A stretch of DNA of 64,000 nucleotides, from sequence record PP355766.1. One strand, 5' to 3'. Shown in pieces: positions 1 through 64,000 of this stretch. Under the pieces are notes generated by a model. That model did not search any database and had not been told where the DNA came from. It saw nothing but the letters and a program-made list of their open reading frames with translations. Position numbers and translations under genes: made by a program. How positions within the stretch are numbered: the stretch's first letter is position 1; the number at the start of each line of letters is the position of its first letter.

Positions 1-151
1 CCCTTGTGTCCGAGGATACCTCTAGACGGTCATATCTCTTAGCCCAGAGAGAAACTAGCTTTGGGTGTTTCGGGGTTACTCCTTCTCGGCTCTACTGTTA
101 ACCCTTATTCGAACTACATACCGAGTTATGAGCGTACTCACTAGTTTAAAT

Positions 152-228
152 TGGCGCGGCTAACGGGATTCGAACCCGTGGCTCCGACGTGACAGGCCGG
201 TATGTTGACCGCTGAACACCATAGCCGC
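152..228 (-). tRNA. tRNA-Asp(GUC)
   Basis: Cloverleaf: acceptor GCGGCUA/UAGCCGC, loop CU-GUC-AC, GGUUCGAAUCC T arm, encoded CCA. Confidence 0.95.
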
Positions 229-236
229 TTAATTTG

Positions 237-350
237 TTATTCCGGTTCGTATTCCATTAAGTCGTCTGACTCACAAGTTGGACACTCCCAATGGCATTCA
301 CTTAACTCACCACAATCGGAACAAATGTATAACTTAACTTCATCTTCCAT
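237..350 (-). CDS. 37-aa zinc-ribbon-like microprotein (MEDEVKLYICSDCGELSECHWECPTCESDDLMEYEPE)
   Basis: Below track cutoff; GAGG RBS, directly downstream of promoter 381-409, two CxxC pairs. Confidence 0.7.
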   Translation of the reverse strand: MEDEVKLYICSDCGELSECHWECPTCESDDLMEYEPE

Positions 351-380
351 TTGCTTTTCCTCTTTCGTTTCAATATAAAT

Positions 381-409
381 ATTATACTAAATTTCAGGGT
401 ACTAGGCAA
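381..409 (-). promoter_or_regulatory. T5-type sigma70 early promoter
   Basis: TTGCCT-17-TATAAT with A/T-rich UP element. Confidence 0.8.
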
Positions 410-421
410 ATGAATTTTTCA

Positions 422-637
422 TTAATCGTCTTCTTCGTCCCATGAGAGGGAGTGCATGAAGATCGGTAGAACTGTAGGTTCTACGTCAAGCGACGGGTAG
501 AAGTAAGTTTTACCTTGAGACAGGTCAATGAACGTAGGGGTTCTACCCTCCTGCATGTGTTCATCAACCTTGTCTAGGGCGTCGTTTAACAGTTCGAAGC
601 AGTCAGTATTCGCTCCGCAAACAACGATAAAATCCAT
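422..637 (-). CDS. hypothetical protein (71 aa)
   Basis: ORF coupled to the upstream ORF (stop and start share base 637). Confidence 0.7.
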   Translation of the reverse strand: MDFIVVCGANTDCFELLNDALDKVDEHMQEGRTPTFIDLSQGKTYFYPSLDVEPTVLPIFMHSLSWDEEDD

Positions 638-1011
638 TAACGACCCCCGTTCGGGAAACCGGAGGCAAGCAGGAAGCGAACAACGTCTTCCAGCGACGGG
701 CCTTCTCCATCTTCTTCCAGATGGAAAGGCAGAATAGCGTACTGCATGTCAGCTGGTGCTACCGGGGTGAAGGTAGGCTCTGCGGGAGCTTCTGCCATGA
801 ACACTGCGGTTCCGTCAACCAGACGATCGATCGCTTCACAGACTTCTAGCTGTTCTTCGATCTTGGCCTCGCGTTCGCGCATCAGAGCCAGCAGTTCAGT
901 GCGGTATTCTTCGATACGGCGGTCTAGAGACTCGATGTTATTGGACAGGTTATCCTGTACAATCATCAGGCGGACTACAGCAGAATTTCCATTAGTTGGT
1001 CGTGTAAACAT
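637..1011 (-). CDS. hypothetical coiled-coil protein (124 aa)
   Basis: GAGG RBS; heptad-like E/R/L-rich central region. Confidence 0.75.
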   Translation of the reverse strand: MFTRPTNGNSAVVRLMIVQDNLSNNIESLDRRIEEYRTELLALMREREAKIEEQLEVCEAIDRLVDGTAVFMAEAPAEPTFTPVAPADMQYAILPFHLEEDGEGPSLEDVVRFLLASGFPNGGR

Positions 1012-1031
1012 GATATTTCCTCGATTGATTA

Positions 1032-1304
1032 TTAGATAAAGTCGCCGGTAGAGACTACCAGTTTAATGCTTTTACGGAAGATTTCGTGCATACCGTCGTG
1101 AACCATTACTGTCCCGACCAGTTTTGGAAGGTAGACTTCCACATCAATATTACCATATGGCATGGCGTGCTCGTCAGTAAGTTTAGTCCATAACTCCGGC
1201 TGAAGCTCGCAGTTATAGAACACCATCCATTCATGATCACCATCCCATCCGTCCCAGTTAAGAACCAGTGCGGATTCAATACCTGTTGCAGTAACCTTTG
1301 ACAT
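1032..1304 (-). CDS. hypothetical protein (90 aa)
   Basis: GAGGAG RBS, immediately downstream of promoter 1336-1364. Confidence 0.8.
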   Translation of the reverse strand: MSKVTATGIESALVLNWDGWDGDHEWMVFYNCELQPELWTKLTDEHAMPYGNIDVEVYLPKLVGTVMVHDGMHEIFRKSIKLVVSTGDFI

Positions 1305-1335
1305 TTGCTAACTCCTCTCGTTAATTTATGAATCT

Positions 1336-1364
1336 ATTATAGCAATTATAAGAGCGTTTAGCAA
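1336..1364 (-). promoter_or_regulatory. T5-type early promoter
   Basis: TTGCTA-17-TATAAT followed by AGATTCATAAATT (PN25-like initial transcribed sequence). Confidence 0.85.
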
Positions 1365-1381
1365 ATGAATTTTTGAATTAT

Positions 1382-1535
1382 CCGCTCCGAAGAGCGGTAA
1401 TCCAGGCTTGCAGCTGTTAGTTACACTTGGTTTGAAGTTGTCTAGGACATTAACTAGAGGTTGATGGCCTCCCCGTTTCTGCAACTAACATTTCACAGCT
1501 TCTCGGACGTTTGACGGCCCTGACCGAAGTCTCAC
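1382..1535 (-). ncRNA. candidate structured ncRNA 3' of tRNA-Val
   Basis: 11-bp helix 1415-1425/1480-1490 (G.U wobble on minus strand), internal hairpins, 3' CCGCUC-UUCG-GAGCGG hairpin. Confidence 0.5.
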
Positions 1536-1542
1536 TGTAAAT

Positions 1543-1618
1543 TGGTACTTGCTGCTGGTTTCGAACCAGCTACCCTCGCCGTGTAAAGACGATGCTCTCC
1601 CGATTGAGCTAAGCAAGT
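1543..1618 (-). tRNA. tRNA-Val(UAC)
   Basis: Cloverleaf, loop UU-UAC-AC, CCA. Confidence 0.95.
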
Positions 1619-1621
1619 ATT

Positions 1622-1698
1622 TGGTGGTCAATAGTGGATTCGAACCACTGTAGTCTCACGTATGAAGCGAGTGCATAAACCATCTCTGCCAACTGACC
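1622..1698 (-). tRNA. tRNA with CAU anticodon (Met or lysidine-Ile2)
   Basis: Cloverleaf, loop UU-CAU-AC, A73, CCA. Confidence 0.9.
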
Positions 1699-1703
1699 TT
1701 ATT

Positions 1704-1779
1704 TGGTACTCCGAACTGGACTCGAACCAGTGACCTAACGATTATCGGTCGTTTGCTCTACCAACTGAGCTATCGAAGC
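1704..1779 (-). tRNA. tRNA-Ile(GAU)
   Basis: Cloverleaf, loop CC-GAU-AA (C33), CCA. Confidence 0.9.
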
Positions 1780-1780
1780 A

Positions 1781-1939
1781 TTATTGTTCCTGCTGGCGGA
1801 CGCAGATTTCCTCGTCCGGGTGTATTTTAGCGATCCTAGCGTCTTCCTCGGCTTCATTGTAGGTGTCGTGAAAAGCCGGTGCCAAGAATACAATCTCTTT
1901 TGTGTGGGTATTAATTAGCATACCTTGATAGCGAGTCAT
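1781..1939 (-). CDS. hypothetical protein (52 aa, MTRYQGMLINTHTKEIVF...)
   Basis: ORF fills the gap between the upstream ORF and tRNA-Ile; GAGG RBS. Confidence 0.65.
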   Translation of the reverse strand: MTRYQGMLINTHTKEIVFLAPAFHDTYNEAEEDARIAKIHPDEEICVRQQEQ

Positions 1940-1946
1940 AGTTACC

Positions 1947-2138
1947 TCAACGTTTACCATTACGAGGTGCTCCGGGACGTTTAGCAGCCCTCAACATGGA
2001 GGCTTTAACCTTAGCTATGTTTTCGGGGGTACGGTCGCTAGGTTTTAGCGCGGCTGCACTACACCAGTTTTCGCCTTCCCAAAGGGTATATACTACTATA
2101 TCTGTATTATCGAACTTCTTTTGTGTGAAGTTAAACAT
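1947..2138 (-). CDS. hypothetical protein (63 aa, MFNFTQKKFD...)
   Basis: AGGAG RBS before ATG 2138; the longer track ORF overlaps tRNAs. Confidence 0.7.
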   Translation of the reverse strand: MFNFTQKKFDNTDIVVYTLWEGENWCSAAALKPSDRTPENIAKVKASMLRAAKRPGAPRNGKR

Positions 2139-2153
2139 ACCAGCTCCTAGAAT

Positions 2154-2230
2154 TGGATGCTCCGGCAAGATTCGAACTTGCGATCTCCAGCTTATGAGAC
2201 TGGCGAGGACGGCCTCTCCTCTACGGTGCA
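2154..2230 (-). tRNA. tRNA-Met(CAU), possibly initiator-type
   Basis: Loop CU-CAU-AA, A11-U24 pair, A4.A69 mismatch, U73, CCA. Confidence 0.8.
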
Positions 2231-2232
2231 AT

Positions 2233-2308
2233 TGGCAGGGGCAACAAGAATCGAACTTGTGACCTAAGGCTTCAGAGACCTCCGCTCTACCTACTGAGCT
2301 ATACCCCA
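2233..2308 (-). tRNA. tRNA-Gln(CUG)
   Basis: Loop CU-CUG-AA, U1.U72, G73, CCA. Confidence 0.9.
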
Positions 2309-2318
2309 ATTATGCGCA

Positions 2319-2431
2319 CTCTGCTGAGTACAACGTTGTGTCTAGGGCCAGAACATAAATGCTTGCATTTATGGGAGGCGGCTAGAAGAGGGATGTGACC
2401 CAGAGGGCTAACCTCGTCACTCCCAGCAGAG
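2319..2431 (-). ncRNA. candidate structured ncRNA between tRNA-Arg and tRNA-Gln
   Basis: Closing helix CUCUGCUG/CAGCAGAG; inner GUGAC/GUCAC and CAUAAAUG-CAAG-CAUUUAUG hairpins. Confidence 0.55.
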
Positions 2432-2437
2432 ATTTTA

Positions 2438-2512
2438 TGGTACACCATCGAGGAATCGAACCTCAACCATAGAGTTCGTAGCTCTATATTCTATCCATTA
2501 AACTAATGGTGC
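2438..2512 (-). tRNA. tRNA-Arg(ACG)
   Basis: Cloverleaf, loop CU-ACG-AA, CCA. Confidence 0.95.
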
Positions 2513-2519
2513 AGTAATC

Positions 2520-2596
2520 TGGAGGGATATCTTGGATTCGAACCAAGATAGACTCGATCCACAATCGAGGTCATTATCCAGTTATGATAATATCCC
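2520..2596 (-). tRNA. tRNA-His(GUG)
   Basis: Loop UU-GUG-GA, acceptor GGGAUAU/AUAUCCC, U73, CCA. Confidence 0.9.
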
Positions 2597-2599
2597 AAA

Positions 2600-2742
2600 T
2601 TTGAGCACCATCGAGGGCTGATCAGACCTCCACAGATAGAGTGCACATCGCACACATTATCCGGTTAGACCGCGTATTGGTACGTTGCACTTCGTGCAGC
2701 ATATTAATCCAATATGCGACTCATCGAACGATGATGCTCAAA
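2600..2742 (-). ncRNA. candidate ~143-nt rod-like ncRNA
   Basis: 14-bp terminal helix UUUGAGCAUCAUCG/CGAUGGUGCUCAAA with one U.G wobble, nested inner helices. Confidence 0.6.
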
Positions 2743-2744
2743 TT

Positions 2745-2845
2745 TGGTGGCCCTAAGAAACTCTTCCCACTCACAACTAGTTGATTACTTCTGGATTTTC
2801 GCCCAGAAAATTCTCTAGAAAGGGGCAACCGTTACTCGTCGGGCC
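2745..2845 (-). ncRNA. CCA-ended tRNA-like RNA lacking a normal anticodon or T loop
   Basis: Acceptor-like GGCCCGA/UAGGGCC followed by A-CCA; inner UUCUGG/CCAGAA hairpin. Confidence 0.6.
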
Positions 2846-2851
2846 ATTATT

Positions 2852-2939
2852 TGGAGGAAGATAATGGAGTCGAACCATCACCGATTGCTCAGTGGGCTGG
2901 TTTTCAAGACCAGTTGCGTACCACTACGCCCTATCTTCC
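2852..2939 (-). tRNA. tRNA-Ser(UGA)
   Basis: Loop CU-UGA-AA, long variable arm, CCA. Confidence 0.95.
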
Positions 2940-2946
2940 AATTATT

Positions 2947-3033
2947 TGGTAGGGATGGAGGGGGTCGAACCCACACGGATATTTCACCACTAGAACCTAA
3001 ATCTAGCGCGGCTGCCAATTTCGCCACATCCCC
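2947..3033 (-). tRNA. tRNA-Leu(UAG)
   Basis: Loop UU-UAG-GU, long variable arm, CCA. Confidence 0.95.
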
Positions 3034-3038
3034 ATTTA

Positions 3039-3200
3039 TTAGTTTTCTTTGATCAGACTTTTAATCTTCTCAAAGTTTTGGTCAGAAATACAGATACCTT
3101 CCAGGGCAAAAGAGGCTCTAGAACTTTCTAATACCATGTCTACCACAGCATCAAAATTTTCCTCTCTAAAGAAGTTTTCGCTTTCATTTGCCTTTTCCAT
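3039..3200 (-). CDS. 53-aa VbhA-like (Fic-inhibitor motif) microprotein
   Basis: MEKANESENFFREENFDAVVDMVLESSRASFALEGICISDQNFEKIKSLIKEN; SFALEG fits (S/T)xxxE(G/N); AGGGG RBS. Confidence 0.65.
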   Translation of the reverse strand: MEKANESENFFREENFDAVVDMVLESSRASFALEGICISDQNFEKIKSLIKEN

Positions 3201-3219
3201 ACGTACCCCTAACTTTAAT

Positions 3220-3298
3220 TGGTGGAGTCACAGAGATTCGAACTCTGCTGCTATCCTCGGTGCAAGCGAGGTGTCCACTCCTAGCAGACCCTGACCCC
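3220..3298 (-). tRNA. tRNA-Ala(UGC)
   Basis: Loop CU-UGC-AC, G3.U70, CCA. Confidence 0.95.
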
Positions 3299-3316
3299 AA
3301 TAATTTGTTAAGGCAA

Positions 3317-3501
3317 TTAATCCGGTGCGCGTAATACCCTGAGCAATTAGCCATGCAAGGATACCCGCTCTTCACAAATACGATACACTCTACGCTTACC
3401 AGGCGTTTCGGAGAGCCACTCCGCTATTCTTGCAAACCCTCAGTTCAATTACCGAGCAAGCTGCAAGCGTGTTTTTTGGTTCCGGCTCTGTATCAGATTA
3501 A
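3317..3501 (-). ncRNA. candidate structured leader or ncRNA (~185 nt)
   Basis: No credible ORF; closing UUAAUCUG/CCGGAUUAA, nested GAUACA/UGUAUC, AGAGCC/GGCUCU and CUUGCA/UGCAAG helices. Confidence 0.45.
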
Positions 3502-3523
3502 TTCCTTAACAAACTATATAAAT

Positions 3524-3552
3524 ATTATATCAATTTGTTAAGCATTTAGCAA
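3524..3552 (-). promoter_or_regulatory. T5-type early promoter
   Basis: TTGCTA-17-TATAAT. Confidence 0.85.
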
Positions 3553-3571
3553 CTGAATTTTTCAGTAAATT

Positions 3572-3648
3572 TGGTACTCCCGACGGGGTTCGAACCCGTG
3601 TTCCCACTGTGAAAGAGTGGTGTCCTAACCAGCTTAGACGACAGGAGC
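3572..3648 (-). tRNA. tRNA-Glu(UUC)
   Basis: Loop CU-UUC-AC, CCA. Confidence 0.95.
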
Positions 3649-3658
3649 ATTTTAAATT

Positions 3659-3734
3659 TGGCAAGGGAAGGAGGAGTTGAACCTACCGATCTCGGAGTCA
3701 AAGGCCGATGCCGTAACCACTTGGCTATTCCCTT
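3659..3734 (-). tRNA. tRNA-Gln(UUG)
   Basis: Loop CU-UUG-AC, G73, CCA. Confidence 0.9.
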
Positions 3735-3745
3735 TCAATATAAAT

Positions 3746-3774
3746 ATTATCTCAAATTCTAAAGCATTTAGCAA
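3746..3774 (-). promoter_or_regulatory. T5-type early promoter
   Basis: TTGCTA-17-GATAAT directly upstream of tRNA-Gln. Confidence 0.75.
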
Positions 3775-3828
3775 TTGAATTTTTCAAGTATTTTGGTAGT
3801 GACCCGGCAACGCAGGTCACTATGCAAA

Positions 3829-4323
3829 CTACTCGCCGTGGTCTACACGAATGAGCGGACAAAGTTTGTCCTTCTTGTAGATTCGCATCTTTTGGTAGAT
3901 GTTACCGAAGCGAAGCTCTTCATCGCGAGCATTATACTCTTTCTGTGCCCTTTCAAAGGATTTACTCGCGTTCCATTCCTGGATCCGATCCCCTATCTTA
4001 GCGCAGGCCCAGCCGATCCCAGTTATCGCCAGCAGAATCGCTACTATCGTAGATAGTCCTGCTAGACTTAACCCTACAAGCATGTACCAGGGAGTAATTC
4101 CCAGCTCAAAGGTGAGGCCCAAGAACGTAGATAAGATACTTCCCATCCCCAAGGAGAAGAGTACAGCAATAGCAGTTACGCCAATCTGTAGCAGGAAATA
4201 CCACACTGAGTGCCAAAATAGGCTACACAAGGTGACTCTGTTGTCGTTCAGCCGATAGGTGAAAGACGCGGAAGAGAAATTAAGCCACTTGTAGAAAAAA
4301 CCTTTACGTTTAATATTCAGCAT
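3829..4323 (-). CDS. membrane protein (164 aa)
   Basis: Two long hydrophobic segments. Confidence 0.8.
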   Translation of the reverse strand: MLNIKRKGFFYKWLNFSSASFTYRLNDNRVTLCSLFWHSVWYFLLQIGVTAIAVLFSLGMGSILSTFLGLTFELGITPWYMLVGLSLAGLSTIVAILLAITGIGWACAKIGDRIQEWNASKSFERAQKEYNARDEELRFGNIYQKMRIYKKDKLCPLIRVDHGE

Positions 4324-4333
4324 ATTTAGCCTA

Positions 4334-4543
4334 TTACTTGAGTTGATTGATTAGGAAAACTTGTAGCGCGATAATGAATGCGGCATAGGAGTCAGAGCCT
4401 TTACCACCTTCGTTCTCATTAACTTCTTTTAGTAGGGCTTCAAAAGCTGCTTTGTGACGCTCATAGTGCCCTCTAACTGTCGGGCCAGCATCCTCTAACA
4501 TGCCTAAAAGCATATAGTACTGGGTTTGTAATTGGGCGTCCAT
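4334..4543 (-). CDS. hypothetical protein (69 aa, MDAQLQTQYY...)
   Basis: TAATG coupling with the upstream ORF. Confidence 0.75.
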   Translation of the reverse strand: MDAQLQTQYYMLLGMLEDAGPTVRGHYERHKAAFEALLKEVNENEGGKGSDSYAAFIIALQVFLINQLK

Positions 4544-4740
4544 TAGTCCTCCCACACGATTTTAATCGAGAGAAGACGATTTACAGGAATGACCAGCATA
4601 GTCTCAGACCGTTTATTAAGGATTTCCAGGATATCCCCATCACGATGGAGCAGACGTTTAGGACTGATATCTGTTACTGTGGACTCTAGGACGATACCAC
4701 TGTCATCCACGAAGGATACGATTGCGTTTTTAGTAGACAT
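4543..4740 (-). CDS. hypothetical protein (65 aa)
   Basis: AGGAG RBS after the tRNA. Confidence 0.75.
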   Translation of the reverse strand: MSTKNAIVSFVDDSGIVLESTVTDISPKRLLHRDGDILEILNKRSETMLVIPVNRLLSIKIVWED

Positions 4741-4761
4741 TTTAGTCTCCTGTTATGAAAT

Positions 4762-4839
4762 TGGTGGCTCCCGGAGGATTCGAACCTGCCTACCTTCCGC
4801 TTATGAGGCGGGTGCTCATACCCAATGAGCTTGAGAACC
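4762..4839 (-). tRNA. tRNA with CAU anticodon (elongator Met or Ile2)
   Basis: Loop CU-CAU-AA, A73, CCA. Confidence 0.9.
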
Positions 4840-4843
4840 TGAG

Positions 4844-4863
4844 AAGGGCTATTTCTAGCCCTT
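4844..4863 (-). terminator. hairpin (terminator or processing site)
   Basis: AAGGGCUA-GAAA-UAGCCCUU between the ORF and the tRNA. Confidence 0.45.
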
Positions 4864-4869
4864 AGTTAT

Positions 4870-5163
4870 TTATACTGCTGCTTCATCTTCCGGGGTGCCT
4901 TCCACCGGAGGTTCTTCAGTAGGGGTATCCTCTACCGGAGTGTCTTCAGTTGGAGCATCTTCAACCGGCTCAGGATCTTTCACGAAGCCTGCTTCTTCAT
5001 CGGAGATCACATACAGATCCTGAATATCCTCTGTATTGATCATACGAGCTACGCTACCATCTTTATAGAAGACGGATTTAGTGCCCTCGTTGCGAGCCAT
5101 GTTCGCATCGATAATCAGCTCAGTGAGAACCCCTTTCTTTAAATATTCAATTTTGTAAGCCAT
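4870..5163 (-). CDS. hypothetical protein with acidic Pro/Glu/Asp/Thr 5-aa repeats
   Basis: GAGG RBS; PVEDA-PTEDT-PVEDT-PTEEP-PVEGT tail. Confidence 0.8.
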   Translation of the reverse strand: MAYKIEYLKKGVLTELIIDANMARNEGTKSVFYKDGSVARMINTEDIQDLYVISDEEAGFVKDPEPVEDAPTEDTPVEDTPTEEPPVEGTPEDEAAV

Positions 5164-5197
5164 TTTATCCTCTACTTTCTCTTTGATTTAAAGAACT

Positions 5198-5226
5198 ATT
5201 ATACAAAATTTCTGACAAAATTGCAA
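5198..5226 (-). promoter_or_regulatory. T5-type early promoter
   Basis: TTGCAA-17-TATAAT. Confidence 0.85.
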
Positions 5227-5314
5227 GAAAAATTTTGTAGAATCAATCTCAGTCTGCGCCCTGCGGGCTTTTTACCGCTGCCCACTAAATATTACGTGTG
5301 GGCAGCGATTAAAG

Positions 5315-5390
5315 TGGTACTCCCTACAGGATTCGAACCTGTGACCCACGGTTTAGAAGACCGTTGCTCTATCCTCTGAGCTAAGGAAGC
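5315..5390 (-). tRNA. tRNA-Arg(UCU)
   Basis: Loop CU-UCU-AA, CCA. Confidence 0.95.
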
Positions 5391-5391
5391 A

Positions 5392-5556
5392 TTAATAAAG
5401 TTTAAGTGTTTTGACAACCAGATCATGAACCTGTTCAGAATACCGGCCAACGCTCTTATGCAGCGACTCCTTAAATTCTAGAGTACGTCTAGCGATTAGC
5501 TGCTTCTGTTCAGGTGTCAGATTCGGTGGTGGACGTTCATAAGGTGGTGTACGCAT
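5392..5556 (-). CDS. hypothetical protein (54 aa, MRTPPYERPPPNLTPEQKQ...)
   Basis: AGGAG RBS; ends 1 nt before tRNA-Arg. Confidence 0.7.
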   Translation of the reverse strand: MRTPPYERPPPNLTPEQKQLIARRTLEFKESLHKSVGRYSEQVHDLVVKTLKLY

Positions 5557-5569
5557 GTTGGTCTCCTAA

Positions 5570-6320
5570 GTATCTTTAAGAACTCTCGTGAAAGCTCTTA
5601 AAGATACCGCCAGTAGGTAGGGGCCTTCCCCTGTTTAAGCTATGCGGCCCTTCTGTCAGACGTATCTTCCAGTTATAGTCAAGGTGACTAATATACCTTG
5701 CCAGATCCCGGCCAACGGATATCCGTCGGCTAATGCGGTCTAGGCGAGGGCACACTCCAAACAGGGGCACTTCTAGCCTGTGTAAGGGTGCTATAAATAG
5801 TGGTTATGCTTTCGCTCGGGGTGACTCCGGTCATGACTCCATTGTCACATGCTTACACAGGGTATACGAGCTTCCGCGGAGCTGTATACTCAGCCGTGTC
5901 CCACTTAGGTCTCGGAGCGACCGTTTGTACGAACGGTTATCCGAATACTCTTTCCCACTTAGAGTCAGGCGAGATCCCACCTCGCCAAAGTTCATACGAT
6001 CATCATGCCGTATTTAAGGACTAGTTTTGGCACTTCTGGAGAGCCATCCTCCACGCGGTCTGTTAAAATCACACCTCCGAATTTTCGATGTGAAGTTCGG
6101 CTATCTCTAGCCATCCAGCGTATGGTCGCTTCGCACCTGCCACTCTTACGTTCAAATCGGTTTAGGCGGTGGCAGCCCTCCGAAGTTCCGAGTTTGGTTG
6201 AGGCCGTCAGGTTTCCTCGTGGTTTAGCTGTTTCGTTCCCGCGAGTCTCCTAAGTCTTTCCCTAGGAGGGGAGGAGGTACTCCAGCAGCGAGTGGTTCGC
6301 CAATAGAACCATCAGTTATC
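5570..6320 (-). ncRNA. candidate large multi-helix ncRNA (~700-750 nt)
   Basis: No credible ORF; more than ten helices including perfect 5777-5786/5852-5861 and 5628-5636/5759-5767; wobbles favour the minus strand. Confidence 0.65.
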
Positions 6321-6327
6321 TAGCTCT

Positions 6328-6413
6328 TTCCGACCGCAGGATTCGAACCTGCACTTTCCGCATCTGGGGATAGCTCCCCGCGTGCAGAAGTCTACCAATT
6401 AACTTAGGACGGC
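6328..6413 (-). ncRNA. tRNA-like element with anticodon arm replaced by an extended hairpin
   Basis: D arm AGUU-AAUUGGUA-GACU, T arm GCAGG-UUCGAAU-CCUGC, central UUCUGCA/UGCGGAA plus GGGGA-GCUA-UCCCC, no CCA. Confidence 0.7.
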
Positions 6414-6419
6414 AGTGTT

Positions 6420-6840
6420 GCTACATAAGTGATTTCGACACCCCACTATGGTGGCAATAACCAGCACCAGACGCTATACACATGTCTCCAATTTGCAGCC
6501 TAGGCAGGTCAGTGTGGGAGCTATACGAGTTTCTCAGGCTCAGCCCCCACCTCTCCGGCAGGCCACGCACCATGCTTCATTCTGGTCGAACAAGTTAAAG
6601 TGAGATTCCACCATTTTCTATAAATCAGGAGAAGAGTTTACGAGGCTACGGGACAGCTCCCGAGTTTTACAAGAGATCTCTAACCTACGCCCGTCCAATA
6701 CGCTCCCTGGCCGGTATCCGGACTGGATGCACGAACTTTGTTAGGTGATCACTCTTAACTCACCGATTCTATTCAACGAATCTTAATGCTCGACGAGTCT
6801 TACATTAAAACAAGTTCAGCGTAATCGGCCCGCTGTTCTC
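6420..6840 (-). ncRNA. candidate structured ncRNA (~400 nt) at the 5' end of the transcript
   Basis: Starts just after promoter 6857-6885; multibranch 5' domain and a long nested rod (6514-6522/6542-6550). Confidence 0.55.
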
Positions 6841-6856
6841 TCTAATTTATGAAACT

Positions 6857-6885
6857 ATTATATCAACTTTTTAAGCATTAGGCAA
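6857..6885 (-). promoter_or_regulatory. T5-type promoter driving the non-coding locus
   Basis: TTGCCT-17-TATAAT overlapping the hydrolase stop; not followed by an RBS/ORF. Confidence 0.8.
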
Positions 6886-7332
6886 CTGAGATTTTAATTT
6901 ATAGAACACATGGTTGCCAATTTTACTTGTTCTTTTGAAGTCCTTGTCTTTTGTCCAGTAAGGTTTAGTATCTTTACTGTGAAAGTACAAAGCTCCCTTC
7001 GTCGGATCTACTGGAAGATCCATATAGTAAACTAGTCTAGCTATCTCTTTAGCTTGTTTCCACTCTTCGTCTTTACGATCGAGTTTATGTTTCTTTTTAC
7101 CAACCCAGCTGAACTGCCCTGGTTGATAGACTACTTTACAATATGTGGACGGGAATTTTCCATAGTTAACACGATTTTTCGTTACTTGTGCAACTGCGGT
7201 CATTCCTTTAACTCCTTCCCCTCTAGCTTCAAAGTACGCATTTTTAGCTATGCACTCTATCTCATGCGCATCAATCTTTGCCTGCGCATGGAAACTAGTG
7301 AGGATGGAGATCATTAGAATGGCTGCTTTCAT
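6871..7332 (-). CDS. SleB/Hydrolase_2-type cell wall hydrolase with signal peptide
   Basis: YFEARGE, VAQVTKNRV, QFSW, GALYFH and IGNHVFY motifs. Confidence 0.9.
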   Translation of the reverse strand: MKAAILMISILTSFHAQAKIDAHEIECIAKNAYFEARGEGVKGMTAVAQVTKNRVNYGKFPSTYCKVVYQPGQFSWVGKKKHKLDRKDEEWKQAKEIARLVYYMDLPVDPTKGALYFHSKDTKPYWTKDKDFKRTSKIGNHVFYKLKSQLPNA

Positions 7333-7365
7333 TATTTCTCCTTTACTCTTTGATTCAAGAATAAT

Positions 7366-7395
7366 AGTATATCAAGAAATCAGCCATTTAGTCAA
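7366..7395 (-). promoter_or_regulatory. sigma70 promoter
   Basis: TTGACT-18-TATACT. Confidence 0.6.
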
Positions 7396-7396
7396 A

Positions 7397-8401
7397 TCAA
7401 ATTTTCAATTTCGATTCGATAGTTTTAATACAGTACGCTTCTACCAGGGCGTCAAACACCGGATCATGTTTCGACGGGTAGACTCCCTCAGGAATCAGGT
7501 TGTAACGCTCGATTACGTCATGTGCGTATACTTCAGCACAGCGTACCAATGCTTTCCAGTCTCCTCCGAGAGCCTCAAAATAGTCACGCGGGTTACGGGC
7601 GCTAGAAATATCCCAAAACTTCCACGGAACGATCGCAGGGTCAGATGGGGAGAAGATGTTAGCCTGAGCTGCCACTGTTTCGTAGATGGACATGTCGAAC
7701 TGCGGGCCATTACCATAGTGGCGCAGAGAACGAGTGTCAATGCCCTGCTCGTCGATAATACCTTCGATTACCTGTTTTGCCTCTACGAACGGGCAGATCA
7801 GATCCATGAACGTATGCTTGGATACAGGTGATTCATGGGTCGGATTGCAAACTAGAACGGTAGACTCACCGTCTTTAGCGTTCAGGGCTTCAATAATGGA
7901 CAGTGACGGGGCACTACCAGCACGGGCCTCATTCATCCAGAATGCAATAGTTCCGGCGGACACTTTAGCACCTAGGGCCAACTGCTGGGCCACATTAGGG
8001 GTGCCTAAAACGATATACGGGTCTAGCGACAGATCTTTCAGCAGTACAAAAGCGAAAGACGGCATAGCGATAAAGGTGCTCTTGCAGTCTCCCGGAGTTC
8101 CCAGAGATTCGATATCGCAAACAGAGATCCAGCGGTCTTGTAAGTTTTGCATATTGTTTCCTTTGTTATTAAAGTTGCTTCTAGATGTGCTACCACATTT
8201 AGAAGCCACCTCCGGTGGTGGCTTAGTCATATCTTCGGACACATCCCAGTTTTCTTCCATAGACGGCCAGTCAGCCGCCCAATCTTCGAGTTCTTCGTAG
8301 CACGAATCCATCAGTTCCCGGGAGTTGACCCTAGAGTAATCTAGGGCCGACTTATGTGTCGCTGCACGATTGAAATCGTTTTTAGCTACAAAATTTCGCA
8401 T
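7397..8401 (-). CDS. DEDDh 3'-5' exonuclease (domain starts at internal ATG 8152), in frame with an upstream ~83-aa ORF
   Basis: CDIES (ExoI), GNGPQFD (ExoII), HDPVFDA (ExoIII); AAGGA RBS before 8152. Confidence 0.8.
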   Translation of the reverse strand: MRNFVAKNDFNRAATHKSALDYSRVNSRELMDSCYEELEDWAADWPSMEENWDVSEDMTKPPPEVASKCGSTSRSNFNNKGNNMQNLQDRWISVCDIESLGTPGDCKSTFIAMPSFAFVLLKDLSLDPYIVLGTPNVAQQLALGAKVSAGTIAFWMNEARAGSAPSLSIIEALNAKDGESTVLVCNPTHESPVSKHTFMDLICPFVEAKQVIEGIIDEQGIDTRSLRHYGNGPQFDMSIYETVAAQANIFSPSDPAIVPWKFWDISSARNPRDYFEALGGDWKALVRCAEVYAHDVIERYNLIPEGVYPSKHDPVFDALVEAYCIKTIESKLKI

Positions 8402-8811
8402 TATGCCTTCTTAGCGGGTTTGCGTTTTTGATTACGAGGCTTGTTTGCCTTGCCCGTAAATTTAATACCTACGCCGTAGCACAGGGCGCGAACATTCTCA
8501 CGGCTGTACTCGCAGCCAAAGATATTCGGCTTGACGCTACCGAAACGGCCCTGGGTCTTGCGCAGGACTTCTTTGGTGTCCGCCTTATCCGGCGTACTCC
8601 AGCCAACGATCTTCGAGACGTAGCCAGAGGTAGAACCCTTAGTTACCGGCTTTTTACGACGCGGGGCCGGTTTGCTTACAGCTGATGCTGCTTGAGTATC
8701 AGCCGGATGTTTACGCAGATGACGCTCCAGACGTGCTTTGCGATTCTCTTCAGTTTTAGGAAAAGTTGCAACTTTGGTTTCTACTGCTTTTTTAGAGGTC
8801 TGCTTAGCCAT
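8401..8811 (-). CDS. highly basic hypothetical protein (136 aa)
   Basis: K/R-rich; AAAGGA RBS; downstream of promoter 8857-8885. Confidence 0.8.
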   Translation of the reverse strand: MAKQTSKKAVETKVATFPKTEENRKARLERHLRKHPADTQAASAVSKPAPRRKKPVTKGSTSGYVSKIVGWSTPDKADTKEVLRKTQGRFGSVKPNIFGCEYSRENVRALCYGVGIKFTGKANKPRNQKRKPAKKA

Positions 8812-8856
8812 GATTTATTTCCTTTGTTTTGATTGGTTTCGTTAATTTATGGATCT

Positions 8857-8885
8857 ATTATACGTTAATTTTTAGCGTTTAGCAA
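8857..8885 (-). promoter_or_regulatory. T5-type early promoter
   Basis: TTGCTA-17-TATAAT. Confidence 0.85.
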
Positions 8886-9215
8886 CTGCGTTTTTTCATT
8901 TTCATCTACAAGCTCATCGAAGATGATGTACTCGTACCTATTACCGCCCGATGTGCTTCGCTTGCTCTTCCGAGCTGATGTACTGGTACCCGCCTTTGTT
9001 GTACGCTGGTGCTGTACAGAGTTTCTTTCGCTCAATTTCTTTAAGAGCGGCTCGTTCTCTTTCAGCCATCTCAGGATCCAGGATTTCCCGTGCCTGCGGT
9101 CTTGGTGGTAGACGCGTAGAGGGTTCCCCGATTTTGACGCTTCCAGAAACGCGGCGTAGAGATCGAGCTGGTACTGTGGTACGTTTGGGAACAAATCCCT
9201 CAAATCTGGTGCCAT
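8865..9215 (-). CDS. hypothetical protein (116 aa) with RRHGKS and YIIFDE motifs
   Basis: TAATG-coupled to the ORF 9215-9376. Confidence 0.65.
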   Translation of the reverse strand: MAPDLRDLFPNVPQYQLDLYAAFLEASKSGNPLRVYHQDRRHGKSWILRWLKENEPLLKKLSERNSVQHQRTTKAGTSTSARKSKRSTSGGNRYEYIIFDELVDENEKTQLLNAKN

Positions 9216-9225
9216 TATAATTCAT
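8941..9225 (-). CDS. overlapping alternative-frame ORF (~94 aa) ending APAYNKGGYQYIS...
   Basis: GAGG RBS upstream of ATG 9225; C-terminal motif resembles small phage proteins (from recall). Confidence 0.45.
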   Translation of the reverse strand: MNYNGTRFEGFVPKRTTVPARSLRRVSGSVKIGEPSTRLPPRPQAREILDPEMAERERAALKEIERKKLCTAPAYNKGGYQYISSEEQAKHIGR

Positions 9226-9376
9226 CTCCACCCCTCAGAGCTTTCCACTCCGCTTCAAAGATTTGGGCTTCCATACGTGCGATTCGCAGTTTCATTACTA
9301 CTCGATCCACTCCAGGCTCCATCAGGAGCACTTCATATTTCATTTCGCTAACTAAGCGGCGTAAATTCTCTAACAT
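9215..9376 (-). CDS. hypothetical protein (53 aa, MLENLRRLVSEMK...)
   Basis: TGATG coupling with rnh and TAATG coupling downstream. Confidence 0.75.
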   Translation of the reverse strand: MLENLRRLVSEMKYEVLLMEPGVDRVVMKLRIARMEAQIFEAEWKALRGGDEL

Positions 9377-9858
9377 CACATATCCTCCATTTCTAGCTCG
9401 GTCATGCGAACATTTAGCAGGTTATCTGCGGCCTCATTACCTTCTACACCGGAGTGGCCCTTAACCTTAACGAAAGTTGGGATCTCATTATGGTTGAGAC
9501 GATACTTCTTGAGTTCGTCAATAATCCACTTCCACTGGTCTAAGTTCAGAGGTGTATCACCATCTGCCTTCTTCCAGCCTTTACGTTCCCAGCCCCAAAC
9601 CCAGGACTCACAACCATTCTTAACGTAGGTTGAGTCCAGATAGATTGTCATTGGTCGGCCAGGATTTTTGTTAGACCATAGCAGAGCCTCTAGGACTGCT
9701 TGAAGCTCCATCTCGTTGTTAGTTGTGTTGCGTTTGGGAGCAGACTTGGTTCCGATTTGCTCTTCGCTGGAGTTGTAAACTACCATAGCCCAAGCACCAA
9801 CATTGTCTACCCCACGGGTATTACCGCGGCAACCACCATCAGTATAAACATGAAACAT
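9376..9858 (-). CDS. rnh: ribonuclease HI
   Basis: YTDGGC, TNNEMEL, YLDS, VKGHSG..GNEAAD. Confidence 0.97.
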   Translation of the reverse strand: MFHVYTDGGCRGNTRGVDNVGAWAMVVYNSSEEQIGTKSAPKRNTTNNEMELQAVLEALLWSNKNPGRPMTIYLDSTYVKNGCESWVWGWERKGWKKADGDTPLNLDQWKWIIDELKKYRLNHNEIPTFVKVKGHSGVEGNEAADNLLNVRMTELEMEDM

Positions 9859-10133
9859 TATGCGTGCCCCCAGGAAATGGTAATTGATTCAGTATCACGT
9901 TGGTCAAACGGATGGTTTACTTTTACTTCATAGCCCGCGTCCTTTAGGTCTTCCATAATCTGAGACCGTGCGGCGATAGGCAGACCATTCAATGCGTAAG
10001 AATCTACTTCTGTTTTACCTGAGGAAGCTGATCCATCAATATTTGATATAATAGATCTGCGAGCTGCTATAACTGCCATATCGTTAGACCTTTTGGCTTT
10101 AGCTGCCATTGCTTTTGCATCAGTAAAAGACAT
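9858..10133 (-). CDS. hypothetical protein (91 aa)
   Basis: GAGGA RBS 7 nt before ATG 10133. Confidence 0.8.
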   Translation of the reverse strand: MSFTDAKAMAAKAKRSNDMAVIAARRSIISNIDGSASSGKTEVDSYALNGLPIAARSQIMEDLKDAGYEVKVNHPFDQRDTESITISWGHA

Positions 10134-10163
10134 ATTCATTTCCTCTCTCAAATTTATGAATCT

Positions 10164-10192
10164 ATTATATTAAAAATTCACGTGGTTTGCAA
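10164..10192 (-). promoter_or_regulatory. T5-type early promoter (PN25-like)
   Basis: TTGCAA-17-TATAAT then AGATTCATAAATTTGAGAGAGGA. Confidence 0.9.
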
Positions 10193-10207
10193 ATGAATTT
10201 TTAATAT

Positions 10208-10227
10208 AAGTGGCCCGAAGGCCACCT
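10208..10227 (-). terminator. UUCG hairpin terminator
   Basis: GUGGCC-UUCG-GGCCAC after the ORF stop. Confidence 0.6.
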
Positions 10228-10230
10228 TAG

Positions 10231-10464
10231 TTATAGTAATTTAGCTGGAGGAACTAGTAAATTACTGTTATAGTCCCGCTTGGCTGGAGGGTTTTCTTTA
10301 GGCGGTTTAGGGGCAAACTGACGCATTAGTGCGTCCATGCCCTTGTATTTTACCATCCCTAGGATAACATCTATGTGTAATCCCGAGGATTGAACCAGAA
10401 ACTTCAGCTGAGACTCCTCCCTTTCGGAGAAGGTTATTTTGGGGCGTCTGTTAAATAATCCCAT
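10231..10464 (-). CDS. hypothetical protein (77 aa)
   Basis: GAGG RBS following thyA. Confidence 0.75.
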   Translation of the reverse strand: MGLFNRRPKITFSEREESQLKFLVQSSGLHIDVILGMVKYKGMDALMRQFAPKPPKENPPAKRDYNSNLLVPPAKLL

Positions 10465-10470
10465 AAGTCC

Positions 10471-11325
10471 TCACGCAGTGAACGGATAAGCAATAGGGTC
10501 ATGAGACTTATAGCCCACGATTTTAAAGTCGTCCTTAGAAACCCAGGTGAGTACATCCTCTAGGGTTTTGATTTCCGGGTTGATCTCTAGACGAGGGGCC
10601 GGGAAAGGCTTGCGATCGAATTGGCCATGTTCCATGAGAACCTTGTACTGATTCTCGTAGATGTGCATATTTACTATACGTTGGTTTGCTCGGATTGCCC
10701 GGTTCCCGGTGATCTGGGCCATAAGCGCAAGAAACGTGTAGCATTGGACCATGTTAAAGGCTTGTCCCAGTAGGAAGTCATTGGATCTCTGGAAGGAGTC
10801 GAGATACAGATTTCCATTGAGTAGCGAGAACTGGTGGGTATGCATGCACGGTCGTAAGCATCCTTGATCAAATTCGCCAGGGTTCCAGAAGGTGAGAATC
10901 TCTCCGCGGTCATCAATGCCTCGTCGTAAATTCTCATAGATCTTATAGAGTTGGTCAAAGTGGGAACCATCCGGTCGAAGCCACGTTCTGCCCTGTACTC
11001 CATAGACTCTACCCATATCGTCGGTTCCCTTTCTGTTAGGGTTGACCAACCACGCCTCGTTTTCGTTGGCGTTAGCGTTCCACGTATTGCAGCCGATAGC
11101 ACGGAATTGCTCTGCGGAATCATATCCTCGCAGATATCCGATAAGTTCCATGATGGCCTGAAGAGCGTATGCTTTACGGGTCGTGATAAGTGGGAATTTC
11201 TTTCCGAGTACATCATATTCAAAGTTTGACCCTATTACGGTTAAACAACGAACCCCCGTTCGAGGGTTCTCCAGCCAGACACCTTCTTCGAGAATGCGTT
11301 TGCCTTCATTAATATAGTGAATCAC
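10471..11325 (-). CDS. thyA: thymidylate synthase
   Basis: [26 protein letters not shown]. Confidence 0.97.
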
Positions 11326-11885
11326 AGATAGACTCCTTCCATAACAAAACGATAGCGCTCATTTTCCCCTGAAGCTATATGAGTTACTACAGCATCCGGA
11401 GGAGTGGACGTAAGTATCGGGTGTTCCAGATACATGATGTGGTCTAGGCTTGGTACTGTACCGGCCTTAGGATAAATGGTGGAGCGATAAATCGCATCCA
11501 GACAGCCCATAGTTGCTAGGGTTTCTAGTAGAGCTTTCCCTCCTATGCAGACTACCTCAACTTCATTACAGAAGTCCCGAATTTTGGAACCCAAGTGGGT
11601 AATAAACCGCACATTACGAGGAGGGTTTTTTATCAGAATTGGAGATACCGAACCTACTACGTACACCATAGATTTTTTCTCCAGTGCCTTTTTCAGTCGA
11701 GGAGGGGCCGTTGTGTAGGTATTATGGCCAACGATAACAACCTGATAGGTATCCAGGATTTTGTAGAACTGCTCAAGCTCCTCGGGGATGGAGCCCCAGG
11801 GAAGTTCCCCGTAGGCATCCATCGTAACAGGATTAAAAGTACCGAAGGCGGCGTCTACTCTCATTGCGTATAAAGCGGTAATCAT
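11322..11885 (-). CDS. frd: dihydrofolate reductase (divergent)
   Basis: [20 protein letters not shown] and CIGG motifs; adjacent to thyA. Confidence 0.85.
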
Positions 11886-13045
11886 TACAGGAACTCTCCA
11901 AATTCATCAGACAGATCGTCCGGGTTAGCCTGAGAGGTTGCACCAACACGATAGTTGGTAATCTGTGCTTCTTGCGGAGCTACTTGCTGGTTCTTGGTGT
12001 TCAGCCAACCTTTCATCCAGCCAATCGGGTCTTCCATAATTACCGGGAGATCTTCCGGCCACGGAATGTTGATCGCCATAAATGCCAGGCGTGCGTTGTA
12101 GTACAGGTACTCTACCAGCAAATCGGCGTTCAGGCCTGGAATATCTTCGCCTTCCGGGAAAATATAATGCGCCCAGTTAATTTCTGTCTCCAGAATACTG
12201 CGCAGGATCTTCGGGGCGTTAGCCTGAGCTGCTGCCACTACATGTGGGGGAATTTCCCCATTTTGAAGAATACGGAGAACTTCCATAGCCATAACGGTAT
12301 GGAGTGCCTCATCTTTAGCGATCAGCTGTAAGTTCTTTGCAATACCGGTTAGGATATCGTTTTCTGCCAGAGCAAAGGTGCACGCAAACGACGCGTAGAA
12401 CATAATGGCTTCTAGAGCGTATACAGCGTAGTAGAACTCCAGAATCTTCTGCTGTACTTGTTCAGTAAGTGCTAAGAAGTCTGCCTCTTCGGTGTATTCC
12501 AGAGTACCTTCCTTCTCAGCGATTTCCAGATTGGCTCTAGCGTCCAGCCAAATGTCGGCAATTTCGGCCAACTCATCAATAACAGAAACCGGCAGTGCTA
12601 GACGTGCGAATGCTTCGTCGTTAGCCTGTACGGTTGCAATGAACTCACCCGGATTAGGGAGAACGTTACGAATAATGTTGGAATACGCACGGCTATGAAT
12701 ATTCTCAAAGTAGCTCCACTGAATAAGCATACCTTCCAGTTCAGGGCGAGATACCAGTTTCAGAATGGCATCTTCCGGAGCACGGGTGATAATGGAGTCG
12801 GCTTGGGTTTGCCAGGCTAAGTTCAGCAGGGTTTTGTTTTTAATATGTTGTGGCAGATTAGGCCATTGTTTCTTATCGGCTTCCAGGGAGATCTCAGTCT
12901 CAACCCAGAACTGCGAGCGTTGCAGTAATGCAAGTTCCTCTAAACGAGGATAGCGAACGTTTACATAGTCGGCGATTCCCAGGTCTTGGCCCAGGAATAG
13001 TTTAGACTCAGTGTGATCCCATTCGCGGTTAAATACTGTTGCCAT
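11885..13045 (-). CDS. nrdB: class Ia ribonucleotide reductase beta subunit
   Basis: ENIHSRAY, EAIMFYASF and DEALH diiron motifs. Confidence 0.97.
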   Translation of the reverse strand: MATVFNREWDHTESKLFLGQDLGIADYVNVRYPRLEELALLQRSQFWVETEISLEADKKQWPNLPQHIKNKTLLNLAWQTQADSIITRAPEDAILKLVSRPELEGMLIQWSYFENIHSRAYSNIIRNVLPNPGEFIATVQANDEAFARLALPVSVIDELAEIADIWLDARANLEIAEKEGTLEYTEEADFLALTEQVQQKILEFYYAVYALEAIMFYASFACTFALAENDILTGIAKNLQLIAKDEALHTVMAMEVLRILQNGEIPPHVVAAAQANAPKILRSILETEINWAHYIFPEGEDIPGLNADLLVEYLYYNARLAFMAINIPWPEDLPVIMEDPIGWMKGWLNTKNQQVAPQEAQITNYRVGATSQANPDDLSDEFGEFL

Positions 13046-13078
13046 TGTTTAATTTCCTCTCTCATTTAATATACGAAT

Positions 13079-13108
13079 ATTATAACAAAAAATCCAACCT
13101 ACTTGCAA
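13079..13108 (-). promoter_or_regulatory. promoter between nrdA and nrdB
   Basis: TTGCAA-18-TATAAT. Confidence 0.65.
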
Positions 13109-13141
13109 ATAAAATTTTGCTTTCAGTTGGATCGAGCTTAA

Positions 13142-15466
13142 TTACAGAGTACAACCGCCACTGGAACAACCCTGCTCTGCTGCAGAGCCTCCGGTATCTA
13201 CGTCAAAGTTTGCGTAGTAGAGGTTCTTAATCCCGTATTTAGTGGAGTTAAGGAGATCTTTGATAATCTCAGTACCCGGAATAATACCTCCAGGATACTT
13301 GTTAAAGTCGTAGTACAGGTTGGCACTAATAGCCTGATCCGTAAACTTCTGCAGAACTGCTAACCATTTAATGTGCTCAGTACGGTCAATGTCGAACGCA
13401 TACTTATAGGACTGCATGGTGTCCCAATCGTCTAGGCCCGGAGCTACGGTGATTACTTTGTTAACGCCCGAAGTCTTGATAGTTACTGCACTGCGAGGAG
13501 GTTCTACTGCGTTGGTAACGCCAATCAATACTGAGCTGGACTCCCCAGGCATACTTGCGGTCAGAACGGAGTTACGCATACCGTGAGCTTTGATCTCTTC
13601 ACGGAGGCTCTCCCAGTCCATCTCGAGACCTACGGAAACCAGGTCATCCACAGTCTTCTTGTAAGTATCGATTAACAGCGTACCATCAGAAGTATGAGTA
13701 CGGTGGAACCACGCACAAGGGCCGATCTCTTTTGCCAGACGTACAGACGCTTTGTGAAGGAAGAACGATGCCTTCTCTGCCTCACGGTGGATCCAGTTAC
13801 GGGCTTCTTCGCCTTCGAATGCCAGGCCTTCAGCGGCCATCGCTCCTGCGGCGTTCATCAATCCAATACCTACGTTACGGCGGCGTAATGCAGTGTATTT
13901 CATAGCCGGGAACGGATAGTGCTGAATCTCGATGATGGTATCAACGAACTTCAACAGGATGTAAGAGATCTTCTCCCATTCTTCCAGAGTTTTGATACGG
14001 CCCAGGGCGAATCCGCCTAAGTTGCACAGAGATACTTCCCCATACTCTGAAACATCCATTTTATCCAGTTCTTCGTCTGTACGGTACAGGTCTACTACAT
14101 GAGGGATCGGGAACGTTGGCTGTACAATCTCAACACAAAGGTTGGACATACGCACAGGATCTTTGTAACGGCTGTTACGGTTCACTTCACCAGCGTCCAT
14201 AGTGTACAGGCGGCCAGTCTCCATACGTACGGTTTTCCAGAACTCAATCAGTTCTGCGGCAGGAATCACCGGTGCTACAGGGAGAACTTCGCCCTTGAAA
14301 CCACGTTTGGTAACACCCGCTAGGCGTTTTTCGGCTGCGATGTATAGACGTTCAAATTCTGCTACGTCGCCGGAGTCAAATGCTGCGTATACTTCTGGAG
14401 CGTACAGGAAGCTCATCAGTGTGATGTTCTCTTTACGCAGGAAGCGTTTCAGGAGAATACTGTTGAACTTCAGATTGTAGTCCATCTTATCGATTTTCTT
14501 TTCATCAGGGGAACGGTTGCTCTTAGCTTCCATTACCTGAATGATTTCCGGATCGAAGAACGCAGTGTAAACAGTTGCAGAACCACCACGAGACTGCTGA
14601 GTGTTAGCTTTTACGGAGCGGTCGATGTGTCGATAATATGGCAGTTTTCCAGAGTGTGGGAACGCGCCTTTTCGCACCGGATCAGCAATTGATCTACTCT
14701 CAAGATGATAGCCGATCCCTGCTCGGGCAGCGACCATTTTGAAGACGACGTGCTCTGCTGCGTCAATGGAGTCCAGGGTGTCAGTACCATCAACAAGACA
14801 GCAAGAAGCGAAGCCCCTGTCAGCACTCCGAAGGCCCACGAGCGGCGGAGTTGGGACGTTGATTTTCTGTAGCGACAGCGCGTTATAAAGGTCGATTGCA
14901 TCGAGCATACTCCAGTGAGGTTGAGAAAGCATTGCCATTGCCATACCCATGTAGGCAAACTGCGGAGTTTCATAGATCTCTTCCGTATAAATATTACGTC
15001 TAGAGTATTTATCCATGAACTGCTTCAGACCAGCATTAGTGAATAGTTCGTCACGGCTGTGGTCGATAACTTCGTTTAGAGCTTCGAACTGGTCGTCAGA
15101 GATCCAGCCGCTCATATCTTCCCACGCTCCCAGCTCTACCATGTGGTCGTGGAAGAAACGCAGAGATGGCGGGGTGTAAGAATCAAACAGGTTCTTACGG
15201 AGCTGGGCTAAACGCAGCTCTAGAGCGAATCGGTCGTAACGATGATCACGCTCGATCATTGATTCGGCAGACTTAATCAGCATTGTTTGCAGATCGTCTG
15301 AGTGTACATCACCTTTCGGCAGGTTCTTAACTGCGGCTACCGCTACCGGAGACCACGGCACATCGCTTCGGATTCCGATGTATTTTGCCCAGTCATTCAG
15401 CTTCTGGGCCATGAACGGCTCTTTTGTACCGTCACGCTTGATAACGTATTCAATACGTTGGGTCAT
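13142..15466 (-). CDS. nrdA: class Ia ribonucleotide reductase alpha subunit
   Basis: ATP cone (VIKRDG), ASCC, SNLCVEI, KNLYY, C-terminal Cys pair; AAGGAG RBS before 15466. Confidence 0.97.
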   Translation of the reverse strand: MTQRIEYVIKRDGTKEPFMAQKLNDWAKYIGIRSDVPWSPVAVAAVKNLPKGDVHSDDLQTMLIKSAESMIERDHRYDRFALELRLAQLRKNLFDSYTPPSLRFFHDHMVELGAWEDMSGWISDDQFEALNEVIDHSRDELFTNAGLKQFMDKYSRRNIYTEEIYETPQFAYMGMAMAMLSQPHWSMLDAIDLYNALSLQKINVPTPPLVGLRSADRGFASCCLVDGTDTLDSIDAAEHVVFKMVAARAGIGYHLESRSIADPVRKGAFPHSGKLPYYRHIDRSVKANTQQSRGGSATVYTAFFDPEIIQVMEAKSNRSPDEKKIDKMDYNLKFNSILLKRFLRKENITLMSFLYAPEVYAAFDSGDVAEFERLYIAAEKRLAGVTKRGFKGEVLPVAPVIPAAELIEFWKTVRMETGRLYTMDAGEVNRNSRYKDPVRMSNLCVEIVQPTFPIPHVVDLYRTDEELDKMDVSEYGEVSLCNLGGFALGRIKTLEEWEKISYILLKFVDTIIEIQHYPFPAMKYTALRRRNVGIGLMNAAGAMAAEGLAFEGEEARNWIHREAEKASFFLHKASVRLAKEIGPCAWFHRTHTSDGTLLIDTYKKTVDDLVSVGLEMDWESLREEIKAHGMRNSVLTASMPGESSSVLIGVTNAVEPPRSAVTIKTSGVNKVITVAPGLDDWDTMQSYKYAFDIDRTEHIKWLAVLQKFTDQAISANLYYDFNKYPGGIIPGTEIIKDLLNSTKYGIKNLYYANFDVDTGGSAAEQGCSSGGCTL

Positions 15467-15504
15467 TGGTAACTCCTTTTGGAGGTTGTCGGGATTTAAG
15501 AAAT

Positions 15505-15533
15505 ATTCTACTTTGTTTTCGGCCATTTTGCAA
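15505..15533 (-). promoter_or_regulatory. promoter upstream of nrdA
   Basis: TTGCAA-17-TAGAAT. Confidence 0.7.
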
Positions 15534-15550
15534 ATGAGATTTTACAGACA

Positions 15551-15582
15551 AAAACAGGCAACCCCTTTCGAGGCTGCCTGTG
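15551..15582 (-). terminator. rho-independent terminator
   Basis: CAGGCAGCCUC-GAAA-GGGGUUGCCUG followed by U tract. Confidence 0.8.
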
Positions 15583-15594
15583 TGTCGGTCTACT

Positions 15595-15804
15595 TTAATA
15601 AAAGTGTAATTTTTTCATTCGACTAACTAACTCTTTAGTACCGAGGGGTTGGTTAGGAAATTCGTTTGCTATCTTGAAAGCGGCATGGTGTCGCCGCTCA
15701 TCCTCAGGATAGTTAGCATTGTATTTATTGACTGTTGCCAGGGATACTGGATGCACTTTCGTTTTACGAGTGCGGAAGTTGTTCAGTGTAAATACGTTGT
15801 TCAT
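15595..15804 (-). CDS. hypothetical protein (69 aa)
   Basis: AGGAG RBS. Confidence 0.75.
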   Translation of the reverse strand: MNNVFTLNNFRTRKTKVHPVSLATVNKYNANYPEDERRHHAAFKIANEFPNQPLGTKELVSRMKKLHFY

Positions 15805-15818
15805 ACGCGCTCCTAGAG

Positions 15819-15932
15819 TTAGAGGTCAGGACGTTCGTCGTGAGAAGTGATACCTTCACCGAAGCCTACAAAGCCCCAGTTTTCTTCAGAGGTAATACCC
15901 TCACCATAACCAATGATCAGTTCAGTAACCAT
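15819..15932 (-). CDS. 37-aa microprotein with duplicated GEGITS motif
   Basis: MVTELIIGYGEGITSEENWGFVGFGEGITSHDERPDL; starts 1 nt after the phoH stop. Confidence 0.6.
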   Translation of the reverse strand: MVTELIIGYGEGITSEENWGFVGFGEGITSHDERPDL

Positions 15933-15933
15933 A

Positions 15934-16683
15934 TTAGATTCCCATATCGTTAAAGATTGCCTGGAATGCTTTGGATTCAGCGGAACGCACGTTATCATGT
16001 AACTCTACTAAGGAGAAAGGCACATGTTCGTACTGATCGTAGATATCCATGATCAGTTGCAGACCAGAATCAGATTTAATGTCTTTCTGCGCTACGTCGC
16101 CACAGATTACTAATTTGCAATCCTGACCTACGCGGGTTAGAATACACTTCATTGCTTCTACGGAGATATTTTGAGCTTCGTCAACAATTACATAAGAATT
16201 GTTGAAGGTACGACCGCGTGCATGTTCGATAGCAAGGTATTGGATTGCCTTGCGTTCAACCAGCCCCTGATAAGAACGTTCCCCTAAGGCCCATTTAAAG
16301 CCATCGGCGATTGGTTCTAACCACGGTGCCATCTTCTCGTTCAGATCTCCTGGCAGCATCCCTAGGGATTTACCAAGAGGTTCGTTAGGACGGACTAGGA
16401 TGAACTTCTCGTACACAGAACCAGGCGTTGCTAACTCTTGAGCAGCGAGAACAGATGGGATAAACGTTTTACCCGTACCTGCTTCTCCAATACCAACTGT
16501 CACCGTAAAGTTACGGATGGTGCTAATATAGTGCTTTTGTTCAGCGTTCTTCGGCTTGAGTTCTTTTGCGGTTGGTTGAAAACGCTCCCGTGCTTCAAAA
16601 TCAACGGGGATGACGTTTTCGTGACGTTCACGTTTTGCGCTACCGTTACGGCGCGACTCCTTACGACGTGCTGCTTTTCTCAT
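15934..16683 (-). CDS. phoH: PhoH-like ATPase
   Basis: GEAGTGKT, RGRTF, IVDEAQN, GDVAQKD. Confidence 0.97.
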   Translation of the reverse strand: MRKAARRKESRRNGSAKRERHENVIPVDFEARERFQPTAKELKPKNAEQKHYISTIRNFTVTVGIGEAGTGKTFIPSVLAAQELATPGSVYEKFILVRPNEPLGKSLGMLPGDLNEKMAPWLEPIADGFKWALGERSYQGLVERKAIQYLAIEHARGRTFNNSYVIVDEAQNISVEAMKCILTRVGQDCKLVICGDVAQKDIKSDSGLQLIMDIYDQYEHVPFSLVELHDNVRSAESKAFQAIFNDMGI

Positions 16684-16746
16684 TGCGATCTCCTTAGAGG
16701 TCTACAGAGGGTCAAATTTCGACCATGTTTATCAATTTAGAATACC

Positions 16747-16775
16747 AGTATACCAAGTTTTGGCGTGGATTGCAA
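16747..16775 (-). promoter_or_regulatory. leftward promoter
   Basis: TTGCAA-17-TATACT. Confidence 0.75.
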
Positions 16776-16941
16776 CTGAAATTTTCTAGGATGATATGGA
16801 GGACGGATCCTTTCCTTTATTCGCGCGATGCGCGGGCGCACACGAATAATATAAAATGAGGGAGATAAGCAAATAAAATTTTCCAGTTTTTATTGTTTTG
16901 ATGATCCAGATCAAGTTACTGTTGATTATAATAAAATAAGG

Positions 16942-16970
16942 TTGACATAGCTGTGCCTATTTGATATAAT
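16942..16970 (+). promoter_or_regulatory. rightward consensus promoter
   Basis: TTGACA-17-TATAAT. Confidence 0.9.
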
Positions 16971-16992
16971 ATATGCCTAACTGGAGGAATAT

Positions 16993-18822
16993 ATGAACGA
17001 ATTAGACCTGATTGATAATATCTATAGTATCCTTGATAACGAAGGTGAAGAAGACCTTATGTTTAATAACGCCAATAAGGCAAGCGAGCAGTTTCCTACA
17101 CAGAGGGACATGATAGCTGGGGAGGTTTCTAAATATGTGGTAGCACAGGAGCTTCCGGCATACCTATTAGCGGCGCATAATAGAGGGGAGATACACATTC
17201 ACGATATGGACTACCGCGCACAAGGGTATACTAACTGCTGCCTAGTGGATCTAGCGGGGATGTTTAAGAATGGAACTAAAATTGGTGGAGCAGAGATTGA
17301 AACTCCAAAATCTATCTCTACTGCAGCTGCAGTAACTGCCCAAGTTATTGCCCAGGTAAGCTCGTGTCAGTATGGGGGTACGTCTATCGATCGTATTGAC
17401 GAGGTCTTTGCCCCGTATGTCCGTAAGTCCTATGATAAGCACTTAGCTATTGGCCAGCGTTGGCTGCACGATAGTAAGAAGGCAGCAGTGTATGCTACTG
17501 AGATGACAGAAAAAGAAGTATATGATGCGTGCCAGGGACTAGAGTACGAAGTTAATACTCTATTCAACTCTAATGGTCAGCAGCCATTTGTGACATTTGG
17601 GTTTGGTTTAGGAGAATCCTGGGAGGCACGCATGTTGCAGAAAGCTATGCTGGAAGTTCGTATAAGAGGCCTGGGTGCTTCAGGGCATACTGCTGTATTT
17701 CCTAAACTTATTTTCGCAGTTAAGGAAGGACTCAATAAGTCCCCGAGTGATCCTAACTACGATATCAAACAGCTGGCGCTCATCTGCACTTCTAAGAGAA
17801 TGTACCCGGATTACGTGAGCTATGAAAGAGTATCGGCTGTTACGGGTGATTTTAAGTTCCCTATGGGTTGTCGGTCTTTCCTTTCAGCTATTGAGTCCGG
17901 GGAGACTGCGGGGCGCAATAACTTAGGGGTTGTGTCCATTAACCTGCCGCTAGTTGCTGTAGAGTCTGAGGGATGCTTTGATAAGTTTTGGGGAATATTA
18001 GACGAGTACATTGATAAAGCAATGGCTGCCCACGATTGGGCTATTGAGCGGTTGAAGCGTGTGCGTGCTAAACAGGCGCCAATTCTCTATATGCACGGAG
18101 CTTTTGGGGTACGGTTGAAAGCCAATGATCTTGTATGGCCCATCTTTGAGGGCAGGGCATCAGTGTCTTTGGGATATATCGGTATTAACGAGGTGATTGA
18201 GGTAATGTTTGAAGATACCGACCCTATGTCTCCACCTGCGGTTGAATTTGCAGTACGGGTTCTCAATCACATGAAAGACCGTTGCAACAAAAAAGCTGAG
18301 GAAACTAATCTCGGATTCAGTCTTTATGCTACTCCTAGCGAATCTTTGTGCAATAGATTCAACACTAAAATTGCCGAACAGTATCCGGAGTATGACTGGC
18401 TAACGGATAAAGGCTACCTGACTAATAGCCATCACCTGGATGTCCGTACAAAAGTTGCCCCTAACGTGAAGTTTGACTATGAAGCTAATTTTACTACCAT
18501 CGCCAATGGGGGTAATATATCCTTTGTAGAGCTTCCGGAGATGCGTAAGTTTATCTCTGCACTAGAGTGGGTTGTTGATTATGGATTAAGTAAATCTCAC
18601 TACATAGGGGTTAACATTCCAGTTGATGAATGTGAAGAGTGCGGATATCTAGGAGAGTCTGTATCCGGGGAGCACGGCTTTGTATGTCCTCAATGTGGGT
18701 CGGGGAATATCTCGGTTACCCGTCGCGTTTGTGGGTACTTAGGTAGTCCTGGTAGTAGACCCTTTAACCCTGGTAAGCAACAGGAAGTAATGCAAAGGGT
18801 CAAACACATGAATTTGAAATAA
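16993..18822 (+). CDS. nrdD: anaerobic (class III) ribonucleotide reductase
   Basis: IHIHDMD, NCCL, PMGCRS, CxxC..CxxC and the RRVCGYLG glycyl-radical motif. Confidence 0.97.
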   Translation: MNELDLIDNIYSILDNEGEEDLMFNNANKASEQFPTQRDMIAGEVSKYVVAQELPAYLLAAHNRGEIHIHDMDYRAQGYTNCCLVDLAGMFKNGTKIGGAEIETPKSISTAAAVTAQVIAQVSSCQYGGTSIDRIDEVFAPYVRKSYDKHLAIGQRWLHDSKKAAVYATEMTEKEVYDACQGLEYEVNTLFNSNGQQPFVTFGFGLGESWEARMLQKAMLEVRIRGLGASGHTAVFPKLIFAVKEGLNKSPSDPNYDIKQLALICTSKRMYPDYVSYERVSAVTGDFKFPMGCRSFLSAIESGETAGRNNLGVVSINLPLVAVESEGCFDKFWGILDEYIDKAMAAHDWAIERLKRVRAKQAPILYMHGAFGVRLKANDLVWPIFEGRASVSLGYIGINEVIEVMFEDTDPMSPPAVEFAVRVLNHMKDRCNKKAEETNLGFSLYATPSESLCNRFNTKIAEQYPEYDWLTDKGYLTNSHHLDVRTKVAPNVKFDYEANFTTIANGGNISFVELPEMRKFISALEWVVDYGLSKSHYIGVNIPVDECEECGYLGESVSGEHGFVCPQCGSGNISVTRRVCGYLGSPGSRPFNPGKQQEVMQRVKHMNLK

Positions 18823-18827
18823 ATCAC

Positions 18828-18856
18828 TTGCTAAATACCTCCGTTTTTGATAAGAT
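18828..18856 (+). promoter_or_regulatory. promoter
   Basis: TTGCTA-17-TAAGAT. Confidence 0.65.
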
Positions 18857-18882
18857 AGTTGTAATTGAGAAACGGAGGATTT

Positions 18883-19095
18883 ATGAAAATCCATAAAACT
18901 GATGAAAAGCGTATCTACTTTATGATGGACTCTGGAGCATACGGATCTATTTCCCGAGAAGACGTGGTAAAACTTCTGCGATGCCGTAACCACTTGTGGA
19001 AAGATAAAGTCGATCCCAGAACCTCTGAGTGCTTGTCCGAAAAGGCTGAGCAGTTGCGGAAAGAAGAAATGAGAAACTATATGGAGTTCCTGTAA
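18883..19095 (+). CDS. hypothetical protein (70 aa)
   Basis: GGAGG RBS before ATG 18883. Confidence 0.75.
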   Translation: MKIHKTDEKRIYFMMDSGAYGSISREDVVKLLRCRNHLWKDKVDPRTSECLSEKAEQLRKEEMRNYMEFL

Positions 19096-19928
19096 TGCGT
19101 AGATTGATTATCGTAAGTGGTGCTGGATTGAGTGCTGATAGCGGAGTGCCAACGTTCCGTAAGGGTGCCATCACTCCCCTGTGGGATAAATACAAACTAA
19201 CCGAAGTATGCAATATTCAGGCGTTCGATAAGGGGTTTCACTATCTGAACGACCCTATGCCCCCGTTAGAAGCCCTTTCTGAGGGATCTGATGATGAGCC
19301 TAGTCGCAACCTGTACGAGCTAACCCATGAGTTCTACAACATGCGGCGACAGGAGCTGGGTACGGTGGAGCCTAACATTGCTCACTTGAGAATTGCTGAG
19401 TGGTATGAGTGCTTCCCTGGTCAAGTCGTTAACTTTACTACTAACGTGGATGATCTGCTAGAGCGTGCTGGCATTCCCCATGATGATGTGATCCATGCTC
19501 ATGGCTACCTTACGGAGATAATGTATCGCCGAGGTAAGGATGTGATCGTGGAAGATATCGGGTACACTGCGGTTGATTATCGTAAGTATGAGTGGGTTAA
19601 ACCTGCAATTACGTTCTTCGGGGAAACCGCTCCGTGGTATATGGGGCAGATCAACCTGTTTGATACCCTGACAACCCAGGATCTGGTAATCGTTGTTGGT
19701 GCCAGTAACCAAGTAATCGATTTTAATTGGGAGCTATTTCCGGCCCATAGTCGAGGTACTAAAGTGTGGGTAGTAAACAACGGTATTAACTACCTGGAGC
19801 AGAGTTTGTACGAAGAACGCGGGATCCCCGTTTGGTATGATACTGCTGCCAATGTATTCAGCAACAAACATTTCATAGGTCAAGTTGAGGCTTGGCTGGA
19901 GGAGAAAATTTATGTACCATCCCGATGA
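19095..19928 (+). CDS. Sir2-family NAD-dependent deacylase
   Basis: SGAGLSADSGVPTFR, TTNVDDL, HAHG, FFGE, VGAS. Confidence 0.93.
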   Translation: MRRLIIVSGAGLSADSGVPTFRKGAITPLWDKYKLTEVCNIQAFDKGFHYLNDPMPPLEALSEGSDDEPSRNLYELTHEFYNMRRQELGTVEPNIAHLRIAEWYECFPGQVVNFTTNVDDLLERAGIPHDDVIHAHGYLTEIMYRRGKDVIVEDIGYTAVDYRKYEWVKPAITFFGETAPWYMGQINLFDTLTTQDLVIVVGASNQVIDFNWELFPAHSRGTKVWVVNNGINYLEQSLYEERGIPVWYDTAANVFSNKHFIGQVEAWLEEKIYVPSR

Positions 19929-20073
19929 TATCCTGTTGTGGCCCAATGGTAGTTGGTGTTATCGCAGTGATGTACAAGATATGAGTCACCTATCGGACGA
20001 CTATCAGGTTTTACGAGCGGACTCTAAGCAGTGGCACGAATTCATCCAAATGGGGGAAGAATATGCTGGTTAA
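19912..20073 (+). CDS. hypothetical protein (53 aa)
   Basis: GGAGGAG RBS before ATG 19912. Confidence 0.7.
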   Translation: MYHPDDILLWPNGSWCYRSDVQDMSHLSDDYQVLRADSKQWHEFIQMGEEYAG

Positions 20074-20464
20074 TGAAAAGATTGTTAATCAAGGGGTTGG
20101 GCTAGTTCCCTGGGCTGAAATTCCTCTGGACGTAAAAGAGTCTCTGCTGGACCATCTTCGTGTGTGGTGCGATAATATGGAGGTCTACTTCGATTATGAC
20201 AACATGCACCTGGGGCTATGGGTTCCTATGGACGAAGATCAAGATGAAGTCCTAGACTGGGGCGATCTGACTGAGATGGGGCTGGTATTTGCGCTAGGCT
20301 ACGTGTGTCTGCTGCGTGAGTCCTATATCCCGGTTGGGGTTACAGGTGTTTCAGCAGGTATTTGGGTCGGACGTAATGAAGATTATTATGCTCCGGAAAA
20401 TATTAACGGTTGGATCCAGGTGCTGCGTCGCTTCGGTTTCCAAGTTGAAGGGTTAACTAAATGA
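20063..20464 (+). CDS. hypothetical protein (133 aa), paralog of the next ORF
   Basis: Shared WAxIP and DWxDLxxxGL motifs. Confidence 0.8.
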   Translation: MLVNEKIVNQGVGLVPWAEIPLDVKESLLDHLRVWCDNMEVYFDYDNMHLGLWVPMDEDQDEVLDWGDLTEMGLVFALGYVCLLRESYIPVGVTGVSAGIWVGRNEDYYAPENINGWIQVLRRFGFQVEGLTK

Positions 20465-20856
20465 GTATTCCTAAAATGGAACGTATCTCCTGGGCGGATA
20501 TCCCCAAGGAATTGATTGATGTAGCAGAGAATCTGCTGCGAGCCGCGTTGAGGGACGAGGAGCTTTGCTTCATCATCCAACATGACGTGTGTGTTGGCTT
20601 GTCCAAAGGTAGTTTGGCCCAGGATTATGAGATCCTCTTTGATTGGGATGACCTCTCGGATCTGGGGCTAATGGTTCTGGTGAACAACGTTGTGTTCCAC
20701 CCCTCTAATTTTGCAGCATTCCGTGAACCGGGGGCGGGTATTTCTCCAGGGTTCTTGGTAGCTGACGAGCCTTGGACGTATGCTCCAGAGGTTCTTCGTG
20801 AAGGCAAACAAAATGCCTCTTCTAACTCAATTAATATTATGGGTTGGAATGCCTAG
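20461..20856 (+). CDS. hypothetical protein (131 aa)
   Basis: Overlap-coupled ORF. Confidence 0.8.
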   Translation: MSIPKMERISWADIPKELIDVAENLLRAALRDEELCFIIQHDVCVGLSKGSLAQDYEILFDWDDLSDLGLMVLVNNVVFHPSNFAAFREPGAGISPGFLVADEPWTYAPEVLREGKQNASSNSINIMGWNA

Positions 20857-20866
20857 TTGAACACTT

Positions 20867-20894
20867 AGACCAGGGGATTATCCCCTGGTCTTTT
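20867..20894 (+). terminator. rho-independent terminator
   Basis: AGACCAGGGGA-TTA-TCCCCTGGTCT-TTT. Confidence 0.85.
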
Positions 20895-20938
20895 CTATGC
20901 TTAAACCCAGTTACCTACCACGTATTTAAATATTTTAC

Positions 20939-20967
20939 TTGCAATCTCGCCACGAATTTTATATAAT
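20939..20967 (+). promoter_or_regulatory. promoter upstream of obp
   Basis: TTGCAA-17-TATAAT. Confidence 0.85.
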
Positions 20968-20974
20968 ATATTCA

Positions 20975-21440
20975 TAGGTTGAGAGAAATGATGTGAGTTA
21001 CAAAACTGACATAATTCCTCTCATTCACTTCCGAGTATACAGAACAGTCCGGCTGCTACATGCTTGGTTGGGTTTGGCTTATTGGGAAATTGATTCCGAA
21101 CGGAATTATAGATAATTGATCTAGAATGCGGGTAAGAGAGGTTGGCATCGCGAGGCTCTCAGATATTTGTTCGTTAGTCATGTGGAGCAAATAGCACCGC
21201 GGTCTGAAATGACCAAGAAGTGAAGCTGTAAGTAGCAACGTACCTCTGCGCAATAGCGACGAATAGGGGTCAACCACATGGAGCTTAGCGGCGATTACAT
21301 GCTGTGTGGGAGTTGTGCGAAGCGGCCAGTTCTAGCAATGAGGAAGTGACCACCCCTCCATCTATAAGGAAATTTGTTGAGTCAGTGGACTTTTAAGCTG
21401 TTCTATCCTTGATAGTTCGAGATCGCTTTATTCTTCAACA
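20975..21440 (+). ncRNA. long structured leader or candidate ncRNA before obp
   Basis: ~480 nt without a credible ORF; helices 21136-21140/21156-21160, 21164-21172/21185-21193 and 21121-21126/21330-21335. Confidence 0.4.
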
Positions 21441-21454
21441 TAGGAGAAAACGTA

Positions 21455-24244
21455 ATGTTTTCTATTCTAGAAGGACACGCGGGTTTTTCCCGCGATCCCG
21501 CTTCCGGCAACTGGAAGGAAGTGAAAACAACTGATTACCTTTTTGCGAAGGAGTTTTCTAACGAGCATCCAGAAGGTAAACCAGCCTCAATGCCCTACAA
21601 ATTTAACGTAGTGGATACGGTTGACCCCAAAAATCTTAATGAAGCGTATGAGCTGATGGTTCAGCTCACTCAAGATCCACATCTCGTAGCAGTACGAGGT
21701 ACATGCTTAGTTGCAGAGAAGGCCGTGCGTCGTAAACGTACTAACTTCAAAATCGACCATAAGAGCAATATTATTGCTATGGACGTCGATGGAATCTCTG
21801 ATACTGGAGGCTGCGACAGGTTTGACATCGTGGGTATGGGACGGCATGTCATTAAGTTATTAAATAGCATCAGCGAGGACATGTTCCCGCTTAACGCAGG
21901 GTTTATTGCCCATGCGTCGTCTTCGGCTGGAATTAAGCCAGGGATTCGTATGCACATGCTATTAGAGAGTAATATTCCTGTTACTCAGGGTCAGTTAAAG
22001 TTTCTATTTACGTCCCTCAATGATAGCTCTCGGCAGAAGTATGGTTTTGATATTGCCGACTTAGCTTATTATTCATCTGTACAGCTACACTATTTCGCTG
22101 ACCCGATTTTCCGGGATCAGTTTACCGATCCGTTTAAAGCGGAGGGTAAGCCACGTCTGGTTAAAGTTAACGGTGGTAGGATTGAACTGCCCAATACTAT
22201 GCCAGATTATGAAGCCACTCGTGGGGAGTTTAAAGAAGAGTTTCTATCTCTGCTCAATCAGATTAAAGGAAAGCGTGTAGCCTCTGAAAAAGTGGAACAA
22301 ACCATTGCAGAGCTGGAAGAAGCAGAGGATGGTGTTTATCTGCGTATTATTCCTAAACTGTACCACAGAGCGCTGGAGGACGGTGTTGATTTCGCGTGGC
22401 TTGAGAAAGAAATTACCTCAGCTTTGTCCGATTATATCAACACGAAGGATAATTCCCGTAGCCTACAGGATTACTTCAATAACGGACGTAAGCAGGCGTT
22501 AAAAGCGTTTGTGAACAACTCTATGCGAGATATTCCTGAGTCGAATGTTAAAGGCGTTCCTGTACATAAGTTGACCTCTGATAGTCCCGATGGGATGAAC
22601 TATTTGAAGATCAACCGTCCACCGCCGGAAGGCCATTTAACATTTATCAAGGCTTCCCTAGGTACTGGTAAAACCACCGCAGTGACAAAGTGGCTAGAAC
22701 GTGATCAGCTGAAAGGTAATTTCCTTGCAGTTACGAATACACGTGCCCTGGTTTCATCTAATGCCAAGAAGTTTGAAGCCGGACAGTATGATAAGTCCGT
22801 AGATATGTTAAACTTCAAGCGCGGTGCCATTGATCGTATGTCTACTACTATTCACTCAATCCACAAGTTTAAAAACTTTGTTGGGCAAATCGATATTATC
22901 TTTATCGATGAGTGCGACGCAGTTATGAATGACCTGTTATTCGCTCCAGTTGTTAAACAACGTCGTGAGTGTATCTCAGTTCTTCGTGAAATTCTGCTAT
23001 CTGCAAAAGTAGTTATCCTGTCTGACGGGGATATCAGTGCAGAAACCATTGAGGCATATGGATCTCTCATAGATTTTGACAAGCCGGTCTCTTATTATAA
23101 ACACCATCGTAAGATGCTCTCGGATGCCCAGGCATATGAGTTCCCGGATGAATCTAGTATTTGGGTTGCTCTTCAAACGTCCCTAGAGATGGGAGAGAAG
23201 TCTATTCTGGTGTCCGACTGTGGGCCGGATGAGTTAAACGAGAAAGGTCTGACGTTAAGAAACAATACAGGTGCGATTGTTAAAGAGATTCACTCAAACT
23301 CTACATCTGATATAGATATTCGTCGTATTTTGGACTATACAACGAATGAGCTGATTGAACAGCAGATTGATTGCCTGCTATGTAGTCCGTCAGTAACGAG
23401 CGGTGTTGACTTCAACTACTTCGATAACGTGTTTGTTATCACTCGTACCGCTAACCAGGCGCCGAACATGCGCTTCCAGGCAATCAGGCGCGACCGAGGA
23501 GCTAAGAATATCTTCTATTTCATCGATAAGTCCACCAGCGGATTCTCTGCGGGTTCGGAGCAGTATAACATCGATGAGGGTTGGCTAGAATTAGCTCAGC
23601 AGCTGTATGTTAAACGTCGTGAACTAGAATCCCGTAACTTTATCAGCACATTACGATACTATCTGTTGGATCAGGGAGCAACTATCGATATCTTCAGTGA
23701 AAGCTGGGGTAAGGTTGATAGCTCGGCCGCAGAGTATACTGCCGAGCGAGTTTCTGCTATTTTGAGCAGTACCCCGGATTGGTGTGCACCCCGTCATGCG
23801 GACGCATACGAAGCCAAGCTAATGCTGGTCAAGTATTTCCACCTGGACTCTATCAAGAGTATCACACAGGAACATGCGGAGATGTGGATTAGTAAGAAAC
23901 CTCACAAACGGGCGGAATTCTTCCACAAACTTCAAGATATATTCTGGAAGGATATTAAGAAGTGTTCTAACGTGACGATTAGCCCCTTTATTGAAGCCCT
24001 GAAGAAACACAAGAAGGACTTCTTTATTAGGACGGGACAGTCTGCTAACCCTAAATATGCCCGTATGTACTTAACCCAAATGGGTATTAATAAGGAAATG
24101 GAAACGGAGCAGATTGTAGACTGGTATCGAACCTACTGCTCTATCGAAGGTATCTCTGTACCGTATGAGTTTATGACGGACGAGGAGAAGGCGCTGGCCG
24201 ATGAAGCGCAAAACGAACTTGGAGTACGTAATGAGCAAGCGTGA
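21455..24244 (+). CDS. obp: replication origin-binding protein (N-terminal AEP-like domain plus UL9-like SF2 helicase)
   Basis: MDVDG and RMH motifs; ASLGTGKT, IFIDECD, SPSVTSGVD, QAIRRDR. Confidence 0.9.
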   Translation: MFSILEGHAGFSRDPASGNWKEVKTTDYLFAKEFSNEHPEGKPASMPYKFNVVDTVDPKNLNEAYELMVQLTQDPHLVAVRGTCLVAEKAVRRKRTNFKIDHKSNIIAMDVDGISDTGGCDRFDIVGMGRHVIKLLNSISEDMFPLNAGFIAHASSSAGIKPGIRMHMLLESNIPVTQGQLKFLFTSLNDSSRQKYGFDIADLAYYSSVQLHYFADPIFRDQFTDPFKAEGKPRLVKVNGGRIELPNTMPDYEATRGEFKEEFLSLLNQIKGKRVASEKVEQTIAELEEAEDGVYLRIIPKLYHRALEDGVDFAWLEKEITSALSDYINTKDNSRSLQDYFNNGRKQALKAFVNNSMRDIPESNVKGVPVHKLTSDSPDGMNYLKINRPPPEGHLTFIKASLGTGKTTAVTKWLERDQLKGNFLAVTNTRALVSSNAKKFEAGQYDKSVDMLNFKRGAIDRMSTTIHSIHKFKNFVGQIDIIFIDECDAVMNDLLFAPVVKQRRECISVLREILLSAKVVILSDGDISAETIEAYGSLIDFDKPVSYYKHHRKMLSDAQAYEFPDESSIWVALQTSLEMGEKSILVSDCGPDELNEKGLTLRNNTGAIVKEIHSNSTSDIDIRRILDYTTNELIEQQIDCLLCSPSVTSGVDFNYFDNVFVITRTANQAPNMRFQAIRRDRGAKNIFYFIDKSTSGFSAGSEQYNIDEGWLELAQQLYVKRRELESRNFISTLRYYLLDQGATIDIFSESWGKVDSSAAEYTAERVSAILSSTPDWCAPRHADAYEAKLMLVKYFHLDSIKSITQEHAEMWISKKPHKRAEFFHKLQDIFWKDIKKCSNVTISPFIEALKKHKKDFFIRTGQSANPKYARMYLTQMGINKEMETEQIVDWYRTYCSIEGISVPYEFMTDEEKALADEAQNELGVRNEQA

Positions 24245-24515
24245 TGCCCGCTGGGAGACAAGGAAGTTTCCCAAACGTGATATGAAAGCACGGAAGGCCA
24301 AAGAAATAGAGTTGTGTAGAGTAATACCTATTCGCTTAGCACAGATGCCAAATATCTATGATTGGCTAGAAGCTCAGCGAAAGACACGCCTTTCTATACG
24401 CATCAACATGGAACTAAACATGGGGTACAAGAGTCTATCTGAATTCATGCATGTTACTTTCGACCCTACGTTCTATGAAAATCGCGATTGCTTAGAAGCT
24501 AAATCTGTATTATAA
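24231..24515 (+). CDS. hypothetical basic protein (94 aa)
   Basis: GGAG RBS before ATG 24231; overlaps the obp stop. Confidence 0.7.
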   Translation: MSKRDARWETRKFPKRDMKARKAKEIELCRVIPIRLAQMPNIYDWLEAQRKTRLSIRINMELNMGYKSLSEFMHVTFDPTFYENRDCLEAKSVL

Positions 24516-24516
24516 T
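24488..24516 (+). promoter_or_regulatory. promoter for D2
   Basis: TTGCTT-17-TATAAT. Confidence 0.8.
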
Positions 24517-24547
24517 AGTTTCATAAATTCGAGAGAGGATAAAGAAC

Positions 24548-25243
24548 ATGGCAATCCGCAAAAAACTTCATGCGAATAGCATCCCGGACGAAAAGTTTAA
24601 GGAAGCGATTCAGTGGCTAGAAGATGGCAAGACCAAGAAAGGCGCTTGCGAAATCCTCGGAGTAGCATCCAACTCCACGATGGAGCGTTTGATCGAGGAA
24701 TGGAAAGATAACCAGCGTGTTTCTGCTGAAATGCGTAAAAAGAAACGTGGTACTAAAATCGAAGGGGCTGAGCTGGCCAACGTTATCGATTCATATCTGT
24801 CCGGTGATAGTTTTGAAGCAATCGCCGAGCGTTTCTACCGTTCTGCAAATATGATCCGAATGGTTCTGTCTGCACATGGTGCCCTGCTTCGCGTTAATGG
24901 TGAGGTTGACCCGCTCTTCCCGCCAGCGATTCCAGAAGAATCAATGAAAGAGGTATTTGAAGTAGGCGAACACGTTTGGGTTCCAGGATACCAGTGTATC
25001 GGCGAAGTTAAAAAAGCTCTGGACAATCCGGTAGGCGCATATCGTGTTTACCTGCTATCCGAAGCCCGTCAGCAGTACGTTAACTATATGTATTGGGATC
25101 TGGCGTCTGTTGAGCATCTGGTAGCACTTGGCGTCGATATCAAATCCCTGGGATTCAAGTGGGGCAAAGAAGACGTAGCTGAACTGGTTAATAACGCTGT
25201 TAAAGCAGCCCTGAAATTAGAAAAGAGAGGCAAAGGTGAGTAA
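24548..25243 (+). CDS. D2: T5 D2-like DNA-binding protein
   Basis: HTH-like repeats; position after obp as in T5. Confidence 0.75.
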   Translation: MAIRKKLHANSIPDEKFKEAIQWLEDGKTKKGACEILGVASNSTMERLIEEWKDNQRVSAEMRKKKRGTKIEGAELANVIDSYLSGDSFEAIAERFYRSANMIRMVLSAHGALLRVNGEVDPLFPPAIPEESMKEVFEVGEHVWVPGYQCIGEVKKALDNPVGAYRVYLLSEARQQYVNYMYWDLASVEHLVALGVDIKSLGFKWGKEDVAELVNNAVKAALKLEKRGKGE

Positions 25244-25454
25244 ATATCAACTCCTGAACCTATTTCAGATTTATTCCGAAGGTGCTACAGCTATCCGAGA
25301 TCTGCATTATGCAGTCCCCATGGACGAAGCGGAAGATAATGGCTGGCTTACCAAATACGATCGTGGTTTGCTGAAGATGTATCGTTTGTCCCCTAATGGT
25401 TTGGTGGCTGTTAACCAAGTCCTAGAAAATTCTGTTTGCTTTGCAGCTCAGTAA
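25236..25454 (+). CDS. hypothetical protein (72 aa)
   Basis: GTG start overlapping the D2 stop. Confidence 0.7.
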   Translation: MSKYQLLNLFQIYSEGATAIRDLHYAVPMDEAEDNGWLTKYDRGLLKMYRLSPNGLVAVNQVLENSVCFAAQ

Positions 25455-25465
25455 CTTGTTATAAT
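25436..25465 (+). promoter_or_regulatory. promoter for D3
   Basis: TTGCTT-18-TATAAT. Confidence 0.65.
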
Positions 25466-25528
25466 ATTCTCATAGTTTGAAACAAAACTTAAAAACTCTA
25501 TTTAACAATAAATAAGGAAGTAATAAAT

Positions 25529-25933
25529 ATGTCTACTCCAACTCAATGGTCTCCTGAACTCGAAGCTGAACTGACTTCTGCCTACGTCGCCAAAATCGAA
25601 CTCTTCCCGGAAGATGAGCGTCCTGGTGTCTCTATGGAGATCGTAGCTGAGATCGCTAAAGAACACGGTGTTTCCCCGAACGGCCTTCGTATGAAGCTGT
25701 CCAAAGCTGGCGTATACGTCAAGAAAGAAGCTGGTAAGGCTACCGCTAAAACTGGTGGTGATGCCCCTAAAGCTGGTGGCCGTACTTCTAAATCTGATGC
25801 TCAGGCTGAATTGCGCGCCGCATTTAACGACGCTGGACTGGAAGATGGCTTCCTGGACGAATCGATCGTTGACAAACTGACCGGTAAAGCTGCCTCTCAC
25901 CTGGCTGAAGCTATCCGTAAAATCACTAAATAA
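25529..25933 (+). CDS. D3: T5 D3-like DNA-binding protein
   Basis: HTH-like VAEIAKEHGVSPNGLRMKLSKAGVY; synteny. Confidence 0.75.
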   Translation: MSTPTQWSPELEAELTSAYVAKIELFPEDERPGVSMEIVAEIAKEHGVSPNGLRMKLSKAGVYVKKEAGKATAKTGGDAPKAGGRTSKSDAQAELRAAFNDAGLEDGFLDESIVDKLTGKAASHLAEAIRKITK

Positions 25934-25945
25934 GAGGGTATTGCA

Positions 25946-26242
25946 ATGAATAAAGCACAAGTCGTAGCTATCTGTGAGAAACACGGTGAGTTTTGCATGC
26001 AATACACCAAACTGCGTACCAAGGGGGTAACTTACCTCTACGGTACGACTGAGTTCGATCCTAAGCAAGATAAATACCTTGCCGAGCGAATCGTCCGTGA
26101 AGGCCTGGAACCCGCTGACAAAGATCATATCCTGGTCTTTAGCCGCTCTAGCGATAAATTCCGCTATATTCCGATTGCGAATATTAAGCGCATCACCAGC
26201 CTCAACCAAGAACTTGATCGAGCTACTCCAGTAGGTCGTTAA
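25946..26242 (+). CDS. hypothetical protein (98 aa)
   Basis: GAGG RBS. Confidence 0.8.
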   Translation: MNKAQVVAICEKHGEFCMQYTKLRTKGVTYLYGTTEFDPKQDKYLAERIVREGLEPADKDHILVFSRSSDKFRYIPIANIKRITSLNQELDRATPVGR

Positions 26243-26251
26243 GACGCAATC

Positions 26252-26271
26252 AGCCCCTTCGGGGGCTTTTT
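26252..26271 (+). terminator. rho-independent terminator
   Basis: AGCCCC-TTCG-GGGGCT-TTTT. Confidence 0.85.
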
Positions 26272-26292
26272 GTTTATCTGAGAACAATAAAA

Positions 26293-26601
26293 ATGAATCA
26301 AAACATTTGTCAGGATTACGAAGGACATATTGATGATCAGTCCCACGTTATCTTTGAAGATGAAGGGCGACAGATTCGTATGACTGTCTCGGAGTTTAGA
26401 GGCAATTTATACTTTGGTTTCCGATTGTGGTTACTGGATATTGAAGATAACTGGTTCCCTACTAAATCAGGCTTCTCATTCCCTTACACGTTAGAAATGA
26501 CTAGCACGCTGTTCCGAGCGTTTACTAAAATACTAAGCAATTCAGAGGTTCTTCATGAAGTTTACCGTGAATCTCAAAAGACCCAAGCCAGTGACGACTA
26601 A
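26293..26601 (+). CDS. PC4/p15-like ssDNA-binding protein
   Basis: TVSEFRGNLYFGFRLW...PTKSGFS matches the PC4 fold motif. Confidence 0.8.
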   Translation: MNQNICQDYEGHIDDQSHVIFEDEGRQIRMTVSEFRGNLYFGFRLWLLDIEDNWFPTKSGFSFPYTLEMTSTLFRAFTKILSNSEVLHEVYRESQKTQASDD

Positions 26602-26629
26602 GTTGCTGGCTTTTTCTTTAAAATCTCAA

Positions 26630-26658
26630 TTGCTTAGTGTTTTAAACCTTGATATAAT
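26630..26658 (+). promoter_or_regulatory. promoter
   Basis: TTGCTT-17-TATAAT. Confidence 0.8.
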
Positions 26659-26684
26659 ATTCTCATAGTTTGAAGGAGATCTTT

Positions 26685-26867
26685 ATGAAAGATCATGAAA
26701 TTGCTCAGTTAGTCAATAAGCTGACCGAAGCTGCTAAGACGTATGCTCATACTCAGCAATTAAGAGCACACATGTCTAGAATTGTTAACGAGGCTTTACG
26801 CCATGAAAAGAATAATTATCGATGCCTACAGTGCTCCTCCCCTGGAATTCCAAGCCATGACGCTTGA
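26685..26867 (+). CDS. hypothetical protein (60 aa)
   Basis: AAGGAG RBS before ATG 26685. Confidence 0.65.
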   Translation: MKDHEIAQLVNKLTEAAKTYAHTQQLRAHMSRIVNEALRHEKNNYRCLQCSSPGIPSHDA

Positions 26868-27066
26868 GTGGGTAGAGGATAAGCAAAAGAAAACCCTACC
26901 CGGTTACGTATTTATCGGGGCGTGGATTGAAAACAACGTGACACTATGCGAAATGCTTAGCCCTAAATCGCTAGGCAGAACGGTAACAACTTTCCAAGCA
27001 CTATGTGAACATTTTAATTGGGAAGGAAAGACCAAGAAGCTGTGCGAACACTACGAGGTTAAATAA
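26803..27066 (+). CDS. hypothetical protein (87 aa)
   Basis: GAGG RBS; TAATG-coupled to ligA. Confidence 0.65.
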
Positions 27067-28028
27067 TGCAACACGTTAAAGAATTTATCAAACTGTGCCA
27101 AGACGCGTACTACAAAGGTATGTCAATCATCTCTGATGAAGAGTATGATGCCTTAATTCGTCGCTTTCCGCTAGAGGAAGAAATTGGCCCCAAAGGTGAT
27201 GTACCTCACCTGTTCCGTATGTTCTCCCTACAGAAAGTGTACCCAGGCCGCGGCGAAGAAGTACCCTTCCAGGGCATTGAAACGCCGAAGCTCGATGGCT
27301 GTGCTATTTCACTTCTGTATATCGACGGAAAATTCGTTTCTGCGTTAACACGCGGTAACGGCGTCCTAGGTAATGATGTAACTCATAATGTGAAGTTACT
27401 GAACATTCCTAAACAGATCTCCCAAAAGACTCCGGTGCAGATTACTGGTGAAGTACACATCACCAAAGAAGTTGAAAATATGCGTAACTTCGCCTCTGGT
27501 GCTATTAACCTGAAAGATTCTGGAGAGTTTCTCTCCCGTATTGCGGAAGGTGGCCTGATGTTTACGGCCTATAGTATTCAGTGTGAAACCGGCAAAGTTG
27601 GCCTGACCGCTACTTTCTGTGGAGATATGCATATCCTTCAGGGTGATGGTTTTGTTACCTGTCTGGATATCTCCAGCCGAGTAGATTGGTTCCCAACGGA
27701 CGGCGTGGTAGTTCGTATGGACGGCAACAACCAATTTAACGCAGCAGGTTGGACTAACAAGTTCCCGCGTGGTGCGTACGCCATCAAAGAAGATGATGAA
27801 GGCGAGGTTACTACGCTAGAGCGGGTAGAATGGCAAGTGGGGGCTTCCGGTAAGGTTACTCCTGTTGGATACTTCACCCCGGTAGTCATCGACGACGCTG
27901 TCATCTCAAAAGCTACCCTGAATAACGTTGGCTATATCACTGCCCTTGACCTAGAAATCGGTTGCCAGATCCGCGTAATTCGTAGTGGTGGGGTCATCCC
28001 TCGCATCGTAGAACGTGTTTACGAGTAA
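27066..28028 (+). CDS. ligA: NAD-dependent DNA ligase, adenylation and OB subunit
   Basis: [47 protein letters not shown]. Confidence 0.95.
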
Positions 28029-28073
28029 CACTTGATTCAATAGATACACCGTGATGATTTTTTAAAGTAGTTA

Positions 28074-28197
28074 TTGACATTTTCATCGCCAGGGTGTATA
28101 CTATTATCATTCAGTTGAGGGAAAGAAATATTTGGTGAGAGACTGAGCTAAATTCTGAAAAATTTCGATTGCTTAGTCCTGATTTTCTTGCTATAAT
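28074..28197 (+). promoter_or_regulatory. two tandem promoters between the ligase halves
   Basis: TTGACA-17-TATACT (28074-28102) and TTGCTT-17-TATAAT (28169-28197). Confidence 0.75.
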
Positions 28198-28227
28198 ATT
28201 TATATAAATTGATGAGGAAGAAAATCA

Positions 28228-28977
28228 ATGAAAATTGAAATTCCACTGAATTGCCCCTCTTGTGGTTCGAAACTGGACTTAGTTAACGATCAGTTGTTCT
28301 GCCGTAACAAGTCTATGTGTCCAGCTCAAAGCAGTAAATTAATCGAGAACTTCTGCTCAAAGATGAAGTTAAAGGGCTTTGGCCCACAGACTATTGCTAA
28401 ACTGGAGATCACAAAAGTTTCAGAACTCTTTTCCCTGACTAAAGAAGATTTAGTCAGAGCTGTAGGTGATAAAGTCGCCACGAAACTTGAGCTAGAGTTG
28501 GAAACTAAGCTGAGACAAGATGTTGACTTTGGTTCGGTTCTTGGATCTCTTAGTATCCCTCTTATCGGTGAAGTTGCTGCTAAGAAATTATCCCAGCTTT
28601 ACAACGATTTCCAATCTGTGAAAGCGGAAGGTAAAGCTGGAGAAAACTTAGCTTCGTGGAAGAATACACCGGCAGGACAGGACGTAATTAATCTACCATG
28701 GAAATTCAGTGGGGCGCGGGAAACTCAAGTTACCCCGGCGACTGAATCCAACGGAGTTGTTCTTTGCATTACTGGTAAGCTCAACGACTTCAAAAATCGT
28801 GCGGACGCTACCAAATATCTAGAAAGTCTTGGGTACACGGTGAAAACCTCCGTTACTAAGGCTGTAAACTACTTAATCTGCGAAGATGAAACCAAGATCG
28901 GTTCTTCTTCATACAAAAAAGCACAATCGCTGGGCATCGAAGTCTTGACGATTAAAATTCTACTGGAGAATAAATAA
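28228..28977 (+). CDS. ligB: NAD-dependent DNA ligase, Zn-finger/HhH/BRCT subunit
   Basis: CPSCGS..C..C, KGFG, IPLIG, ITGK..SVTK..YLIC. Confidence 0.93.
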   Translation: MKIEIPLNCPSCGSKLDLVNDQLFCRNKSMCPAQSSKLIENFCSKMKLKGFGPQTIAKLEITKVSELFSLTKEDLVRAVGDKVATKLELELETKLRQDVDFGSVLGSLSIPLIGEVAAKKLSQLYNDFQSVKAEGKAGENLASWKNTPAGQDVINLPWKFSGARETQVTPATESNGVVLCITGKLNDFKNRADATKYLESLGYTVKTSVTKAVNYLICEDETKIGSSSYKKAQSLGIEVLTIKILLENK

Positions 28978-28979
28978 AA

Positions 28980-29738
28980 ATGGCTAAATTAACCTGGAAC
29001 GAAGAAATCACTGCATCCCTGACCGCTAAAGCTAACGCCCTGAACGCGACCGTTATCTCTCAGGAAGCTGTTGCTAACATCGCTGCTGAACTGGCTGCTG
29101 AAACTGGTAAAGAAGTTACCGCTCGTTCGGTTGGTTCTAAACTGCGTAAAGAAGGCTTCGAAGTGCAGAAAGCATCCGACGTAACCAAATCTCCGTGGAC
29201 TCCGGGTCAGGAAGATGAACTGGTTGCATTCCTGAACGATCATCCGGGTCAGTATACCTACGCTGAAATCGCTGCTGCTGTAGTTGGTGGTGCTTATACC
29301 GCTAAACAAGTACAGGGTAAAATCCTGAGCCTGGAACTGACCGCTGCTGTTAAGCCGACTGAAAAGGCCGCTGCTGTACGTAGCTTTAGCCCGGACCAGG
29401 AAGCTGCTTTCATTAACGCCGTTGCCAGTGGCGCGTCCGTTGAAGCAATCGCTGCTCAGTTCGAACGTACCGTTAAGCAGATCCGTGGTAAAGCTCTGAG
29501 CCTGCTGCGTGAAGGCCGTATCGAAGCTATGCCGGTTCAGGAAGTCTCTAATGCTAAGGCACGTGAAGACGTTCTGGAAGGTCTGAATATCTCCGATATG
29601 ACCGTTGCTGAGATCGCAGAAGCAACTGGTAAATCCGAGCGTGGTGTTAAGTCTATGCTGAGCCGCCGTGGTATCTCTGCTAAGGATCACGATGGTGTTG
29701 CTAAGCGCGCTAAACTTGACGCTAAATCCGCCAAGTAA
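28980..29738 (+). CDS. D5: T5 D5-like DNA-binding regulator
   Basis: Repeated HTH-like units; position after ligB. Confidence 0.8.
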   Translation: MAKLTWNEEITASLTAKANALNATVISQEAVANIAAELAAETGKEVTARSVGSKLRKEGFEVQKASDVTKSPWTPGQEDELVAFLNDHPGQYTYAEIAAAVVGGAYTAKQVQGKILSLELTAAVKPTEKAAAVRSFSPDQEAAFINAVASGASVEAIAAQFERTVKQIRGKALSLLREGRIEAMPVQEVSNAKAREDVLEGLNISDMTVAEIAEATGKSERGVKSMLSRRGISAKDHDGVAKRAKLDAKSAK

Positions 29739-29751
29739 TTGATTTGACCTG

Positions 29752-29784
29752 AGGGGAGAGGAATTTTGTTCCTCTCCCCTTTTT
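29752..29784 (+). terminator. rho-independent terminator
   Basis: AGGGGAGAGGAA-TTTTG-TTCCTCTCCCCT-TTTT. Confidence 0.9.
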
Positions 29785-29822
29785 CGTTTAAGTAGACGCT
29801 AACGCGGCGTAGAGAGTATCTT

Positions 29823-31301
29823 ATGTATAACGTCCAAGCAGTAGTTTTGAAAATGCTCCTAGCCTCCGATCAAAAGCAGGTGGCTCTAGAGACATTCTCT
29901 AGACTGCGCAAAGATCACTTCAATGACGCATTTACCGCGATCTACCAAGCTGTCCAGAATTATTACAAAAAGCATAACGGAATGCCTTCGTTAGATGCTC
30001 TGATGCTAGAGTCTAACAGAAACGCAAGGTTGTCTCAAGCACTAACTGTTTTAGCAAACACTCAGATTCCAGACGTTGACATATCGCATGCGATTCATGT
30101 CCTAGAGTCGGAATACACACAGGATCTATTCCTGAATCTGCTAGAAACTGATGTGTTGCAGGATATTACCATACTGGATCAGGGAGAATTACTTGATCGA
30201 GTAGCGGCTCTGCACATGAAGCTAGAGGAAAGAGTAACAACGACTGGTAAGGTCTTCAACGCCGATACTATGCGTGTTTTCAAGAGAAAAGAAGACTCCA
30301 TGTTAAATCTTATCTCTCTCGGCATCTCAAACGAATTTGATGCTCAACTTGGCGGAATTGCCAGAAAAGAAACACTGCTACTCGGTGGATGGCGTGGTAC
30401 AGGTAAATCAATCATCTGTTCTAACATTCAAGTAGCCCAGTATTACAACGGGGATATCGCCCCATATTTCTCCATCGAAATGCCAGAGAATGAGGTCTTT
30501 AGACGTAACCTAGCCATTATGGCCGGTGTTTCAGCTAAGGCTATGCGCAATGACTCCTTACAAGGTATTGAACTCAACAAACTTGCGAAGACTCGTGCAA
30601 AAATGTTCGAAGGCGGTCTGGAAGTATATAACGATTTTGTATCACGTTATACGCTCAACGAGATGAGTGACTTCCATGACATGGAGACTATGCTAATGCA
30701 GGAAAGACCCCTGCACACTCCGATGATCATTGTGTATGATCCGGAACTTAGTACAGCAACCATCGATGTTGAACTAACTAAGCTAACCTCCAAGTATGGG
30801 GACAAGGTAACAATCGCCCTGCTAGACTATATCAACCAGGTACGTTTGCCTGATACGAAGACATTAGATATGTATGATTGGAAGCAGCAGATGGTTGTCT
30901 CCTCTACATTCAAGTCTACGTGCCAAAAGCATAACGTTGCTGGTGTAGCTCCTTACCAGATTGACCAACAGGGTAACGCCCGTATGGCAAGAGGTATCCT
31001 CGACTCCTGTGATATGGCTGCAAATCTAAATGCTGCTAAACAGAACGAGGGGCATGACGGTGCAATCAAGTTTGACTTCGTAAAAACTCGTAACTCCGAG
31101 GGTATGACATTCATGCCGAAGATCAACTGGAACTCACTGCGTATGGATCAGACTTCTGACCTTAAACTAGAGGACATTCGTCAGATGGAAGCAGAGTTTG
31201 TTATCCCACTTGAAAGCGATAAACCGAAAGACAAACCAAAAAGGAAAAAGGCTTCGGATGAGGATACTAATCCCACCGGAGAATCCTCAAGAGACTTATG
31301 A
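29823..31301 (+). CDS. DnaB-like replicative helicase
   Basis: GGWRGTGKS, FSIEM, LLDYIN, KTRN. Confidence 0.9.
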   Translation: MYNVQAVVLKMLLASDQKQVALETFSRLRKDHFNDAFTAIYQAVQNYYKKHNGMPSLDALMLESNRNARLSQALTVLANTQIPDVDISHAIHVLESEYTQDLFLNLLETDVLQDITILDQGELLDRVAALHMKLEERVTTTGKVFNADTMRVFKRKEDSMLNLISLGISNEFDAQLGGIARKETLLLGGWRGTGKSIICSNIQVAQYYNGDIAPYFSIEMPENEVFRRNLAIMAGVSAKAMRNDSLQGIELNKLAKTRAKMFEGGLEVYNDFVSRYTLNEMSDFHDMETMLMQERPLHTPMIIVYDPELSTATIDVELTKLTSKYGDKVTIALLDYINQVRLPDTKTLDMYDWKQQMVVSSTFKSTCQKHNVAGVAPYQIDQQGNARMARGILDSCDMAANLNAAKQNEGHDGAIKFDFVKTRNSEGMTFMPKINWNSLRMDQTSDLKLEDIRQMEAEFVIPLESDKPKDKPKRKKASDEDTNPTGESSRDL

Positions 31302-31879
31302 GTAGAATAACCGAGCTTTTAGATCTCAAAGGGATTGAATACAGAGATACGGGTGGGGACATCCTCATCCGCTGTCTCAATCCTGACCATGAGGATGCAC
31401 ATCCAAGTTTACGTGTTGACCCCGATTCCGGGGTTTTTCACTGCCTAAGCTGCGGATTTGGTCGTGGTATACCAAGCATCTTTCATTACTTCAATGAAGA
31501 ACAGTACAGGACGTCGCCTAGACTCCTGAGAGTTCGCAGAATGATTAGTGACCTCCGAACCGAGGGTCGCAGTCTAGAAATTCCCGAATCAGCCATGATA
31601 TTCGATCAAGACTTTCGTGGTATCAAAGCAGAGACTTTCAAGAAATACTTTGCATTCCAACAAACAGAGGACTGGGAAGGTCGTGTAGTGTTTCCTATTA
31701 CGGATGCCGTAGGGAGAAACTTATTCTTCTTAGGCCGTAATATGGATAGCTCTGCCCCTCCGAAATATATGATTAGACCTAAGAAGGTCTCCCCTCCAAT
31801 CTTCCCTGTTCGCTATAACACCCCAGCCCTAATCCTAGTCGAAGGTATATTCGACATGTTGAATCTAGAAGAGGTGTAA
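31298..31879 (+). pseudogene. DNA primase, truncated at the segment junction
   Basis: Zn finger (CLNPDH...CLSC) and TOPRIM start ILVEGIFD, then a stop 2 codons after the junction; DxD motif missing. Confidence 0.85.
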
Positions 31880-32007
31880 AGCCGAAATCCGCCAATGCTA
31901 AAAAGAAATACACGCATTTGAATTATTGCTTAAAACATGCATTAGAGCGTATTCAACGATATGCTGATGAAAAATTTAACTACGTAATGAAAACGGTAAA
32001 TCTATGA
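31873..32007 (+). pseudogene. uvsW: 3' fragment of the UvsW helicase gene
   Basis: GVKPKSANAKKKYTHLNYCLKHALERIQRYADEKFNYVMKTVNL matches the UvsW C-terminus; ATGA overlap with uvsW.1. Confidence 0.9.
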
Positions 32008-32246
32008 TTAAATTTGAAGATATTTATGAAGCCACAATTCGTGAGGCTACTATCGATAACTTCATGAGTAAAATTAATTCTTGCCAGACCTTAGATGGTC
32101 TGGAAGAACTCGAGAAGTATTACGATAAGCGCTCTAAAGAAACTACTCTTGCTGATTCTGATGACATCATTGTGCGTGATGCTTTGGCGGGGCGTAGACA
32201 GGCTCTTGAAGCCGATTCTGAAGATGAAGATGACGAAGACTTCTAA
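32004..32246 (+). CDS. uvsW.1: UvsW.1
   Basis: FMSKINSCQTLDGLEELEKYY, acidic tail. Confidence 0.9.
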   Translation: MIKFEDIYEATIREATIDNFMSKINSCQTLDGLEELEKYYDKRSKETTLADSDDIIVRDALAGRRQALEADSEDEDDEDF

Positions 32247-32249
32247 TAC

Positions 32250-32280
32250 AAAAAAGCCCCGACCGAAAGGAAGGGGCAAA
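32250..32280 (-). terminator. terminator between convergent genes
   Basis: GCCCC/GGGGC stem with U tract on the minus strand. Confidence 0.65.
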
Positions 32281-32305
32281 GCCAATTGGCTACATCAACA
32301 CTAGA

Positions 32306-32473
32306 CTAAATTAAAAGCTGCGTTTCTTGTAATTGCTCTTCTGTGTCTTCAGTGACAGGCAATTCAATCGCATAATTATAGCAAGCTCCGGGATGAACCG
32401 GGCCTTTGTCTGTGTGGACAACCAATGCTTCATCGATTGGTCCTTTACAGACGACACATACCGTATTCGACAT
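32306..32473 (-). CDS. uvsY.-2: UvsY.-2-like protein (55 aa)
   Basis: MSNTVCVVCKGPID...GPVHPGAC; AGGAG RBS. Confidence 0.85.
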   Translation of the reverse strand: MSNTVCVVCKGPIDEALVVHTDKGPVHPGACYNYAIELPVTEDTEEQLQETQLLI

Positions 32474-32503
32474 GATTGTCTCCTTAGTTTACAGGTTTAT
32501 TTA

Positions 32504-32920
32504 TTACGCGCCAGCTTCAAACTGACGAAGGTCAATAATGTGCTTAATGCTAAAACCTCGTGACTTGATAGCATCCATTGCATCACTACAGAACTCCAAA
32601 AGAATTCCCCAATATTGCAATTTAGTATCTACACCCAAGATTTCTTTATCAGCGCTTAAAACAGTTTTCATTTCTGATTTTTCATATACATCCATGCATA
32701 CTTCACCACCAACCTCGCCACGGCCAGTGTAATAATCCAATCGTGCTTTAAGATTTTGCTTTTTGAGGGCATCTAATCTTAACATCTCTTTTCGACAAGT
32801 CGAGTGCTTACGCACCCATTTACCATACAGAACGGGGTTATTAGCCGCTTCATACTGTAGTTTAGTCTGGTCGATAATCAAATCATTATCCAATTCATCC
32901 TGTAATTCTTCTAATCTCAT
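32504..32920 (-). CDS. uvsY: recombination mediator UvsY
   Basis: KLQYEAANNPVLYGKW...YYTG..RGFSIK. Confidence 0.95.
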   Translation of the reverse strand: MRLEELQDELDNDLIIDQTKLQYEAANNPVLYGKWVRKHSTCRKEMLRLDALKKQNLKARLDYYTGRGEVGGEVCMDVYEKSEMKTVLSADKEILGVDTKLQYWGILLEFCSDAMDAIKSRGFSIKHIIDLRQFEAGA

Positions 32921-32961
32921 TCTATCTCCACTCTACTGTTTCTTGGGAAGGACTAGTCCCA

Positions 32962-33372
32962 TTATACTCTACTGCTAGAGTTAGCATTACTACGCATCTG
33001 TATGCGTATACGCTCTAGCGTATCAGGGTCGTCTACTATAGAAAACTGCACGGTGACAATTATAGCGTTATCGTCATATAACGGAAGCACATCAACCGAT
33101 AGACGATTAATCCTAGGCTCATAATTACGCACAGCAGAGACTATATTACGCTTTATCGTATCACCAGTTAACGGAGTCATGTTTTCAAATAATTCGTTTG
33201 TGATATCACAACCAAACGCTGGGTCAAATGGCCGAGACCCCTTTCTTGTGGTTATTATTCCAAGAAGGCTATTTTTAACTGATCGAGCTCCTACTGTTTT
33301 TGACACATCGGTATCCCAAGCAAGTCGCATCTCTGGGTCAAGGTCAGAATATAGTTTATCGATATTGCTCAT
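32962..33372 (-). CDS. 25: baseplate wedge gp25
   Basis: LYSDLDP...SVKNSLLGIITTRKGSRPFDP. Confidence 0.95.
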   Translation of the reverse strand: MSNIDKLYSDLDPEMRLAWDTDVSKTVGARSVKNSLLGIITTRKGSRPFDPAFGCDITNELFENMTPLTGDTIKRNIVSAVRNYEPRINRLSVDVLPLYDDNAIIVTVQFSIVDDPDTLERIRIQMRSNANSSSRV

Positions 33373-34004
33373 GACATAATCTTAAAGAATTCTTTAAGCC
33401 CCTTAATTACATGAATGTGAGAAATTCCGCATTCACAAGTAATGGGAACTGCCAATTGAACCTGTGGCTTCAATAGCATATTTTTGATGTTAACTACATC
33501 TTCGGTTGTAATAGCAGAATATAAATCATCGATTTCTGCATCGTTTAAATCATTAAAGTAAATCTGCTCATTTCCAACCACGATATAATCTATGCATTTT
33601 GATATCATCATTGGAATGTCGGAATCGTCAAAAAGATTAGGATACTTAAACTTTATCTTGAATCCCTTTAAGTCATACCAGAGGTCTTCTGGAGGATCGA
33701 TTTGCGCATGTGTATAGTTTAATGGCACAGGAATTTTACGCCCACAGGTGCAATTCCAGGTCACCTCATGATTAACCTCGCCTATACTATGCGCCCAAAG
33801 TATAACTATAAGTAATTCCGATTCTTGTTTGTTTAACCCAGTAGCATTAGTACATTCTCTGAGCAATGCTTTAACACATTCATCGATTGTACCGTTTTTC
33901 TTCGCTGCAATTAAATTAGCGTATTCTTCTAGTGTAAAAGCTCGGCACTGGATATTCTTGCCATTTATTCTTGTTTCAAATTTATATGTGATGTTCATAT
34001 CCAC
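33369..34004 (-). CDS. 26: baseplate hub assembly gp26
   Basis: RAFTLEEY, CTCG, CECG; synteny. Confidence 0.9.
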   Translation of the reverse strand: MDMNITYKFETRINGKNIQCRAFTLEEYANLIAAKKNGTIDECVKALLRECTNATGLNKQESELLIVILWAHSIGEVNHEVTWNCTCGRKIPVPLNYTHAQIDPPEDLWYDLKGFKIKFKYPNLFDDSDIPMMISKCIDYIVVGNEQIYFNDLNDAEIDDLYSAITTEDVVNIKNMLLKPQVQLAVPITCECGISHIHVIKGLKEFFKIMS

Positions 34005-34018
34005 TCCTCTTATTCAAT

Positions 34019-34030
34019 TATTTATAAATA
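34019..34030. promoter_or_regulatory. overlapping divergent T4 late promoters (genes 26 and 51)
   Basis: TATAAATA on + (34023-34030) and on - (34019-34026). Confidence 0.85.
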
Positions 34031-34049
34031 GTATAAAGAGGATTACCTT

Positions 34050-34808
34050 ATGGCCAATATAGTTAGATGCGAATTACCAGATGGTGTCCAACGTTTTAAG
34101 CCATTTACCGTAGAAGATTATAGAGACCTTTTATTGGTTAGAAACGACATGAACACCAAGTCTGAAGAAGAACAAAAACAACTTATAGCAGAATTAATGG
34201 ATGATTATTTTCATGACCATCCTGTCGAGTATCGTCCTTATATATTTCTTAAGGTATTTCTTTCAAGTATTGGTAAAACTAAAATACCAGTCAGAATGAA
34301 GTGCCCAAAATGCGGAAAATACAAGCAGTATCTTTTTAATCTTAATCAGCCTCCGTTGACAAATCCGAAAGTAGAGGTTGCAGGATTAACGCTTAAGTTC
34401 AAAAAACCCATAGATATAATTGACGATACAGGTAAAATGATTTTAGACAACATTATATCTGTGAAGGATTCATCTGGGGAATACGCGTGGAATGAATTGA
34501 GCGATAGCAATAAATTGACCGTTATCGATGCTATAGATGTTGAAACCTTGGAAAAGATTTTATCGCAGATGAAGCCCTTTAATTTTGAATTAAAAACATC
34601 ATGCTGTGATACCACGACAGTATTAAAATATGATAACATTGTCGATATTTTTAAGCTATTGCTACATCCTGACGAGATTTTCACATTTTATCAGATTAAC
34701 CATAGATTGGTTTCTCAAGGTAAATACGATTTGAATTCTATAATGAAAATGCTGCCTATCGAACGTGGCATAACCTTATCGCTTATTGAAAAGGACCTTA
34801 AATCATGA
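34050..34808 (+). CDS. 51: baseplate hub assembly gp51
   Basis: [21 protein letters not shown]. Confidence 0.9.
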
Positions 34809-35947
34809 CAACACAAAGATTAGGATATCCTAATATAAGCATAAAATTATATTCTGGATATGATGCGTGGCTAGCTAATAGATTCGTTGAATTAGCAGCT
34901 ACATTTATTACATTAACAATGAGAGATTCATTACGCGGGACTAATGAGGGTCTACTTCAGTTTTATGACTCAAAAAATATGCATACGCGTATGAACGGTG
35001 ATGAACTAGTTCAAATATCTGTTGCAAACAGTAACACATCGAGAACACAAACCCGAATTTATGGGATTAAACACTTTACGGTTGGTGTTGATGATAAAGG
35101 CGATAGCATTATCACCCTTCAGCTTGGAACGCTGCATGACATAATGAATCTCAAGTTCAGCAGAGCGTTTTTTAGTTCTGCATATGAAACTATAAAAGAA
35201 ATGATAGGTGCAATGTATGTTGACCAACCATTGATTGCTCCTCCTATCAACGGAATTAACGCTTACGTCCCACGGGTTCCCTGGACTAGTACCCTCAAAG
35301 ATTACTTACGATATGTTAGAAATGTAGGCATTTCTACAGACAACGATCAATTTATTTTTGCGTGGGAAGATATCACCGGAATTAACATGATGGATTATGA
35401 ATCAATGATATCCCAGGATCCAAATGTATTCATGTTCGGGGCTCCTCAAACAATAGGTCAGTTTGCTGCAGGATTAAAATATCCATTAGCATGGGATTTT
35501 GAATGGCTTGTTAAATCAAATAGATATAATAGAAATCCCATGAAAAATGCAACATTTTATGCACACTCATTTGTTGACAAAGATGTTACCCGAATTATTA
35601 ATGGAGAAGGCCAAAACAGCGTATTCATTAATAGATCAGGCGGATATTCTGACATGATTTTTAGGAATGGCTATGAAGAAGCACTACGCATTTCTACGAT
35701 GGCTCAATATGACGGGTATGCTCAAACTAAATGTTACGGTAATTTTGAACTAACTCCTGGAATGAAAATCAATTTTGTTGATCTAAAGGACCAGTTCAGA
35801 ACTGACTTTTATATAGATGAAGTTATCCATGAAATATCAAATAACACATCTATAACTAACTTATATATGTTCACAAATGGCTCTGCCCTTGAACCTGTAG
35901 ATTTGATTAAGGTGAAAAATGAACTTAAACGTGATTCTTCCTATTAA
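34805..35947 (+). CDS. 27: baseplate hub gp27
   Basis: [26 protein letters not shown]. Confidence 0.95.
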
Positions 35948-36446
35948 GAAAATAGTAATAAACGAAAAGACGATATCAATTCCAAAACTTGGATTAAAGC
36001 ACCATAATCTGATGAAAGATGTTAAGGGACCAGACGAAAATATGAATCTTCTTTTAGATTCAATTTGCCCAGGATTAACGGCAGCCGAATCCGATATCGT
36101 TGTACTACATTTATTAGCATTTAACAACAGAATAAAAGAAACTGTTGTTAAAGATGATTTTACCTACGATTTGAATAAAGTTTACATTTGCCAGCGATTA
36201 ACTCAACGGTTAGATGGTAAAGAATTCAAATTCAGAGCTCCTCCTCGTTATTCCAAACTAGGTTCAGTAGATTCAATTTTGAGCGAATTTCTTGAATCAG
36301 TAGATGGAAAACCAATGGATATAAACTTTATGAAGCTTCCAGCTTTTGTGACAAAGTGGGCTGATGACTTAGTAAACACTATAGCCATTGATGGACCTGA
36401 AGGACCAATCAAAGGCATGCTTAACGTAATGGAAATATTTGAATGA
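35919..36446 (+). CDS. 28: baseplate hub distal subunit gp28
   Basis: IPKLGLKHH; synteny. Confidence 0.9.
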
Positions 36447-38176
36447 CTAAGAAATCAGAAATGAATTCAATGCGTAGAAGAGTTATTGCTGACTCGGCTC
36501 CACAGAAAAAGGCTGAGTCTCAAGCTGATGCTCAGATTAATACGCTAGAAGATATTGGTCGTCGCTTAGACGACCAGCAAGCGTCTACTGATTTGATTTC
36601 GGATGTAATAGAAACTAAATCAAACGAAATTATCAAATCGGTAGAAGATGTTTCAGCTGGTGTTGAATTAACTGCCGAAGCTTCAGAACGCACAACAGAT
36701 GCTGTCTCGAAACTAAATGATACCGCATCGTTAATTAATGATAAGCTCACGAAACTTGCCGACTTGTTATCTAAAAAGCATGATGTTCAACAAGATGTCC
36801 AAAAAACTGGTACTGGAACATCATTAGAAACGATAACAGAACAAGTCCCGGATGCTCCTACTCAGCAGCCATTGGAGGAATTACTTGAAAGACTTATTCC
36901 TCCTCAGGATGGCAGACGTCCTGACGCGGATTTCTTTCCTAGCACAGAAGAGTCCGAGGAAAAAGCTGAGCCTAAAAAGGAAGCTGAAGATAAGAATAAA
37001 AAGTTTCTTGACCTAAAATTTGGAGAATTAATTAAAAGCGTTAAATCTGGTTTTGGAAAAACCATTTCATTAACAGATAAAATTAGCAGCATGCTGTTTA
37101 GTTATACTGTTAGCGCTTTGGCCCAAATGGCGAAAACTGCCGCCATGGTTTTGGGTGTGATAATGCTTATAGATTTAATTAAAGTTCATTTTAATTATTG
37201 GACTAAATTATTCGAAAAGAACTTTGTTGAATTTAACAAGCAAGCCAAAGAATGGGGTCCGCTATTAACAGCAATAAGCGAGATGTCGAATGAAATAGTA
37301 AAATCATTCGTCAAAGGAGATTGGGGTGGATTAGCAAAAGCCATTGGCTCGGGTTTGGTTGATGTAATTGATAAGCTCGGAGAAACCATTATGCTCGGAA
37401 TGAGTAAGCTTCTTGCTGGAATGTTACGCGCATTAGGATTTAATGATTCGGCAGATAACATTGAAGGCGCTGCTTTAGACAGATTTCAAACTGTTACTGG
37501 AGCAGAACTCGATGAAGAAGATGCTAAAATGAGAGCAAAATATGTTGACCGTCAAGAAAGAGAATACGATGAACAGCCTGAATGGAAAAGAAAGCTTTCT
37601 GCTAAGTTCCAAAAATTCACCGGTCAGATTGATGACGATGAATATAACAAACTGCTGAGCGGAGAGAAAAAGCAGTCAGCGTATGCAGACTTGCCAGAAG
37701 ACGAACGCCTCAAAATCATCACAGCTCGTAATAATGCTGAGGCAGAACTCAAGCGTACAAAAGCATATGTTGAAAAAACTGACGCATCTGATTCCACTCG
37801 ATTAGACTCTGCTAAGGATGCAGTACAAAGCACAACCACCAGATATAAAGAATTGGAGAAATTATCTCCAGAGGTTGCAAAAGACTTAAAGGTTGAATTA
37901 GACCAATTGCAAAAGCTTCTTGATTCTAAAATATCAGAACCTGCTCCAACTGCCGAAGCTATACCTGCAGCAGAACAACCTGAGGTTAAACAGTCTGCTT
38001 CTATTAAAGCCGCCGCGGATAGTCGTGAAGCTGCTCGTACACGTGAATCTAATACACAGTCACAACCTATCCAGGTTAATACTGCTGTAAATAAGAATAG
38101 CACACATGTTTATAGAATGCCTCCACAGACTTCAACAGCTGCTCCTGGAATGCAAGGCGCTATGAAAACCTCTTAA
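36443..38176 (+). CDS. 29: tail tape measure gp29
   Basis: Helical 577-aa protein with KISSMLFSYT; synteny. Confidence 0.9.
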   Translation: MTKKSEMNSMRRRVIADSAPQKKAESQADAQINTLEDIGRRLDDQQASTDLISDVIETKSNEIIKSVEDVSAGVELTAEASERTTDAVSKLNDTASLINDKLTKLADLLSKKHDVQQDVQKTGTGTSLETITEQVPDAPTQQPLEELLERLIPPQDGRRPDADFFPSTEESEEKAEPKKEAEDKNKKFLDLKFGELIKSVKSGFGKTISLTDKISSMLFSYTVSALAQMAKTAAMVLGVIMLIDLIKVHFNYWTKLFEKNFVEFNKQAKEWGPLLTAISEMSNEIVKSFVKGDWGGLAKAIGSGLVDVIDKLGETIMLGMSKLLAGMLRALGFNDSADNIEGAALDRFQTVTGAELDEEDAKMRAKYVDRQEREYDEQPEWKRKLSAKFQKFTGQIDDDEYNKLLSGEKKQSAYADLPEDERLKIITARNNAEAELKRTKAYVEKTDASDSTRLDSAKDAVQSTTTRYKELEKLSPEVAKDLKVELDQLQKLLDSKISEPAPTAEAIPAAEQPEVKQSASIKAAADSREAARTRESNTQSQPIQVNTAVNKNSTHVYRMPPQTSTAAPGMQGAMKTS

Positions 38177-38185
38177 GGAAAAACA

Positions 38186-39238
38186 ATGATTTTTGAAGAA
38201 CTGGCCGATGGCCTTGAAAACATCAAAAAATCAGGAACTCGAATTTCCCAAGGTAAATCTAAACTGACGAATGCGCCAACCACTAAGGTGGCGCAGTTCC
38301 CAGCTGAACGTTCAGCTGGGAATGATTCCGCCCAAGATATGAGAGTACATGACTTATATCGCAATGGGTTATTATTCACAGCATATGATTTTAAAGGAAG
38401 AACCACTCCTGATTTGCGTTCATTTAGACGAGATGTAATGTTATCGTCTGTATTCGATTCACCAATGTCAGCATTGGCTAATTCATCAAGCTCTACCACT
38501 AGTACTGCACCAGTAGCTAATATTCTATTACCGCGGTCTAAGTCAGACGTTGATTCAGTTAGCCATAAATTTAATGATGTTGGGGATTCTCTTGTTACAC
38601 GCGGCGGCGGTACTGCTACTGGTGTGTTAAGTAATGTCGCTTCTACGGCTGTATTTGGGTCGATAGAGTCTTTAACGCAGGGATTAATGGCCGATAATGG
38701 TGAACAAATTTATAACACTGCCCGTAGTATGTATGCCGGGCCTGATAATAGAACGAAAGTGTTTACTTGGGATTTAACTCCTAGGTCTGCAGATGACCTT
38801 ATACAAATTATTCGCATCTATGAAATTTTTAACTATTATTCTTACGGTGTGACGGGAAATTCATCATACGCAAAAGAAGTTAAAGCTGCTATTGATGAAT
38901 GGTATAAAGGAACTCTTAAATCCGCAGCTCCAGATGGGGCTAAAGTAGAAAACACAGTGTTTGAGCAAATAACATCGTTTTTAAGCAATGTTATTGTAGT
39001 TTCTAACCCAACTATTTGGACTGTTCGCAATTTTGGATATTCTACATCAATGGATGGTAGAGAGGATATATTTGGTCCATGCCAAATTCAGAGTATCCGT
39101 TTTGATAAAACGCCGAACGGACATTTTAACGGGTTAGCAATTGCTCCTAACCTTCCAAGCACATTTACGCTTGAAATTACTATGCGTGAAATACTTACTC
39201 TTAATAGAGGAAACGTTTATATCGGAGGTATTGAATAA
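38186..39238 (+). CDS. 48: baseplate-tail tube cap gp48
   Basis: AQFPAERSAGND, LLPRSKSDVD. Confidence 0.93.
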   Translation: MIFEELADGLENIKKSGTRISQGKSKLTNAPTTKVAQFPAERSAGNDSAQDMRVHDLYRNGLLFTAYDFKGRTTPDLRSFRRDVMLSSVFDSPMSALANSSSSTTSTAPVANILLPRSKSDVDSVSHKFNDVGDSLVTRGGGTATGVLSNVASTAVFGSIESLTQGLMADNGEQIYNTARSMYAGPDNRTKVFTWDLTPRSADDLIQIIRIYEIFNYYSYGVTGNSSYAKEVKAAIDEWYKGTLKSAAPDGAKVENTVFEQITSFLSNVIVVSNPTIWTVRNFGYSTSMDGREDIFGPCQIQSIRFDKTPNGHFNGLAIAPNLPSTFTLEITMREILTLNRGNVYIGGIE

Positions 39239-40164
39239 TGTTTACTCTCGAAGAATTTAAGAGTCAAGCTGCTGATATCGATTTCCAGAGAACTAACATG
39301 TTCTCTGTTGTATTCGCTACTGTACCCTCTAGTAAAACCCAGGCTCTTCTAAACGACTTTGGTGGAGAGCTGTATAATAATATGGGTTTAGATGGAAATT
39401 GGCTTGGATTGACACCAGGTGAATTCAATCAGGGTATAACAACTATAGTGACACAAGGAACTCGGCAAGTTGTTCGTAAATCAGGTGTGAATACATTTAT
39501 GATTGGCGCAATGACACAGCGTGTTGTACAGTCGTTGTTAGGTGAATTTACAGTAGGTACTTATCTGCTTGATTTCTTTAACATGGCATTTCCGACAGCA
39601 GGCTTGATGGTGTATTCTGCTAAAATACCAGAGAATAGACTGTCATATGAAATGGATAAGTTCCATAACGCTCCTAATATAAAAATCACAGGAAGAGATA
39701 TGGAACCGCTGGTTCTTTCATTTAGGATGGACCCAGAAGCAAGCAATTATAGAGCAATGCAAGATTGGGTAAATGCAGTTGAAGACCCGGTGACTGGTCT
39801 GCGAGGATTGCCGCAAGACGTAGAATGTGATATCCAAGTTAACCTTCATGCTAGAAATGGATTACCGCATACTGTATGCCTGTTCTCAGGAGCTATGCCT
39901 GTAGCATGTGGAGCTCCAGAATTTACATATGATGGAGAAAATACTATAGCAGTGTTTGATGTCACGTTTGCATATCGTAGCATGCAAACAGGTTCGGTTG
40001 GAAAACAAGCCGCTATGGATTGGTTGGAAGATAAGGCTATTCAAAAAATTGAGACGATTAATCCAAATCAAAGCTTAAGTGCGTCTGCTTCAAGATTGTC
40101 TCGTTTAGGCGGGGCTGGTGGTGGAATTTCTAATATCACTACTACGACAAGTAGAATAATTTAG
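39238..40164 (+). CDS. 54: tail tube initiator gp54
   Basis: DFQRTNMFSVVFAT. Confidence 0.93.
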   Translation: MFTLEEFKSQAADIDFQRTNMFSVVFATVPSSKTQALLNDFGGELYNNMGLDGNWLGLTPGEFNQGITTIVTQGTRQVVRKSGVNTFMIGAMTQRVVQSLLGEFTVGTYLLDFFNMAFPTAGLMVYSAKIPENRLSYEMDKFHNAPNIKITGRDMEPLVLSFRMDPEASNYRAMQDWVNAVEDPVTGLRGLPQDVECDIQVNLHARNGLPHTVCLFSGAMPVACGAPEFTYDGENTIAVFDVTFAYRSMQTGSVGKQAAMDWLEDKAIQKIETINPNQSLSASASRLSRLGGAGGGISNITTTTSRII

Positions 40165-40188
40165 GGGGCCATAAGGCCCCTTTGTTTT
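40163..40188 (+). terminator. terminator after gene 54
   Basis: GGGGCC-ATAA-GGCCCC-TTTG. Confidence 0.7.
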
Positions 40189-40465
40189 ATGCAATGCAGC
40201 CAATAAACCCTGGCTCAGTGCGAAGAAGTTTCATTTCGTTTGTGGTCCAAACTACTTTAACAGGAATGATACCTTCTGCTTTACCGTTTAGAACCGCTTC
40301 AACAAACGATGGTTCAGTTGGCTTACGGAAGATGTCTTGGATAAGAACTGTTGGAGTACCTTCGTTAAACCCTTCAAGCATGATAAGCACTTCTTCGTTA
40401 AACTTCTCTGCGTCTTTAACATCAGCAGACCATTCAATACCGTTAAAGCGGAATACGTGTTTCAT
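40187..40465 (-). CDS. Alt.-3-like protein
   Basis: Synteny and resemblance to T4 alt.-3. Confidence 0.7.
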   Translation of the reverse strand: MKHVFRFNGIEWSADVKDAEKFNEEVLIMLEGFNEGTPTVLIQDIFRKPTEPSFVEAVLNGKAEGIIPVKVVWTTNEMKLLRTEPGFIGCIA

Positions 40466-40495
40466 ATCAATTTCCTCATTGGTTTGTGTAAGTCT

Positions 40496-40524
40496 ATAGT
40501 ATCACGTCCTTGTGATAAGTAAAC
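40496..40524 (-). promoter_or_regulatory. T4-type early promoter
   Basis: GTTTAC-17-TACTAT. Confidence 0.8.
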
Positions 40525-40528
40525 AACT

Positions 40529-42655
40529 TTATGCAAGTTTTTCTGGGATACCATCCAGGTTGATAGCACCAGCCAGTAGCTCCATGGTACGTGTGTAGCT
40601 AACCTTATCTGTAGAACGGTCTGGAGAGAAATAAATCTCGTTTAAAAAGCCTTTGAACTTGCTTTCTTCAAGAGGTTCCACTTTGCCTTGTTCCATCAAG
40701 ATGTCACCATCATAGAGATGAACCGATTCATCGATTTGCTCTGGCGGAACTACCGTCATTTCTACCATGAATGTCTTGTTATTCGCTACACCAACTCCAT
40801 TTCTAAAAGGAGTTCCCCATACTTTGTTGACTTTCATTGCCAACCCGCGAGGAAGAATAACTTCAGCCTCATCACTAAAACTTGATAAGACACCCGGGAT
40901 AACTACCTTAACTTTATCAGCCCCATGAATAATGAACCCAAACTTAAACTCATCACCATAGGCAACTTCCTCGCCTCTATCAACTCTTTCCAAGTTGTCT
41001 GTTCCAATAACAGAAGATACTGCATCGATAGTTGTTTCTTTGTTTTCTAAATCAGAACTAGGTGCGTCTGGCATTAATGAATCACCAGCATTTGAATAAG
41101 CACCAAAGATAATTGGACTTAACGAAGTAGAAACATAGTTCTGGAAATAAAACATTTTAGACTCAATGTTATCTTTAAAGTCTTCATATTTTCCTCGCTG
41201 ACCACGATACAAAAGAGTGCCTGGTTCAAGACGCAAACCTTTTTCAAAGGCAGAATCGAGCGGACGAATTTTCTTGTCAATAATCGGATCGCCTAAGCTT
41301 TCCATACCAATAAGATAGTTATTAACAAATGAATAACCAGAACCACAGTAATGATGTATTGCATCTCTTTCTTCTTCGCTTAAACGAGATTGCATTTCAC
41401 GGTTATATTCAATTGCTTTGGATATAGAATCGCCAACGATTGACACATAAGCGGATATCATATAATTGACAAGATTTTGGTATTGACGCAAAGCTCCGAA
41501 ATCGTCAGCTGGAGGCATATCAAATCCACGAGTAGCTACTTCAACGATTTTACGCATTGTTTCCATAGATGCAGGATTTTTAGCTTGAGCAATAACGTCA
41601 GCAACTTCTGAAATTCGTTGCTCAGCGATTTTCATTTTGTCTGAACCCGAAGGAATGAAAACCTTCCAGTCGTCATGCATTCTCGACATTTGGCCTACAA
41701 ATAATCTCTCAACTGCGTCGCCAAAATTACTTCCATATCCGCCACGAACACGATAGTGCTTGATATCATCAACATAAAAAGGAATTGATTTTTCTAACCC
41801 GGATTTAATATCCTTTTGGAGGTCTACCGTATCGCCTTCTGCGTTTAGTACTGGAGTGTTAGTAGTTAATTCGTACCAGCGTTCACGTTTATTTTCTGGC
41901 CAATCTTCATCAACATATGAAACAAATTTGCCGTACTGTGCTCGGATTAAATCTTTTCGAGACACTTTCATTTTACTCATTACTGCGAGTTCAGATTTCT
42001 TGTCTTCTTTTTCGCCAATGGAATTAGCCAATGCTTCGGCTTTGGTAACGTTTTCGCCGGTTTCTTTAGACACATAAACTTCGCCTACTTTGGAATCTAC
42101 TTTGGTGTAAAGTTCTTCTGAAATTTCAGGAATTCCTTCAATCTCTTCAAGTTTCTTACCTTTACGAACCATAATAGAATAAGCATACTTACCTTTGTAG
42201 TAAGCCATATCTTTCATTAGATTGAAACGACCGCCGGTGCGAGTAGTAATCAACCGAGCAAGAATGCGTTGAATGGCTTTATCCTGTCCTTGCATTTTCT
42301 TCGGATTAAAGCGGAACATTACCGCATCAGCTTTAATTTGCTTAACTACTTTGTTGACAGTTTCAAAGATGGTATTGATAGCACCAATCGGGTCTTGGCC
42401 TAAACCACCTTTAAGCGCACCGATGTTACCTTTTTCGGATACAGAGAAAACATAGACCTGGATGAATTTATCACCCATCTTGATATTCTTAACTGCATCA
42501 CCTTGACCTGACCCTTGTACTAACCGAATCATTAGATTGTTATTACCCGGCACCTTAATCAAAAAGACCTGTGGTACCTTAAGTTTTGGCTTAACGTTCT
42601 CGACAGGATAGATTTTACTATTCTCTTCATCGAAAACTTCATTTAAAAGTTCCAT
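40529..42655 (-). CDS. alt: Alt ADP-ribosyltransferase
   Basis: MELLNEVFDE; LYRG, STS and EAEVILPRG (R-S-E) motifs. Confidence 0.95.
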   Translation of the reverse strand: MELLNEVFDEENSKIYPVENVKPKLKVPQVFLIKVPGNNNLMIRLVQGSGQGDAVKNIKMGDKFIQVYVFSVSEKGNIGALKGGLGQDPIGAINTIFETVNKVVKQIKADAVMFRFNPKKMQGQDKAIQRILARLITTRTGGRFNLMKDMAYYKGKYAYSIMVRKGKKLEEIEGIPEISEELYTKVDSKVGEVYVSKETGENVTKAEALANSIGEKEDKKSELAVMSKMKVSRKDLIRAQYGKFVSYVDEDWPENKRERWYELTTNTPVLNAEGDTVDLQKDIKSGLEKSIPFYVDDIKHYRVRGGYGSNFGDAVERLFVGQMSRMHDDWKVFIPSGSDKMKIAEQRISEVADVIAQAKNPASMETMRKIVEVATRGFDMPPADDFGALRQYQNLVNYMISAYVSIVGDSISKAIEYNREMQSRLSEEERDAIHHYCGSGYSFVNNYLIGMESLGDPIIDKKIRPLDSAFEKGLRLEPGTLLYRGQRGKYEDFKDNIESKMFYFQNYVSTSLSPIIFGAYSNAGDSLMPDAPSSDLENKETTIDAVSSVIGTDNLERVDRGEEVAYGDEFKFGFIIHGADKVKVVIPGVLSSFSDEAEVILPRGLAMKVNKVWGTPFRNGVGVANNKTFMVEMTVVPPEQIDESVHLYDGDILMEQGKVEPLEESKFKGFLNEIYFSPDRSTDKVSYTRTMELLAGAINLDGIPEKLA

Positions 42656-42678
42656 GACATATCCTCGTTTGTTTATTC

Positions 42679-42686
42679 TATTTATA
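42679..42686 (-). promoter_or_regulatory. late promoter for alt
   Basis: TATAAATA. Confidence 0.8.
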
Positions 42687-42688
42687 CG

Positions 42689-42708
42689 AAAAAAGGCCCG
42701 AAGGCCTT
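42689..42708 (-). terminator. terminator
   Basis: AGGCC-UUCG-GGCCU-UUUUU. Confidence 0.8.
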
Positions 42709-42886
42709 AATTAATTATTGTTACTGTACGCCAAACTTGTAGTCCATTTACAGACTCATACTCTTCAATGTTTTCTTTGAAGTTTCTTAATGTGTTAATG
42801 TTATTAAACTCAAGAACTTCTGTGTGAACAGAAATACCACCACGTCCGTCAAGAGATTTAGCAATCACTTCGTATAATACTTTCAT
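42707..42886 (-). CDS. Alt.1-like protein (59 aa)
   Basis: ATGA overlap with the gene 30 stop; MKVLYEVIAKSLDGRGG... Confidence 0.7.
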   Translation of the reverse strand: MKVLYEVIAKSLDGRGGISVHTEVLEFNNINTLRNFKENIEEYESVNGLQVWRTVTIIN

Positions 42887-44355
42887 TTTATTCCTGTTGC
42901 CTCTGTAAAGTTCACGCCAAATGCAGCTTCGAATGTATTAGCCACTTCTTTATCATATCTGCGTTGTTTAATGATAGGCAAGAATAATCCTACTGTACCA
43001 TCATCACGACCTTCAGCAGTTACCCAACCATTGCATTCAAGTTCCCAGATAGTTCCCGGAAGAGAATCTCTGAGCTTCCATAAATGAGTACGGTCAAGTT
43101 CATGTAATTCTTCGGGCTTATCTTTAAGACCTGACCCAGCGTTAACACGAATACGACCACATTCTGATACGAACATTAAGCCGCCCATTTTACCAGGTTG
43201 TTTTCTATGCTCGTACGAACCGACACATTTCAAATCGACAGTGATAACCTCTTTAAATTTAACGAGGTTCTTAGAACGCTTATCTTCCCAATAAGCACCG
43301 ATATTCTTAAGGATAATACCTTCGAGACCTTGGTCTACGTATGTCTTATAGATAGCCCGAGCTTCATGGATGTTATGTACGACATGGTTTTCAATTAGAA
43401 TAACCTTGTCATAGCCTTTGCTCATCATTTCCAATGCACGGAAGCGTACATCATAAGCAAATCCAGGAACTTTACCTTCGGAATATACTACATCAAGCGG
43501 AACATAATCCCAAACTTGGAATCTCATACCTTCTGCTTCTTCGGCAGATATTGTTCCTTTAATGGCCTTATTAGCCAATCCGTTTGATTCTGTACGAGCC
43601 GTCTGTTGGAATTCCTTAGCCTTACTTAGCTCAGGAAGCTCAGGCTCTTTAAACATATCAAACAGGTCGTTTTCTTCTTCTTTCACTTCGACATGATATA
43701 CCAACTCGCCGTCAATCATCACACCGTTAGGATGGCGTTCTCGGGCTTCTTTGGTCATCTCGATAAGTTGACGCTTAAGTTTATCTAGACCCAGGTATTC
43801 ATTACCGGAACGAGTAAGAAGAGTTACATCATCTAATTCATCTCCGCGGATTTCAGCGAAGCATCGAGCTCCATCGGCTTTAAGCTGAGCAAATGCAGGG
43901 AACTTAATATACGATAGCGCTTTCTCAGAATAAGCTGATGCTAACATCTGTGGCATCTCAGGAATTAATTTCTTCCATACCTTATTAGCAATAGAACCTG
44001 AAGCGCCGCAACGCATATCCTTAAGAAGGACACGGACTAGTACACTAGCATCACCCTCGTTCATCTTAGAGAGCAAATCTACTAGCCCCTGGATTGCCAT
44101 ATTACCAGTAAGTACTCGTGCTGCCAGAATGTCTTGGAGGTAATCTAGACCATCAGAAAACGTCTTTGAAGGAACATTTGGATATTTAACGGGAGTATAT
44201 TCTGGAACTTTCTTAATAAAGAATTTAAATCGCCCGGAATACGCCAGCAGATAAGCTCGCTTTAAATCAACGTTATCTTTATTGTCAATGAGAATTTGGG
44301 TTTTGGCTTTAGAACCCTTAGCATCTTCAATTGCTTTGATGATATCAAAAATCAT
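42883..44355 (-). CDS. 30: ATP-dependent DNA ligase gp30
   Basis: QLKADGAR, IDGELV, FQVWD, EGIILK, VKFKE. Confidence 0.97.
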   Translation of the reverse strand: MIFDIIKAIEDAKGSKAKTQILIDNKDNVDLKRAYLLAYSGRFKFFIKKVPEYTPVKYPNVPSKTFSDGLDYLQDILAARVLTGNMAIQGLVDLLSKMNEGDASVLVRVLLKDMRCGASGSIANKVWKKLIPEMPQMLASAYSEKALSYIKFPAFAQLKADGARCFAEIRGDELDDVTLLTRSGNEYLGLDKLKRQLIEMTKEARERHPNGVMIDGELVYHVEVKEEENDLFDMFKEPELPELSKAKEFQQTARTESNGLANKAIKGTISAEEAEGMRFQVWDYVPLDVVYSEGKVPGFAYDVRFRALEMMSKGYDKVILIENHVVHNIHEARAIYKTYVDQGLEGIILKNIGAYWEDKRSKNLVKFKEVITVDLKCVGSYEHRKQPGKMGGLMFVSECGRIRVNAGSGLKDKPEELHELDRTHLWKLRDSLPGTIWELECNGWVTAEGRDDGTVGLFLPIIKQRRYDKEVANTFEAAFGVNFTEATGIK

Positions 44356-44561
44356 TATTCACCTAATTCTTTTGAAAGTTCGCTTACACTACGATGATAA
44401 GTTAATCCATCAATATAAACAAACCCGTTATTGATGCATTCATTCCAAATCGGGCACGACTTTGCTTCACGCCAAATTGGATTCCAACGATAAAACTGAT
44501 TAACATGGCCATAATCACATGATAACCAGCGTTTACCAACCTTAGTATGAACTACAAACAT
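44355..44561 (-). CDS. 30.1: gp30.1-like protein (68 aa)
   Basis: MFVVHT...DYGHVNQF. Confidence 0.85.
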   Translation of the reverse strand: MFVVHTKVGKRWLSCDYGHVNQFYRWNPIWREAKSCPIWNECINNGFVYIDGLTYHRSVSELSKELGE

Positions 44562-44602
44562 GTTTCCTCCTAGGGTATGGCAATTATACCATACCCAGAG
44601 TG

Positions 44603-45445
44603 TTAGCAATTAATTTGATGGTTATCACATGTAATACGACCGTTATTCCACCAGTCGTTTCCAGGAGGAACATGTGGACCAGGACTAAACGGAATGATAG
44701 GTTGTTTCCACCAATCTCCTGGAACTTGCCGTGGAGGCCAATTAAAAGGATGTTGCTCTTTACGAATTTGGTCTTTGATAGCTTCTTCCCACAATCCGGA
44801 AAGAGACTTCTGAGGTTTCTTAACGGATTTCAGAGATTCCAGGCAAGTTACAATTTGATGCCAATCTTCAACCATAATTCCAGGAGCAGTCACTGAACCT
44901 TCTCGCTCACCACGAGGCATATAAAACACACGAGTTTCAGTGTCTTCAAAGACTTTGCTGGCGGCAGCAATATGTTTAGGCAAATCATCTACATAACAGA
45001 CGATGCGATCGCCGTATTTTACTTTAGCCTTTTCCAGTAAAGCATCTTTAGATTCATCATAATCGCAGACCATGATTTCTGTAAATGCATCAGGGAACAA
45101 AGCATTCAGATTGAAACGACGATTAAGGTTAGCATCTACTGAGTTGCCAAGAGCCGTGATAGCGACAAAATCGTATTTTTCTTTGAGCTTATTAACTGTA
45201 GCTAAAGCATCAGCATACGGAGCAAGATAACGAATAAAATCGCTGTTGTTGTACTTCAGAAGCAGCTTAACAGCTAGTTCTTCTTCACAATCAAACAGCT
45301 CAGCAGGTTTAATGAATTTTTCAGTAGTCATCATATCAAGGATATGCTCTACCGGAAGGTTATATTTTTGGGCAAAGTAAGGCAGACCACTTTGCCACTT
45401 AACGATGATTCCATCAACATCGGTTGCGATTACTGGCTTTGACAT
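44603..45445 (-). CDS. 30.2: gp30.2 HAD-like phosphatase
   Basis: IATDVDG, YVDDLPKH. Confidence 0.88.
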   Translation of the reverse strand: MSKPVIATDVDGIIVKWQSGLPYFAQKYNLPVEHILDMMTTEKFIKPAELFDCEEELAVKLLLKYNNSDFIRYLAPYADALATVNKLKEKYDFVAITALGNSVDANLNRRFNLNALFPDAFTEIMVCDYDESKDALLEKAKVKYGDRIVCYVDDLPKHIAAASKVFEDTETRVFYMPRGEREGSVTAPGIMVEDWHQIVTCLESLKSVKKPQKSLSGLWEEAIKDQIRKEQHPFNWPPRQVPGDWWKQPIIPFSPGPHVPPGNDWWNNGRITCDNHQINC

Positions 45446-45639
45446 TCGGGGAAATTCCTCAATGCTTGTTTAAATTTGGCGACGCTATTTGCGGCACCGG
45501 TGAAATTGAACCAGATTAACCCTGGAGTGTCCGAGGGTTCTATATCAATTAATTCTATATTATAATACTCAGCAGTCTTTAGCATTTCCCTGGTGATACG
45601 TCGGGCAACCATATGACCGAAATGAGGATTAATAGACAT
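45430..45639 (-). CDS. gp30.4-like protein
   Basis: Synteny, weak similarity. Confidence 0.65.
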   Translation of the reverse strand: MSINPHFGHMVARRITREMLKTAEYYNIELIDIEPSDTPGLIWFNFTGAANSVAKFKQALRNFPECQSQ

Positions 45640-45829
45640 CGTCGTTAGCAGCCTTTAATTGAGTAATCGGATAAAGCTCAGATTCCGCATGAATTGAACG
45701 ATTGCCATCAACCCAATTAACTTCATACCAAGGCTCAACCGAGTAGGCTTTAATGGCTGGAGCCGTGTCACATACAACTCCAGGAATTCCATTTGCTAAT
45801 CTTACTGTACTGAAGATATGATATTTCAT
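45629..45829 (-). CDS. 30.5: gp30.5-like protein
   Basis: GIPG...VNWVDGN. Confidence 0.8.
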   Translation of the reverse strand: MKYHIFSTVRLANGIPGVVCDTAPAIKAYSVEPWYEVNWVDGNRSIHAESELYPITQLKAANDDVY

Positions 45830-45996
45830 GCATCAAGTCTCACTGCCCATTCGGGCAATTCAAAGAAATCCGGAGCATCAATTTCATACTCAACGGTGTG
45901 TTGTTTAACATCAGCTGACATGATATCAACCATTGGGTGGTTTTTCAAACTGCAAGAAAAAATACCAGCTTTAGATTTAGGCACGGATACAATCAT
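45826..45996 (-). CDS. hypothetical protein (56 aa)
   Basis: GAGG RBS; ATGA overlap downstream. Confidence 0.65.
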   Translation of the reverse strand: MIVSVPKSKAGIFSCSLKNHPMVDIMSADVKQHTVEYEIDAPDFFELPEWAVRLDA

Positions 45997-46006
45997 GTTG
46001 ATTTCC

Positions 46007-46285
46007 TCAAAATTTAGTTATGAATTTTTCTTTCGGCATTTTGGCATTTGAGCCATCACTGTCAGAATACCCAATTGGCATAGTTGCATTAATGAATTCA
46101 ATTTTAGCATTTATAACATTAATGCTCAGAGAATCTACGCCATCAACCATACGAAATTCAGGAGGGCAATACTTATCAATGTATGCTTTCACACCGTTTT
46201 TATTGGCAGGTGTACCATCGCGAGTATCGCTGATAATGGTTTCAACTTTTTTCTTTCGTGAATCATAGAAAGCTGATACAATCAT
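46007..46285 (-). CDS. 30.6: gp30.6-like protein
   Basis: YDSRKK...CPPEFRMVDG. Confidence 0.8.
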   Translation of the reverse strand: MIVSAFYDSRKKKVETIISDTRDGTPANKNGVKAYIDKYCPPEFRMVDGVDSLSINVINAKIEFINATMPIGYSDSDGSNAKMPKEKFITKF

Positions 46286-46297
46286 TTCAATTTCCTC

Positions 46298-46786
46298 TTA
46301 AAACGGACGAATATTAACATGAACCACAGGGACAGCAAAAGGTTGCATGATTACAACTTTTGTGTCTTTAGTTGCATTCAGGCGTTGTACTTTTGCAAGA
46401 TTAACAGCTTCTTCCTTTGTTAATCCGCCATTGTAGGTATCATTTCCTTTATTTGATGTCCAAACGCCCCAATCATTGCTTCCATCATCGGTCTTCGGTT
46501 CAGGTTCTTTGTAGGTGGTTTCTTCAAAATAATGTTGAAATTCTTGATTAGTAAGAATACACCACATGTGAGAAAAGCGAACTTCATCTACACTAACGCG
46601 TTTATATTCCCCATCTGGCTTAATGATTTCAAATTCAACTAATCCGGTATTTTCCGCATATTTAAAGGTTCTGGTAATTTTAATCGGATTATTACCGATT
46701 TGCTCAAAAACACCCTTGATAAGAGCGCCTGGAGACAAGATTGGAGTCTTTTTAAGCTTATAGAATTTACCTTTTTCCATTATCAT
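46298..46786 (-). CDS. hypothetical protein (paralog family, copy 1)
   Basis: GAGG RBS after a UUCG hairpin. Confidence 0.8.
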   Translation of the reverse strand: MIMEKGKFYKLKKTPILSPGALIKGVFEQIGNNPIKITRTFKYAENTGLVEFEIIKPDGEYKRVSVDEVRFSHMWCILTNQEFQHYFEETTYKEPEPKTDDGSNDWGVWTSNKGNDTYNGGLTKEEAVNLAKVQRLNATKDTKVVIMQPFAVPVVHVNIRPF

Positions 46787-46819
46787 TTCCTCAATAGTGG
46801 GGCCGAAGCCCCGAGTTAG

Positions 46820-47179
46820 TTAAAACTTGATTTCGTTTGAAACGATATCCCAGATTGCTTCACGTTGTTCTTCGGTTGTTTTACGACCGAGGATGTGGCG
46901 CAGATAAATTTTAACAAGCAGCTGACGATTTGTGTTCCAAGACGGATGTGAAGATAAATCACGTTTACGAACTTCATCATGGAAACCAACTTTGATTTCA
47001 GAACCGTTGAACTGAATATCCAGAGTAGGACCATTTTCAAAGCTGAAGAATACGTAGTTATCTTCCCAGTACATATCGATTTGAGCTACTGTGCCATTGT
47101 TGTGTTCCCACAGCAAAGTAGTAGAAACGTCCCAAGCATTGTTCTGTACGTATTTGCGGTTGAAGTTAGTGAAGTTCAT
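46820..47179 (-). CDS. 30.7: gp30.7-like protein (119 aa)
   Basis: MNFTNFNRKYV...RDLSSHPSWN. Confidence 0.85.
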   Translation of the reverse strand: MNFTNFNRKYVQNNAWDVSTTLLWEHNNGTVAQIDMYWEDNYVFFSFENGPTLDIQFNGSEIKVGFHDEVRKRDLSSHPSWNTNRQLLVKIYLRHILGRKTTEEQREAIWDIVSNEIKF

Positions 47180-47205
47180 TTTTATTCTCCGTAGTTTGTT
47201 TATCT

Positions 47206-47254
47206 GTTTGGGTGGTACAGGTCTATAGTAACCCAGACCACCCAAGAAGTAAAC
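47206..47254 (-). promoter_or_regulatory. T4-type early promoter cassette, copy 1
   Basis: GTTTAC..TACTAT; 28-bp block identical to 48680-48707. Confidence 0.8.
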
Positions 47255-47259
47255 AACTT

Positions 47260-47748
47260 TTATTCAAAAACTACATTTATTTCTTGTTTTTCTGCTCGAG
47301 CAGTAGAATGCAGTTTAAAAATCTGGAACTTATATTCTGGGTCATGCTTGATAACTTTCGTTACATATTTCTTGGCTTTTTCAAGAGTGAACAAGTTTGA
47401 ATTGTAATCACCGCGAACAATACCAAATTCGCTCTCTTTCTTTCCGCCGACGATGATGTACTGTGCGCTGCCGTCATCGTTAACTTCTACCATTCCGCTT
47501 CGGAGCTCGTACTTAGTAAACATGATGCAATTACTAAATCCTAGCATATCTGCGTTTAGAATTTCACCGGTGCTTTCTAATTTGATTGATTTAACATTAC
47601 CATGTTCCGTTAACGTATGAACTGTCCACGGCATGCATTCAACCCGTTCAGCAATAAGCTTGTTAACGTTACTACTGGTTGAAAGATACTCATTCTTTGC
47701 AGCTTCGGTCAAACGGTAGCTTTTATTCATTTCAAAAACTTCAGACAT
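47260..47748 (-). CDS. hypothetical protein (paralog family, copy 2)
   Basis: Shared motifs with 47741-48253. Confidence 0.8.
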   Translation of the reverse strand: MSEVFEMNKSYRLTEAAKNEYLSTSSNVNKLIAERVECMPWTVHTLTEHGNVKSIKLESTGEILNADMLGFSNCIMFTKYELRSGMVEVNDDGSAQYIIVGGKKESEFGIVRGDYNSNLFTLEKAKKYVTKVIKHDPEYKFQIFKLHSTARAEKQEINVVFE

Positions 47749-48253
47749 TTTTCACCTCTACAGTTTTAACAGTTTTTACTTCTGCAAATCCGATGCTTTT
47801 AAACAGTTCATACTTGGTAGTTTCTGGAACGATATCGGTTAGCTCAAGGATGATTTCTTTTGCTTCCTTTAAAGTGAAGACGCTACGCCCGTCTTTAACC
47901 ACTGGAGTAGGTTTAACGAACGTTGATGGGATTTCAAAAACTGCATAGCGGTCATCAGAGCTTTGGTTTTCAAACGCTCCTATTTGCACAACACGTCCTT
48001 CTTCTAACTCATGAGAAGAAAATAAGCATGACAGAGACCGGTCATATTCATCTCCTATGGTTTTTGCCGAAATGATTTTACCAGTTTCGGTTTTAATCTT
48101 AACAACCCGGCCCAGCGAATCAAGTTCTAACGGCGTCCAGCCTTGAACTCCGACAACGGTGGCAATGAGATAGTTAATTGTGTTCTTAGCGTCTTTCCAT
48201 CTACGGTAAGTTTCTGGGGAAATGCAATATACTCGGTTTTTGCTGTAATTCAT
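47741..48253 (-). CDS. hypothetical protein (paralog family, copy 3)
   Basis: GAGG RBS after a UUCG hairpin. Confidence 0.8.
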   Translation of the reverse strand: MNYSKNRVYCISPETYRRWKDAKNTINYLIATVVGVQGWTPLELDSLGRVVKIKTETGKIISAKTIGDEYDRSLSCLFSSHELEEGRVVQIGAFENQSSDDRYAVFEIPSTFVKPTPVVKDGRSVFTLKEAKEIILELTDIVPETTKYELFKSIGFAEVKTVKTVEVKNV

Positions 48254-48293
48254 TTTGATATCCTCAAAGATGGGGCCGAAGCCCCAGTCAAGA

Positions 48294-48662
48294 TTACTGT
48301 TTAGTCCAATTATCCATGTTTAATTTACCGACCTTTTTCATTTGCTCAATTAAAGCATCGGCACGATTACGACCATTTTCATACCAGGTTACATCTTCTG
48401 AGTAACCGTCTTCTTCATCTGTATAAGTTTCAGAACGAATACGACCAACAACTGGAGTGTTCAGAACATATACAGAACCTGTGAACCAGTTTGTTAAAGT
48501 GATATGCCAGCAGAAATCATCTGATGGGCCGTCCGGTGTCATGCATGGAACGATATCACCTTGAACTTTAGACAAAATCCACATTTTCTCGTGGACAGTC
48601 TGAGCTTTATAACCGTCATGGTCTTTAGTCTTGATAGTTGCGTTCAGGTTGATGGTATTCAT
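48294..48662 (-). CDS. 30.8: gp30.8-like protein
   Basis: MNTINLNA...NWFTG..LIEQMKKVGKL. Confidence 0.85.
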   Translation of the reverse strand: MNTINLNATIKTKDHDGYKAQTVHEKMWILSKVQGDIVPCMTPDGPSDDFCWHITLTNWFTGSVYVLNTPVVGRIRSETYTDEEDGYSEDVTWYENGRNRADALIEQMKKVGKLNMDNWTKQ

Positions 48663-48679
48663 TTTATTCTCCGTTGTCC

Positions 48680-48728
48680 GTTTGGGTGGTACAGGTCTAT
48701 AGTAACCTTGTTGAGCCTATAAGTAAAC
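48680..48728 (-). promoter_or_regulatory. T4-type early promoter cassette, copy 2
   Basis: GTTTAC..TACTAT plus the repeated block. Confidence 0.8.
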
Positions 48729-48752
48729 AACTTTTTTCATTCTGTGGAAAAT

Positions 48753-48779
48753 AAAAAAGGGACTCCCGAAGGAGTCCCT
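48753..48779 (-). terminator. terminator after 30.9
   Basis: AGGGACUCC-UUCG-GGAGUCCCU-UUUUU. Confidence 0.9.
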
Positions 48780-48783
48780 GAAC

Positions 48784-48960
48784 TTATGCTTTCGGCTTAC
48801 CAAAACGAGAAGCATCATCGCGAAGAACCGCACGAGCTCGACGCATGATTTTCTCAACCGTCTGATTGATACGCTTGTTCGACCCACGCTTGTAGCCAGC
48901 GCGTTTAGAGGTACCAACAACTTCTTTTACTGCAGTTTTTGCTTTAGCTTGTTTAGCCAT
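48784..48960 (-). CDS. 30.9: gp30.9 basic protein (58 aa)
   Basis: MAKQAKAK...RAGYKRGSN. Confidence 0.9.
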   Translation of the reverse strand: MAKQAKAKTAVKEVVGTSKRAGYKRGSNKRINQTVEKIMRRARAVLRDDASRFGKPKA

Positions 48961-48964
48961 TTTA

Positions 48965-49325
48965 TCATCTTCCATTTTGGAGAAATACATGGGAGCACGT
49001 TCTTCCGAGGTTCAACTTCTTTCGACAGTTCTTTCAGTTGTAGCTCCCGCAAGCCCCTAAGGGTACGATTAAACTCTTATCTGTTGCACACCGTTAGCTT
49101 AAAGGTTCCGGGTCCGATTTCTCGGGGATAAGATATACACCGATGGATGTATAGGCCTTGAGGCGTACTCCCGATTGGCCATCGCCTCGGGGTAGCATGC
49201 ACTTGCCGTTTATTTTCTAGCTGCACTTTGGTAGCAAATCACCGATGGTTTCGGATGTTTTACGTGGGGATAACCAACAACGTCCACATCATACGTTACC
49301 CATGCGTACACATGGTGGGCGTACA
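48965..49325 (-). ncRNA. candidate structured RNA between rIII and 30.9
   Basis: ~360 nt without a credible ORF; GAGGCG/CGCCUC, UAUACAUC/GGUGUAUA, CCGA-GAAA-UCGG and UCUUAUC/GAUAAGA helices. Confidence 0.45.
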
Positions 49326-49327
49326 AA

Positions 49328-49576
49328 TTACTTCAGCGTTACCACAAAGTGGCGAACAGCTTTGCGAGCAGCAGAACCAAGATGCTTAGCATACTTCAGT
49401 TCGTCCATCGCTTCTAAAGTATCACGAAATTCAGCTTGTGCTGGGTTCAGGTGTTTAAACCCTTTCAGAACTTCCAGTGCTTCTGCATAGATATCGATTG
49501 AAGCCCCGTAGTTTTCGTGACCGGAATTCCATGCATTACGTTGGAGTTCCAGAGCTTTAGTAAGTTGTTTGTTCAT
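49328..49576 (-). CDS. rIII: lysis-inhibition accessory protein RIII
   Basis: ALELQRNAWNSGHENYGASID...AARKAVRHFVVTLK. Confidence 0.97.
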   Translation of the reverse strand: MNKQLTKALELQRNAWNSGHENYGASIDIYAEALEVLKGFKHLNPAQAEFRDTLEAMDELKYAKHLGSAARKAVRHFVVTLK

Positions 49577-49690
49577 TGAATCGTTCCTCAAATGAGGTTA
49601 AAATTTGGTGGACGGTAACCGAGGTTTAGCTCGGGCATCCACCGCTTAGAATTGCTCGGTTAACTAATTTCCGACGCCCAATTCATATTA

Positions 49691-50014
49691 TTATTTATAT
49701 ACGCACGCCAGGGACTTATAATGACAAGTCACAAACTTCTGCCGGATTTCTTTAGGTTTCTTCACACCTGCTGCTACCAACGGATGAGGTACGTTTCTGA
49801 TATTACCAACAGGCAACGGAGTCAAATCGCCTACCTCAACAAATCCTTTCGGTACATCATCACCGATAGAATAGATTTCACACATATCGGGAAGTTGGCC
49901 TTGTTCTTCTTTTCCGAGAATAATACCGGAAGGAGAAACAATTTCATCACCTTTTTGTGCAGGTTCAGACACGAGAATTACATACTCGCCTAGAGCTTTA
50001 ATTGGAAGTTCCAT
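49691..50014 (-). CDS. 31: GroES-like co-chaperonin gp31
   Basis: [16 protein letters not shown]...CHYK. Confidence 0.97.
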
Positions 50015-50044
50015 GTGTTACCTTTGTTGTTTGACCATGTAGTT

Positions 50045-50071
50045 ATATTAACATGGTCAGTTTAAAGCAAA
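50045..50071 (-). promoter_or_regulatory. probable MotA-dependent middle promoter
   Basis: TTTGCTTTA-12-TAATAT upstream of gene 31. Confidence 0.55.
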
Positions 50072-50380
50072 TTACTTACCGATCATCTGCAACAGATGCT
50101 CAACTTTCATACCATTTACCGAGATAAGTTTATCAAAGGTAAATGAGCGCCAACCTTCTTTCTCGGTATCATATACCGGAAGTGAAGTAGTGCTTTCTGT
50201 TCTGGTAGATTTAGTAGTACTTTCTACCAAATCAGATGGAATAATATCTTTATCACGAGTACAGCGCAGAGTACGAATAGTGCCATCAGCTTTTTCAAAC
50301 ACAATCTGGGATTCGCCCATGCTCAGCACAGCCTTCAGAGTTTCACGAATATGGATGTTTTGTTCAGTAGTCAGTTTCAT
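50072..50380 (-). CDS. 31.1: gp31.1-like protein
   Basis: VFEKADGTIRTLRCTRD...WRSF. Confidence 0.9.
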   Translation of the reverse strand: MKLTTEQNIHIRETLKAVLSMGESQIVFEKADGTIRTLRCTRDKDIIPSDLVESTTKSTRTESTTSLPVYDTEKEGWRSFTFDKLISVNGMKVEHLLQMIGK

Positions 50381-50577
50381 TTTGATGTCTCTTTAATAGT
50401 TTTGATAATTACAGATTTGCGCTTGGATAATTCTTTTAATAATCGAACTGCTTGATCTTCAAATTTAAATGTTGCTAATGGTTTCCATTTAAACCAACAC
50501 CGGCGTTCTACTGAGTATGATATAACAACATCACCGCTTAGGTTAAGTTTATTAATTTCAACAATTCTAAGTTTCAT
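50377..50577 (-). CDS. 31.2: gp31.2-like protein
   Basis: Synteny; MKLRIVE...FKWK. Confidence 0.75.
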   Translation of the reverse strand: MKLRIVEINKLNLSGDVVISYSVERRCWFKWKPLATFKFEDQAVRLLKELSKRKSVIIKTIKETSK

Positions 50578-51146
50578 TATTCAATTCCACAGAATTCTTT
50601 AATGTTATACCAATTCAACTTATCCAAATTACGTTTTGGAACATTGAACACCTCGATTCCAGCAGAACGAAGAATATCGTCCCAGCCGGGTTCGTTCTTG
50701 TCGTATGTTTCACAGTATACTAATTTTTTAATACCAGACTGGGCGATGGCTTTTGCACAATCTGGACATGGAGACAGTGTGACATACATTGTTGCTCCAT
50801 CAATACTACTGCCGTTCCGGGCAGCAAAAAGAATAGCATTAAGCTCAGCATGGATTTCATTGACTTTAGACCATGCAGAGTGGGCTGCTCGATGTTCTTT
50901 GAGCAATCCGACTTTTTTGACTTGGAATCCGTCTTGACGCAATCCCGTAGATTTGTAAGGAATTTCACCAATCCAACCTTGTTCTGCTGCATGGTCACAA
51001 CAGTTCACACCACCAGAAGGTGAACCGTTATAGCCAGTAGAAATAATTCGTCCGTTCTTTTCAATTACTGCGCCGACTTTCCACGAGCAGCATTTTGACT
51101 CTTGAGATACGAGATACGCAATTTGTAGTACTGTCGACGCTTTCAT
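50577..51146 (-). CDS. cd: dCMP deaminase
   Basis: STGYNG, HAELNAI, SPCPDC. Confidence 0.97.
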   Translation of the reverse strand: MKASTVLQIAYLVSQESKCCSWKVGAVIEKNGRIISTGYNGSPSGGVNCCDHAAEQGWIGEIPYKSTGLRQDGFQVKKVGLLKEHRAAHSAWSKVNEIHAELNAILFAARNGSSIDGATMYVTLSPCPDCAKAIAQSGIKKLVYCETYDKNEPGWDDILRSAGIEVFNVPKRNLDKLNWYNIKEFCGIE

Positions 51147-51491
51147 TTAAATCACCAGATAAGTTGTGTTATTTGTTTTAACCAATTTTAACTCGTCGGT
51201 AGGAGAAGCAAAACTCTCTACTCGAGAAGTACGAATGCCTGTACCATCTGGAAACGGATGATTTCCTCGTTCAAGAACATCGGAAAAGACATAGCCATAA
51301 AGAGGTTGGCCTTCCTTAACATCAACGTTACTGTACAAAATAGCATCATATTCTTCGCGTGGAATTGACCAAACACCTTGGTCAGAACCAATAACAGCAT
51401 TAATTAGACGAATACCATTTTGGCTAATTTCTGCTTTAATGCCACGAGCATGTTCAATTAAAAGAGCTTCTACAGCCTCACGTAAAGTCAT
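51147..51491 (-). CDS. Cd.1-like protein
   Basis: F.DG..IRTS..VKT.NTTY. Confidence 0.75.
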   Translation of the reverse strand: MTLREAVEALLIEHARGIKAEISQNGIRLINAVIGSDQGVWSIPREEYDAILYSNVDVKEGQPLYGYVFSDVLERGNHPFPDGTGIRTSRVESFASPTDELKLVKTNNTTYLVI

Positions 51492-51727
51492 TAGATATGT
51501 CCTAAAATGTTAGTCATTTCAACTTGGCCTGTTCCGGTTAAAGCCAATTGAGTGTGTTGATTGCTCTTTCCATTATTAACTGTAATGATATAAGCATCAA
51601 CATAGTTAAAGGATGACTCTCGTCGGAGAGTCACTTTACTTCCAGGAACCCTGTTTGCTACTTCCTGTGCGAAGATTTTAACCTTCGAAATAAATTCATC
51701 ATGCGAAAATTTAGCATCAGACAACAT
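51491..51727 (-). CDS. Cd.2-like protein (78 aa)
   Basis: EFISKVKIFAQEVANRV. Confidence 0.8.
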   Translation of the reverse strand: MLSDAKFSHDEFISKVKIFAQEVANRVPGSKVTLRRESSFNYVDAYIITVNNGKSNQHTQLALTGTGQVEMTNILGHI

Positions 51728-52001
51728 AAGTTTCAACCTGTTGGGTTTCAAAATTAGCAATAATTCCAACGATAAACCAGTCGTGTTCACCTTCGCCACA
51801 AGAAATTTTAACTTCAGACGAGCCGCCTGACCGGTCAATAGAAAATTTAATAACTTCGCCGTTTGGAATAAGTGCATTCATTGCAGATAAAAACTCTGCA
51901 TGCATTTTGGCTACTTCAGCCGGAGTAAACTCATCTGTTAAATGATTAGCAACAACTTGCGTAAATGATACTTTTACTACTTCGGAATACTTTGGAAACA
52001 T
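51717..52001 (-). CDS. Cd.3-like protein
   Basis: MFPKYSEVVKVSFTQVVAN. Confidence 0.8.
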   Translation of the reverse strand: MFPKYSEVVKVSFTQVVANHLTDEFTPAEVAKMHAEFLSAMNALIPNGEVIKFSIDRSGGSSEVKISCGEGEHDWFIVGIIANFETQQVETYVV

Positions 52002-52012
52002 TATACTTTCCT

Positions 52013-52906
52013 CTAAAAATCACCGTGGGCTACTTGCCAGCATTCAACACCAATACGACGCCACATTTCAACTACCTGCGCCCTGTCATCTACTGCAAGT
52101 TTGACATTATAACGATCAGCAATTCGGTCCCAGAAGATTTCTTCTTTTACCACATCATCTTTGCGTGAATCGCCATGTTTACGTTGGAAGTGTTCGCCTG
52201 TTTCGCCAACATGGTCCAACAACCATTTCTTCGTAATGCGTTGATAAACAGTAGGGTCTTCTTTAGTTCCAGACTCTCTACCAGAAACGGTAAGAATTTT
52301 ATATCCTTTGTTACGAAGCATTTTAAGAAATTCAATTACCATTTCCTTTGGATGGTCTTTACCACATTTGGCCAAGTCATAAGGAGAACGATGATTGTTA
52401 TCTGCTAACGTGCCGTCAAGGTCAAAGATAACTGCTTTTGGCAATGATTCGTCTGGAATGTACAAATCATATGGATGCATCTTAGAATAGAAGCTACGAA
52501 GCACTTCAATAGGAACTGCATTCGCGCCACGATAGAGGTTACGATTAAGCAATTCAGTCCAAGGAACATCAAAGCGTTTAATTTCCCACTTGACACCATC
52601 AATTTCGTATGCCAGCTCTTGCCACTTCTTGATAGTCGTTGGGTTAAGGTTAGTATCAGCAATGATGACACCTTTAGTGGTTTCCATCTCGAGTAGAGTC
52701 TTCGCCATAGAAAACTGACATACAGATACGGACTTCTCGCGAAGCTTAGAATATTTGTAATCATTACGTTTATCAAGGCCAAAGATGCCTTCACGCAAAT
52801 CATCACGAGACAAAACATACCAACCTGGATTAGATGCTACATATTCATTAGCCCAGGTTGTTTTACCAGAGCCTGGAGCTCCTTGTGTCAAAACCAATTT
52901 TTTCAT
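52013..52906 (-). CDS. pseT: polynucleotide kinase/phosphatase
   Basis: GAPGSGKTT, RDDLR, FDLDGTL, VDDR. Confidence 0.97.
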   Translation of the reverse strand: MKKLVLTQGAPGSGKTTWANEYVASNPGWYVLSRDDLREGIFGLDKRNDYKYSKLREKSVSVCQFSMAKTLLEMETTKGVIIADTNLNPTTIKKWQELAYEIDGVKWEIKRFDVPWTELLNRNLYRGANAVPIEVLRSFYSKMHPYDLYIPDESLPKAVIFDLDGTLADNNHRSPYDLAKCGKDHPKEMVIEFLKMLRNKGYKILTVSGRESGTKEDPTVYQRITKKWLLDHVGETGEHFQRKHGDSRKDDVVKEEIFWDRIADRYNVKLAVDDRAQVVEMWRRIGVECWQVAHGDF

Positions 52907-53118
52907 TATACATCCTTAAGAGTGTCAATAAAATCATGAAGAGCCTTAGACTTTTCACCCCAATTAGCACGATATTTTTCTTTAATTGCTCGCAATGGCT
53001 TATTCATTGACAGTATATCATTTTTGTCATAATTTTCAGCTGCGCGTCCAAACACGATGCACGCCAATTCATTTTCAGCAATTAACCCTTTAAGTGTTTC
53101 ATACTGCTCTCGGTTCAT
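52906..53118 (-). CDS. hypothetical protein at the pseT.1 position
   Basis: TAATG coupling with pseT. Confidence 0.7.
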   Translation of the reverse strand: MNREQYETLKGLIAENELACIVFGRAAENYDKNDILSMNKPLRAIKEKYRANWGEKSKALHDFIDTLKDV

Positions 53119-53128
53119 TATAATACCA

Positions 53129-53416
53129 TCACTTAACGCAACGAGGTTCTTTAAGTTCAGAACGATAATAACATATCATTCCGTTAGCATCTTTAGTATA
53201 ACGTAAAATGTCATTCATCCAGATGCGATACTCTTGCGACTCTTCAAATGGCATACCAACCCAGGCTTTACCATCAATTACTTTTACTTCCCAATGTCCT
53301 TCCCATTTTTGAATTGGGTCTGGCCACTCAGGATGCAAAACCGGGACATCCGGTGCACTAGAAGAGCATCCAGCAAGTAAGCTGATAATACCCATGGCTA
53401 ATAGACTTCGTTTCAT
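53129..53416 (-). CDS. pseT.2: o-spanin (PseT.2)
   Basis: Lipobox LAGC; HPEWP; CYYR. Confidence 0.9.
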   Translation of the reverse strand: MKRSLLAMGIISLLAGCSSSAPDVPVLHPEWPDPIQKWEGHWEVKVIDGKAWVGMPFEESQEYRIWMNDILRYTKDANGMICYYRSELKEPRCVK

Positions 53417-53766
53417 CTGGTAGCCTCCTGGATATCTTCTGCAAACTTATTGAAGCTTGCATTAATCTGTTTTTCAACTAACCCAGGTTTAGCTGCAACT
53501 ACGTTTCCGCGCTTAGAATCTTTATTCATCTTAGCGTTAGAAGTATCACGAGCTGCTCGGTTTTCCTGATAGCCTTTATATGTTGTCTGCAGATTTTTTA
53601 TAGAAACACCGATATTTTCTATTTCTTTTGCTTGTCGATCAGATTCGTCTTGGACGACTTTGAGGTCAGCTTTAAGATTTTCTACCCGCCACGAAAGATA
53701 TTTCAATCCACCGGCGGATAACGCTAACACTCCAATCATCAACCAAGTTGTGTTTATTTTGAGCAT
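53413..53766 (-). CDS. pseT.3: i-spanin (PseT.3)
   Basis: N-terminal TM, coiled coil, KPGLVEKQIN. Confidence 0.9.
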   Translation of the reverse strand: MLKINTTWLMIGVLALSAGGLKYLSWRVENLKADLKVVQDESDRQAKEIENIGVSIKNLQTTYKGYQENRAARDTSNAKMNKDSKRGNVVAAKPGLVEKQINASFNKFAEDIQEATR

Positions 53767-54263
53767 AATTTAAGGATAACCTCTACGATATCATCACGGG
53801 ATAATCCCGAAATGAGGATGTGACGATCAGAACTTTCCGAAGGAGAACACTTGAAGCAAGCTTCTACATATTCTGCCATCTCAGAATAATTCAGCTCGCG
53901 ATGCATAATACCAAGACGATGCTTGCCATAAATCGGGTCAACAATTACATAGCATTTGCATCCGTTAGCATGAACGTTTGGCTGGGTGATGTTCTTGAAC
54001 ACCTCTGCACCATACTTCGCGAGATGATTATCTAGGAAATCAATCATTTCATCTACGGCTTCAGGCAAAGCTTCGGCACGCTGCTCGTTCACACGATTAG
54101 TGTACTCTTTTTGCTTCTTACGAGCAGCTTCCTTGCGCGCCATGTGCGTCCGTAGGTCAGTGACGAAGCCCACCTTCTTGGTACCATTCCACACAAAAAT
54201 CCCATCAGAATGAGTACCATATTTGTTAACAACCATATCTAAAGTAATTGCTTGCATGTCCAT
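53754..54263 (-). CDS. alc: Alc, inhibitor of transcription on cytosine-containing DNA
   Basis: MDMQAITLDMVVNKYGTH; synteny. Confidence 0.9.
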   Translation of the reverse strand: MDMQAITLDMVVNKYGTHSDGIFVWNGTKKVGFVTDLRTHMARKEAARKKQKEYTNRVNEQRAEALPEAVDEMIDFLDNHLAKYGAEVFKNITQPNVHANGCKCYVIVDPIYGKHRLGIMHRELNYSEMAEYVEACFKCSPSESSDRHILISGLSRDDIVEVILKLCSK

Positions 54264-54293
54264 TTCAATATCCTCATCAGTTGATATAAGTCT

Positions 54294-54323
54294 ATAGTAT
54301 CACACTCTGATGAGGATGTAAAC
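54294..54323 (-). promoter_or_regulatory. T4-type early promoter for alc
   Basis: GTTTACA-17-TACTAT. Confidence 0.85.
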
Positions 54324-54325
54324 AA

Positions 54326-55258
54326 CTATTCTTCAGAAATTTCAATTTCTTTTTCGTACTCTTTTGGAACATATCCTGCCCAGTACTTCAAGAACACCCT
54401 TTCGAGGTCTTTAAGCAGTTTATCTACATCTACAGTTCCTTCGTACATGTTCATGATAACACCAAACAGATGGCGCTGATTAACCGTTGCTTTCTGAGCA
54501 GCAATAGCGTAGTCTTTACGAGCACGACCTCTGTATTCATCATAGAATGACTGACATAGCTCAAGTGACTTTCCGAGGTAATCTAGATAAGCTTGCTCAA
54601 ACGCAGAAATTTTCTTAATTGCGTATTCATCTCCAGCAAAAAGAGAACGCAAGTCATCGGAATTTGCAGATACGACAGACGCAAACAGTCTTTCATTTGA
54701 CGTTATTGAGTCTTTAGTGTGATGAAGAGCAGAATACCATTCGGTCTTAACCTTAAATCTCTGTCCAGTGTTTAGAACTGCAATGTACCCTTCTACGCCT
54801 TCAAGTTCACGAACACCTTCAACCCAAGTTGTGGGGTCAGAAATTCCGTAAGCATTGATTAAATAAGGACGAATTTTAGCGTTAGCGTACAAATCATCAT
54901 ATTTAATATACTCGCCAGTTGTGTTATTACGGACGTTTAACACAAACAGCTGTGGCTCCTGATATGCTAAAACAACACGATTATTAGGTGAAACAAATTC
55001 CATGTTTACCGTATAACCATCTAGCGCTAACTCAAGAATAACCTGATGAAGCGAAGAATATTCTTCACTGTTAAGCAAAGCTGAGGCTTGTCTTGCCTGG
55101 TCACTGTAGAGAGATGTTTTTGACTTAAGGTATAGATACCCATCATCGACATAAGATGATACTAGAGAGCCATCAGCCTTATCCATAATGTATTCTACAT
55201 CACTAATATCAATTCCCATCGTTAGTGGGTTTTCATTCAAATTGAAGAATTTTTCCAT
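54326..55258 (-). pseudogene. rnlA: RNA ligase 1, 5'-truncated at the junction
   Basis: Begins at internal MEKFFNLNENP; KADG catalytic motif present; N-terminal ~70 aa absent; no RBS. Confidence 0.9.
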
Positions 55259-56032
55259 ACAAATATTTCTGACGATTTAGTTGGTCGTACGATTTATACT
55301 GCTTCCGGTCGTAGTAATGTGACTTATATCGAGAGAGAATACCGGGATGGTCGTCTGTTATGGCGTATTACTATTCATAACTTATCAGGACGGTTCATTG
55401 AAGGCCAGGAAATTAAATCAGAGCGTACGGACTTTGAGGGTATTATAGTTCAAGGTGTCCGTGGAAAGGATATGCTGAGTAATAACATTGATTATATAAA
55501 CCGCAGCCGTTCTTACTATGTTATGAAAATTAAGTCTCAGCTTCCTACTTCTCGGTTCCGCGACGATGTATTAAGGTTTGTTCATCCGGTAGGTTTCGGT
55601 TTCATTGGTATAACGTTGTTGACAATGTTTATCAATAGCGGTTTAAATATGAAGCATGTTGAGACTATCATAAATAAACTCAAGAACTATAAATGGGATG
55701 CAGGACTGCCATCAGTTTATCCTGATAGAGTTGCTATTATCGCTTCAGATGATACAATAGAAAGAGACCCAATAACTAATGAGCCTAGGTATTCTTCACG
55801 TGCTCAAGCTGGTGAACCTTTCCCGTTACCTGCTAACTATAATCAAGAAAATAACAATAGTGTTATCGCTGGACAAAACCCTGGACAACGACGTAAGCCG
55901 TTAAGTCCTACGTTTGACCAATCAGCAGTAACGTTTGCTAATTATCGCGATTTAGTTAACCAACGTCTTAAAGACGATGCAGGTAATCCTCGCGATCCTG
56001 AAAATCCGACACAGGTAAAAATTGATGAGTAA
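55259..56032 (+). pseudogene. 7: 3' fragment of baseplate wedge gp7
   Basis: Frame open from 55259; FVHPVGFGF...GNPRDPENPTQVKIDE matches the gp7 C-terminus. Confidence 0.9.
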
Positions 56033-57050
56033 TTCAACAAGAGCAAGTTCAACGCGTAGCACGATTTATCGTGCTATCATTACATCTAAGTTTAGAACTG
56101 AAAAGATGTACACATTTTATAAATCAATTGGTCCGGGAACGGACCAAAACACATTGTATGTTTCATTTGGAAAAAGCACTCCGTGGTCAGATAACGAATC
56201 TGAACCTGGGTTTGCACCTCCATACCCGGCCGATAATGAAGACGGTGTGGTTGATATTTGGACAAATATGATGGGTGCAGTCAAAATTGAATCATCTATG
56301 CTTGACTGTGTTGTTCCAAGAAGAGACTGGGGAGATACAAGATATCCTAATCCACGCACATTTTTAATCGGCGATATCGTTGTTGCTAACTCTGCGCCAT
56401 ATAACAGAACTGATGCTGGATTTGGATGGATGGTATATAGATGTATTGATGTTCCAAAGAATGGAATGTGTTCAATTGGTAATCTTACAAGCAAAGAAGA
56501 ATGTATTAAGCTTGGGGGTAAATGGACACCATCCACTATTTCCGGTTCAGCGCCTCGTGGACGTGGTGATGCAAACGGTACCGTCGATTTGGGTGATGGA
56601 TATCTTTGGGAATATCTATATGAAATTCCAGCCGACGTATCAATTAACAGATGTACAAATGAATATATCGTAGTTCCTTGGCCAGAAGAGATTGAAGAAT
56701 CTCCAGCTCGTTGGGGATTTCAAAACAACTTAACTTGGCAGCAAAACGACTTTAACCTAATCTATCGTATGAAGTGTAATACGATTAGATTTAAAGCATA
56801 CCTTGATGCAATTTATTTTCCGGAGTTTAGTCTTCCGGGAAATACTGGGTTTAGGCAGTTGTCAATTATAACTAATCCGCTTGAAGTTAAGCCAATGCCA
56901 AATTCTCCTAACGTTAAGGCTGAAAAAGGTTGGTATAGCGCTTCTGGTCTTGAAAGACAGTCAGGTGAAATGATTTACATGGAAAATCGGCAACCTATTA
57001 TACGTTCAATGGACCAAACAGAAGAGTTAAATTTAATTTTCGAGTTTTAA
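56025..57050 (+). CDS. 8: baseplate wedge gp8
   Basis: IYRAIITSKFRTEKM. Confidence 0.95.
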   Translation: MSNSTRASSTRSTIYRAIITSKFRTEKMYTFYKSIGPGTDQNTLYVSFGKSTPWSDNESEPGFAPPYPADNEDGVVDIWTNMMGAVKIESSMLDCVVPRRDWGDTRYPNPRTFLIGDIVVANSAPYNRTDAGFGWMVYRCIDVPKNGMCSIGNLTSKEECIKLGGKWTPSTISGSAPRGRGDANGTVDLGDGYLWEYLYEIPADVSINRCTNEYIVVPWPEEIEESPARWGFQNNLTWQQNDFNLIYRMKCNTIRFKAYLDAIYFPEFSLPGNTGFRQLSIITNPLEVKPMPNSPNVKAEKGWYSASGLERQSGEMIYMENRQPIIRSMDQTEELNLIFEF

Positions 57051-57052
57051 TT

Positions 57053-57078
57053 ATGGGGAGCCTTTGGCTCCCCATTTT
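57053..57078 (+). terminator. terminator after gene 8
   Basis: ATGGGGAGCC-TTT-GGCTCCCCAT-TTTT. Confidence 0.85.
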
Positions 57079-57080
57079 TA

Positions 57081-57088
57081 TATAAATA
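57081..57088 (+). promoter_or_regulatory. late promoter for gene 9
   Basis: TATAAATA. Confidence 0.85.
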
Positions 57089-57116
57089 AGACTATACTTT
57101 GATATGAGGTTAACCT

Positions 57117-58028
57117 ATGTATACAGATAAGGGTAAAAAAATAATTGACGTCGGTGAGATTGGTAATGCTTCTACCGGCGACATTCTGTATGATGGCGGT
57201 GTGAAAATTAATGATAACTTCGACGCCATTTATAACGCCTTCGCTGATCAACGATTATTTGCAGCTGGTGGTGGAGCTTTAAACCAAAAAATCCACGCAA
57301 CAAGTTATTACCAAAAGATAAAATTTGGTGATGCTAACTCGGCCGGTACAGTTCCGATGGGTTCATGCATAGATGCTGATTGCTCAGAAGGGGCAGTTCA
57401 AATTCGTCTTTCAAAAGGTAAAGCGGGAGAAGCTGTATTCGTTGTAAATAGTAATGGCTCAGCATCAAAAGCTAGATCCATAAAAATAACAACAAACGGC
57501 GAAGGTGTAGCAGATGCGTTTAAAGACGGATCGCGAGAATTGATTATCAACACACCAAGATGTAGAATTGAATTGTGGTGTGTTGAAGTCAAAGCTAACG
57601 GTGCTGCAGTTTGGGATTATTCAATTTCAAGTATGTTTGGCAGCACATATTCGCCGTTAGAAGCTACATATAATTTAACGAGTTCTCCTATTAATATTCG
57701 GCTTGGATATAACGATGATTACTCTACTGTTAAATTGTTATTAAGCTTCAGCGCAAATCCAGGTGGTCAAACCATCAAAAGGCAATCATCTGAAGTCATG
57801 CTTATGATTGACCCGACTATTACTTCATCAGCGCCAAACGGAAGAGTATTTGACACTGAATATGCAGTGTTAAGAAGCGGTGAATCATCTGAAAATGAAA
57901 AGATGTATTCTATTTCATACTCTATTAACGCGCAGAAAGATTTAATATGCACAGCTTCAACATCTTATGGAAACGCACGTTTGGCAGTTAAAGTTATTGC
58001 TACACAGACCGTAGGGGTATCTCAATAA
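57117..58028 (+). CDS. 9: long tail fibre connector gp9
   Basis: IDVGEIGNASTGDILYDGGVKINDNF. Confidence 0.95.
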   Translation: MYTDKGKKIIDVGEIGNASTGDILYDGGVKINDNFDAIYNAFADQRLFAAGGGALNQKIHATSYYQKIKFGDANSAGTVPMGSCIDADCSEGAVQIRLSKGKAGEAVFVVNSNGSASKARSIKITTNGEGVADAFKDGSRELIINTPRCRIELWCVEVKANGAAVWDYSISSMFGSTYSPLEATYNLTSSPINIRLGYNDDYSTVKLLLSFSANPGGQTIKRQSSEVMLMIDPTITSSAPNGRVFDTEYAVLRSGESSENEKMYSISYSINAQKDLICTASTSYGNARLAVKVIATQTVGVSQ

Positions 58029-59851
58029 TGAAACAAAATTTGATAGTAGGCCAATCAGTAGATGATGGGTCTGGTGATTACCTCCGTAAAGGTGGTCTTA
58101 AAATTAATAACAACTTTGATGATTTATATTCAGAGTTAGGTGATGGTTCAGTTCCATTCGCAGCAGGTGCATGGAAAACTTTTAAAGCTAGCCCTACTGG
58201 AACTACTTTAAATGCTAAGTTTGGTCAGGCCTTTGCTATTAATACCCAGGCAGCAAGAGTTAACGTTCAGCTTCCAAAGGGTACAGCCAACGACTATAAC
58301 AAAGTTATTAAACTTCGTGATGTTTGGTCAACCTGGCGATTAAGCCCAATCACAGTTATTCCTGCTCAAGGCGATACATTAAAGGGTTCAGCTTCTCCTA
58401 AAATTTTCAATACTAACTTCCAAGATTTGGAATTGGTTTATTGCGCCCCTGGCCGCTGGGAATATATTGAAAATAAAACGGTAGATAAGCTAACTAACGG
58501 TAACTTAAGTACTGTAGCGAAAAAATCAATTATTGCTACTGCGGGTCAGACTGACTTTCTTAACATTTTTGATGGCGTAGAATATAACGAAGACTCGCTT
58601 AATGTATATCGTCGTGGTAATATTTTATATTACGGTGAAACCAGCGTTATGGATAAAGCCAATGCTGATTACGGTTCTCCTGGAACAGTAGCAGGTCAAT
58701 TGGTAGAATTAAACGGTAAAGACATTCGTTTAAAAGTTCCATGTGTTGAAGGGGAAGTAATAACATTTGAAACCTTCCTAGATGGAATTGGTGTTTATCG
58801 GTCTTCATACAACAAGTTGGCTATCCAGATACGAGATTCAGCCCAGACTACATCCCAGACGATTCCTGGGTCAATGATAGTAGATAACCTTGCTACTCTC
58901 CGCAGAATCACTCTGGATGACATGGGTGTACTTCCGGGCGTAGGGGTAAATCCTAACTCGCTTGAAATTTCATTGAACGGAAAGGAATTACTCGAAGCTG
59001 GAACTGCAGGTCTTCCTTTATTTTATTGTGAAGGCGCGGAAGGTGGATATGCAGAAGACTGTATAAACAATGGTGGTCAATGGGTAAATTCTAACCAAGA
59101 CTATAGACTGGAATTTGACTCAACTGGTACTAACGTCGAAGCTATTATTTTTGGTGAGGCGTTTGAAGATAAAGACCTTCTTACCGTCCGTTGGTTCAAT
59201 AATAACATCGGTACTACTATGGATATTGATGATATCATGGCAGAAACCGACCAAGTGTATATGAATGCTGAGCAATTAGTAACTCTAAAAAATCGCATTG
59301 AATACACTAACTATGATGAACCTAATCAGAAGAATATGCGTCCGGTTGCTGACGATATTATGATTAAAGTCAATAATATTGCAGCATTTTTTGACGTAAT
59401 TTATCCGATTGGCACGATTTATGAAAACGCTCACAACCACGCAAACCCTGCTGACTATATGGGATTTGGGGTGTGGAAGCTTTATTCACAAGGCCGTGTT
59501 ACTGCTGGTTGGAATAATGATTCATCTGATCCTTATTTTTCGCGTAACAACAATAACTTAAACGAAAATGGTCAGCCATCATTAACAGCAGGTGGAACGG
59601 TTGGAGATTTGACATTTACGTTAGGAAAAGAACACATTCCTGAACTAATGTCAAGAGATAAAGTTCTAATTTCAGACCCTGAACATGGAAGCGTAGTTAT
59701 CGGTGGATGTCAATTAGACCCAGACGCGCAGGGACCAGGTTATTCTAAATACCGTGAAGACACTGTTGCTGTAAACAACGGTGTAGTTCCAAATGACATC
59801 ACTAAAATTCAGCCAACAATCACCGTTTATCGTTGGATTAGGGTAGGTTAA
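58028..59851 (+). CDS. 10: baseplate wedge gp10
   Basis: DDGSGDYLRKGG..IYPIGTIYEN..TVYRWIRV. Confidence 0.95.
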   Translation: MKQNLIVGQSVDDGSGDYLRKGGLKINNNFDDLYSELGDGSVPFAAGAWKTFKASPTGTTLNAKFGQAFAINTQAARVNVQLPKGTANDYNKVIKLRDVWSTWRLSPITVIPAQGDTLKGSASPKIFNTNFQDLELVYCAPGRWEYIENKTVDKLTNGNLSTVAKKSIIATAGQTDFLNIFDGVEYNEDSLNVYRRGNILYYGETSVMDKANADYGSPGTVAGQLVELNGKDIRLKVPCVEGEVITFETFLDGIGVYRSSYNKLAIQIRDSAQTTSQTIPGSMIVDNLATLRRITLDDMGVLPGVGVNPNSLEISLNGKELLEAGTAGLPLFYCEGAEGGYAEDCINNGGQWVNSNQDYRLEFDSTGTNVEAIIFGEAFEDKDLLTVRWFNNNIGTTMDIDDIMAETDQVYMNAEQLVTLKNRIEYTNYDEPNQKNMRPVADDIMIKVNNIAAFFDVIYPIGTIYENAHNHANPADYMGFGVWKLYSQGRVTAGWNNDSSDPYFSRNNNNLNENGQPSLTAGGTVGDLTFTLGKEHIPELMSRDKVLISDPEHGSVVIGGCQLDPDAQGPGYSKYREDTVAVNNGVVPNDITKIQPTITVYRWIRVG

Positions 59852-59852
59852 A

Positions 59853-60524
59853 ATGACGATTGAAACTAAAACTCGTGAAGGAGCTAAAGTTAATTCAAGA
59901 TTAGCTGCTTTTTCAGAATATCGCGTTGACCCGCAAAATATTGCGGTAGGAAATACGGCTCCTATAGGGAGCCTAACCTTTGAACAAATGGATTTGGGGG
60001 TTTGGTATCCAAATACTGAAGCTGCTATTAATGATTTGATGTCATTGCAGTCAGCAGAAATTGGAACTATTATTTGCAATGACACTGGAATATCTCCACA
60101 GCCCGCACAGCAAATTACGCGTGCTACTTTTTCAGGTGTCGTTGCGTTAGAGCCAAAAGAAGACGGCTCTGTCGGTGACCCAGTAATAATTCATATTCTT
60201 GGCTTACCAATTAGAATTGCAAACGGTGATGACTTTGCAGCAGTAGCAACACGTTGGTATGATAAAGTAAAAGAATTAGAAGCTGTTGGAAAGGTTGTTC
60301 AACAGGTTACTCAATCGCCGGCAACACCCCAGTATGTTGATATTATTCATTTAGATTATCAGAACCATAATTTTGAAACATATAAAAAGTATGGTTTAAC
60401 TGTTGAATTTACTATTACTTCACCAGCTAAAGCAGGTTATGGGCAATGGGATGCTATCGGCAACGAATCTAAAACCTTCGGCGCGAACACATTTACTTTC
60501 CACTATTTTAGAAGGATGGGATAA
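59853..60524 (+). CDS. 11: short fibre connector gp11
   Basis: VNSRLAAF; synteny. Confidence 0.9.
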   Translation: MTIETKTREGAKVNSRLAAFSEYRVDPQNIAVGNTAPIGSLTFEQMDLGVWYPNTEAAINDLMSLQSAEIGTIICNDTGISPQPAQQITRATFSGVVALEPKEDGSVGDPVIIHILGLPIRIANGDDFAAVATRWYDKVKELEAVGKVVQQVTQSPATPQYVDIIHLDYQNHNFETYKKYGLTVEFTITSPAKAGYGQWDAIGNESKTFGANTFTFHYFRRMG

Positions 60525-61870
60525 TGGCCCAGAATAACTATAATCACTACAGTGATTTGGCCAAATATACGATATTTGACCCAACAAATACACAATGGCC
60601 TGTTGCTATAAAAGACGTCCAATCAGCGTTAGAGCTGATTGGTAGCTGGGCAAGAACTGATACCGGATTACCTGTAGCATCTCCTACAGTAGCCGGTGTA
60701 ATTCGCACAGCAACACAGGCTGAAGTTGATGCTGGAACTATTGGTAATGCTGCGGTAACTCCTGCTACATTAAAATCCACAGTTACCCGTCCTGAAGCAA
60801 CTACAGCAGTTCTTGGCTTAACACGGTATGCTACTAATACTGAAGCCGCAGCATTAACCGCAGGAAATAGAACTATTACCGCGGCGGCTCTCGGTCATGT
60901 GTTTAAAACTGTGAAAGCCCAAGAAAACGTAGATGGAACTGTTAGGTTAACTACTGCGGCTCAAGCGCAAGCAGGAACTGACGAAACTACCGCAGTAACT
61001 CCTAAGCGTGTTGTAGAAATGATTGGAAAGTTCAGTGTCAGTCCTCCTAGTTATACCTCTGCGACAGAAAGCAACTTGGGATTAGTTCGTGTCGCAACCC
61101 AAGCCCAGGTAGCAGCAGGTGCTGTTCACGATGGATACGCAGTAACTCCAAAAACCTTCATGGCATCAAAAGCGTCTGACAGCGTATTTGGTATAGTAAA
61201 ATTTGCTAAAGACTCAGATGTGGCTTCAGCTACTTCTAACAATTTGGCTGTTACTCCAAAAAGTCTTCAAGCGCTAAAATCCACCAAGGATAAATATGGA
61301 TTAACCAGATTATCAGGTTCTCCAACTACTGATGCTTCATTGGCAGCGGCTGCAACAGATGCAGTCTTTAAAACCCGTAGAATAAACGGAAAAACTCTTG
61401 ATAATGACATAACAATTACTAATAATGATATTAATTGTTATACAAGACAAGAATCTGACGGGCGTTACATGCCAGCTGGAACCAGAGTAGGTAATGTTAC
61501 TTGGGTTGAAGGACAATCTTGGATTAGTCGAGGTGCAACGTTTACATGTAATGCACCATGGGAAGCTTCTAGTAGATTAGCTCTAAACGTTAATGTAAAA
61601 TTTGAGCGTAACAACGACGGATATGACAATCGTATTTTCAGATTTGTTGTAATAGTTAACGGTTCCCAATGGGGAGGTGAACTTACTCTTAACATCGAAA
61701 ATACTAAAGGCGGACGAAATGGTCATTCATGGAGATTTGAAGCTTACGCATCTAGCAACTTTTTCTTCAATAACATTCCTCCAAATGCCACTGTTCAAAT
61801 AAGACCAACAGAAGACAGTCGTATTATATTTTATGACTGCATGCTTACATTCTGTACAAATAGACCGTAA
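60524..61870 (+). CDS. 12: short tail fibre gp12
   Basis: G..R.AT.AE..AG..AVTP repeats. Confidence 0.93.
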   Translation: MAQNNYNHYSDLAKYTIFDPTNTQWPVAIKDVQSALELIGSWARTDTGLPVASPTVAGVIRTATQAEVDAGTIGNAAVTPATLKSTVTRPEATTAVLGLTRYATNTEAAALTAGNRTITAAALGHVFKTVKAQENVDGTVRLTTAAQAQAGTDETTAVTPKRVVEMIGKFSVSPPSYTSATESNLGLVRVATQAQVAAGAVHDGYAVTPKTFMASKASDSVFGIVKFAKDSDVASATSNNLAVTPKSLQALKSTKDKYGLTRLSGSPTTDASLAAAATDAVFKTRRINGKTLDNDITITNNDINCYTRQESDGRYMPAGTRVGNVTWVEGQSWISRGATFTCNAPWEASSRLALNVNVKFERNNDGYDNRIFRFVVIVNGSQWGGELTLNIENTKGGRNGHSWRFEAYASSNFFFNNIPPNATVQIRPTEDSRIIFYDCMLTFCTNRP

Positions 61871-61878
61871 GGAATAAT

Positions 61879-63645
61879 ATGACCAAACTAGTAGATTCGC
61901 TTCCGTTTGTAGACGGAATTCCAGACGATTTTCAACAGAGAATTAACTGGATAAAAAATACAGAGCCTCTTAATGGGGCTTCAACCCGCTATGGAAATGA
62001 TGGAGAACTGAATAGAGCTTCTGTGCAGATTCAGAAAAATGTGGTTCAGGTACATAACGATTTGAACAACGTTGGAACTGCTGTAGAAAATATTCAAGTA
62101 GATGTAGACCAAATCAAAAAATCGTTAGAAATTACAGGTTCTTCTGACGCCATTGAGCAGGTTTATATCAATAAAAAGAATATTGAAAAGCATGATGGAC
62201 AAATTCTTAAATTAGAAGAAGACACCGAAAAACTTCGAACTGACCTTGATTTTCTCGAAGAGGATGTAGGTGTTTATGATTCTAGTAAAGATGACTATTA
62301 CAGAACAGTTCGTGATAATATAGTTTGGGTTAAACGTGAAATTGGTGCGTATCCTGGGCAAGATATTAACGGACAGCCGAAGCAAGACTCTCCGGGTTCT
62401 GGTATGAAATACCGAATCATCAACAATGCGTCAGCTATAGTAAAACATGACGAGCGTATTCAGGCGCTAGAGGATGCATACAATGATTCAGACGTAGGTT
62501 CTCTGACTATTGAAGTAAACGACCTGCGTAAAGAAGTTGGTCCTAAATCCGGAGCCACTTCAGCTTCAATTTATGCAAGGCTTGTGAATAACGCTGATGC
62601 TATTTCCGCAGCTAATAATGAAATCTTTGCTATTAACCAAGCCATTGATTTTACCAATCCAGTAAAAATTGGAGCTCGTACTACTAGATTAGAAAACGAT
62701 TATCGTATAGTTGACGCAACACTTAACTCTGCACAAACCGGGTTAGTTCCTCGTGTCAATAATATTGATGCTCGTTTGGGGTCTTCTGATAAGCCTGATA
62801 CTATTGAAGGAAAAATTAGTTCTCTTTCAACTGACCAAGGGTACATTTCTGATGTTGTAGGACGTGATACTTCATCAGGGCTTCAGGGTCAAGTAGCATG
62901 GATAAATCAGCAAGTTGGTATTGTTCCTGGCGGACAGCCGATTCCTCCGGGGTCAATTTTAGCGAGAATGACCAATGTTGAAGGGATGCAAAACTCTCAG
63001 CAGTCTGCTATCCAGGACATTCAAGTAGAACTTGGCAATAACAGCGAAGGGTTAAAAGGTTCTGTATTTACGTTACAGACTCAAATGAATGGTGACTTTT
63101 CGTCAGAAAATCCGGTTCAGCGGGATGGTGTGTATGCCACTGTAGTAGAATTGCAAGATAAATTCGTGACTGCAGTTACTGACGTAGAACAAGATGGAGC
63201 ATACCTCCGTAAACGGGGCGAATGGTTTAAGAAGCCTTCATCAATAGGTGAATTCAGTAAAGAAGATTTCACTGTTGATTTAAGTTCTGATGCATTGGTA
63301 AATCCTAACTCATTGGTCGCTGCTTCATTTAATGCTGGCATTCGTATTGTTGATGATATTATTGTTGATGACGATGGCGTATTTTGTGTAGAAACTGATA
63401 CAGTTATCGAAGCTTCTGATTCAGATAAAGCTGTCCAAATTGTTATTCTCGTCAATAATATTGAGGTGTTTACTTATAGCCTAGGTGTTAAAGCAGTAAC
63501 CGGCGAGCAACTGTTGAAAACCAAGAAACTTATTAAGTTTTCGTCTGGCGATGCAATCAAAATTGTGTATAGAGCTGCTTCAGAAGAATCAAAAGTTCCT
63601 GTTAGTATTAAATCATTGGATATTACTATTCATCCAGCAGTATAA
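61879..63645 (+). CDS. wac: fibritin (Wac)
   Basis: LPFVDGIP...QQRINWIKN, coiled coil, foldon-like DGAYLRKRGEW. Confidence 0.95.
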   Translation: MTKLVDSLPFVDGIPDDFQQRINWIKNTEPLNGASTRYGNDGELNRASVQIQKNVVQVHNDLNNVGTAVENIQVDVDQIKKSLEITGSSDAIEQVYINKKNIEKHDGQILKLEEDTEKLRTDLDFLEEDVGVYDSSKDDYYRTVRDNIVWVKREIGAYPGQDINGQPKQDSPGSGMKYRIINNASAIVKHDERIQALEDAYNDSDVGSLTIEVNDLRKEVGPKSGATSASIYARLVNNADAISAANNEIFAINQAIDFTNPVKIGARTTRLENDYRIVDATLNSAQTGLVPRVNNIDARLGSSDKPDTIEGKISSLSTDQGYISDVVGRDTSSGLQGQVAWINQQVGIVPGGQPIPPGSILARMTNVEGMQNSQQSAIQDIQVELGNNSEGLKGSVFTLQTQMNGDFSSENPVQRDGVYATVVELQDKFVTAVTDVEQDGAYLRKRGEWFKKPSSIGEFSKEDFTVDLSSDALVNPNSLVAASFNAGIRIVDDIIVDDDGVFCVETDTVIEASDSDKAVQIVILVNNIEVFTYSLGVKAVTGEQLLKTKKLIKFSSGDAIKIVYRAASEESKVPVSIKSLDITIHPAV

Positions 63646-63647
63646 TG

Positions 63648-63671
63648 AAAGGGACCTTCGGGTCCCTTTTT
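63648..63671 (+). terminator. terminator after wac
   Basis: AAAGGGACC-TTCG-GGTCCCTTT-TT. Confidence 0.9.
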
Positions 63672-63673
63672 CG

Positions 63674-63681
63674 TATAAATA
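63674..63681 (+). promoter_or_regulatory. late promoter for gene 13
   Basis: TATAAATA. Confidence 0.85.
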
Positions 63682-63701
63682 GAATATAAAGAGGAGCTTA
63701 T

Positions 63702-64000
63702 ATGTCATACAACACATACAACCCAAAAACGCTTAAAGACGCTATACTTCGACGTCTAGGAGCGCCGGTAATTAATGTCGAAGTAACTGAAGACCAAATT
63801 TATGATTGTATTCAACGAGCATTAGAGTTGTATGGTGAATACCACTTTAACGGATTGAATAAAGGCTATCAAGTTTTTTATATTGGAAAAGATGAAGCTG
63901 ACAACGCAAGATTTTTAAATGGTGTGTTTGATTTGCGTGGTCGTAATGTATTTGCTGTCACTCAAATCGTTAGAACAAATGTAGGTTCATTAACTTCAAT
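63702..64000 (+). CDS. 13: neck protein gp13 (5' part, runs off the window)
   Basis: [38 protein letters not shown]. Confidence 0.95.

Follow-up and report, generated by a model that had tools for sequence, protein, structure and literature searches.

The tRNA cluster of a T5-like Klebsiella phage (Sugarlandvirus, Demerecviridae; record PP355766.1) appears to encode five conserved, folded non-coding RNAs, which we call B, C, D, E, and the RNAX-like unit. The window, i.e., the whole stretch of DNA that we analyzed, spans 64,000 nucleotides. Judged by sequence, three of the five (D, E, and the unit formed by elements F, G, and H) are relatives of RNAs listed for T5 as "stable RNAs of unknown function," so that the finding, though real, mostly rediscovers RNAs already annotated there. 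B and C are further families, unannotated among the records listed and absent from T5. Rfam 15 contains none of the five RNA genes, nor the remnant described below. We consider the whole identification, an early tRNA region with five T5-type structured non-coding RNAs explained as proposed below, to be probably correct.

Organization of the tRNA region

All 15 tRNAs in the window lie on the minus strand, downstream of T5-type early promoters. The minus-strand promoters have the form TTGCTA-17-TATAAT and start at 8885, 6885, 5226, 3774, 3552, 1364, and 409. A/T spacers of the same 2 to 8 nt part the RNAs from the tRNAs, and tRNA gene turnover is high among the T5-like phages compared. The smaller RNAs and the features around them are as follows.

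1382 to 1535, minus strand: A, the remnant of a spacer that follows tRNA-Val; a GC-rich UUCG hairpin occupies 1382-1397
2309 to 2431, minus strand: predicted RNA B, 113 nt (2319-2431) plus a conserved 11-nt tail, a family of its own
2600 to 2742, minus strand: predicted RNA C, 143 nt, directly 5′ of tRNA-His, a family of its own
2745 to 2845, minus strand: predicted RNA D, a homolog of T5 RNAI (nhmmer, iterated HMM), with a terminal helix and then N-CCA
About 3312 to 3503, minus strand: predicted RNA E, a homolog of T5 RNA2H (iterated HMM), with a promoter on one side and tRNA-Ala on the other
3524 to 3552, minus strand: the early promoter preceding E, TTGCTA-17-TATAAT
3796 to 3823, minus strand: a hairpin closing the previous transcription unit, immediately ahead of promoter 3774, not an RNA gene
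5258 to 5306, minus strand: two hairpins after tRNA-Arg and before promoter 5226, not an RNA gene

The RefSeq entry of T5 (NC_005859.1) annotates eight misc_RNA features as stable RNAs in the tRNA region, namely RNAI, RNAIII, RNA1, RNA2H, RNAIV, RNA2, RNA3, and RNAX. D, E, and the RNAX core matched T5 RNAs (blastn, nhmmer, and iterated HMM), with the same gene order. As the initial annotation had suspected, some members therefore already have names in T5: D corresponds to RNAI, E to RNA2H, and F+G+H to RNAX. The status of "stable RNA" would be carried over from the T5 annotation of these homologs, a record that B and C lack.

At least eight structured RNAs had been proposed initially. We count five genes and one remnant instead, because F, G, and H belong to a single RNAX-like unit and A is merely the scar of deletions. 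The description as self-contained elements suits B, C, D, and E; it does not suit F and H, which form one unit with G, or A. We rejected A as a structured RNA element: its folding z-score was -0.47, and it is the leftover of two deletions relative to the related phages. Their equivalent spacer is roughly 630 to 680 nt, about 440 nt longer, and holds a homolog of T5 RNA1; a search for RNA1 found it in close relatives and nowhere in the window.

Covariation and strand bias of the predicted helices

B, C, D, and E have been kept across genera with compensatory base-pair changes, at 7 to 19 such pairs each. Covariation across Demerecviridae, the check suggested in the initial annotation, gave compensatory changes in 16 of 34 pairs for B (six sequences from several lineages), 16 of 47 for C, 7 of 23 for D, and 19 of 35 for E, and the RNAX core had 13 of 27. 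Across the RNA families, 96 to 99% of cells were paired, compared with 25 to 51% when the partners were slid (96% versus 30 to 41% for C, 99% versus 33 to 41% for E; 97% paired for D), in comparative sets that were small (5 to 12 sequences) and related by descent, so that shuffle statistics are inflated. Loops and junctions were invariant across subfamilies.

In helices read on the transcribed strand, G.U cells outnumbered A.C cells by 29 to 3 in C, 23 to 0 in D, and 58 to 0 in E, summing to 110 versus 3. The earlier statement on G.U wobbles holds, since they lie almost exclusively on the minus strand. With the covariance model of C, the minus strand scored 171 bits and the plus strand 27 bits. 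Together, covariation and strand-biased G.U pairs uphold the original proposal of structured, strand-specific RNAs in the spacers within tRNA transcription units. Folding energy alone was a poor guide, since D and E had insignificant z-scores (-1.6 and -1.1, respectively) yet strong covariation. Inverted repeats abound in the region, and for B, C, and F the folding z-scores of the two strands were much alike. None of B, C, D, and E matched the tRNA model even at E<=5.

Families B and C and the homologs of RNAI and RNA2H

B sits between tRNA-Arg(ACG) and tRNA-Gln(CUG), adjoining the latter. A search of T5 with the B model gave no match, and B was unannotated in all 25 of the matches listed (83 matching records). 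The C covariance model matched Sugarlandvirus, KKP_3711, PRF-SP13, Erwinia KEY, and Pectobacterium My1, and gave no match in T5. C is absent from S124 although tRNA-His is present there, and in some records a hypothetical protein is annotated over the locus. C takes the position of T5 RNAIII, both being directly 5′ of tRNA-His; relatedness between the two was not detectable by nhmmer or the covariance model, and matches to RNAIII were confined to T5 and two related loci.

D aligned locally with T5 RNAI (misc_RNA T5s02, NC_005859.1) with a z-score of 5.1, and the two share their neighbors (tRNA-Ser and tRNA-His), terminal helices, and CCA end. The 3′ end of D, ...GGGCC-A-CCA followed by AAATT, is tRNA-like, and N-CCA is common to all tRNAs here. 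E adjoins the 5′ end of tRNA-Ala and, like T5 RNA2H (misc_RNA T5s04), lies between a promoter and this tRNA, with the same terminal helices; promoter P13b precedes RNA2H as the promoter at 3524 to 3552 precedes E. The interiors of D and E differ from those of RNAI and RNA2H by indels.

The RNAX-like unit

The unit and its surroundings comprise the following features.

6857 to 6885, minus strand: T5-type early promoter of the unit, TTGCCT-17-TATAAT plus a TG extension
5570 to 6850, minus strand: predicted RNAX-like long non-coding RNA (H+G+F), a homolog of T5 rnaX (blastn against the T5 rnaX feature)
6620 to 6850, minus strand: 5′ domain with a closing helix (6836-6850 with 6620-6633) and variable content
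6432 to 6444, minus strand: nearly invariant GGGGUGU(C/G)GAA motif, with one C/G position varying
6313 to 6431, minus strand: 12-bp helix (6420-6431 with 6313-6324) around the tRNA-like domain
6328 to 6413, minus strand: tRNA-like domain G, with acceptor, D, and T arms, without an anticodon loop or encoded CCA
6294 to 6310, minus strand: 5-bp hairpin directly 3′ of the enclosing 12-bp helix
5570 to 5608, minus strand: 17-bp terminal hairpin, kept in all subfamilies
5392 to 5556, minus strand: 54-aa ORF between this hairpin and tRNA-Arg(UCU), with a coding substitution pattern
5315 to 5390, minus strand: tRNA-Arg(UCU), the conserved 3′ neighbor

F, G, and H are one promoter-to-hairpin unit rather than self-contained elements. 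The order promoter, RNA, tRNA-Arg(UCU) was found in every Demerecviridae locus reaching that tRNA (32 of 41 loci). T5 RNAX (misc_RNA T5s08, NC_005859.1) has the same neighbors and terminal helices, and P16-17 is annotated in T5 at the place equivalent to our promoter, whose upstream context is the same as that of the region's other promoters. F and H are non-coding: their variable sites by codon phase were 40/38/38, versus 0/1/16 and 10/4/79 in neighboring genes, and 19 of 25 indels were not multiples of three. In some records the RNAX stretch carries hypothetical-protein annotations. No Rfam family matched the unit except at the tRNA-like domain. Folding energy showed no excess for H (z, +0.15), and the z-score of F (-3.8) was matched on the other strand. 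Comparative support in F and H was limited to some helices, and the 3′ part of RNAX showed mostly patchy conservation with few supported helices.

The closing helix of the 5′ domain was present in eight of eight aligned sequences, with no compensatory changes. The domain varies in length between 51 and about 500 nt; it is about 420 nt here, versus a 51-nt hairpin in T5-type phages, where the interior is gone. The GGGGUGU(C/G)GAA motif occurs in all genera compared, Mccorquodalevirinae included, and a pattern search with it returned 31 viral and 11 metagenome loci. The 12-bp helix had 99% of its cells paired and compensatory changes in 7 of 12 pairs, and it is kept in Eps7, in which the tRNA-like insert has been replaced. 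G alone scored 35.1 bits against the Rfam tRNA model (cut-off, 29), with 19 nt replacing the anticodon loop; its T-arm and acceptor pairs covary, and among other records its label varies between tRNA-OTHER, tRNA-Sec, and tRNA-Ser. The long-arm variant of G present here also occurs in two metagenome contigs, with compensatory changes there. The innermost pair of the hairpin at 6294 to 6310 was CG, UA, or AU among 12 sequences, and the terminal hairpin had few changes, with G.U pairs on the minus strand only. What follows the terminal hairpin is tRNA-Arg at <=5 nt in short forms and inserted ORFs in long forms. The 54-aa ORF here, with substitutions by phase of 3/2/17 (p=7e-5), gave no match in family searches.

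RNAX in the window is longer than in T5 (~1.28 kb versus 719 nt), the anticodon-arm replacement is different and longer, and, unlike in T5, an ORF separates the terminal hairpin from tRNA-Arg.

G shares the acceptor, D, and T arms with tRNA (Rfam RF00005) but not the anticodon loop or encoded CCA. In YrlA, a bacterial tRNA-like Y RNA, the tRNA-like part generally caps a long helix formed from its flanks, and G is likewise at the tip of such a helix. Unlike tRNA and YrlA, G is embedded in a transcript of >1 kb, and an Rfam search of the isolated core found no Y-RNA or YrlA even at E<=10. GOLLD and ROOL are large ornate RNAs near phage tRNA genes, both curated in Rfam. RNAX is also a long structured non-coding phage RNA beside tRNA genes, but no Rfam family matched it at the thresholds applied, and it is modular, with large variable inserts. 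T4 RNAs C and D, small stable RNAs co-transcribed with phage tRNAs, are likened to the present RNAs by description only.

Neighboring proteins

Two genes upstream of the unit encode possible partners named in the initial annotation.

7397 to 8401, minus strand: DEDDh 3′-5′ exonuclease, 334 aa, homolog of T5.087 (phrog_255 "exonuclease," E 1e-57)
8401 to 8811, minus strand: basic DUF7022 protein, homolog of T5.089 (PF22887, E 1e-50)

The 334-aa protein is a DEDDh exonuclease by its motifs, with a modeled fold closest to T4 DexA. D96, E98, D236, H312, and D317 were invariant in 24 sequences, homologs carry PF16473, and the best PDB folds for the AlphaFold model (pLDDT 81) were T4 DexA (E 8e-5) and then 3′hExo. 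The DUF7022 protein has a pI of 10.7 and 26% K+R, its model (pLDDT 61) was not usable, and its homologs occur only in T5-like phage records, except two filed under Salmonella enterica. Its gene and that of the exonuclease overlap at 8401, where the former ends and the latter begins. The nuclease is therefore as described initially, but its link to the RNAs found no support: an endolysin gene and a promoter lie between its gene and the RNA unit, and in T5 the distance from T5.087 down to RNAX is about 2.9 kb, with six annotated genes in between.

Alternative explanations

The initial annotation envisaged a coordinated RNA operon processed by, or working with, these two proteins. The exonuclease family is named after a 3′-5′ exoribonuclease (PF16473), the structural neighbor 3′hExo trims stem-loop RNAs, and the very basic DUF7022 protein comes from the overlapping gene. 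Nevertheless, T4 DexA, the best structural match, is a DNA exonuclease; both genes are in another transcription unit, behind the endolysin gene; several unrelated genes separate the exonuclease from RNAX in T5, phiR2-01, and DU_PP_V; and nothing in the sequences ties the protein set to the RNA set, which makes such a partnership quite improbable. The elements might instead be DNA-level features (an origin, nick sites, or nuclease targets) or hidden small protein genes, given the inverted repeats, the two-strand z-scores of B, C, and F, and the hypothetical proteins annotated over RNAX and C. This is already contradicted by the strand asymmetry (in G.U over A.C cells and in covariance model bits) and the substitution pattern, with no codon periodicity and most indels frame-breaking, and we give it almost no credence.

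Decaying tRNA genes with no present function would fit G, which matches the tRNA model except for its disrupted anticodon arm, as well as the tRNA-like annotation of T5 RNA1, RNA2, and RNA3 and the high tRNA gene turnover in these phages. However, neutral decay would not preserve pairing, and so this reading is disfavored: the helix enclosing G covaries too, and B to E, for which decay is already contradicted, fail to match the tRNA model and have non-cloverleaf folds kept via compensatory changes across subfamilies. We judge it very unlikely. A role in cis only, in which folded spacers direct RNase P and RNase E cleavage or set its order, or stabilize polycistronic tRNA precursors, and do nothing after release, is unlikely but deserves more consideration. 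The elements are always inside tRNA transcription units, abutting tRNA 5′ ends (C/tRNA-His, B/tRNA-Gln, and E/tRNA-Ala), and their terminal helices are acceptor-stem-like. On the other hand, tRNAs persist without an element (tRNA-His without C in S124, T5 without B and C, the window without RNA1), the invariance of loops and junctions exceeds what a cut guide needs, and homologs are annotated as stable species in T5.

Proposed origin and role of the RNAs

We favor released RNAs over these alternatives. Host RNA polymerase would co-transcribe them with the tRNAs, and host tRNA-processing enzymes would release them by cutting at neighboring tRNA ends and at the RNAs' own acceptor-like terminal helices. 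A long helix linking the 5′ and 3′ ends may shield each RNA, which would therefore accumulate. The distribution is patchy (C is not in S124, RNA1 not in the window, B and C not in T5), as for accessory elements.

A T5 tRNA neutralizes the PARIS defense system (PMC11464382), and T5 tRNA-Tyr rescues retron Eco7 toxicity, as summarized in PMC10644984. Decoy, scaffold, or regulatory roles for the RNAs are conceivable. We tentatively suggest, as a possibility short of an even chance, that they are accessory trans-acting RNAs imitating tRNA parts: D would do so through its CCA-ending acceptor helix, and RNAX through its acceptor, D, and T arms. Such mimics could interact with tRNA-binding or tRNA-cleaving proteins of the host, and would then take part in the conflict in which the tRNAs of T5 itself already have a known role.

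Structured RNAs in the tRNA region

The tRNA region encodes five conserved, strand-specific, structured, non-coding RNAs, namely the small RNAs B, C, D, and E and a longer RNAX-like RNA, which lie inside tRNA transcription units with strong early-type promoters upstream. The initial annotation had counted at least eight folded elements between the tRNAs (A to H), and this number was inflated, since F, G, and H form one unit and A is no conserved element.

Window 1-9000 is identical to Klebsiella phage vB_Kpn_AM_K4 and shares 94-97% identity with many Sugarlandvirus genomes (Demerecviridae, T5-like phages). PP355766.1 itself, at 288,685 bp, is filed under Straboviridae, yet the part of it that is identical to the window is Sugarlandvirus (Demerecviridae) sequence; two phage genomes appear to have been fused in the assembly of this record. 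ARAGORN called 15 tRNAs within 152-5390, all on the minus strand. Seven T5 early-type promoters (TTGCTA-17-TATAAT) with an upstream context in common divide the region into transcription units.

Promoter starts
8885, minus strand
6885, minus strand
5226, minus strand
3774, minus strand
3552, minus strand
1364, minus strand
409, minus strand

The gaps 3735-3828 and 5164-5314, both without an ORF, were rejected as RNA genes; they hold end-of-unit hairpins and the next promoter. Two tRNA calls deserve comment. The 79-nt tRNA-Ala(UGC) at 3220-3298 (minus strand) was called by ARAGORN only and was never reported by the Rfam tRNA model, including in a 1.2-kb search. The tRNA with anticodon CAU at 4762-4839 (minus strand) was called as Met here versus an annotation as tRNA-Ile in K30lambda2.2; it is probably of the lysidine-dependent Ile2 type, which is present in T5 too.

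Relation to the stable RNAs of T5

The suggestion that some of these RNAs might already be named was correct. The T5 reference (NC_005859.1) has eight misc_RNA genes within its tRNA region, mostly noted as "stable RNA with unknown functions," with three called tRNA-like.

Stable RNAs annotated in the tRNA region of T5
RNAIII, 106 nt
RNAI, 107 nt
RNA1, 144 nt
RNA2H, 172 nt
RNAIV, 103 nt
RNA2, 125 nt
RNA3, 73 nt
RNAX, 719 nt

Rfam searches of the window, T5, phiR2-01, KKP_3711, and My1, at gathering and permissive thresholds, returned tRNAs only, and no paper describing the stable RNAs of T5 or BF23 was found in the open literature searched. A paper on a defence reverse transcriptase matched in the literature search was unrelated. 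This kind of RNA is already known and named in T5, and absent from Rfam and the searchable open literature. The finding holds up, in part as a rediscovery; the covariation evidence, the families B and C, and the core architecture of RNAX are new.

Four small RNA families

2319-2431, minus strand, B, flanked by tRNA-Arg(ACG) and tRNA-Gln(CUG)
2600-2742, minus strand, C, adjoining the 5′ end of tRNA-His
2745-2845, minus strand, D, flanked by tRNA-Ser and tRNA-His
about 3312-3503, minus strand, E

Sequence comparison assigns D to the T5 RNAI family. T5 RNAI matched KKP_3711 (E 2e-10), as well as S124 and PRF-SP13, at the positions of D; the matching places of RNAI and D coincide in the genomes of Epseptimavirus and of KKP_3711, and iterated HMM searching joined the two in one family of ten distinct sequences (E 2e-20 to 5e-27). 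The flanking tRNAs of D are arranged alike in T5. The RNA begins with GGCCC and ends with GGGCC-A-CCA followed by AAATT, i.e., a terminal helix and then N-CCA, and this 3′ context is that of every tRNA in the window region. Its consensus fold has 23 pairs, 7 of them compensatory (kept through changes on both sides), and 97% of the cells are paired versus 26-51% in the slid control with shifted helix partners. Going by the annotation of T5 RNAI as a stable RNA, D may likewise accumulate as a discrete stable species in infected cells.

By sequence homology, E is assigned to the T5 RNA2H family, with which it has the order promoter, RNA, and tRNA-Ala in common. Of its 35 pairs, 19 are compensatory, and 99% of the cells are paired.

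RNA C occupies the same position as T5 RNAIII, and position is all they have in common, as neither nhmmer nor covariance models gave a match in either direction. We classify C as a separate family, present in Sugarlandvirus and in the phages Enterobacter KKP_3711, Salmonella PRF-SP13, Erwinia KEY, and Pectobacterium My1. Its fold comprises a terminal helix of 14 bp plus three internal ones, with 16 compensatory pairs among 47. The 3′ hairpin of C (2614-2634, minus strand), which contains GGAGG, is invariant in sequence and loop in seven phages and may be a binding site.

No annotation was present for B in any of the 25 rows listed among 83 matching records. Its covariance model matches KKP_3711, Erwinia KEY, Serratia Kamaji, and Pectobacterium My1, with no match in T5, and 16 of its 34 pairs are compensatory (six sequences). 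B is followed by an 11-nt tail, GUGCGCAUAAU (2309-2319, minus strand), that belongs to none of the predicted helices; in six phages of several genera, the GCGC core of this tail is invariant and its remainder nearly constant. B and C were not equated with T5 RNAIII or RNAIV, which their covariance models did not match.

Covariation across Demerecviridae, which the initial annotation had proposed as a check, was found as compensatory pairs in B, C, D, E, and the RNAX core. The claim that G.U wobbles occur on the transcribed strand was confirmed as well: helices of C, D, and E contain 110 G.U cells versus 3 A.C cells, and the C covariance model scored 171 bits on the minus strand versus 27 on the plus strand. 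This excess of G.U, together with the strand-specific score of C, excludes a DNA-level explanation. Real and doubtful elements could not be told apart by their folding-energy z-scores.

An RNAX-like unit around a tRNA-like domain

The proposed elements F, G, and H belong together as a single homologue of T5 RNAX. The unit runs from promoter 6885 through the non-coding stretch 6850-5570 and a 17-bp hairpin to tRNA-Arg(UCU), an order kept in 32 of 41 Demerecviridae loci, i.e., in every locus with tRNA-Arg(UCU) inside the stretch examined. In the window, the terminal hairpin and tRNA-Arg are separated by an inserted 54-aa ORF (5392-5556, minus strand); this ORF has a clear coding substitution pattern and gave no family match. 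Relatives have one or two different ORFs at the same insertion point.

6836-6850 with 6620-6633, minus strand, closing helix of the 5′ domain, with variable interior
6432-6444, minus strand, nearly invariant motif GGGGUGU(C/G)GAA
6420-6431 with 6313-6324, minus strand, 12-bp helix enclosing the tRNA-like domain G
6294-6310, minus strand, covarying hairpin
6055-6084, minus strand, hairpin in the 3′ part with two compensatory pairs
5677-5689, minus strand, small hairpin in the 3′ part
5570-5608, minus strand, 17-bp terminal hairpin at the unit end

The 6850-5570 stretch is non-coding. Its variable sites are spread evenly over the codon phases (40/38/38), unlike those of three genes nearby (0/1/16, 10/4/79, and 17/4/52), and 19 of its 25 indels have lengths not divisible by three. 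Only the blocks 6415-6444, 6325-6354, 5665-5694, and 5575-5604 can be aligned with T5 RNAX. The interior of the 5′ domain ranges from none in T5, where a 51-nt hairpin is left, to about 500 nt. The 12-bp helix around G is 99% paired, with 7 of its 12 pairs compensatory, and is kept even in Eps7, in which the insert is replaced. The long 3′ part has islands of conservation, in an alignment too poor for a complete structure. F and H did not hold up as self-contained folded elements: H showed no excess stability (z +0.15), and the stability of F (z -3.8) was mirrored on the opposite strand. Scanning metagenomes with the RNAX motif yielded 11 loci, including three new variants, and the curated GOLLD and ROOL models gave no match. 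T5 RNAX has an approximately 83-nt tandem duplication (L003 9468-9581, T5 locus), flanked by a small conserved hairpin motif, which accounts for its 687 nt versus 605 nt in other Tequintavirus.

On its own, G (6328-6413) reached 35.1 bits with the tRNA model of Rfam (cut-off, 29); it was not reported by Rfam in 9-kb and 14-kb searches, and ARAGORN made no call. Neither an encoded CCA nor an anticodon loop of seven nucleotides is present in G. Nineteen nucleotides stand in place of the loop, two acceptor pairs are non-standard, and the acceptor is followed by AAAG, whereas CCA is encoded in all tRNAs of the phage. Two metagenome contigs share the long-arm variant of G, and its extra hairpin shows compensatory changes there. 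No Y RNA or YrlA family was listed for G at E<=10.

Element A and the missing RNA1

Element A (1382-1535) had been proposed as another folded element; it is not a conserved one, and its z-score is -0.47. Three Sugarlandvirus relatives have about 440 nt more in this spacer, including a homologue of T5 RNA1; relative to them, the window has two deletions, one of which removes the RNA1 homologue gene. A GC-rich UUCG hairpin closes the remaining spacer, immediately ahead of promoter 1364. The additional spacer of the relatives also includes about 160 nt of conserved non-coding sequence before the RNA1 homologue (L007 14399-14559, with equivalents in L002 and L046).

Neighbouring proteins

The 334-aa protein encoded at 7397-8401 was rightly described as a DEDDh nuclease. 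Its D96, E98, D236, H312, and D317 are invariant and correspond to the DEDDh residues in three Exo motifs; the protein scored 18.7 bits against PF16473 (cut-off, 27), and 28 of 35 homologues have a precomputed PF16473 domain. The best fold match of its AlphaFold model (pLDDT 81) was T4 DexA (E 8e-5), followed by human 3′hExo. Neither the protein nor its profile matched PDB sequences, and the protein had no match in NCBIfam. The proposed link of this nuclease to the RNAs is unsupported. Its gene belongs to a different unit from RNAX, behind the endolysin gene (6871-7332), and in other genera several genes separate it from RNAX, so the neighbourhood gives no argument for a partnership. The adjacent 136-aa protein (8401-8811) is a DUF7022 protein with a pI of 10.7, whose homologues come from T5-like phage records, save two filed under Salmonella enterica; its structure prediction (pLDDT 61) was too poor for a fold search.

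Proposed biogenesis and possible role

In enterobacteria, RNase P processes the 5′ ends of tRNAs, and RNase E and exonucleases process the 3′ ends. Cuts by these enzymes at the tRNAs would free B to E and RNAX, and the long terminal helices would protect the freed RNAs. Such release and protection would fit the "stable RNA" label of the T5 homologues.

Patchy presence among close relatives, the variable modules of RNAX, and the loss of RNA1 here with the adjoining tRNA-Val gene retained make the RNAs look accessory and not essential to processing. Several traits are tRNA-like: D has an acceptor helix with CCA, and RNAX has acceptor, D, and T arms. Roles of T5 tRNAs against tRNA-directed defences are documented (PMC11464382; PMC10644984). 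These traits, together with the counter-defence roles of the tRNAs, favour a trans-acting tRNA mimic, and tRNA mimicry in trans is the most attractive hypothesis for what these RNAs may do. A more specific scheme, which we consider rather unlikely in its entirety, is that RNAX is a modular scaffold whose non-decoding tRNA mimic, held by the conserved enclosing helix, is presented to tRNA-binding or tRNA-cleaving proteins of the host, with B to E belonging to the same fast-turning accessory set in tRNA operons, used in phage-host conflict over tRNAs.

The stable RNAs of T5 have been annotated, yet they have neither an assigned function nor any Rfam family. The comparative evidence shows them to be selected, structured RNA families across Demerecviridae, brings in B and C, neither of which had been annotated, and makes these RNAs searchable and annotatable; in current genome records, they are blank or lie under spurious "hypothetical proteins" or "tRNA-OTHER" calls. 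With T5 tRNAs now known to counter tRNA-directed defences, this evidence also raises a question that can be tested. If the scaffold scheme is true, the tRNA region of Demerecviridae would be an RNA-based counter-defence island, beyond codon supply alone.

Follow-up and report, generated by a model that had tools for sequence, protein, structure and literature searches.

The minus-strand stretch 6850-5570 of the window, by which we mean the whole 64,000 nucleotides analysed from sequence record PP355766.1, very probably encodes the Sugarlandvirus orthologue of RNAX from phage T5, a large, multi-domain, structured non-coding RNA as predicted from sequence comparison. The interval 6320-5570, which an initial annotation had flagged as a candidate non-coding RNA of about 700 nt, is the 3' two-thirds of this folded element of about 1.3 kb. 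The ORF-free, GC-rich, structured unit occupies roughly 6850-5570 of the minus strand, about 1.28 kb, and includes a tRNA-derived module that the smaller estimate had excluded; the limit at 6320 falls inside the conserved helix P1 and splits it. We grade the earlier interpretation as partly supported and essentially right overall, a large, non-coding, strongly structured minus-strand element beside tRNA genes being supported, and its expected conservation in T5-like phages is borne out by strong compensatory base-pair evidence.

From 5' to 3', the RNA is predicted to begin with one or two accessory 5' domains and a 12-bp helix P1 clamping a non-decoding, tRNA-derived module, to continue with hairpins P2 to P4, block E and lineage-specific expansion hairpins, and to end with an 8-nt apical loop AGUCAUGA, an AGUCA/UGACU hairpin, a three-way junction and a 17-bp terminal hairpin. 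The features, with their immediate surroundings, are the following.

6857-6885, minus strand: T5-type sigma-70 promoter from a promoter scan (TTGCCT, 17-nt spacer, TGnTATAAT)
6615-6850, minus strand: 5' domain I, from RNAalifold and start-site mapping
6450-6614, minus strand: 5' domain II, a second set of branched stems, from alignment and RNAalifold
6434-6449, minus strand: core 5' motif AUAGUGGGGUGUCGAA, identical in all 21 sequences compared
6420-6433, minus strand: 5' strand of helix P1, AUCACUUAUGUAGC, pairing with 6324-6311
6329-6413, minus strand: tRNA-derived module atop P1, with acceptor-like stem, D arm and T arm
6311-6324, minus strand: 3' strand of helix P1, GCUAGAUAACUGAU, inside which the flagged interval begins
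6294-6310, minus strand: hairpin P2, GGUUC-UAUUGGC-GAACC, from lineage comparison
6227-6289, minus strand: stem P3, GCUG...CAGC, of variable length, a helix deduced from alignments
6218-6225, minus strand: conserved motif AAACCACG, from alignment
6222-6218 with 6055-6051, minus strand: helix P4, CCACG/CGUGG, 5 bp in the window
6099-6175, minus strand: three local hairpins, CUGCCAC/GUGGCAG (6175-6137), AGCG/CGCU and GGCUA/UAGCC (6112-6099)
6069-6093, minus strand: block E hairpin, UCACAUC-GAAAAUUCGGA-GGUGUGA, a 91% conserved block
5862-5986, minus strand: genus-specific middle, with three hairpins and both copies of CUAAGUGGGA
5986-5968, minus strand: hairpin GGCGAGGU/AUCUCGCC, with one compensatory pair within the genus
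5937-5920, minus strand: hairpin ACCGUU/AACGGU, with one compensatory pair within the genus
5889-5862, minus strand: hairpin GUAUAC..AGCU-CCGCGGA-AGCU..GUAUAC (CGCG loop), with a counterpart in other genera
5821-5848, minus strand: hairpin H-x, GUGAC..UGG-AGUCAUGA-CCG..GUCAC, apical loop at 5838-5831
5797-5815, minus strand: mini-hairpin GC-GAAA-GC (5815-5808), then conserved AUAACCACUAU, from alignments
5690-5796, minus strand: expansion segment of about 107 nt, confined to Sugarlandvirus and not in Markadamsvirinae
5666-5689, minus strand: hairpin H-b, AGUCA-CCU-UGACU (5689-5677), and motif UAUAACUGGAA, conserved in 21 sequences
5611-5655, minus strand: three-way junction with outer helix CAGAAGG/CCUACUG, a small hairpin, a CUUAAA junction and hairpin GGGG-AAGG-CCCC
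5570-5607, minus strand: terminal 17-bp hairpin, single copy in the window, no U tract after it
5556-5392, minus strand: 54-aa ORF, preceded by AGGAG
5390-5315, minus strand: tRNA-Arg(UCU), downstream of the 54-aa ORF

In phage T5 (NC_005859), positions 40848-41566 carry a 719-nt misc_RNA, rnaX (T5s08), described as a "stable RNA with unknown functions", where "stable" is the wording of the T5 GenBank note alone; the RNA is also annotated in DT571/2. The T5 order, promoter P16-17 followed by RNAX and then tRNA-Arg, recurs in Sugarland, phiR2-01, Eps7, S116, DU_PP_V and others. By blastn, RNAX 28-159 aligns with window positions 6449-6304 (73%, E = 7e-18) and RNAX 677-717 with 5607-5567 (90%). 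Two counts gave 526 and 527 matching phage records, so that about 525 T5-like phage records match part of the element, and the family spans enterobacterial Markadamsvirinae, Mccorquodalevirinae and Sugarlandvirus. An IMG/VR search with the pattern GGAGTCATGACC..AACCAC returned mostly known isolates and chance matches; among the matches listed from a metagenome scan with a short 16-nt pattern, most were due to chance and at least one was a true homologue (L146). In T5 a YqeY-like gene precedes RNAX; as the window has no such gene, we discarded a link between the two.

A strong sigma-70 promoter of T5 type would drive transcription of the RNA together with tRNA-Arg(UCU) as one unit. The block 6900-6837 resembles the annotated T5 promoters P16-17 and P-D/E33 (blastn and family alignment); the predicted transcript start lies at about 6850, and the start annotated in T5 maps to 6843. 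The hairpin proposed to close the 3' end is present at 5607-5570, with 17 pairs and a 4-nt loop rather than 16 bp. Its T5 equivalent sits at the 3' terminus of RNAX, five bases ahead of tRNA-Arg; a C-G pair of the window is U-A in Tequintavirus, and three G.U pairs are conserved. We rejected it as an intrinsic terminator, its A+U-rich stem being followed by UUAGGAG without a U tract, and, as it occurs once in the window, also as a repeated element. A scan across 5000-7500 found no terminator-like site. Such an arrangement might suit a giant leader that acts in cis on the processing, stability or timing of the downstream tRNA-Arg(UCU), plus small ORFs in Sugarlandvirus, with no action in trans: the RNA always lies directly upstream of this tRNA gene, on the same strand and with no terminator between them, and the 54-aa ORF of the window has its Shine-Dalgarno sequence right next to the terminal hairpin. 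However, 0.7-1.3 kb of conserved RNA with invariant apical loops far exceeds the needs of known tRNA leaders, and the RNA is still kept where HNH genes or ORFs have been inserted between it and the tRNA, so that we regard a purely cis-acting role as unlikely.

GC content is 0.49-0.565 over 5600-6700 and thus above the flanks, as had been claimed (0.33-0.39 in 5000-5300 and 6800-7100). The assertion that the interval lacks a credible ORF also stands, since none is conserved across eight Sugarlandvirus relatives and the ORFs of the region match nothing in Pfam or PHROGs; indels of 1, 2, 5, 7 and 26 nt occur. Several GenBank records nevertheless annotate hypothetical CDSs here (e.g. Sugarland gp139, gp140 and gp141), and three relatives share a 106-aa minus-strand ORF, as one might expect of small protein genes. 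This ORF is truncated in the window and four other relatives, the annotations conflict between records and several pipelines call nothing, which makes a protein-coding function scarcely credible.

Folding of the 751-nt minus strand yields a minimum free energy of -260.9 kcal/mol, compared with -231.2 +/- 5.5 for dinucleotide shuffles (z = -5.4; none of 20 as good). The plus strand likewise beats its shuffles (z = -4.5), as expected of any inverted repeats and hence also of an element acting as DNA, be it a replication origin, a nick site or an endonuclease target. Yet G.U is nine times commoner than A.C at paired columns of the 5'-domain alignment (171 versus 19 cells), its alifold energy is -168.8 in sense and -140.4 in antisense orientation, and the 3'-domain covariance model R1 reaches 125.6 bits for the minus strand of the window and 31 for the plus strand. 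As DNA cruciforms would not tolerate such asymmetry, a DNA element seems extremely improbable. Compensatory changes keep the base-paired architecture on the minus strand only.

Three domains stand up to covariation tests, with 93-99% of cells paired as against 31-51% with slid partners, the signal being carried by about 21 sequences from roughly seven lineages, and pairing persists between lineages that share as little as 70% primary sequence identity or can no longer be aligned. This bears on whether the region might be non-functional debris: decayed tRNA genes and scars left by recombination, in a mosaic stretch with many homing endonucleases, whose likeness between phages reflects recent common descent. 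A degenerate tRNA, mosaic variation with block replacement and nearby HNH genes are all in keeping with debris; compensatory changes at such divergence, loop motifs invariant across three lineages and a conserved promoter are not, and we consider decay very improbable.

In domain I, AUAAAUUAGAGAGAA at the 5' end (about 6850-6834) forms a helix with UUCUC..CUGAUUUAU (about 6636-6620), and this end helix encloses several hairpins, for example CCGG/CCGG and CGGGA/UCCCG; T5 retains just the closing hairpin. Domain II occurs in Sugarlandvirus and some Epseptimavirus and is missing from T5. For both domains jointly, RNAalifold on 13 sequences gives 119 pairs with 92.6% of cells paired (34-45% slid) and 37 pairs changed on both sides (7-15 slid).

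Helix P1 consists of 12 bp with conserved C.C and G.G mismatches; among 21 sequences, 6 of the 12 pairs have changed on both sides and none is broken, and Pectobacterium phage DU_PP_V adds three more compensatory pairs. In the module atop P1, the acceptor-like stem GCCGUCC/GGUCGG contains a U.U, the T arm carries GGUUCGAAUCC and a long hairpin replaces the anticodon arm; the arms covary. Neither ARAGORN nor the Rfam tRNA model calls a tRNA at 6413-6329 of the window; homologues score 38.3 bits (T5, DU_PP_V), 29.7 and 26.4 on the Rfam model (cut-off 29), and the "anticodons" called in them are discordant between phages. Judged by its sequence, the module is unable to decode. The stem of P2 reads GGUUC/GAACC, GCUUC/GAAGC, GCUUA/UAAGC or GCUUU/AAAGC according to lineage, two of its five pairs being compensatory and none broken. 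Over the P1, tRNA-like and P2 domain, 98.8% of cells are paired (31-39% slid), a value that none of 500 shuffles reaches, and 14 pairs have changed on both sides (0-1 slid).

Every helix and repeat listed in the initial annotation was found on the minus strand where it had been placed, among them six local hairpins, the 10-mer CUAAGUGGGA at 5962-5953 and 5908-5899, and the complementarity of CCUGUGUAAG (5861-5852) with CUUACACAGG (5786-5777). The last shows no variation in 8 sequences, and the segment that carries it matched only Klebsiella phages (79 records). The proposed long-range helix CCCCUGUUU (5767-5759)/AAACAGGGG (5636-5628) fails comparison, two of its pairs being broken without compensation in four of eight relatives.

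Evidence for the middle region 6225-5850 consists of per-lineage folds and within-genus counts, MAFFT with RNAalifold being unreliable there across genera. Where the window has P3, other lineages have a short GGCAG/CUGCC hairpin or another long insert. P4 extends to 8 bp (CACGCGGU/ACCGCGUG) in phage bastian and is CCGU/ACGG in DU_PP_V. The hairpins of 6175-6099 are shared with Yersinia phage phiR2-01, where UUGCCAC/GUGGCAG and GGUUA/UAACC represent a compensatory change, and are replaced in some Sugarlandviruses; block E reads UCGCAUC/GGUGCGA in Epseptimavirus and phiR2-01, with A-U turned into G-C. The CGCG-loop hairpin corresponds to ACAGGUAAUU-CGCGAU-AAUUCCUGU in Epseptimavirus and T5, and AGUGGGAAA is common to the whole family. 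The expansion segment bears the 3' strand of CCUGUGUAAG/CUUACACAGG, CCCCUGUUU and a hairpin GCCGACGG/CCGUUGGC with changes from G.U to A-U and from G-C to G.U; L013-L015 and L035 have a shorter alternative version. About 360 nt of the flagged interval (6051-5690) are confined, at 90% identity or more, to Klebsiella phages.

The loop AGUCAUGA of H-x, 8 nt long and invariant, contains the palindrome UCAUGA and is apical in nearly all family members despite differing stems (AGGCU/AGCCU, AGGU/ACCU, UAAAC/GUUUA); in DU_PP_V the default fold leaves H-x unclosed. The mini-hairpin that follows is elsewhere a longer covarying hairpin (GUUCUUC/GGAGAAC versus GUUCUCC/GGAGGAC, GUCCU/AGGAC, CACU/AGUG), and H-b is invariant and in T5 duplicated. 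MAFFT with RNAalifold missed the three-way junction because the lineages were one column out of register; realignment to a covariance model recovered it, and in this model-based alignment 5 of the 7 pairs of the outer helix have changed on both sides. The junction reads CUUAAA in the window and CUUAAU elsewhere, and the same architecture is built from other sequences in T5, Epseptimavirus and phiR2-01. In this model-fitted alignment, 94.7% of the 3'-domain cells are paired (38-51% slid) and 10 pairs have changed on both sides (2-3 slid). Model R1 gives 103.1 bits on T5 and finds DU_PP_V, which lies outside the seed, with 52 bits (E = 1e-9).

Whether these domains work as one RNA bears on a further explanation, namely that the transcript might be a polycistronic precursor from which RNase P, RNase III or RNase E would release separate small stable RNAs (domain I hairpins, a tRNA-like RNA from P1 and the 3' domain). 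Such products would be akin to the seven other stable RNAs of 73-172 nt annotated in T5, none of which matches the window by blastn, and to the small stable RNAs of the T4 tRNA cluster. The latter, species 1 and 2, are phage-encoded like RNAX and co-transcribed with tRNAs, but at about 120-140 nt they are far smaller. In rRNA operons, sequences flanking an embedded structured RNA form long leader-trailer stems, and P1 resembles these in that the flanks of an embedded RNA pair, although it has just 12 bp with two conserved mismatches. Each well-supported long helix (5' end helix, P1, P4) closes a local domain, domains have been gained, lost and swapped independently between lineages, and the tRNA-like module reaches the tRNA-model cut-off in T5 and DU_PP_V, so that RNase P could cut there. 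On the other hand, the T5 record describes a single 719-nt RNA, the module order is kept across three lineages, which suggests joint working, and a candidate pairing of AUAGUGG (6449-6443) with CCACUAU (5803-5797) would enclose about 650 nt. This pairing appears supported by comparison: it comprises 9 bp in L014, 7 in the window and 6 each in T5 and phiR2-01, and DU_PP_V has two compensatory pairs (UUACGG:CCGUGA); AAACCAC (6225-6219) is an alternative partner of AUAGUGG. Any helix uniting all domains is at most a candidate. A precursor is thus possible, if somewhat doubtful, and we retain the reading as one large RNA.

This large RNA would act as such, its conserved loops and tRNA-like handle serving as working surfaces and its variable stems as scaffold. 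As a best guess, offered very tentatively, it might be a tRNA-mimicking decoy or scaffold that binds a host or phage tRNA-directed factor, for instance a processing enzyme or defence nuclease, which would fit a role of the T5-like tRNA region as an anti-defence island. The replacement of the tRNA-like module by another hairpin in S116/Eps7-type phages counts against tRNA mimicry as a universal core function. The palindromic loop could also permit loop-loop dimerisation.

The proposal of a possibly new class holds insofar as no Rfam family matches; the locus itself is already annotated in T5. With cmscan (E up to 1, window positions 1-12000 and six homologous loci), only tRNA matches were obtained in the region, and GOLLD, ROOL, RNase P RNA, tmRNA (also by ARAGORN) and group I/II introns gave none. 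Neither Rfam nor the searchable literature yielded a structure, family model or function for RNAX, and literature on RNAX, T5 stable RNAs and large phage non-coding RNAs gave no description of it; structure and family definition appear undescribed. Few large RNAs with an intricate, conserved fold are known from bacteria or phages, and these few, GOLLD, ROOL, OLE and raiA, have recently yielded unexpected structures. The element is present in T5, a classic model phage, and in about 525 sequenced relatives used in phage therapy and biocontrol, yet many genome entries wrongly label it as hypothetical proteins or unusual tRNAs (Pro, Ser, Sec, "OTHER"). Defining the family would make for cleaner annotations and, with T5 on E. 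coli K-12, offer tractable genetics for a large phage RNA beside tRNA genes; the viable T5 deletions 30661-38625 and 29191-32442 end short of RNAX (PMC11464382).

Like T5 RNAX, the element of the window is placed between a P16-17-type promoter and tRNA-Arg(UCU), on the same strand; the two are homologous in sequence in the tRNA-like region and the 3' domain and share P1, P2, the AGUCAUGA loop, the AGUCA/UGACU hairpin, the three-way junction and the terminal hairpin. The version of the window differs in length (about 1.28 kb versus 719 nt), adding two 5' domains, the genus-specific expansion of about 107 nt and other replaced hairpins, in the long hairpin at the anticodon-arm position and in the 54-aa ORF between RNA and tRNA. 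With tRNAs and tRNA-like RNAs, including T5 RNA1, RNA2 and RNA3 ("tRNA-like stable RNA"), the module 6413-6329 has in common acceptor, D and T arms with a GGUUCGAAUCC T loop. Unlike a tRNA, it lacks a 7-nt anticodon loop (relatives carry a 6-nt GUAACU loop, the window the long hairpin) and an encoded CCA, its acceptor stem contains the U.U in most members, and it is embedded in P1 of a far bigger RNA. GOLLD and ROOL are large (>500 nt), intricate non-coding RNAs of phages and prophages adjoining tRNA genes (PMC12286853). The suggested analogy to them holds for context and not for their covariance models: no Rfam-model match or shared motif was seen and RNAX belongs to phages of Enterobacterales, while size above 500 nt, an intricate fold, non-coding nature and the neighbourhood of tRNA genes are common to all. 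The palindromic apical loop at 5838-5831 is the sole hint of a comparable homo-oligomeric assembly. It is conceivable, though improbable, that RNAX represents an unrecognised class of large ornate phage RNA (0.7-1.3 kb) working as a higher-order machine, either a particle that would self-assemble via this loop like the cages of ROOL and GOLLD, or a tRNA-mimicking decoy that would disarm host tRNA-directed defence.

Among phage records, 526 match the element by blastn (527 with the corresponding region of Pectobacterium phage DU_PP_V as query), nearly all from T5-like phages with Salmonella, Escherichia, Klebsiella, Yersinia and similar hosts. The T5 record carries the counterpart as misc_RNA rnaX ("RNAX, stable RNA with unknown functions", 40848-41566, 719 nt), with promoter P16-17 immediately before it and tRNA-Arg immediately after. 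Of eight "stable RNA" features annotated in the tRNA region of T5, RNAX is the largest and the only one with a match in the window. The same layout of promoter, long unannotated stretch and tRNA-Arg(UCU) recurs in Epseptimavirus, Tequintavirus, Yersinia phage phiR2-01 and DU_PP_V (subfamily Mccorquodalevirinae). The initial annotation had proposed a possibly new large RNA class in T5-like phages. Neither an Rfam family for RNAX nor a literature description of its structure, distribution or role was found, but the locus is already annotated as RNAX in T5 and DT571/2, and the window element is therefore a new, expanded member of a known RNA. What appears to be new is the definition of the family, its architecture as supported by covariation, and the P1-clamped tRNA-derived module described below.

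The window is DNA of a Sugarlandvirus, a T5-like phage of Klebsiella; 5400-6900 is 94-98% identical to phage Sugarland and relatives. Record PP355766.1 (Klebsiella phage vB_Kpn_AM_K4; 100% identical over 5400-6900) may be a concatenate or mis-assembly, since it comprises 288,685 bp and Sugarlandvirus genomes about 106-123 kb. The minus strand is the coding direction here, with 15 tRNA genes between 152 and 5390. As the initial annotation had noticed, the region is more GC-rich (0.49-0.565 across 5600-6700) than its flanks (0.33-0.39). The ORF-free stretch is wider than the interval 5570-6320 flagged there, being bounded by a 54-aa ORF (5556-5392) and the endolysin gene (7332-6871). Transcription is predicted to start at about 6850, and the annotated T5 RNAX start maps to 6843; the terminal hairpin is 90% identical to the final 41 nt of T5 RNAX, and a scan of 5000-7500 for terminator-like sites found none. 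The unit thus measures about 1.28 kb instead of the claimed ~700 nt, and the flagged interval is its 3' 60% (boundaries mapped on T5).

Elements of the RNA locus, minus strand, 5' to 3'
6885-6857 (-): promoter TTGCCT-17-TGnTATAAT from a promoter scan; block 6900-6837 is homologous to T5 promoters
6324-6311 (-): 3' strand of helix P1, first part of the flagged interval
(-): P2, lineage-specific stem (GGUUC/GAACC, GCUUC/GAAGC, GCUUA/UAAGC, GCUUU/AAAGC)
(-): P3, variable stem
(-): motif AAACCACG; its CCACG forms a helix with CGUGG at 6055-6051 (8 bp long in phage bastian; DU_PP_V has CCGU/ACGG)
(-): three hairpins common to window and phiR2-01 (GGCUA/UAGCC becomes GGUUA/UAACC in phiR2-01)
(-): block E hairpin, UCACAUC/GGUGUGA versus UCGCAUC/GGUGCGA
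(-): genus-specific middle section, hairpins with single compensatory changes within the genus
(-): hairpin H-x, invariant loop AGUCAUGA, stems different in every lineage
(-): small hairpin, in the window a GNRA-capped 2-bp stem, elsewhere a longer covarying stem
(-): AUAACCACUAU, between the small hairpin and the expansion
(-): 107-nt expansion, Sugarlandvirus only
(-): invariant hairpin AGUCA-CCY-UGACU
(-): three-way junction, junction sequence CUUAAU
5607-5570 (-): terminal hairpin, C-G in window, U-A in Tequintavirus

The neighbourhood varies on both sides. The endolysin gene and the RNA promoter adjoin directly in Sugarlandvirus, whereas in T5 the genes T5.081 (YqeY-like) and T5.082 intervene; homologues of these two were absent from window positions 1-64000. 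The slot after the terminal hairpin (5557-5569) has the look of an insertion hot spot. A 108-aa gene (Sugarland gp142, PHROG 18988) found between the RNA and the small ORF in 7/7 other Sugarlandvirus loci is missing from the window; TrudiRoth, S124 and 26175IV carry a 510-nt ORF, annotated hypothetical and possibly a homing-endonuclease gene, and T5 has nothing there.

Helices, hairpins and repeats listed from sequence alone were all present where described, and the predicted fold of the 751-nt minus strand is better than those of dinucleotide shuffles by 5.4 standard deviations (plus strand, 4.5). Covariation in three domains bears out a large structured non-coding RNA. In 6448-6218 (21 distinct sequences, RNAalifold), P1 (6433-6420 with 6324-6311) surrounds a tRNA-like module, and hairpin P2 comes next. 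Of single pair positions in single sequences (cells), 98.8% are paired versus 31-39% when partners are shifted (slid), and 14 pairs change on both sides versus 0-1, a value reached by 0/500 shuffles. Within P1, 6/12 pairs are compensated and none broken, and DU_PP_V adds three further compensatory pairs. Two 1x1 mismatches in P1 (C.C and G.G), possible recognition features, are kept in 21/21 sequences; in DU_PP_V the C.C becomes A-U and the G.G is unchanged. For the 3' domain (5689-5570), a covariance model built on our proposed structure gives every homologue 103-133 bits on the sense strand, compared with only 22-36 bits antisense (a palindromic hairpin), and detects DU_PP_V, outside the seed, at 52 bits. 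Here 94.7% of cells pair versus 38-51% slid, 10 pairs change on both sides versus 2-3, and 5/7 pairs of the junction's outer helix are compensated, in an alignment fitted to the model, which favours the result. In the 5' domains (6850-6450; 13 sequences, 119 pairs), pairing holds in 92.6% of cells (slid, 34-45%), both partners have changed in 37 pairs against 7-15, G.U cells outnumber A.C cells by 171 to 19, and alifold energies are -168.8 sense versus -140.4 antisense. The G.U excess and the covariance-model scores fix the minus strand as the functional one and argue for pairing at the RNA rather than the DNA level; that the locus is a DNA element, or debris, we consider highly improbable.

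A coding sequence is equally hard to credit. Among eight aligned Sugarlandvirus sequences (75-98% identical) no ORF is common to all, some records annotate a 106-aa minus-strand ORF that is cut short in the window and four relatives, and plus-strand ORFs are kept only in non-varying sequence; ORFs of the region match neither Pfam nor PHROGs, in line with the earlier statement of no credible ORF. GenBank records are inconsistent, with zero to six "hypothetical proteins" on either strand and the tRNA-like piece labelled Pro, Ser, Sec, Undet or OTHER (e.g., NC_042093, PQ657803 and PV402694, whose "tRNA-Ser" feature spans 7.7 kb).

Long-range pairings fared differently. The proposed helix CCCCUGUUU/AAACAGGGG is contradicted, as its 3' strand falls within the conserved three-way junction and 4/8 relatives have lost two of its pairs with no compensating change. 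The other, still putative helix, CCUGUGUAAG/CUUACACAGG, is invariant in eight Sugarlandvirus sequences and confined to Klebsiella phages. Comparison of homologues lends support to a putative alternative, AUAGUGG (6449-6443) with CCACUAU (5803-5797), of 7 bp in the window, 9 in locus L014 and 6 in T5; DU_PP_V shows a concerted change of the two sides (UUACGG/CCGUGA). Since the AAACCAC and CGUGG motifs change likewise in DU_PP_V, a serial pairing scheme would be equally consistent.

At at least 90% identity, 6051-5690 occurs in 79 records, from Klebsiella phages only, with family-wide motifs embedded in it. Several loci vary the modules. L014 and L015 (~1975-2045) and L019 contain an extra ~80-nt segment just before the core motif (6449-6434 in the window), opening with a partial copy of it, AGUGGGUAGCGUAAU; in T5 (2078-2165 of locus L005) the AGUCACCUUGAC-UAAACUGGAA module is duplicated in tandem, with an AU-rich hairpin between copies. 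A human-gut metagenome contig (L146, OXIW01000459, coverage ~251) carries a mosaic RNAX, with Tequintavirus-like 5' and middle parts joined to a Sugarland-b type three-way junction, which shows module exchange between genera. Positions 1-120 of L026 (IMG/VR UViG 3300017766_004476, 112.7-kb contig), a locus cut 24 nt upstream, hold a perfect 7-bp hairpin capped by that same AGUCAUGA loop, then AACCAC and, after 6 nt, a long-arm tRNA; an uncultured phage with a genome of T5-like size may here carry a distant relative of this module.

ARAGORN and the Rfam tRNA model make no call at 6413-6329 in the window. Homologues score 38.3 (T5, DU_PP_V), 29.7 and 26.4 bits against the Rfam model (cut-off 29), ARAGORN identities are incompatible across phages (Ser-ACU, Leu-UAG, Ser-CGA, SeC-UCA), a short stem with a 6-nt loop stands where the anticodon would be (a long hairpin in the case of the window), and no CCA is encoded. 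On these sequence features the module is judged tRNA-derived but unable to decode. S116/Eps7-type phages have an unrelated hairpin in its place and retain P1.

The comparisons show that RNAX has a multi-domain RNA fold, conserved and specific to one strand, and lies in one promoter-driven unit together with tRNA-Arg. A cis-acting leader within this unit seems rather unlikely. Processing of the region into several small stable RNAs is compatible with much of the evidence and is a possibility, if a doubtful one. We infer that RNAX works at the RNA level, by way of its invariant loops and tRNA-like handle. As the mechanism we prefer, with low confidence, it might serve as decoy or scaffold for a tRNA-directed factor, because T5-like phages use their tRNA region against defences that cleave tRNAs (PMC11555353, PMC11464382). 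The viable T5 deletions 30661-38625 and 29191-32442 stop short of RNAX (PMC11464382). With GOLLD and ROOL, the window RNA shares size and context only.

Follow-up and report, generated by a model that had tools for sequence, protein, structure and literature searches.

The closest described relative of the RNA analyzed here is RNAX of bacteriophage T5, whose genome record (NC_005859) carries a misc_RNA named rnaX at 40848-41566, 719 nt in length and bearing the note 'stable RNA with unknown functions'. In this annotation rnaX lies directly behind the promoter 'P 16-17' and abuts tRNA-Arg, and the same label stands at the same site in DT571/2 and in Salmonella phage 5/BF23. RNAX is known only as an annotation: a literature search returned nothing on its secondary structure or function, and no description of its 5′ architecture. 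Farther afield, GOLLD and ROOL are very large, many-domain non-coding RNAs that are borne by phages and prophages, lie beside tRNA genes and are built of a variable and a conserved half. The 3′ end of MALAT1 is defined by RNase P at mascRNA; here, as in bacterial tRNA operon spacers, a tRNA-shaped element marks a domain boundary of a long structured transcript. The expansion segments and variable peripheral domains of rRNA, RNase P RNA and group I introns are independently folding helices set into tolerant points of a conserved scaffold, and their presence and sequence vary among close relatives.

The window considered here comprises 64,000 nt (sequence record PP355766.1), and a first-pass annotation made from its letters had flagged positions 6420-6840 as a large structured RNA of about 400 nt. 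In our analysis this interval, on the minus strand, is very probably the non-coding, modular 5′ third of a 1.3-kb primary transcript of the RNAX family. In size, domain structure, carriage by phages, adjacency to tRNA genes and division into variable and conserved halves, RNAX is reminiscent of GOLLD and ROOL. However, it resides in other hosts, namely enterobacterial T5-like lytic phages, and it gives no match to their covariance models (E up to 10 for the window, E up to 1 for five relatives), and in our literature search neither GOLLD nor ROOL turned out to be connected with T5-like phages. Rfam models returned only tRNAs for the whole window at the gathering threshold, and only tRNAs for T5, Eps7, DU_PP_V, EASG3 and saus132 at E up to 1. 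Raising E to 10 for the locus added a tRNA-like element, and no GOLLD, ROOL, riboswitch or ribozyme match, including the pistol ribozyme, which also has a hairpin-loop pseudoknot. The Rfam search proposed in the first-pass annotation thus gave a match just outside the flagged interval and no family for the interval itself.

A T5-type transcription unit ahead of tRNA-Arg

The 1.6 kb around 6420-6840 match Klebsiella phage vB_Kpn_AM_K4 at 100% identity and Sugarlandvirus genomes at 94-98%; by its sequence, the window belongs to a T5-like Klebsiella phage of the genus Sugarlandvirus, family Demerecviridae. All features of the locus lie on the minus strand. An endolysin gene (7332-6871) is located upstream of the RNA region, which falls into an ORF-poor stretch of 1.3 kb (6870-5560). 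A small ORF of 54 aa (5556-5392) separates the 3′ block of the RNA from tRNA-Arg(tct) (5390-5315), which heads a long tRNA cluster; Sugarland has additional ORFs at this place. Matches to the 1.3-kb RNA region were found by blastn in 526 phage records, and in 20 fetched loci the order is promoter, RNA, optional HNH or small ORFs, tRNA-Arg and a lipoprotein gene. The RNA unit itself is syntenic across the family, with promoter, 5′ modules, linker, tRNA-like element, 3′ domain and tRNA-Arg in succession, and here, too, it runs from a T5-type promoter downstream of an endolysin (or YqeY-like) gene to tRNA-Arg(tct).

The RNA shares with T5 RNAX its map position and strand, its promoter type and its place ahead of tRNA-Arg(tct), and both contain the two strands of a helix termed P1, the linker, the tRNA-like element and the 3′ terminal block. 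Accordingly placed blastn matches to T5 cover 6896-6838 (80% identity), 6449-6304 (73%) and 5690-5567 (68%), and the interior 6835-6450 has no T5 counterpart by blastn or side-by-side reading. T5 RNAX differs in its length of 719 nt and in having only a 13-bp P1 hairpin between its start and the linker, and it is devoid of the multibranch core of about 215 nt and of the 167-nt rod found in this phage.

Transcription would be driven by a sigma-70 promoter of the T5 early type (6885-6857; -35 box TTGCCT at 6885-6880, -10 box TGaTATAAT at 6865-6857), which in a promoter scan showed 10 of 12 consensus matches, a 17-nt spacer and a TG-extended -10 box. It aligns with two annotated T5 promoters, 'P 16-17' and 'P-D/E 33'. 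Three further copies of 6860-6837, which reaches from the -10 box to the equivalent of +14, were identified in the window by a self-similarity search, at 10167-10144 and 1339-1322 on the minus strand and at 24513-24536 on the plus strand; this promoter and leader were the only part of the locus found repeated in the window, with no RNA module duplicated. Those three copies run into GAGAGGA and the ATG of a protein gene, whereas the copy at the RNA locus runs into GAGAGAAC and structured RNA instead, with no ribosome-binding site or ORF. The dedicated promoter described in the first-pass annotation is thereby borne out, both by its consensus matches and by paralogous copies that drive protein genes. 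Judging from the usual spacing, transcription probably starts at about A6850. The T5 rnaX annotation begins at the base equivalent to 6843, as compared to 6850 predicted here, and contigs from RNA libraries stop at 6841 and 6834, shortly downstream of the predicted start. Between 6850 and tRNA-Arg, no promoter-like or terminator-like site was found by scanning. The interval had been taken for either a separate non-coding RNA or the 5′ domain of one RNA of about 1.2 kb; the latter fits best, given the missing internal promoter and terminator, the synteny, the T5 annotation and a contig that spans both halves (see below).

Architecture of the 5′ modules

How is the 5′ third of this RNA built? 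Our comparison included about 35 distinct relatives from six genera. In an alignment of 28 sequences, 99.1% of the cells of a core composed of the elements P1, P2, P3, PJ and PK are paired and 9 of its 33 pairs are changed on both sides, values equalled by none of 500 shuffles; slid controls gave 0-4 doubly changed pairs, a comparison biased in favor of the tested structures, which derive partly from the window's own fold. Many core pairs are invariant and hence uninformative on pairing either way. The consensus that RNAalifold drew from a MAFFT alignment of the multibranch domain was unreliable, as that alignment wrongly sets non-homologous cassettes against each other; anchor-based pair counts were used in its place. 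The minimum free energy (MFE) fold of the window includes P1, the PK pairing, P3 and its hairpin P3a, but predicted folding energies taken alone give weak support (z of -1.68 over the full flagged interval, -1.84 over the rod and -2.26 over the multibranch domain).

The first 15 nt of the RNA, AUAAAUUAG-A-GAGAA (6850-6836, beginning at the inferred start), are predicted to pair with 6633-6620 in a helix of 14 bp with one bulge, P1, whose 3′ strand UUCUC-CUGAUUUAU directly follows the PJ strand AACUC (6638-6620 together). In the alignment, the P1 model is 98.5-98.8% paired, and five pairs are altered on both sides. T5 provides a natural experiment: the ~215 nt between the P1 strands are swapped for a 6-nt loop, so that a minimal 13-bp hairpin (z = -3.76) stands at its 5′ end, which argues that P1 is a real helix. 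On this comparative evidence, it is P1 that closes the multibranch domain of about 215 nt, and not GAACUU/AAGUUC, which had been proposed as the closing helix. The latter is intact in Sugarlandvirus alone, and Shiner carries a mismatch in it; S124 and NBSal005-type phages have its 5′ strand without a partner, and Epseptimavirus is left with four weak pairs.

P1 is followed by a nearly invariant hairpin, P2 (CAGCG-GGCCGAUUA-CGCUG, 6835-6817), which shows a compensating change to CAGCA/UGCUG in Pectobacterium and Proteus phages. Covariation and the MFE fold suggest that its loop engages in a pseudoknot, PK, in which CCGAUU (6828-6823) would pair with AAUCGG (6768-6763). The downstream strand lies some 50 nt from the P2 loop. 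Four versions of PK occur, CCGAUU/AAUCGG, CCGAUU/AGUCGG, CAGACU/AAUCUG (Pectobacterium, Proteus) and CAUACU/AAUAUG (Providencia), with two positions altered on both sides; at one position, C is mismatched with A in the phages of Pectobacterium, Proteus and Providencia, and single mismatches are present in bastian and L023. The 3′ strand of PK is part of a junction block, GAAUAGAAUCGGUGAGUU (6774-6757), that varies little or not at all in any of the 28 aligned sequences and also contains GAGUU (6761-6757), the 5′ strand of PJ. Pairing of the latter with AACUC (6638-6634) is tentatively proposed: it is 100% paired in the alignment, with 13 changes from A-U to G.U and zero double changes, and it is absent from the Providencia phages. 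An alternative partner for the AAACUC block was considered, with AGAGU of the junction block pairing with ACUCU. It was discarded in the case of the enterobacterial phages, in which a variable base (G, A or U) is uncompensated; a similar pairing may form in the Providencia phages.

From this core emerge cassettes that are non-homologous among relatives, occupy fixed positions and are mixed in varying combinations. The P3 cassette (6816-6775) is closed by AAC/GUU and contains the hairpin P3a, UUUUAAUG (6810-6803) with CAUUAAGA (6788-6781). Nine closing helices are found at this position, among them AAC/GUU of the window and AGACUC/GAGUCU of Providencia phage PSTCR5, and each P3 cassette folds into a self-contained stem-loop whose closing helix is formed by its own two ends. 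The nine closings and the four PK versions together span phages of Klebsiella, Escherichia/Salmonella, Yersinia, Pectobacterium, Proteus and Providencia. The P4 cassette (6756-6671) is closed by AAGAG (6756-6752) and CUCUU (6675-6671), i.e., by the five bases after GAGUU and the five bases ending two before a conserved AAAAY block. Its closing helix occurs in the variants AAGAG/CUCUU, AAGAA/UUCUU, (U)GGAA/UUCC, AGAUU/GGUCU, (G)GAGA/UCU(G)C and (U)GAGG/CCUC on several non-homologous cassette types, and is missing from the Tequintavirus cassette. The interior of P4 can be drawn in several registers, each fitting a different subset of sequences. P5 (CGGGA-GCUG-UCCCG, 6662-6649) has its stem replaced by CUCAGU/ACUGAG in DU_PP_V, with the GCUG loop retained, and gives way to an alternative hairpin, GAGG/CCUC or GUGG/CCAC, in other phages.

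These observations also bear on the arms drawn initially. All complementary segments named in the first-pass annotation exist where they had been placed, and UUAAUG/CAUUAA, which corresponds to P3a, is retained in every phage with the cassette through changes from U.G to C-G and from A-U to G.U. By contrast, GAUUC/GAAUC never covaries and holds only with one cassette type, and GGUGA/UCACC never varies, is likewise confined to one cassette type and overlaps PK, PJ and P4. The strands of both belong to an invariant block that persists even in phages without the partner, and they clash with the covarying PK, P3 and P4. Scored row by row, the idea of a multibranch domain is therefore right in outline, whereas its closing helix and two of its three arms are unsupported.

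Downstream of P1, an optional rod of 167 nt (6614-6448) is indicated by covariation. In a test on 11 distinct rod sequences with the 56-pair structure from the window's fold, 85% of the cells are paired and 21 of the 56 pairs are altered on both sides; none of 500 shuffles equalled this, and slid controls reached 4-9 doubly changed pairs. RNAalifold independently recovered 30 pairs, 14 of them with double changes. The four nested helices proposed earlier, ACCAGA/UCUGGU, CAUG/CAUG, GCCU/AGGC and GUGGGGGCU/AGCUCCCAC (exactly 6550-6542 with 6522-6514), all fall within this covarying structure, which extends outward by AUGGUGG/CCACCAU (6614-6608 with 6454-6448). The covariation suggested as a check was thus found in both rod and core. 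Two loops of the rod are conserved in sequence, the apical one (UGAGAAAC) and an internal one with UGAA facing GUAUA. The rod is carried by Sugarlandvirus, phiR2-01, Eps7, S116, bastian and S124, and is cleanly missing from TrudiRoth, saus132, 26175IV, JNwz02 and all Tequintavirus loci examined; among the Pectobacterium phages, DU_PP_V has a short version and My1 none.

The modules are joined to the remainder of the RNA by a linker of 34 nt (UAGUGGGGUGUCGAAAUCAC...ACACU, 6447-6414). It is conserved in every lineage, even in T5 and in the phages whose 5′ domain has given way to an HNH gene. A hairpin in the linker can be drawn in several registers, each fitting a different subset of sequences, and a pairing of its GUGGGG with CCCC(U)AC of the 3′ domain was dropped, the partner lying within a variable hairpin. 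Next comes the tRNA-like element (6413-6328; 35.1 bits with the Rfam tRNA model at a relaxed threshold), which adjoins the flagged interval from outside and is present in all loci. It has a 19-nt insert instead of an anticodon loop, two non-standard pairs in the acceptor stem and no CCA end; ARAGORN does not call it, nor any tRNA in 6414-6860. Homology and synteny assign the 3′ domain (6327-5567) to the same transcription unit. Over its last ~120 nt, identity is about 80% with Epseptimavirus and about 68% with T5 and Tequintavirus, and its final ~38 nt are 95% identical in a Pectobacterium phage.

The core occurs in Sugarlandvirus, Epseptimavirus and part of Tequintavirus, in the Pectobacterium phages DU_PP_V (Hongcheonvirus) and My1, in the Proteus phages PM135 and Stubb and in Providencia phages of the genus Priunavirus. 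In core pattern scans of IMG/VR and metagenomes, all true matches were T5-like phages. A metagenome scan with a degenerate P2 pattern gave mostly chance matches and eight true homologues, which are close to known types and added single mismatches and no new covariation. Eleven matches in cellular genomes (one genome per prokaryote species) have neither the PK complementarity nor the AAACUC block and look like chance; several of them resemble the 3′ end of a conserved protein-coding gene. A tblastn search with the endolysin, aimed at distant Demerecviridae, was too unspecific.

Expression and the extent of the final molecule

RNA-library contigs from three studies, derived from related phages 88-99% alike, were mapped to 3800-9500; such assembled contigs carry no ends, strand or molecule length, and their summed depth is a rough measure of expression. 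In run X18, this depth is 918-5524 over the RNA region (5519-6855, extending to 7046) as compared to 22-69 in most flanks, and in run X15 it is 26-43 over the RNA as compared to 0-8. The RNA region is hence covered 13-250 times more deeply than flanking genes in one run and several-fold in another. Because DNA contamination would give flat coverage, this unevenness suggests an abundant RNA, and the contig depth of related phages points to levels far above those of the neighboring mRNAs. In run X17, the linker and tRNA-like segment of a rod-less relative reaches a depth of 13,684.

How might such an RNA be made and work? We envision that host RNA polymerase initiates at the strong T5-early-type promoter at about A6850, and that P1, formed between the 5′-terminal 15 nt and 6633-6620, closes the multibranch domain of about 215 nt. 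P1 would bury the 5′ end in a helix and might thus protect the RNA from 5′-end-dependent decay. The core of the domain would be the P2 hairpin, its loop paired with the strand some 50 nt downstream, and from this core the self-contained cassettes P3, P4 and P5 would emerge in combinations that differ among relatives. The optional rod, the linker, the tRNA-like element, the 3′ domain and tRNA-Arg would follow in one transcription unit, with every module conceivably folding independently. The tRNA-like element and tRNA-Arg are likely cut points for RNase P/Z that would define the ends of the RNA and may free a 5′ part of about 435 nt, whereas the pseudoknot core and the rod loops might serve as contact sites. 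The arrangement recalls MALAT1/mascRNA in that a tRNA-shaped element sits at a domain boundary; it differs in that cleavage of RNAX is a prediction and that the element has no anticodon loop or CCA and carries acceptor mismatches.

Alternatively, the 5′ part of about 435 nt may act as a stable RNA in its own right, freed by RNase P at 6413/6414, a possibility that we take seriously but hold to be somewhat improbable. It departs from the favored explanation solely in the final molecule. Three observations would suit such a release: a tRNA-shaped element lies exactly at the boundary, the 5′ modules come and go without regard to the 3′ domain, and depth in run X18 is about 3-fold higher for the 3′ contig (3110) than for the 5′ contig (928). 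However, the two halves are of similar depth in run X15, the acceptor stem of the element has its two non-standard pairs, and contigs are unbroken across 6413/6414 in all three runs, among them a single contig of 1168 nt in run X17 (5672-6834) that spans both halves, although contigs would be compatible with processing as well.

Alternative readings and possible roles of RNAX

The favored explanation remains a modular 5′ third of one long transcript. Are its modules of any use to the phage? They are accessory expansions, dispensable in some natural phages, because T5 keeps only the P1 hairpin and several relatives have no rod. In this they are similar to the expansion segments of rRNA, RNase P RNA and group I introns; unlike those, they are swapped between phages cassette by cassette, probably through recombination. 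It might be argued from here that the modules are tolerated filler, i.e., functionless structured remnants of recombination driven by homing endonucleases in the tRNA region. HNH genes do occur within the locus or next to it, with one lying between promoter and linker in place of the 5′ domain in vB_SenS-3 and KFSSM; the mosaic combinations of cassettes, and the absence of rod or whole interior from T5 and many relatives, would also be explained. Yet the base pairing of the modules is retained through compensating changes, and the junction strands and the apical and internal loops of the rod are conserved in sequence across genera, which argues for selection on the folded RNA and renders the filler explanation unlikely.

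A cis-acting leader, such as a riboswitch, an attenuator or a processing signal, that controls the yield of the downstream RNA and tRNA-Arg through a ligand- or protein-sensing core is a very unlikely reading as well. The stretch lies directly behind the promoter, and its compact hairpin-plus-pseudoknot core with invariant junction strands is aptamer-like. Nevertheless, it is followed by no terminator-like element or expression platform, Rfam searches at E up to 10 gave no riboswitch or ribozyme, T5 retains the downstream RNA without the whole core, and the 5′ region itself reaches high depth. That small proteins are encoded here, in line with several GenBank records ('hypothetical protein' calls, e.g., Sugarland gp139 and in SEL21), is highly improbable, for the sole sense ORF of the interval (50 aa, 6573-6421) is shifted in its N-terminal frame by a 1-nt indel relative to Sugarland, SEL21 and Shiner, the rods of Eps7, S116, bastian and S124 contain no sense ORF of at least 30 aa, substitutions in the rod track base-pair partners and not codons, and many careful annotations leave the region empty. 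The initial inference of an RNA without an ORF holds on these grounds, and the 'hypothetical proteins' annotated in the RNA region of several genomes are unlikely to be genes.

We return to the long modular transcript. Our best guess is that the RNA acts as a structural or binding platform that works together with the tRNA mimic during host takeover. A bolder and rather doubtful proposal is that RNAX represents a new class of giant ornate phage RNA on a par with GOLLD and ROOL, in which the core and the rod loops dock the RNA itself, a protein or the tRNA mimic, and the cassettes diversify under host defenses that target tRNA or RNA.

T5 is a classic model phage, and among its most abundant-looking transcripts is a structured RNA of 0.7-1.3 kb with a built-in tRNA mimic. 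Our analysis provides a comparative model for the 5′ third of RNAX, with a helix-locked 5′ end, a pseudoknot core and plug-in cassettes. Nature has supplied deletion variants, T5 without the core and TrudiRoth, saus132 and others without the rod, that can be compared directly in laboratory E. coli by means of the BASEL phages. The RNAX family is therefore experimentally tractable, and if it does constitute a new ornate RNA class, that class would be hosted by tractable model phages.

Promoter, leader and upstream genes

The promoter of RNAX, the 1.3-kb structured phage RNA, is present together with its leader in three further copies in the window, at 10167-10144 and 1339-1322 on the minus strand and at 24513-24536 on the plus strand. 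The copies have in common the promoter-plus-leader pattern TATAATAG[A/T]TTCATAAATT.GAGAG, and in all three additional ones GAGAGGA follows and then an ATG. The 5' strand of P1, the helix that closes the 5' multibranch domain of RNAX, appears to be a standard mRNA leader that was recruited by the RNA gene.

A YqeY/GatB-like protein gene, annotated 'tRNA amidotransferase' (L002 1989-2423, L003 342-776, L168 1-268), is found 5' of the RNAX promoter in T5, Epseptimavirus and Providencia phages, being the immediate neighbor in T5 and Epseptimavirus, whereas in Providencia phages one gene lies in between. The RNAX promoter of the window is adjoined by an endolysin gene (6871-7332), and no YqeY/GatB-like gene occupies this position.

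Layouts of the core and the tRNA-like element

Four contigs from rod-less T5-like relatives, i.e., phages without the optional rod module, were assembled from the X17 metatranscriptome and correspond to window 6283-6473. They carry the linker and the tRNA-like element directly after the P1 3' strand, and their summed depth (~13,700) exceeds that of the run's Sugarlandvirus-like contig by a factor of about 450. The arrangement is longer in Proteus and Providencia phages (L168 about 840-880 and 1090-1135; L167), where a tRNA-like T-arm lies shortly 3' of the 5' core; another ~450 nt separate this T-arm from the conserved linker motif. In the Pectobacterium phages DU_PP_V (L020 1052-1163) and My1 (L165), the RNA starts with an additional P1-like hairpin, CAUAAAUUAAAG...CUUUAAUUUAUG, which encloses ~90 nt, and after it a second closing helix, GUAAAGAA/UUCUUUAC, surrounds the conserved core. 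The tRNA-like element itself bears a hairpin inserted in place of the anticodon loop (window 6395-6355), whose stem varies among phages while its pairing is kept: GGGGA-GCUA-UCCCC is found in the window, whereas the metagenome relative L119 has a GGAGAU/AUCUCC stem.

The 3' flank and HNH genes

Sugarland and most relatives contain ~350 additional bases between the RNA 3' end and a small ORF (L001 2941-3300, corresponding to window 5557-5567), which hold a 108-aa ORF, gp142; the window is devoid of this segment. At 288,685 bp, PP355766, the record that matches best, is ~2.6 times the size of a normal Sugarlandvirus genome and may therefore represent a joined or mixed assembly.

HNH homing-endonuclease genes lie within or adjoining the RNAX locus in Sugarland (L001 3568-4077) and in the Salmonella phages vB_SenS-3 (L015 416-898) and KFSSM (L016 416-898). 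In the two Salmonella phages, the HNH gene is located between promoter and linker, standing in for the entire 5' domain. HNH homing endonucleases may drive cassette mosaicism at the RNAX locus.

Follow-up and report, generated by a model that had tools for sequence, protein, structure and literature searches.

Genes and features of the window

The DNA analysed here, referred to as the window, is a stretch of 64,000 nucleotides that is identical (100%) to bases 62001-126000 of GenBank record PP355766.1. The record is entitled "Klebsiella phage vB_Kpn_AM_K4, complete genome" (K4 hereafter), and describes a linear molecule of 288,685 bp, filed under Straboviridae, with K. pneumoniae ATCC 33495 as host. 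An earlier reading of the window from its letters alone (the sequence-only reading) had divided it into a T5-like and a T4-like part, meeting at 31872/31873. A database comparison of each side bears this division out. Both sides are 100% identical to PP355766.1; beyond the record itself, the left side matches many Sugarlandvirus genomes (109-114 kb, 98.7-98.8% identity) and the right side many Jiaodavirus genomes (166-174 kb, 98-99% identity), three of them sister isolates that were submitted together with K4. The features on which the analysis of this first join rests are as follows.

1-31872: end of contig 1 (last 31.9 kb; the contig is record 1-93872), Sugarlandvirus (T5-like, Demerecviridae), colinear with DevonBitter and vB_Kpn_K7PH164C4, GC 0.457
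27066-28977, plus strand: NAD-dependent DNA ligase split between 27066-28028 and 28228-28977 (two ORFs), a native Sugarlandvirus gene (Pfam)
31298-31879, plus strand: truncated DnaG-type primase ORF, 193 aa (191 native residues, then E, V and a stop from T4-like DNA)
31872/31873 (record 93872/93873): blunt join of contig 1 and contig 2, placed by three-way alignment, loose ends in public runs and the block map
31873-32007, plus strand: end of Jiaodavirus uvsW, last 44 codons and stop, 44/44 identity to residues 457-500 of K5 UvsW
31873-55258: contig 2 (23,386 nt), Jiaodavirus (T4-like), colinear with KSKp from 32024 down to 8128 at about 98% identity, GC about 0.39
42883-44355, minus strand: ATP-dependent DNA ligase of the T4 gp30 type, native to the Jiaodavirus part (Pfam DNA_ligase_A_M, E = 6.5e-24; annotated lig in the record)

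The ligases at 27066-28977 and 42883-44355 confirm that an NAD-dependent and an ATP-dependent enzyme are both present, as had been noticed from the sequence. In the NAD-dependent ligase, the first ORF carries DNA_ligase_aden and OB-fold domains and the second a BRCT domain (Pfam). The two ORFs lie 199 nt apart, and the identical split is annotated in DevonBitter and in K7PH164C4; thus, the split is a native Sugarlandvirus feature and stands outside the artefact described below. In the same part of the window, a stretch of 127 nt (window 6008-6134, record 68008-68134) aligns twice, to adjoining positions of the Sugarlandvirus reference, which reflects either a tandem 127-nt duplication in the reference or the collapse of one copy in the K4 contig.

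Position and character of the join

A three-way alignment of the window with its two nearest relatives, DevonBitter and vB_Kpn_AM_K5 (K5), places the break at 31872/31873, exact to the base and inside two genes, where the sequence-only reading had put it. To the left, the window tracks the DevonBitter (Sugarlandvirus) primase as far as ...GAATCTAGAAGA, and to the right it tracks the end of uvsW from K5 (Jiaodavirus), starting with GGTGTAAAGCC... The next base in DevonBitter is T and the preceding base in K5 is C, so the parents share 0 nt of microhomology at the join. Flanking repeats were looked for around 31872/31873 and none were found, in keeping with the earlier remark that no repeat was visible. 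The join is therefore blunt, with neither homology nor a repeat.

Base composition changes at the same point, as had also been noted, with GC falling from 0.457 on the left to 0.393 on the right. The claimed change of promoter type, however, could not be confirmed: the comparison, made solely with counts of the T4 late-promoter octamer TATAAATA, gives 7 occurrences on the left and 6 on the right of the join, and thus no contrast.

Primase and UvsW are cut at the join, and most of their missing parts lie elsewhere in the record

Over residues 1-191 the primase ORF matches the DevonBitter primase (294 aa) without a single difference. In the full-length protein the Toprim domain occupies residues 178-271 (Pfam), so that the truncation falls 13 residues into it, and a Pfam search of the truncated protein finds no Toprim match left. 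The primase is thus cut within Toprim, with 191 of 294 residues kept, as the sequence-only reading had proposed.

The rest of the gene was sought with tblastn, using the full primase against PP355766.1. Residues 1-192 are found at the join, residues 192-256 are present twice, at record 278132-278324 and 278325-278517, and residues 257-294 are found at record 237722-237835. The two copies are each 193 nt long, both start at the base that follows the break, and they differ from each other at 18 of the 193 sites, including the first base (T/C) and the last (A/G). These copies are the two arms of a variant bubble. An uninterrupted 294-aa primase can be read from contig 1 through either 193-nt allele and on from record 237722; therefore, the phage has a whole primase gene, and the break exists in the record alone. 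From two alleles that differ at 18 sites it also follows that the lysate held two Sugarlandvirus variants. Contig 1 stops within the primase at the last base that these two co-assembled variants have in common, since the base after it is the first site (T/C) at which they differ. On the primase side of the join, the one side where this is seen, the contig thus ends at a branch point of the assembly graph.

On the other side, the 44-aa translation of 31873-32004 is identical at all 44 positions to residues 457-500 of the 500-aa K5 UvsW, and the uvsW codon phase is kept from the first base after the join; the earlier identification of these residues as the last 44 of UvsW is correct. The full-length gene product carries UvsW_N, ResIII and Helicase_C domains (Pfam). 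Residues 1-431 of UvsW were located with tblastn at record 237630-236338, and residues 432-456 were not found in PP355766.1. Correspondingly, the 106 nt of uvsW directly upstream of the join (KSKp 32025-32130) are absent from the record, probably because contigs below about 105 nt were dropped. For both genes, then, parts missing at the join are found elsewhere in the record (primase residues 192-294 and UvsW residues 1-431).

A second join in the window

The window contains a further join of the same blunt kind, this time between two pieces of Jiaodavirus DNA, and again with a gene cut on each side.

54326-55258, minus strand: remnant of RNA ligase 1 without its first 73 codons (KSKp gene 7909-9060; contig 2 ends at KSKp 8128)
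55258/55259 (record 117258/117259): blunt join of contig 2 and contig 3, where KSKp 8128 is followed directly by KSKp 60712 and the query is ungapped
55259-56032, plus strand: last 257 codons of baseplate wedge gp7 (KSKp gp7 59939-63037, minus strand; contig 3 starts at KSKp 60712)
55259-64000: first 8.7 kb of contig 3 (19,623 nt), Jiaodavirus, colinear with KSKp from 60712 downward at 98.7-98.9% identity

The ATG with which the RNA ligase 1 remnant ORF starts, exactly at the join, is in frame by chance. At 55258/55259 gp7 loses its first 775 codons, and the ORF in its remnant is 55319-56032.

Block structure of PP355766.1

The whole record was mapped by blastn against one reference per genus, OY979402 for Sugarlandvirus and PQ306550 for Jiaodavirus. 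It resolves into 164-185 blocks (about 170-185), the number varying with the way in which adjacent alignments are combined. Blocks are internally colinear with one reference each, and from one block to the next the reference coordinate and strand jump. From the head of the record to its tail the block lengths run 93,872; 23,386; 19,623; 6,010; 5,550; 5,473; 5,301; 4,145; 4,146; 4,079; 3,864; 3,737; 3,669; 3,637; 3,590; 3,163; 3,037; 2,930 and so on, down to 105 nt. T5-like and T4-like blocks are intermixed and are ordered by size alone, in descending length and regardless of genome order. The correlation of order with length is strong (Spearman -0.96), and none of 10,000 shuffles is equally sorted. 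Stretches without a match in either reference fall into the size series too: one of 1,198 nt, for example, lies between blocks of 1,230 and 1,152 nt. No N spacers are present at the joins.

Automatic segmentation leaves 19 small departures from strictly descending order, which were only partly resolved by hand. The large departures are blocks that were merged or split (3,590 + 3,163; 1,231 + 1,307; 1,087 + 1,079 nt). A block of 6,753 nt, for instance, is made up of two contigs (3,590 and 3,163 nt) whose reference positions happen to be nearly adjacent.

In total, the record comprises about 169 kb of Jiaodavirus-like sequence, 111 kb of Sugarlandvirus-like sequence and 8.5 kb of other sequence, and its length is approximately that of one Sugarlandvirus plus one Jiaodavirus genome. 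The roughly 8.5 kb that match neither reference (for example record 241561-242758, 251419-252409 and 255944-256698) may come from the host, from a third phage or from variable phage genes. In record 262-288 kb many other small blocks also occur in near-identical pairs, which suggests that the lysate contained Jiaodavirus variants as well.

The join in public sequencing runs

In a run-index search, many public runs contain sequence from both sides of the join. With a 4-kb query across the join, the best public run holds 0.77 of the sampled words. With an 80-nt query centred on the join, from which 5 words were sampled, no public run has more than 2/5, which is the share of query words that do not span the join (20/50).

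Contigs from four runs (X1, X2, X4 and X12), which come from four studies and contain both phages, were compared over window 28873-34872. These are samples other than the reads of the K4 submitter, and reflect the parental phages. All contigs in the four runs stop at 31872 or start at 31873, and no joints across 31872/31873 are reported in any of them. Past 31872 the loose ends continue the primase (T/CAAAGGTTGC...), and those that lead up to 31873 belong to uvsW (...ATCGACGACCTC). In X1, X4 and X12 the first base past 31872 is C, as in the second K4 arm, and for X4 and X12 the match to that arm extends over the full loose end. Depth differs between the left and the right side of the join (21.6 vs 99.9 in X4, and 43.7 vs 17.5 in X1). 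The comparison shows that both genes are continuous in nature, and the join was not found outside the record.

Many unrelated public runs, from wastewater, landfill, silage and gut and including two named-organism runs, contain a Sugarlandvirus together with a Jiaodavirus, both at about 98-99% identity to the window. The Jiaodavirus contigs of X4 and X12 are nearly equal in length (17,545 and 17,562 nt).

Origin of the join

The join is almost certainly a database artefact (probability about 0.98), in which the size-sorted contigs of a mixed lysate were joined and deposited as one genome. On this reading, the vB_Kpn_AM_K4 lysate would have held at least one Sugarlandvirus and at least one Jiaodavirus, together with closely related variants, and the assembler would have broken where the variants diverge, giving about 170-185 contigs. 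The length-sorted contig file would then have been joined into a single sequence and deposited as a complete genome of 288,685 bp. The break at 31872/31873 is the first of the joins: here the longest contig (93,872 nt, Sugarlandvirus) ends and the second longest (23,386 nt, Jiaodavirus) begins. The data show directly how the blocks are built and ordered by size, where the missing gene parts lie, that there is a bubble, and that the other samples examined lack the join; we infer that the pasting took place in the submitter's workflow.

The sequence-only reading had explained the junction as an assembly or concatenation chimera of two phages. The size-sorted map of the whole record, the gene parts found elsewhere in it and the lack of any contig across the join in the four runs compared support this, and specifically concatenation. 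The scale needs refinement: about 170-185 contigs were joined, rather than two genomes at one point, and at least two Sugarlandvirus variants are involved.

One alternative is that the assembler itself made a mis-join, an error of the graph or of scaffolding via a shared repeat, with the rest of the record a proper assembly. Both phages are clearly in one read set, as the block map shows, and chimeric contigs do arise from mixed lysates. However, with 0 nt of overlap between the parents and no repeat nearby, there is no substrate for a k-mer overlap, and a mis-join of that kind was rejected; a mis-join via a repeat is likewise excluded because no sequence is shared at the join. Moreover, about 170-185 blocks in descending size, joined without N spacers, are unlike the output of a scaffolder. 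Overall, an assembler error is very improbable.

A real hybrid molecule, with Jiaodavirus and Sugarlandvirus DNA fused, for example through illegitimate recombination in co-infected cells, and then packaged, is less probable still, to the point of being scarcely credible. Co-infection as such is possible, as the two share a host strain and are found together in many public samples. However, the two joins of the window interrupt four genes (primase, uvsW, RNA ligase 1 and gp7), the missing gene parts lie elsewhere in the record with order and strand scrambled, and blocks ordered by length are unlike the product of any biological process. A length of 288.7 kb exceeds those of the related records (109-114 kb and 166-174 kb), which would argue against packaging in either capsid. 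The join is missing from all public runs examined: none holds more than 2/5 of the sampled words, and the four runs compared have parental ends. The record does not amount to a coherent genome that could be packaged and that has a single, unbroken set of essential genes. With its size-sorted order, its scrambled and duplicated fragments and the missing parts of its cut genes located elsewhere in it, a natural hybrid is excluded as an account of the deposited record; the earlier judgement that a viable hybrid is implausible is upheld on the same evidence. Rare Sugarlandvirus-Jiaodavirus hybrid molecules in the K4 lysate, beside the artefactual record, which would have arisen by illegitimate recombination when both phages infected one Klebsiella cell, have a negligible probability, and nothing seen points to them.

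Finally, insertion of one genome into the other (in the order T5, T4, T5), a reading built on length arithmetic, is rejected by the block map, which has about 170-185 interleaved pieces.

Sister records and consequences for curation

The concatenation of contigs is not confined to K4. The last 14 kb of K5 (PP355767.1, 160001-174364) and of K2 (PP355764.1, 160001-174438) consist of paired, small, scrambled blocks in descending size, and both records are 174 kb long, vs about 167 kb for the genus. The tail of K3, from the same submission, is colinear with the reference. The K2 and K5 records, covered over their last 14 kb, show in these tails the same concatenation problem as K4.

The join has no biological significance, and its value lies in curation. 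PP355766.1 is filed under Straboviridae, yet about 111 kb of its sequence is from Demerecviridae. As labelled, a complete Straboviridae genome of 288.7 kb, it would pass for a jumbo phage. Statistics on genome size, taxonomy, comparisons of gene content and the classification of reads are all distorted by a record of this kind. In a virome study (PMC13589070), "Klebsiella phage vB_Kpn_AM_K4" is listed among the abundant species, and its rise is reported to go along with that of the genus Sugarlandvirus. This joint rise would be expected if Sugarlandvirus reads were assigned to PP355766.1. In a search of the literature on vB_Kpn_AM_K4 no paper describing the phage itself was found, only this virome study, which cites it as a taxon. 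PP355766.1 should be flagged, as should the K2 and K5 records.

Comparison with related genomes and other concatenated records

Among Sugarlandvirus genomes, DevonBitter (OR896848) and vB_Kpn_K7PH164C4 (OY979402) are colinear with window 1-31872. Identity to them is 98.7-98.8% over the 4.9 kb beside the join and 91.5-98.7% in blocks further left, and they have in common with the window a replication module made up of the split NAD-dependent ligase, a DnaB-like helicase and the primase. Unlike these genomes, the 93.9-kb contig of K4 begins in the giant tail-fibre gene and ends in the primase, and the region at 25.4-43.7 kb of the Sugarlandvirus reference is present in K4 as small blocks spread over record 186-288 kb.

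On the side of Jiaodavirus, which belongs to the Tevenvirinae within Straboviridae, KSKp (PQ306550) and the sister isolates K3 and K5 are about 98-99% identical to window 31873-64000, and gene content is alike, with the uvsW tail, uvsY, baseplate genes, the ATP-dependent ligase and structural genes. Unlike in KSKp, the Jiaodavirus part of K4 is represented in the window by two contigs, and the remainder is distributed over about 150 further blocks.

In its overall organisation K4 resembles other multi-contig assemblies that were deposited as a single sequence. As in K4, these have blunt non-homologous joins, cut genes and duplicated allelic fragments, with a total length that is the sum of two genomes and an order that follows the size order of the contig file. 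Compared with other concatenated records, K4 is an unusually clear case, in that its size order and its bubble alleles have both survived unaltered.
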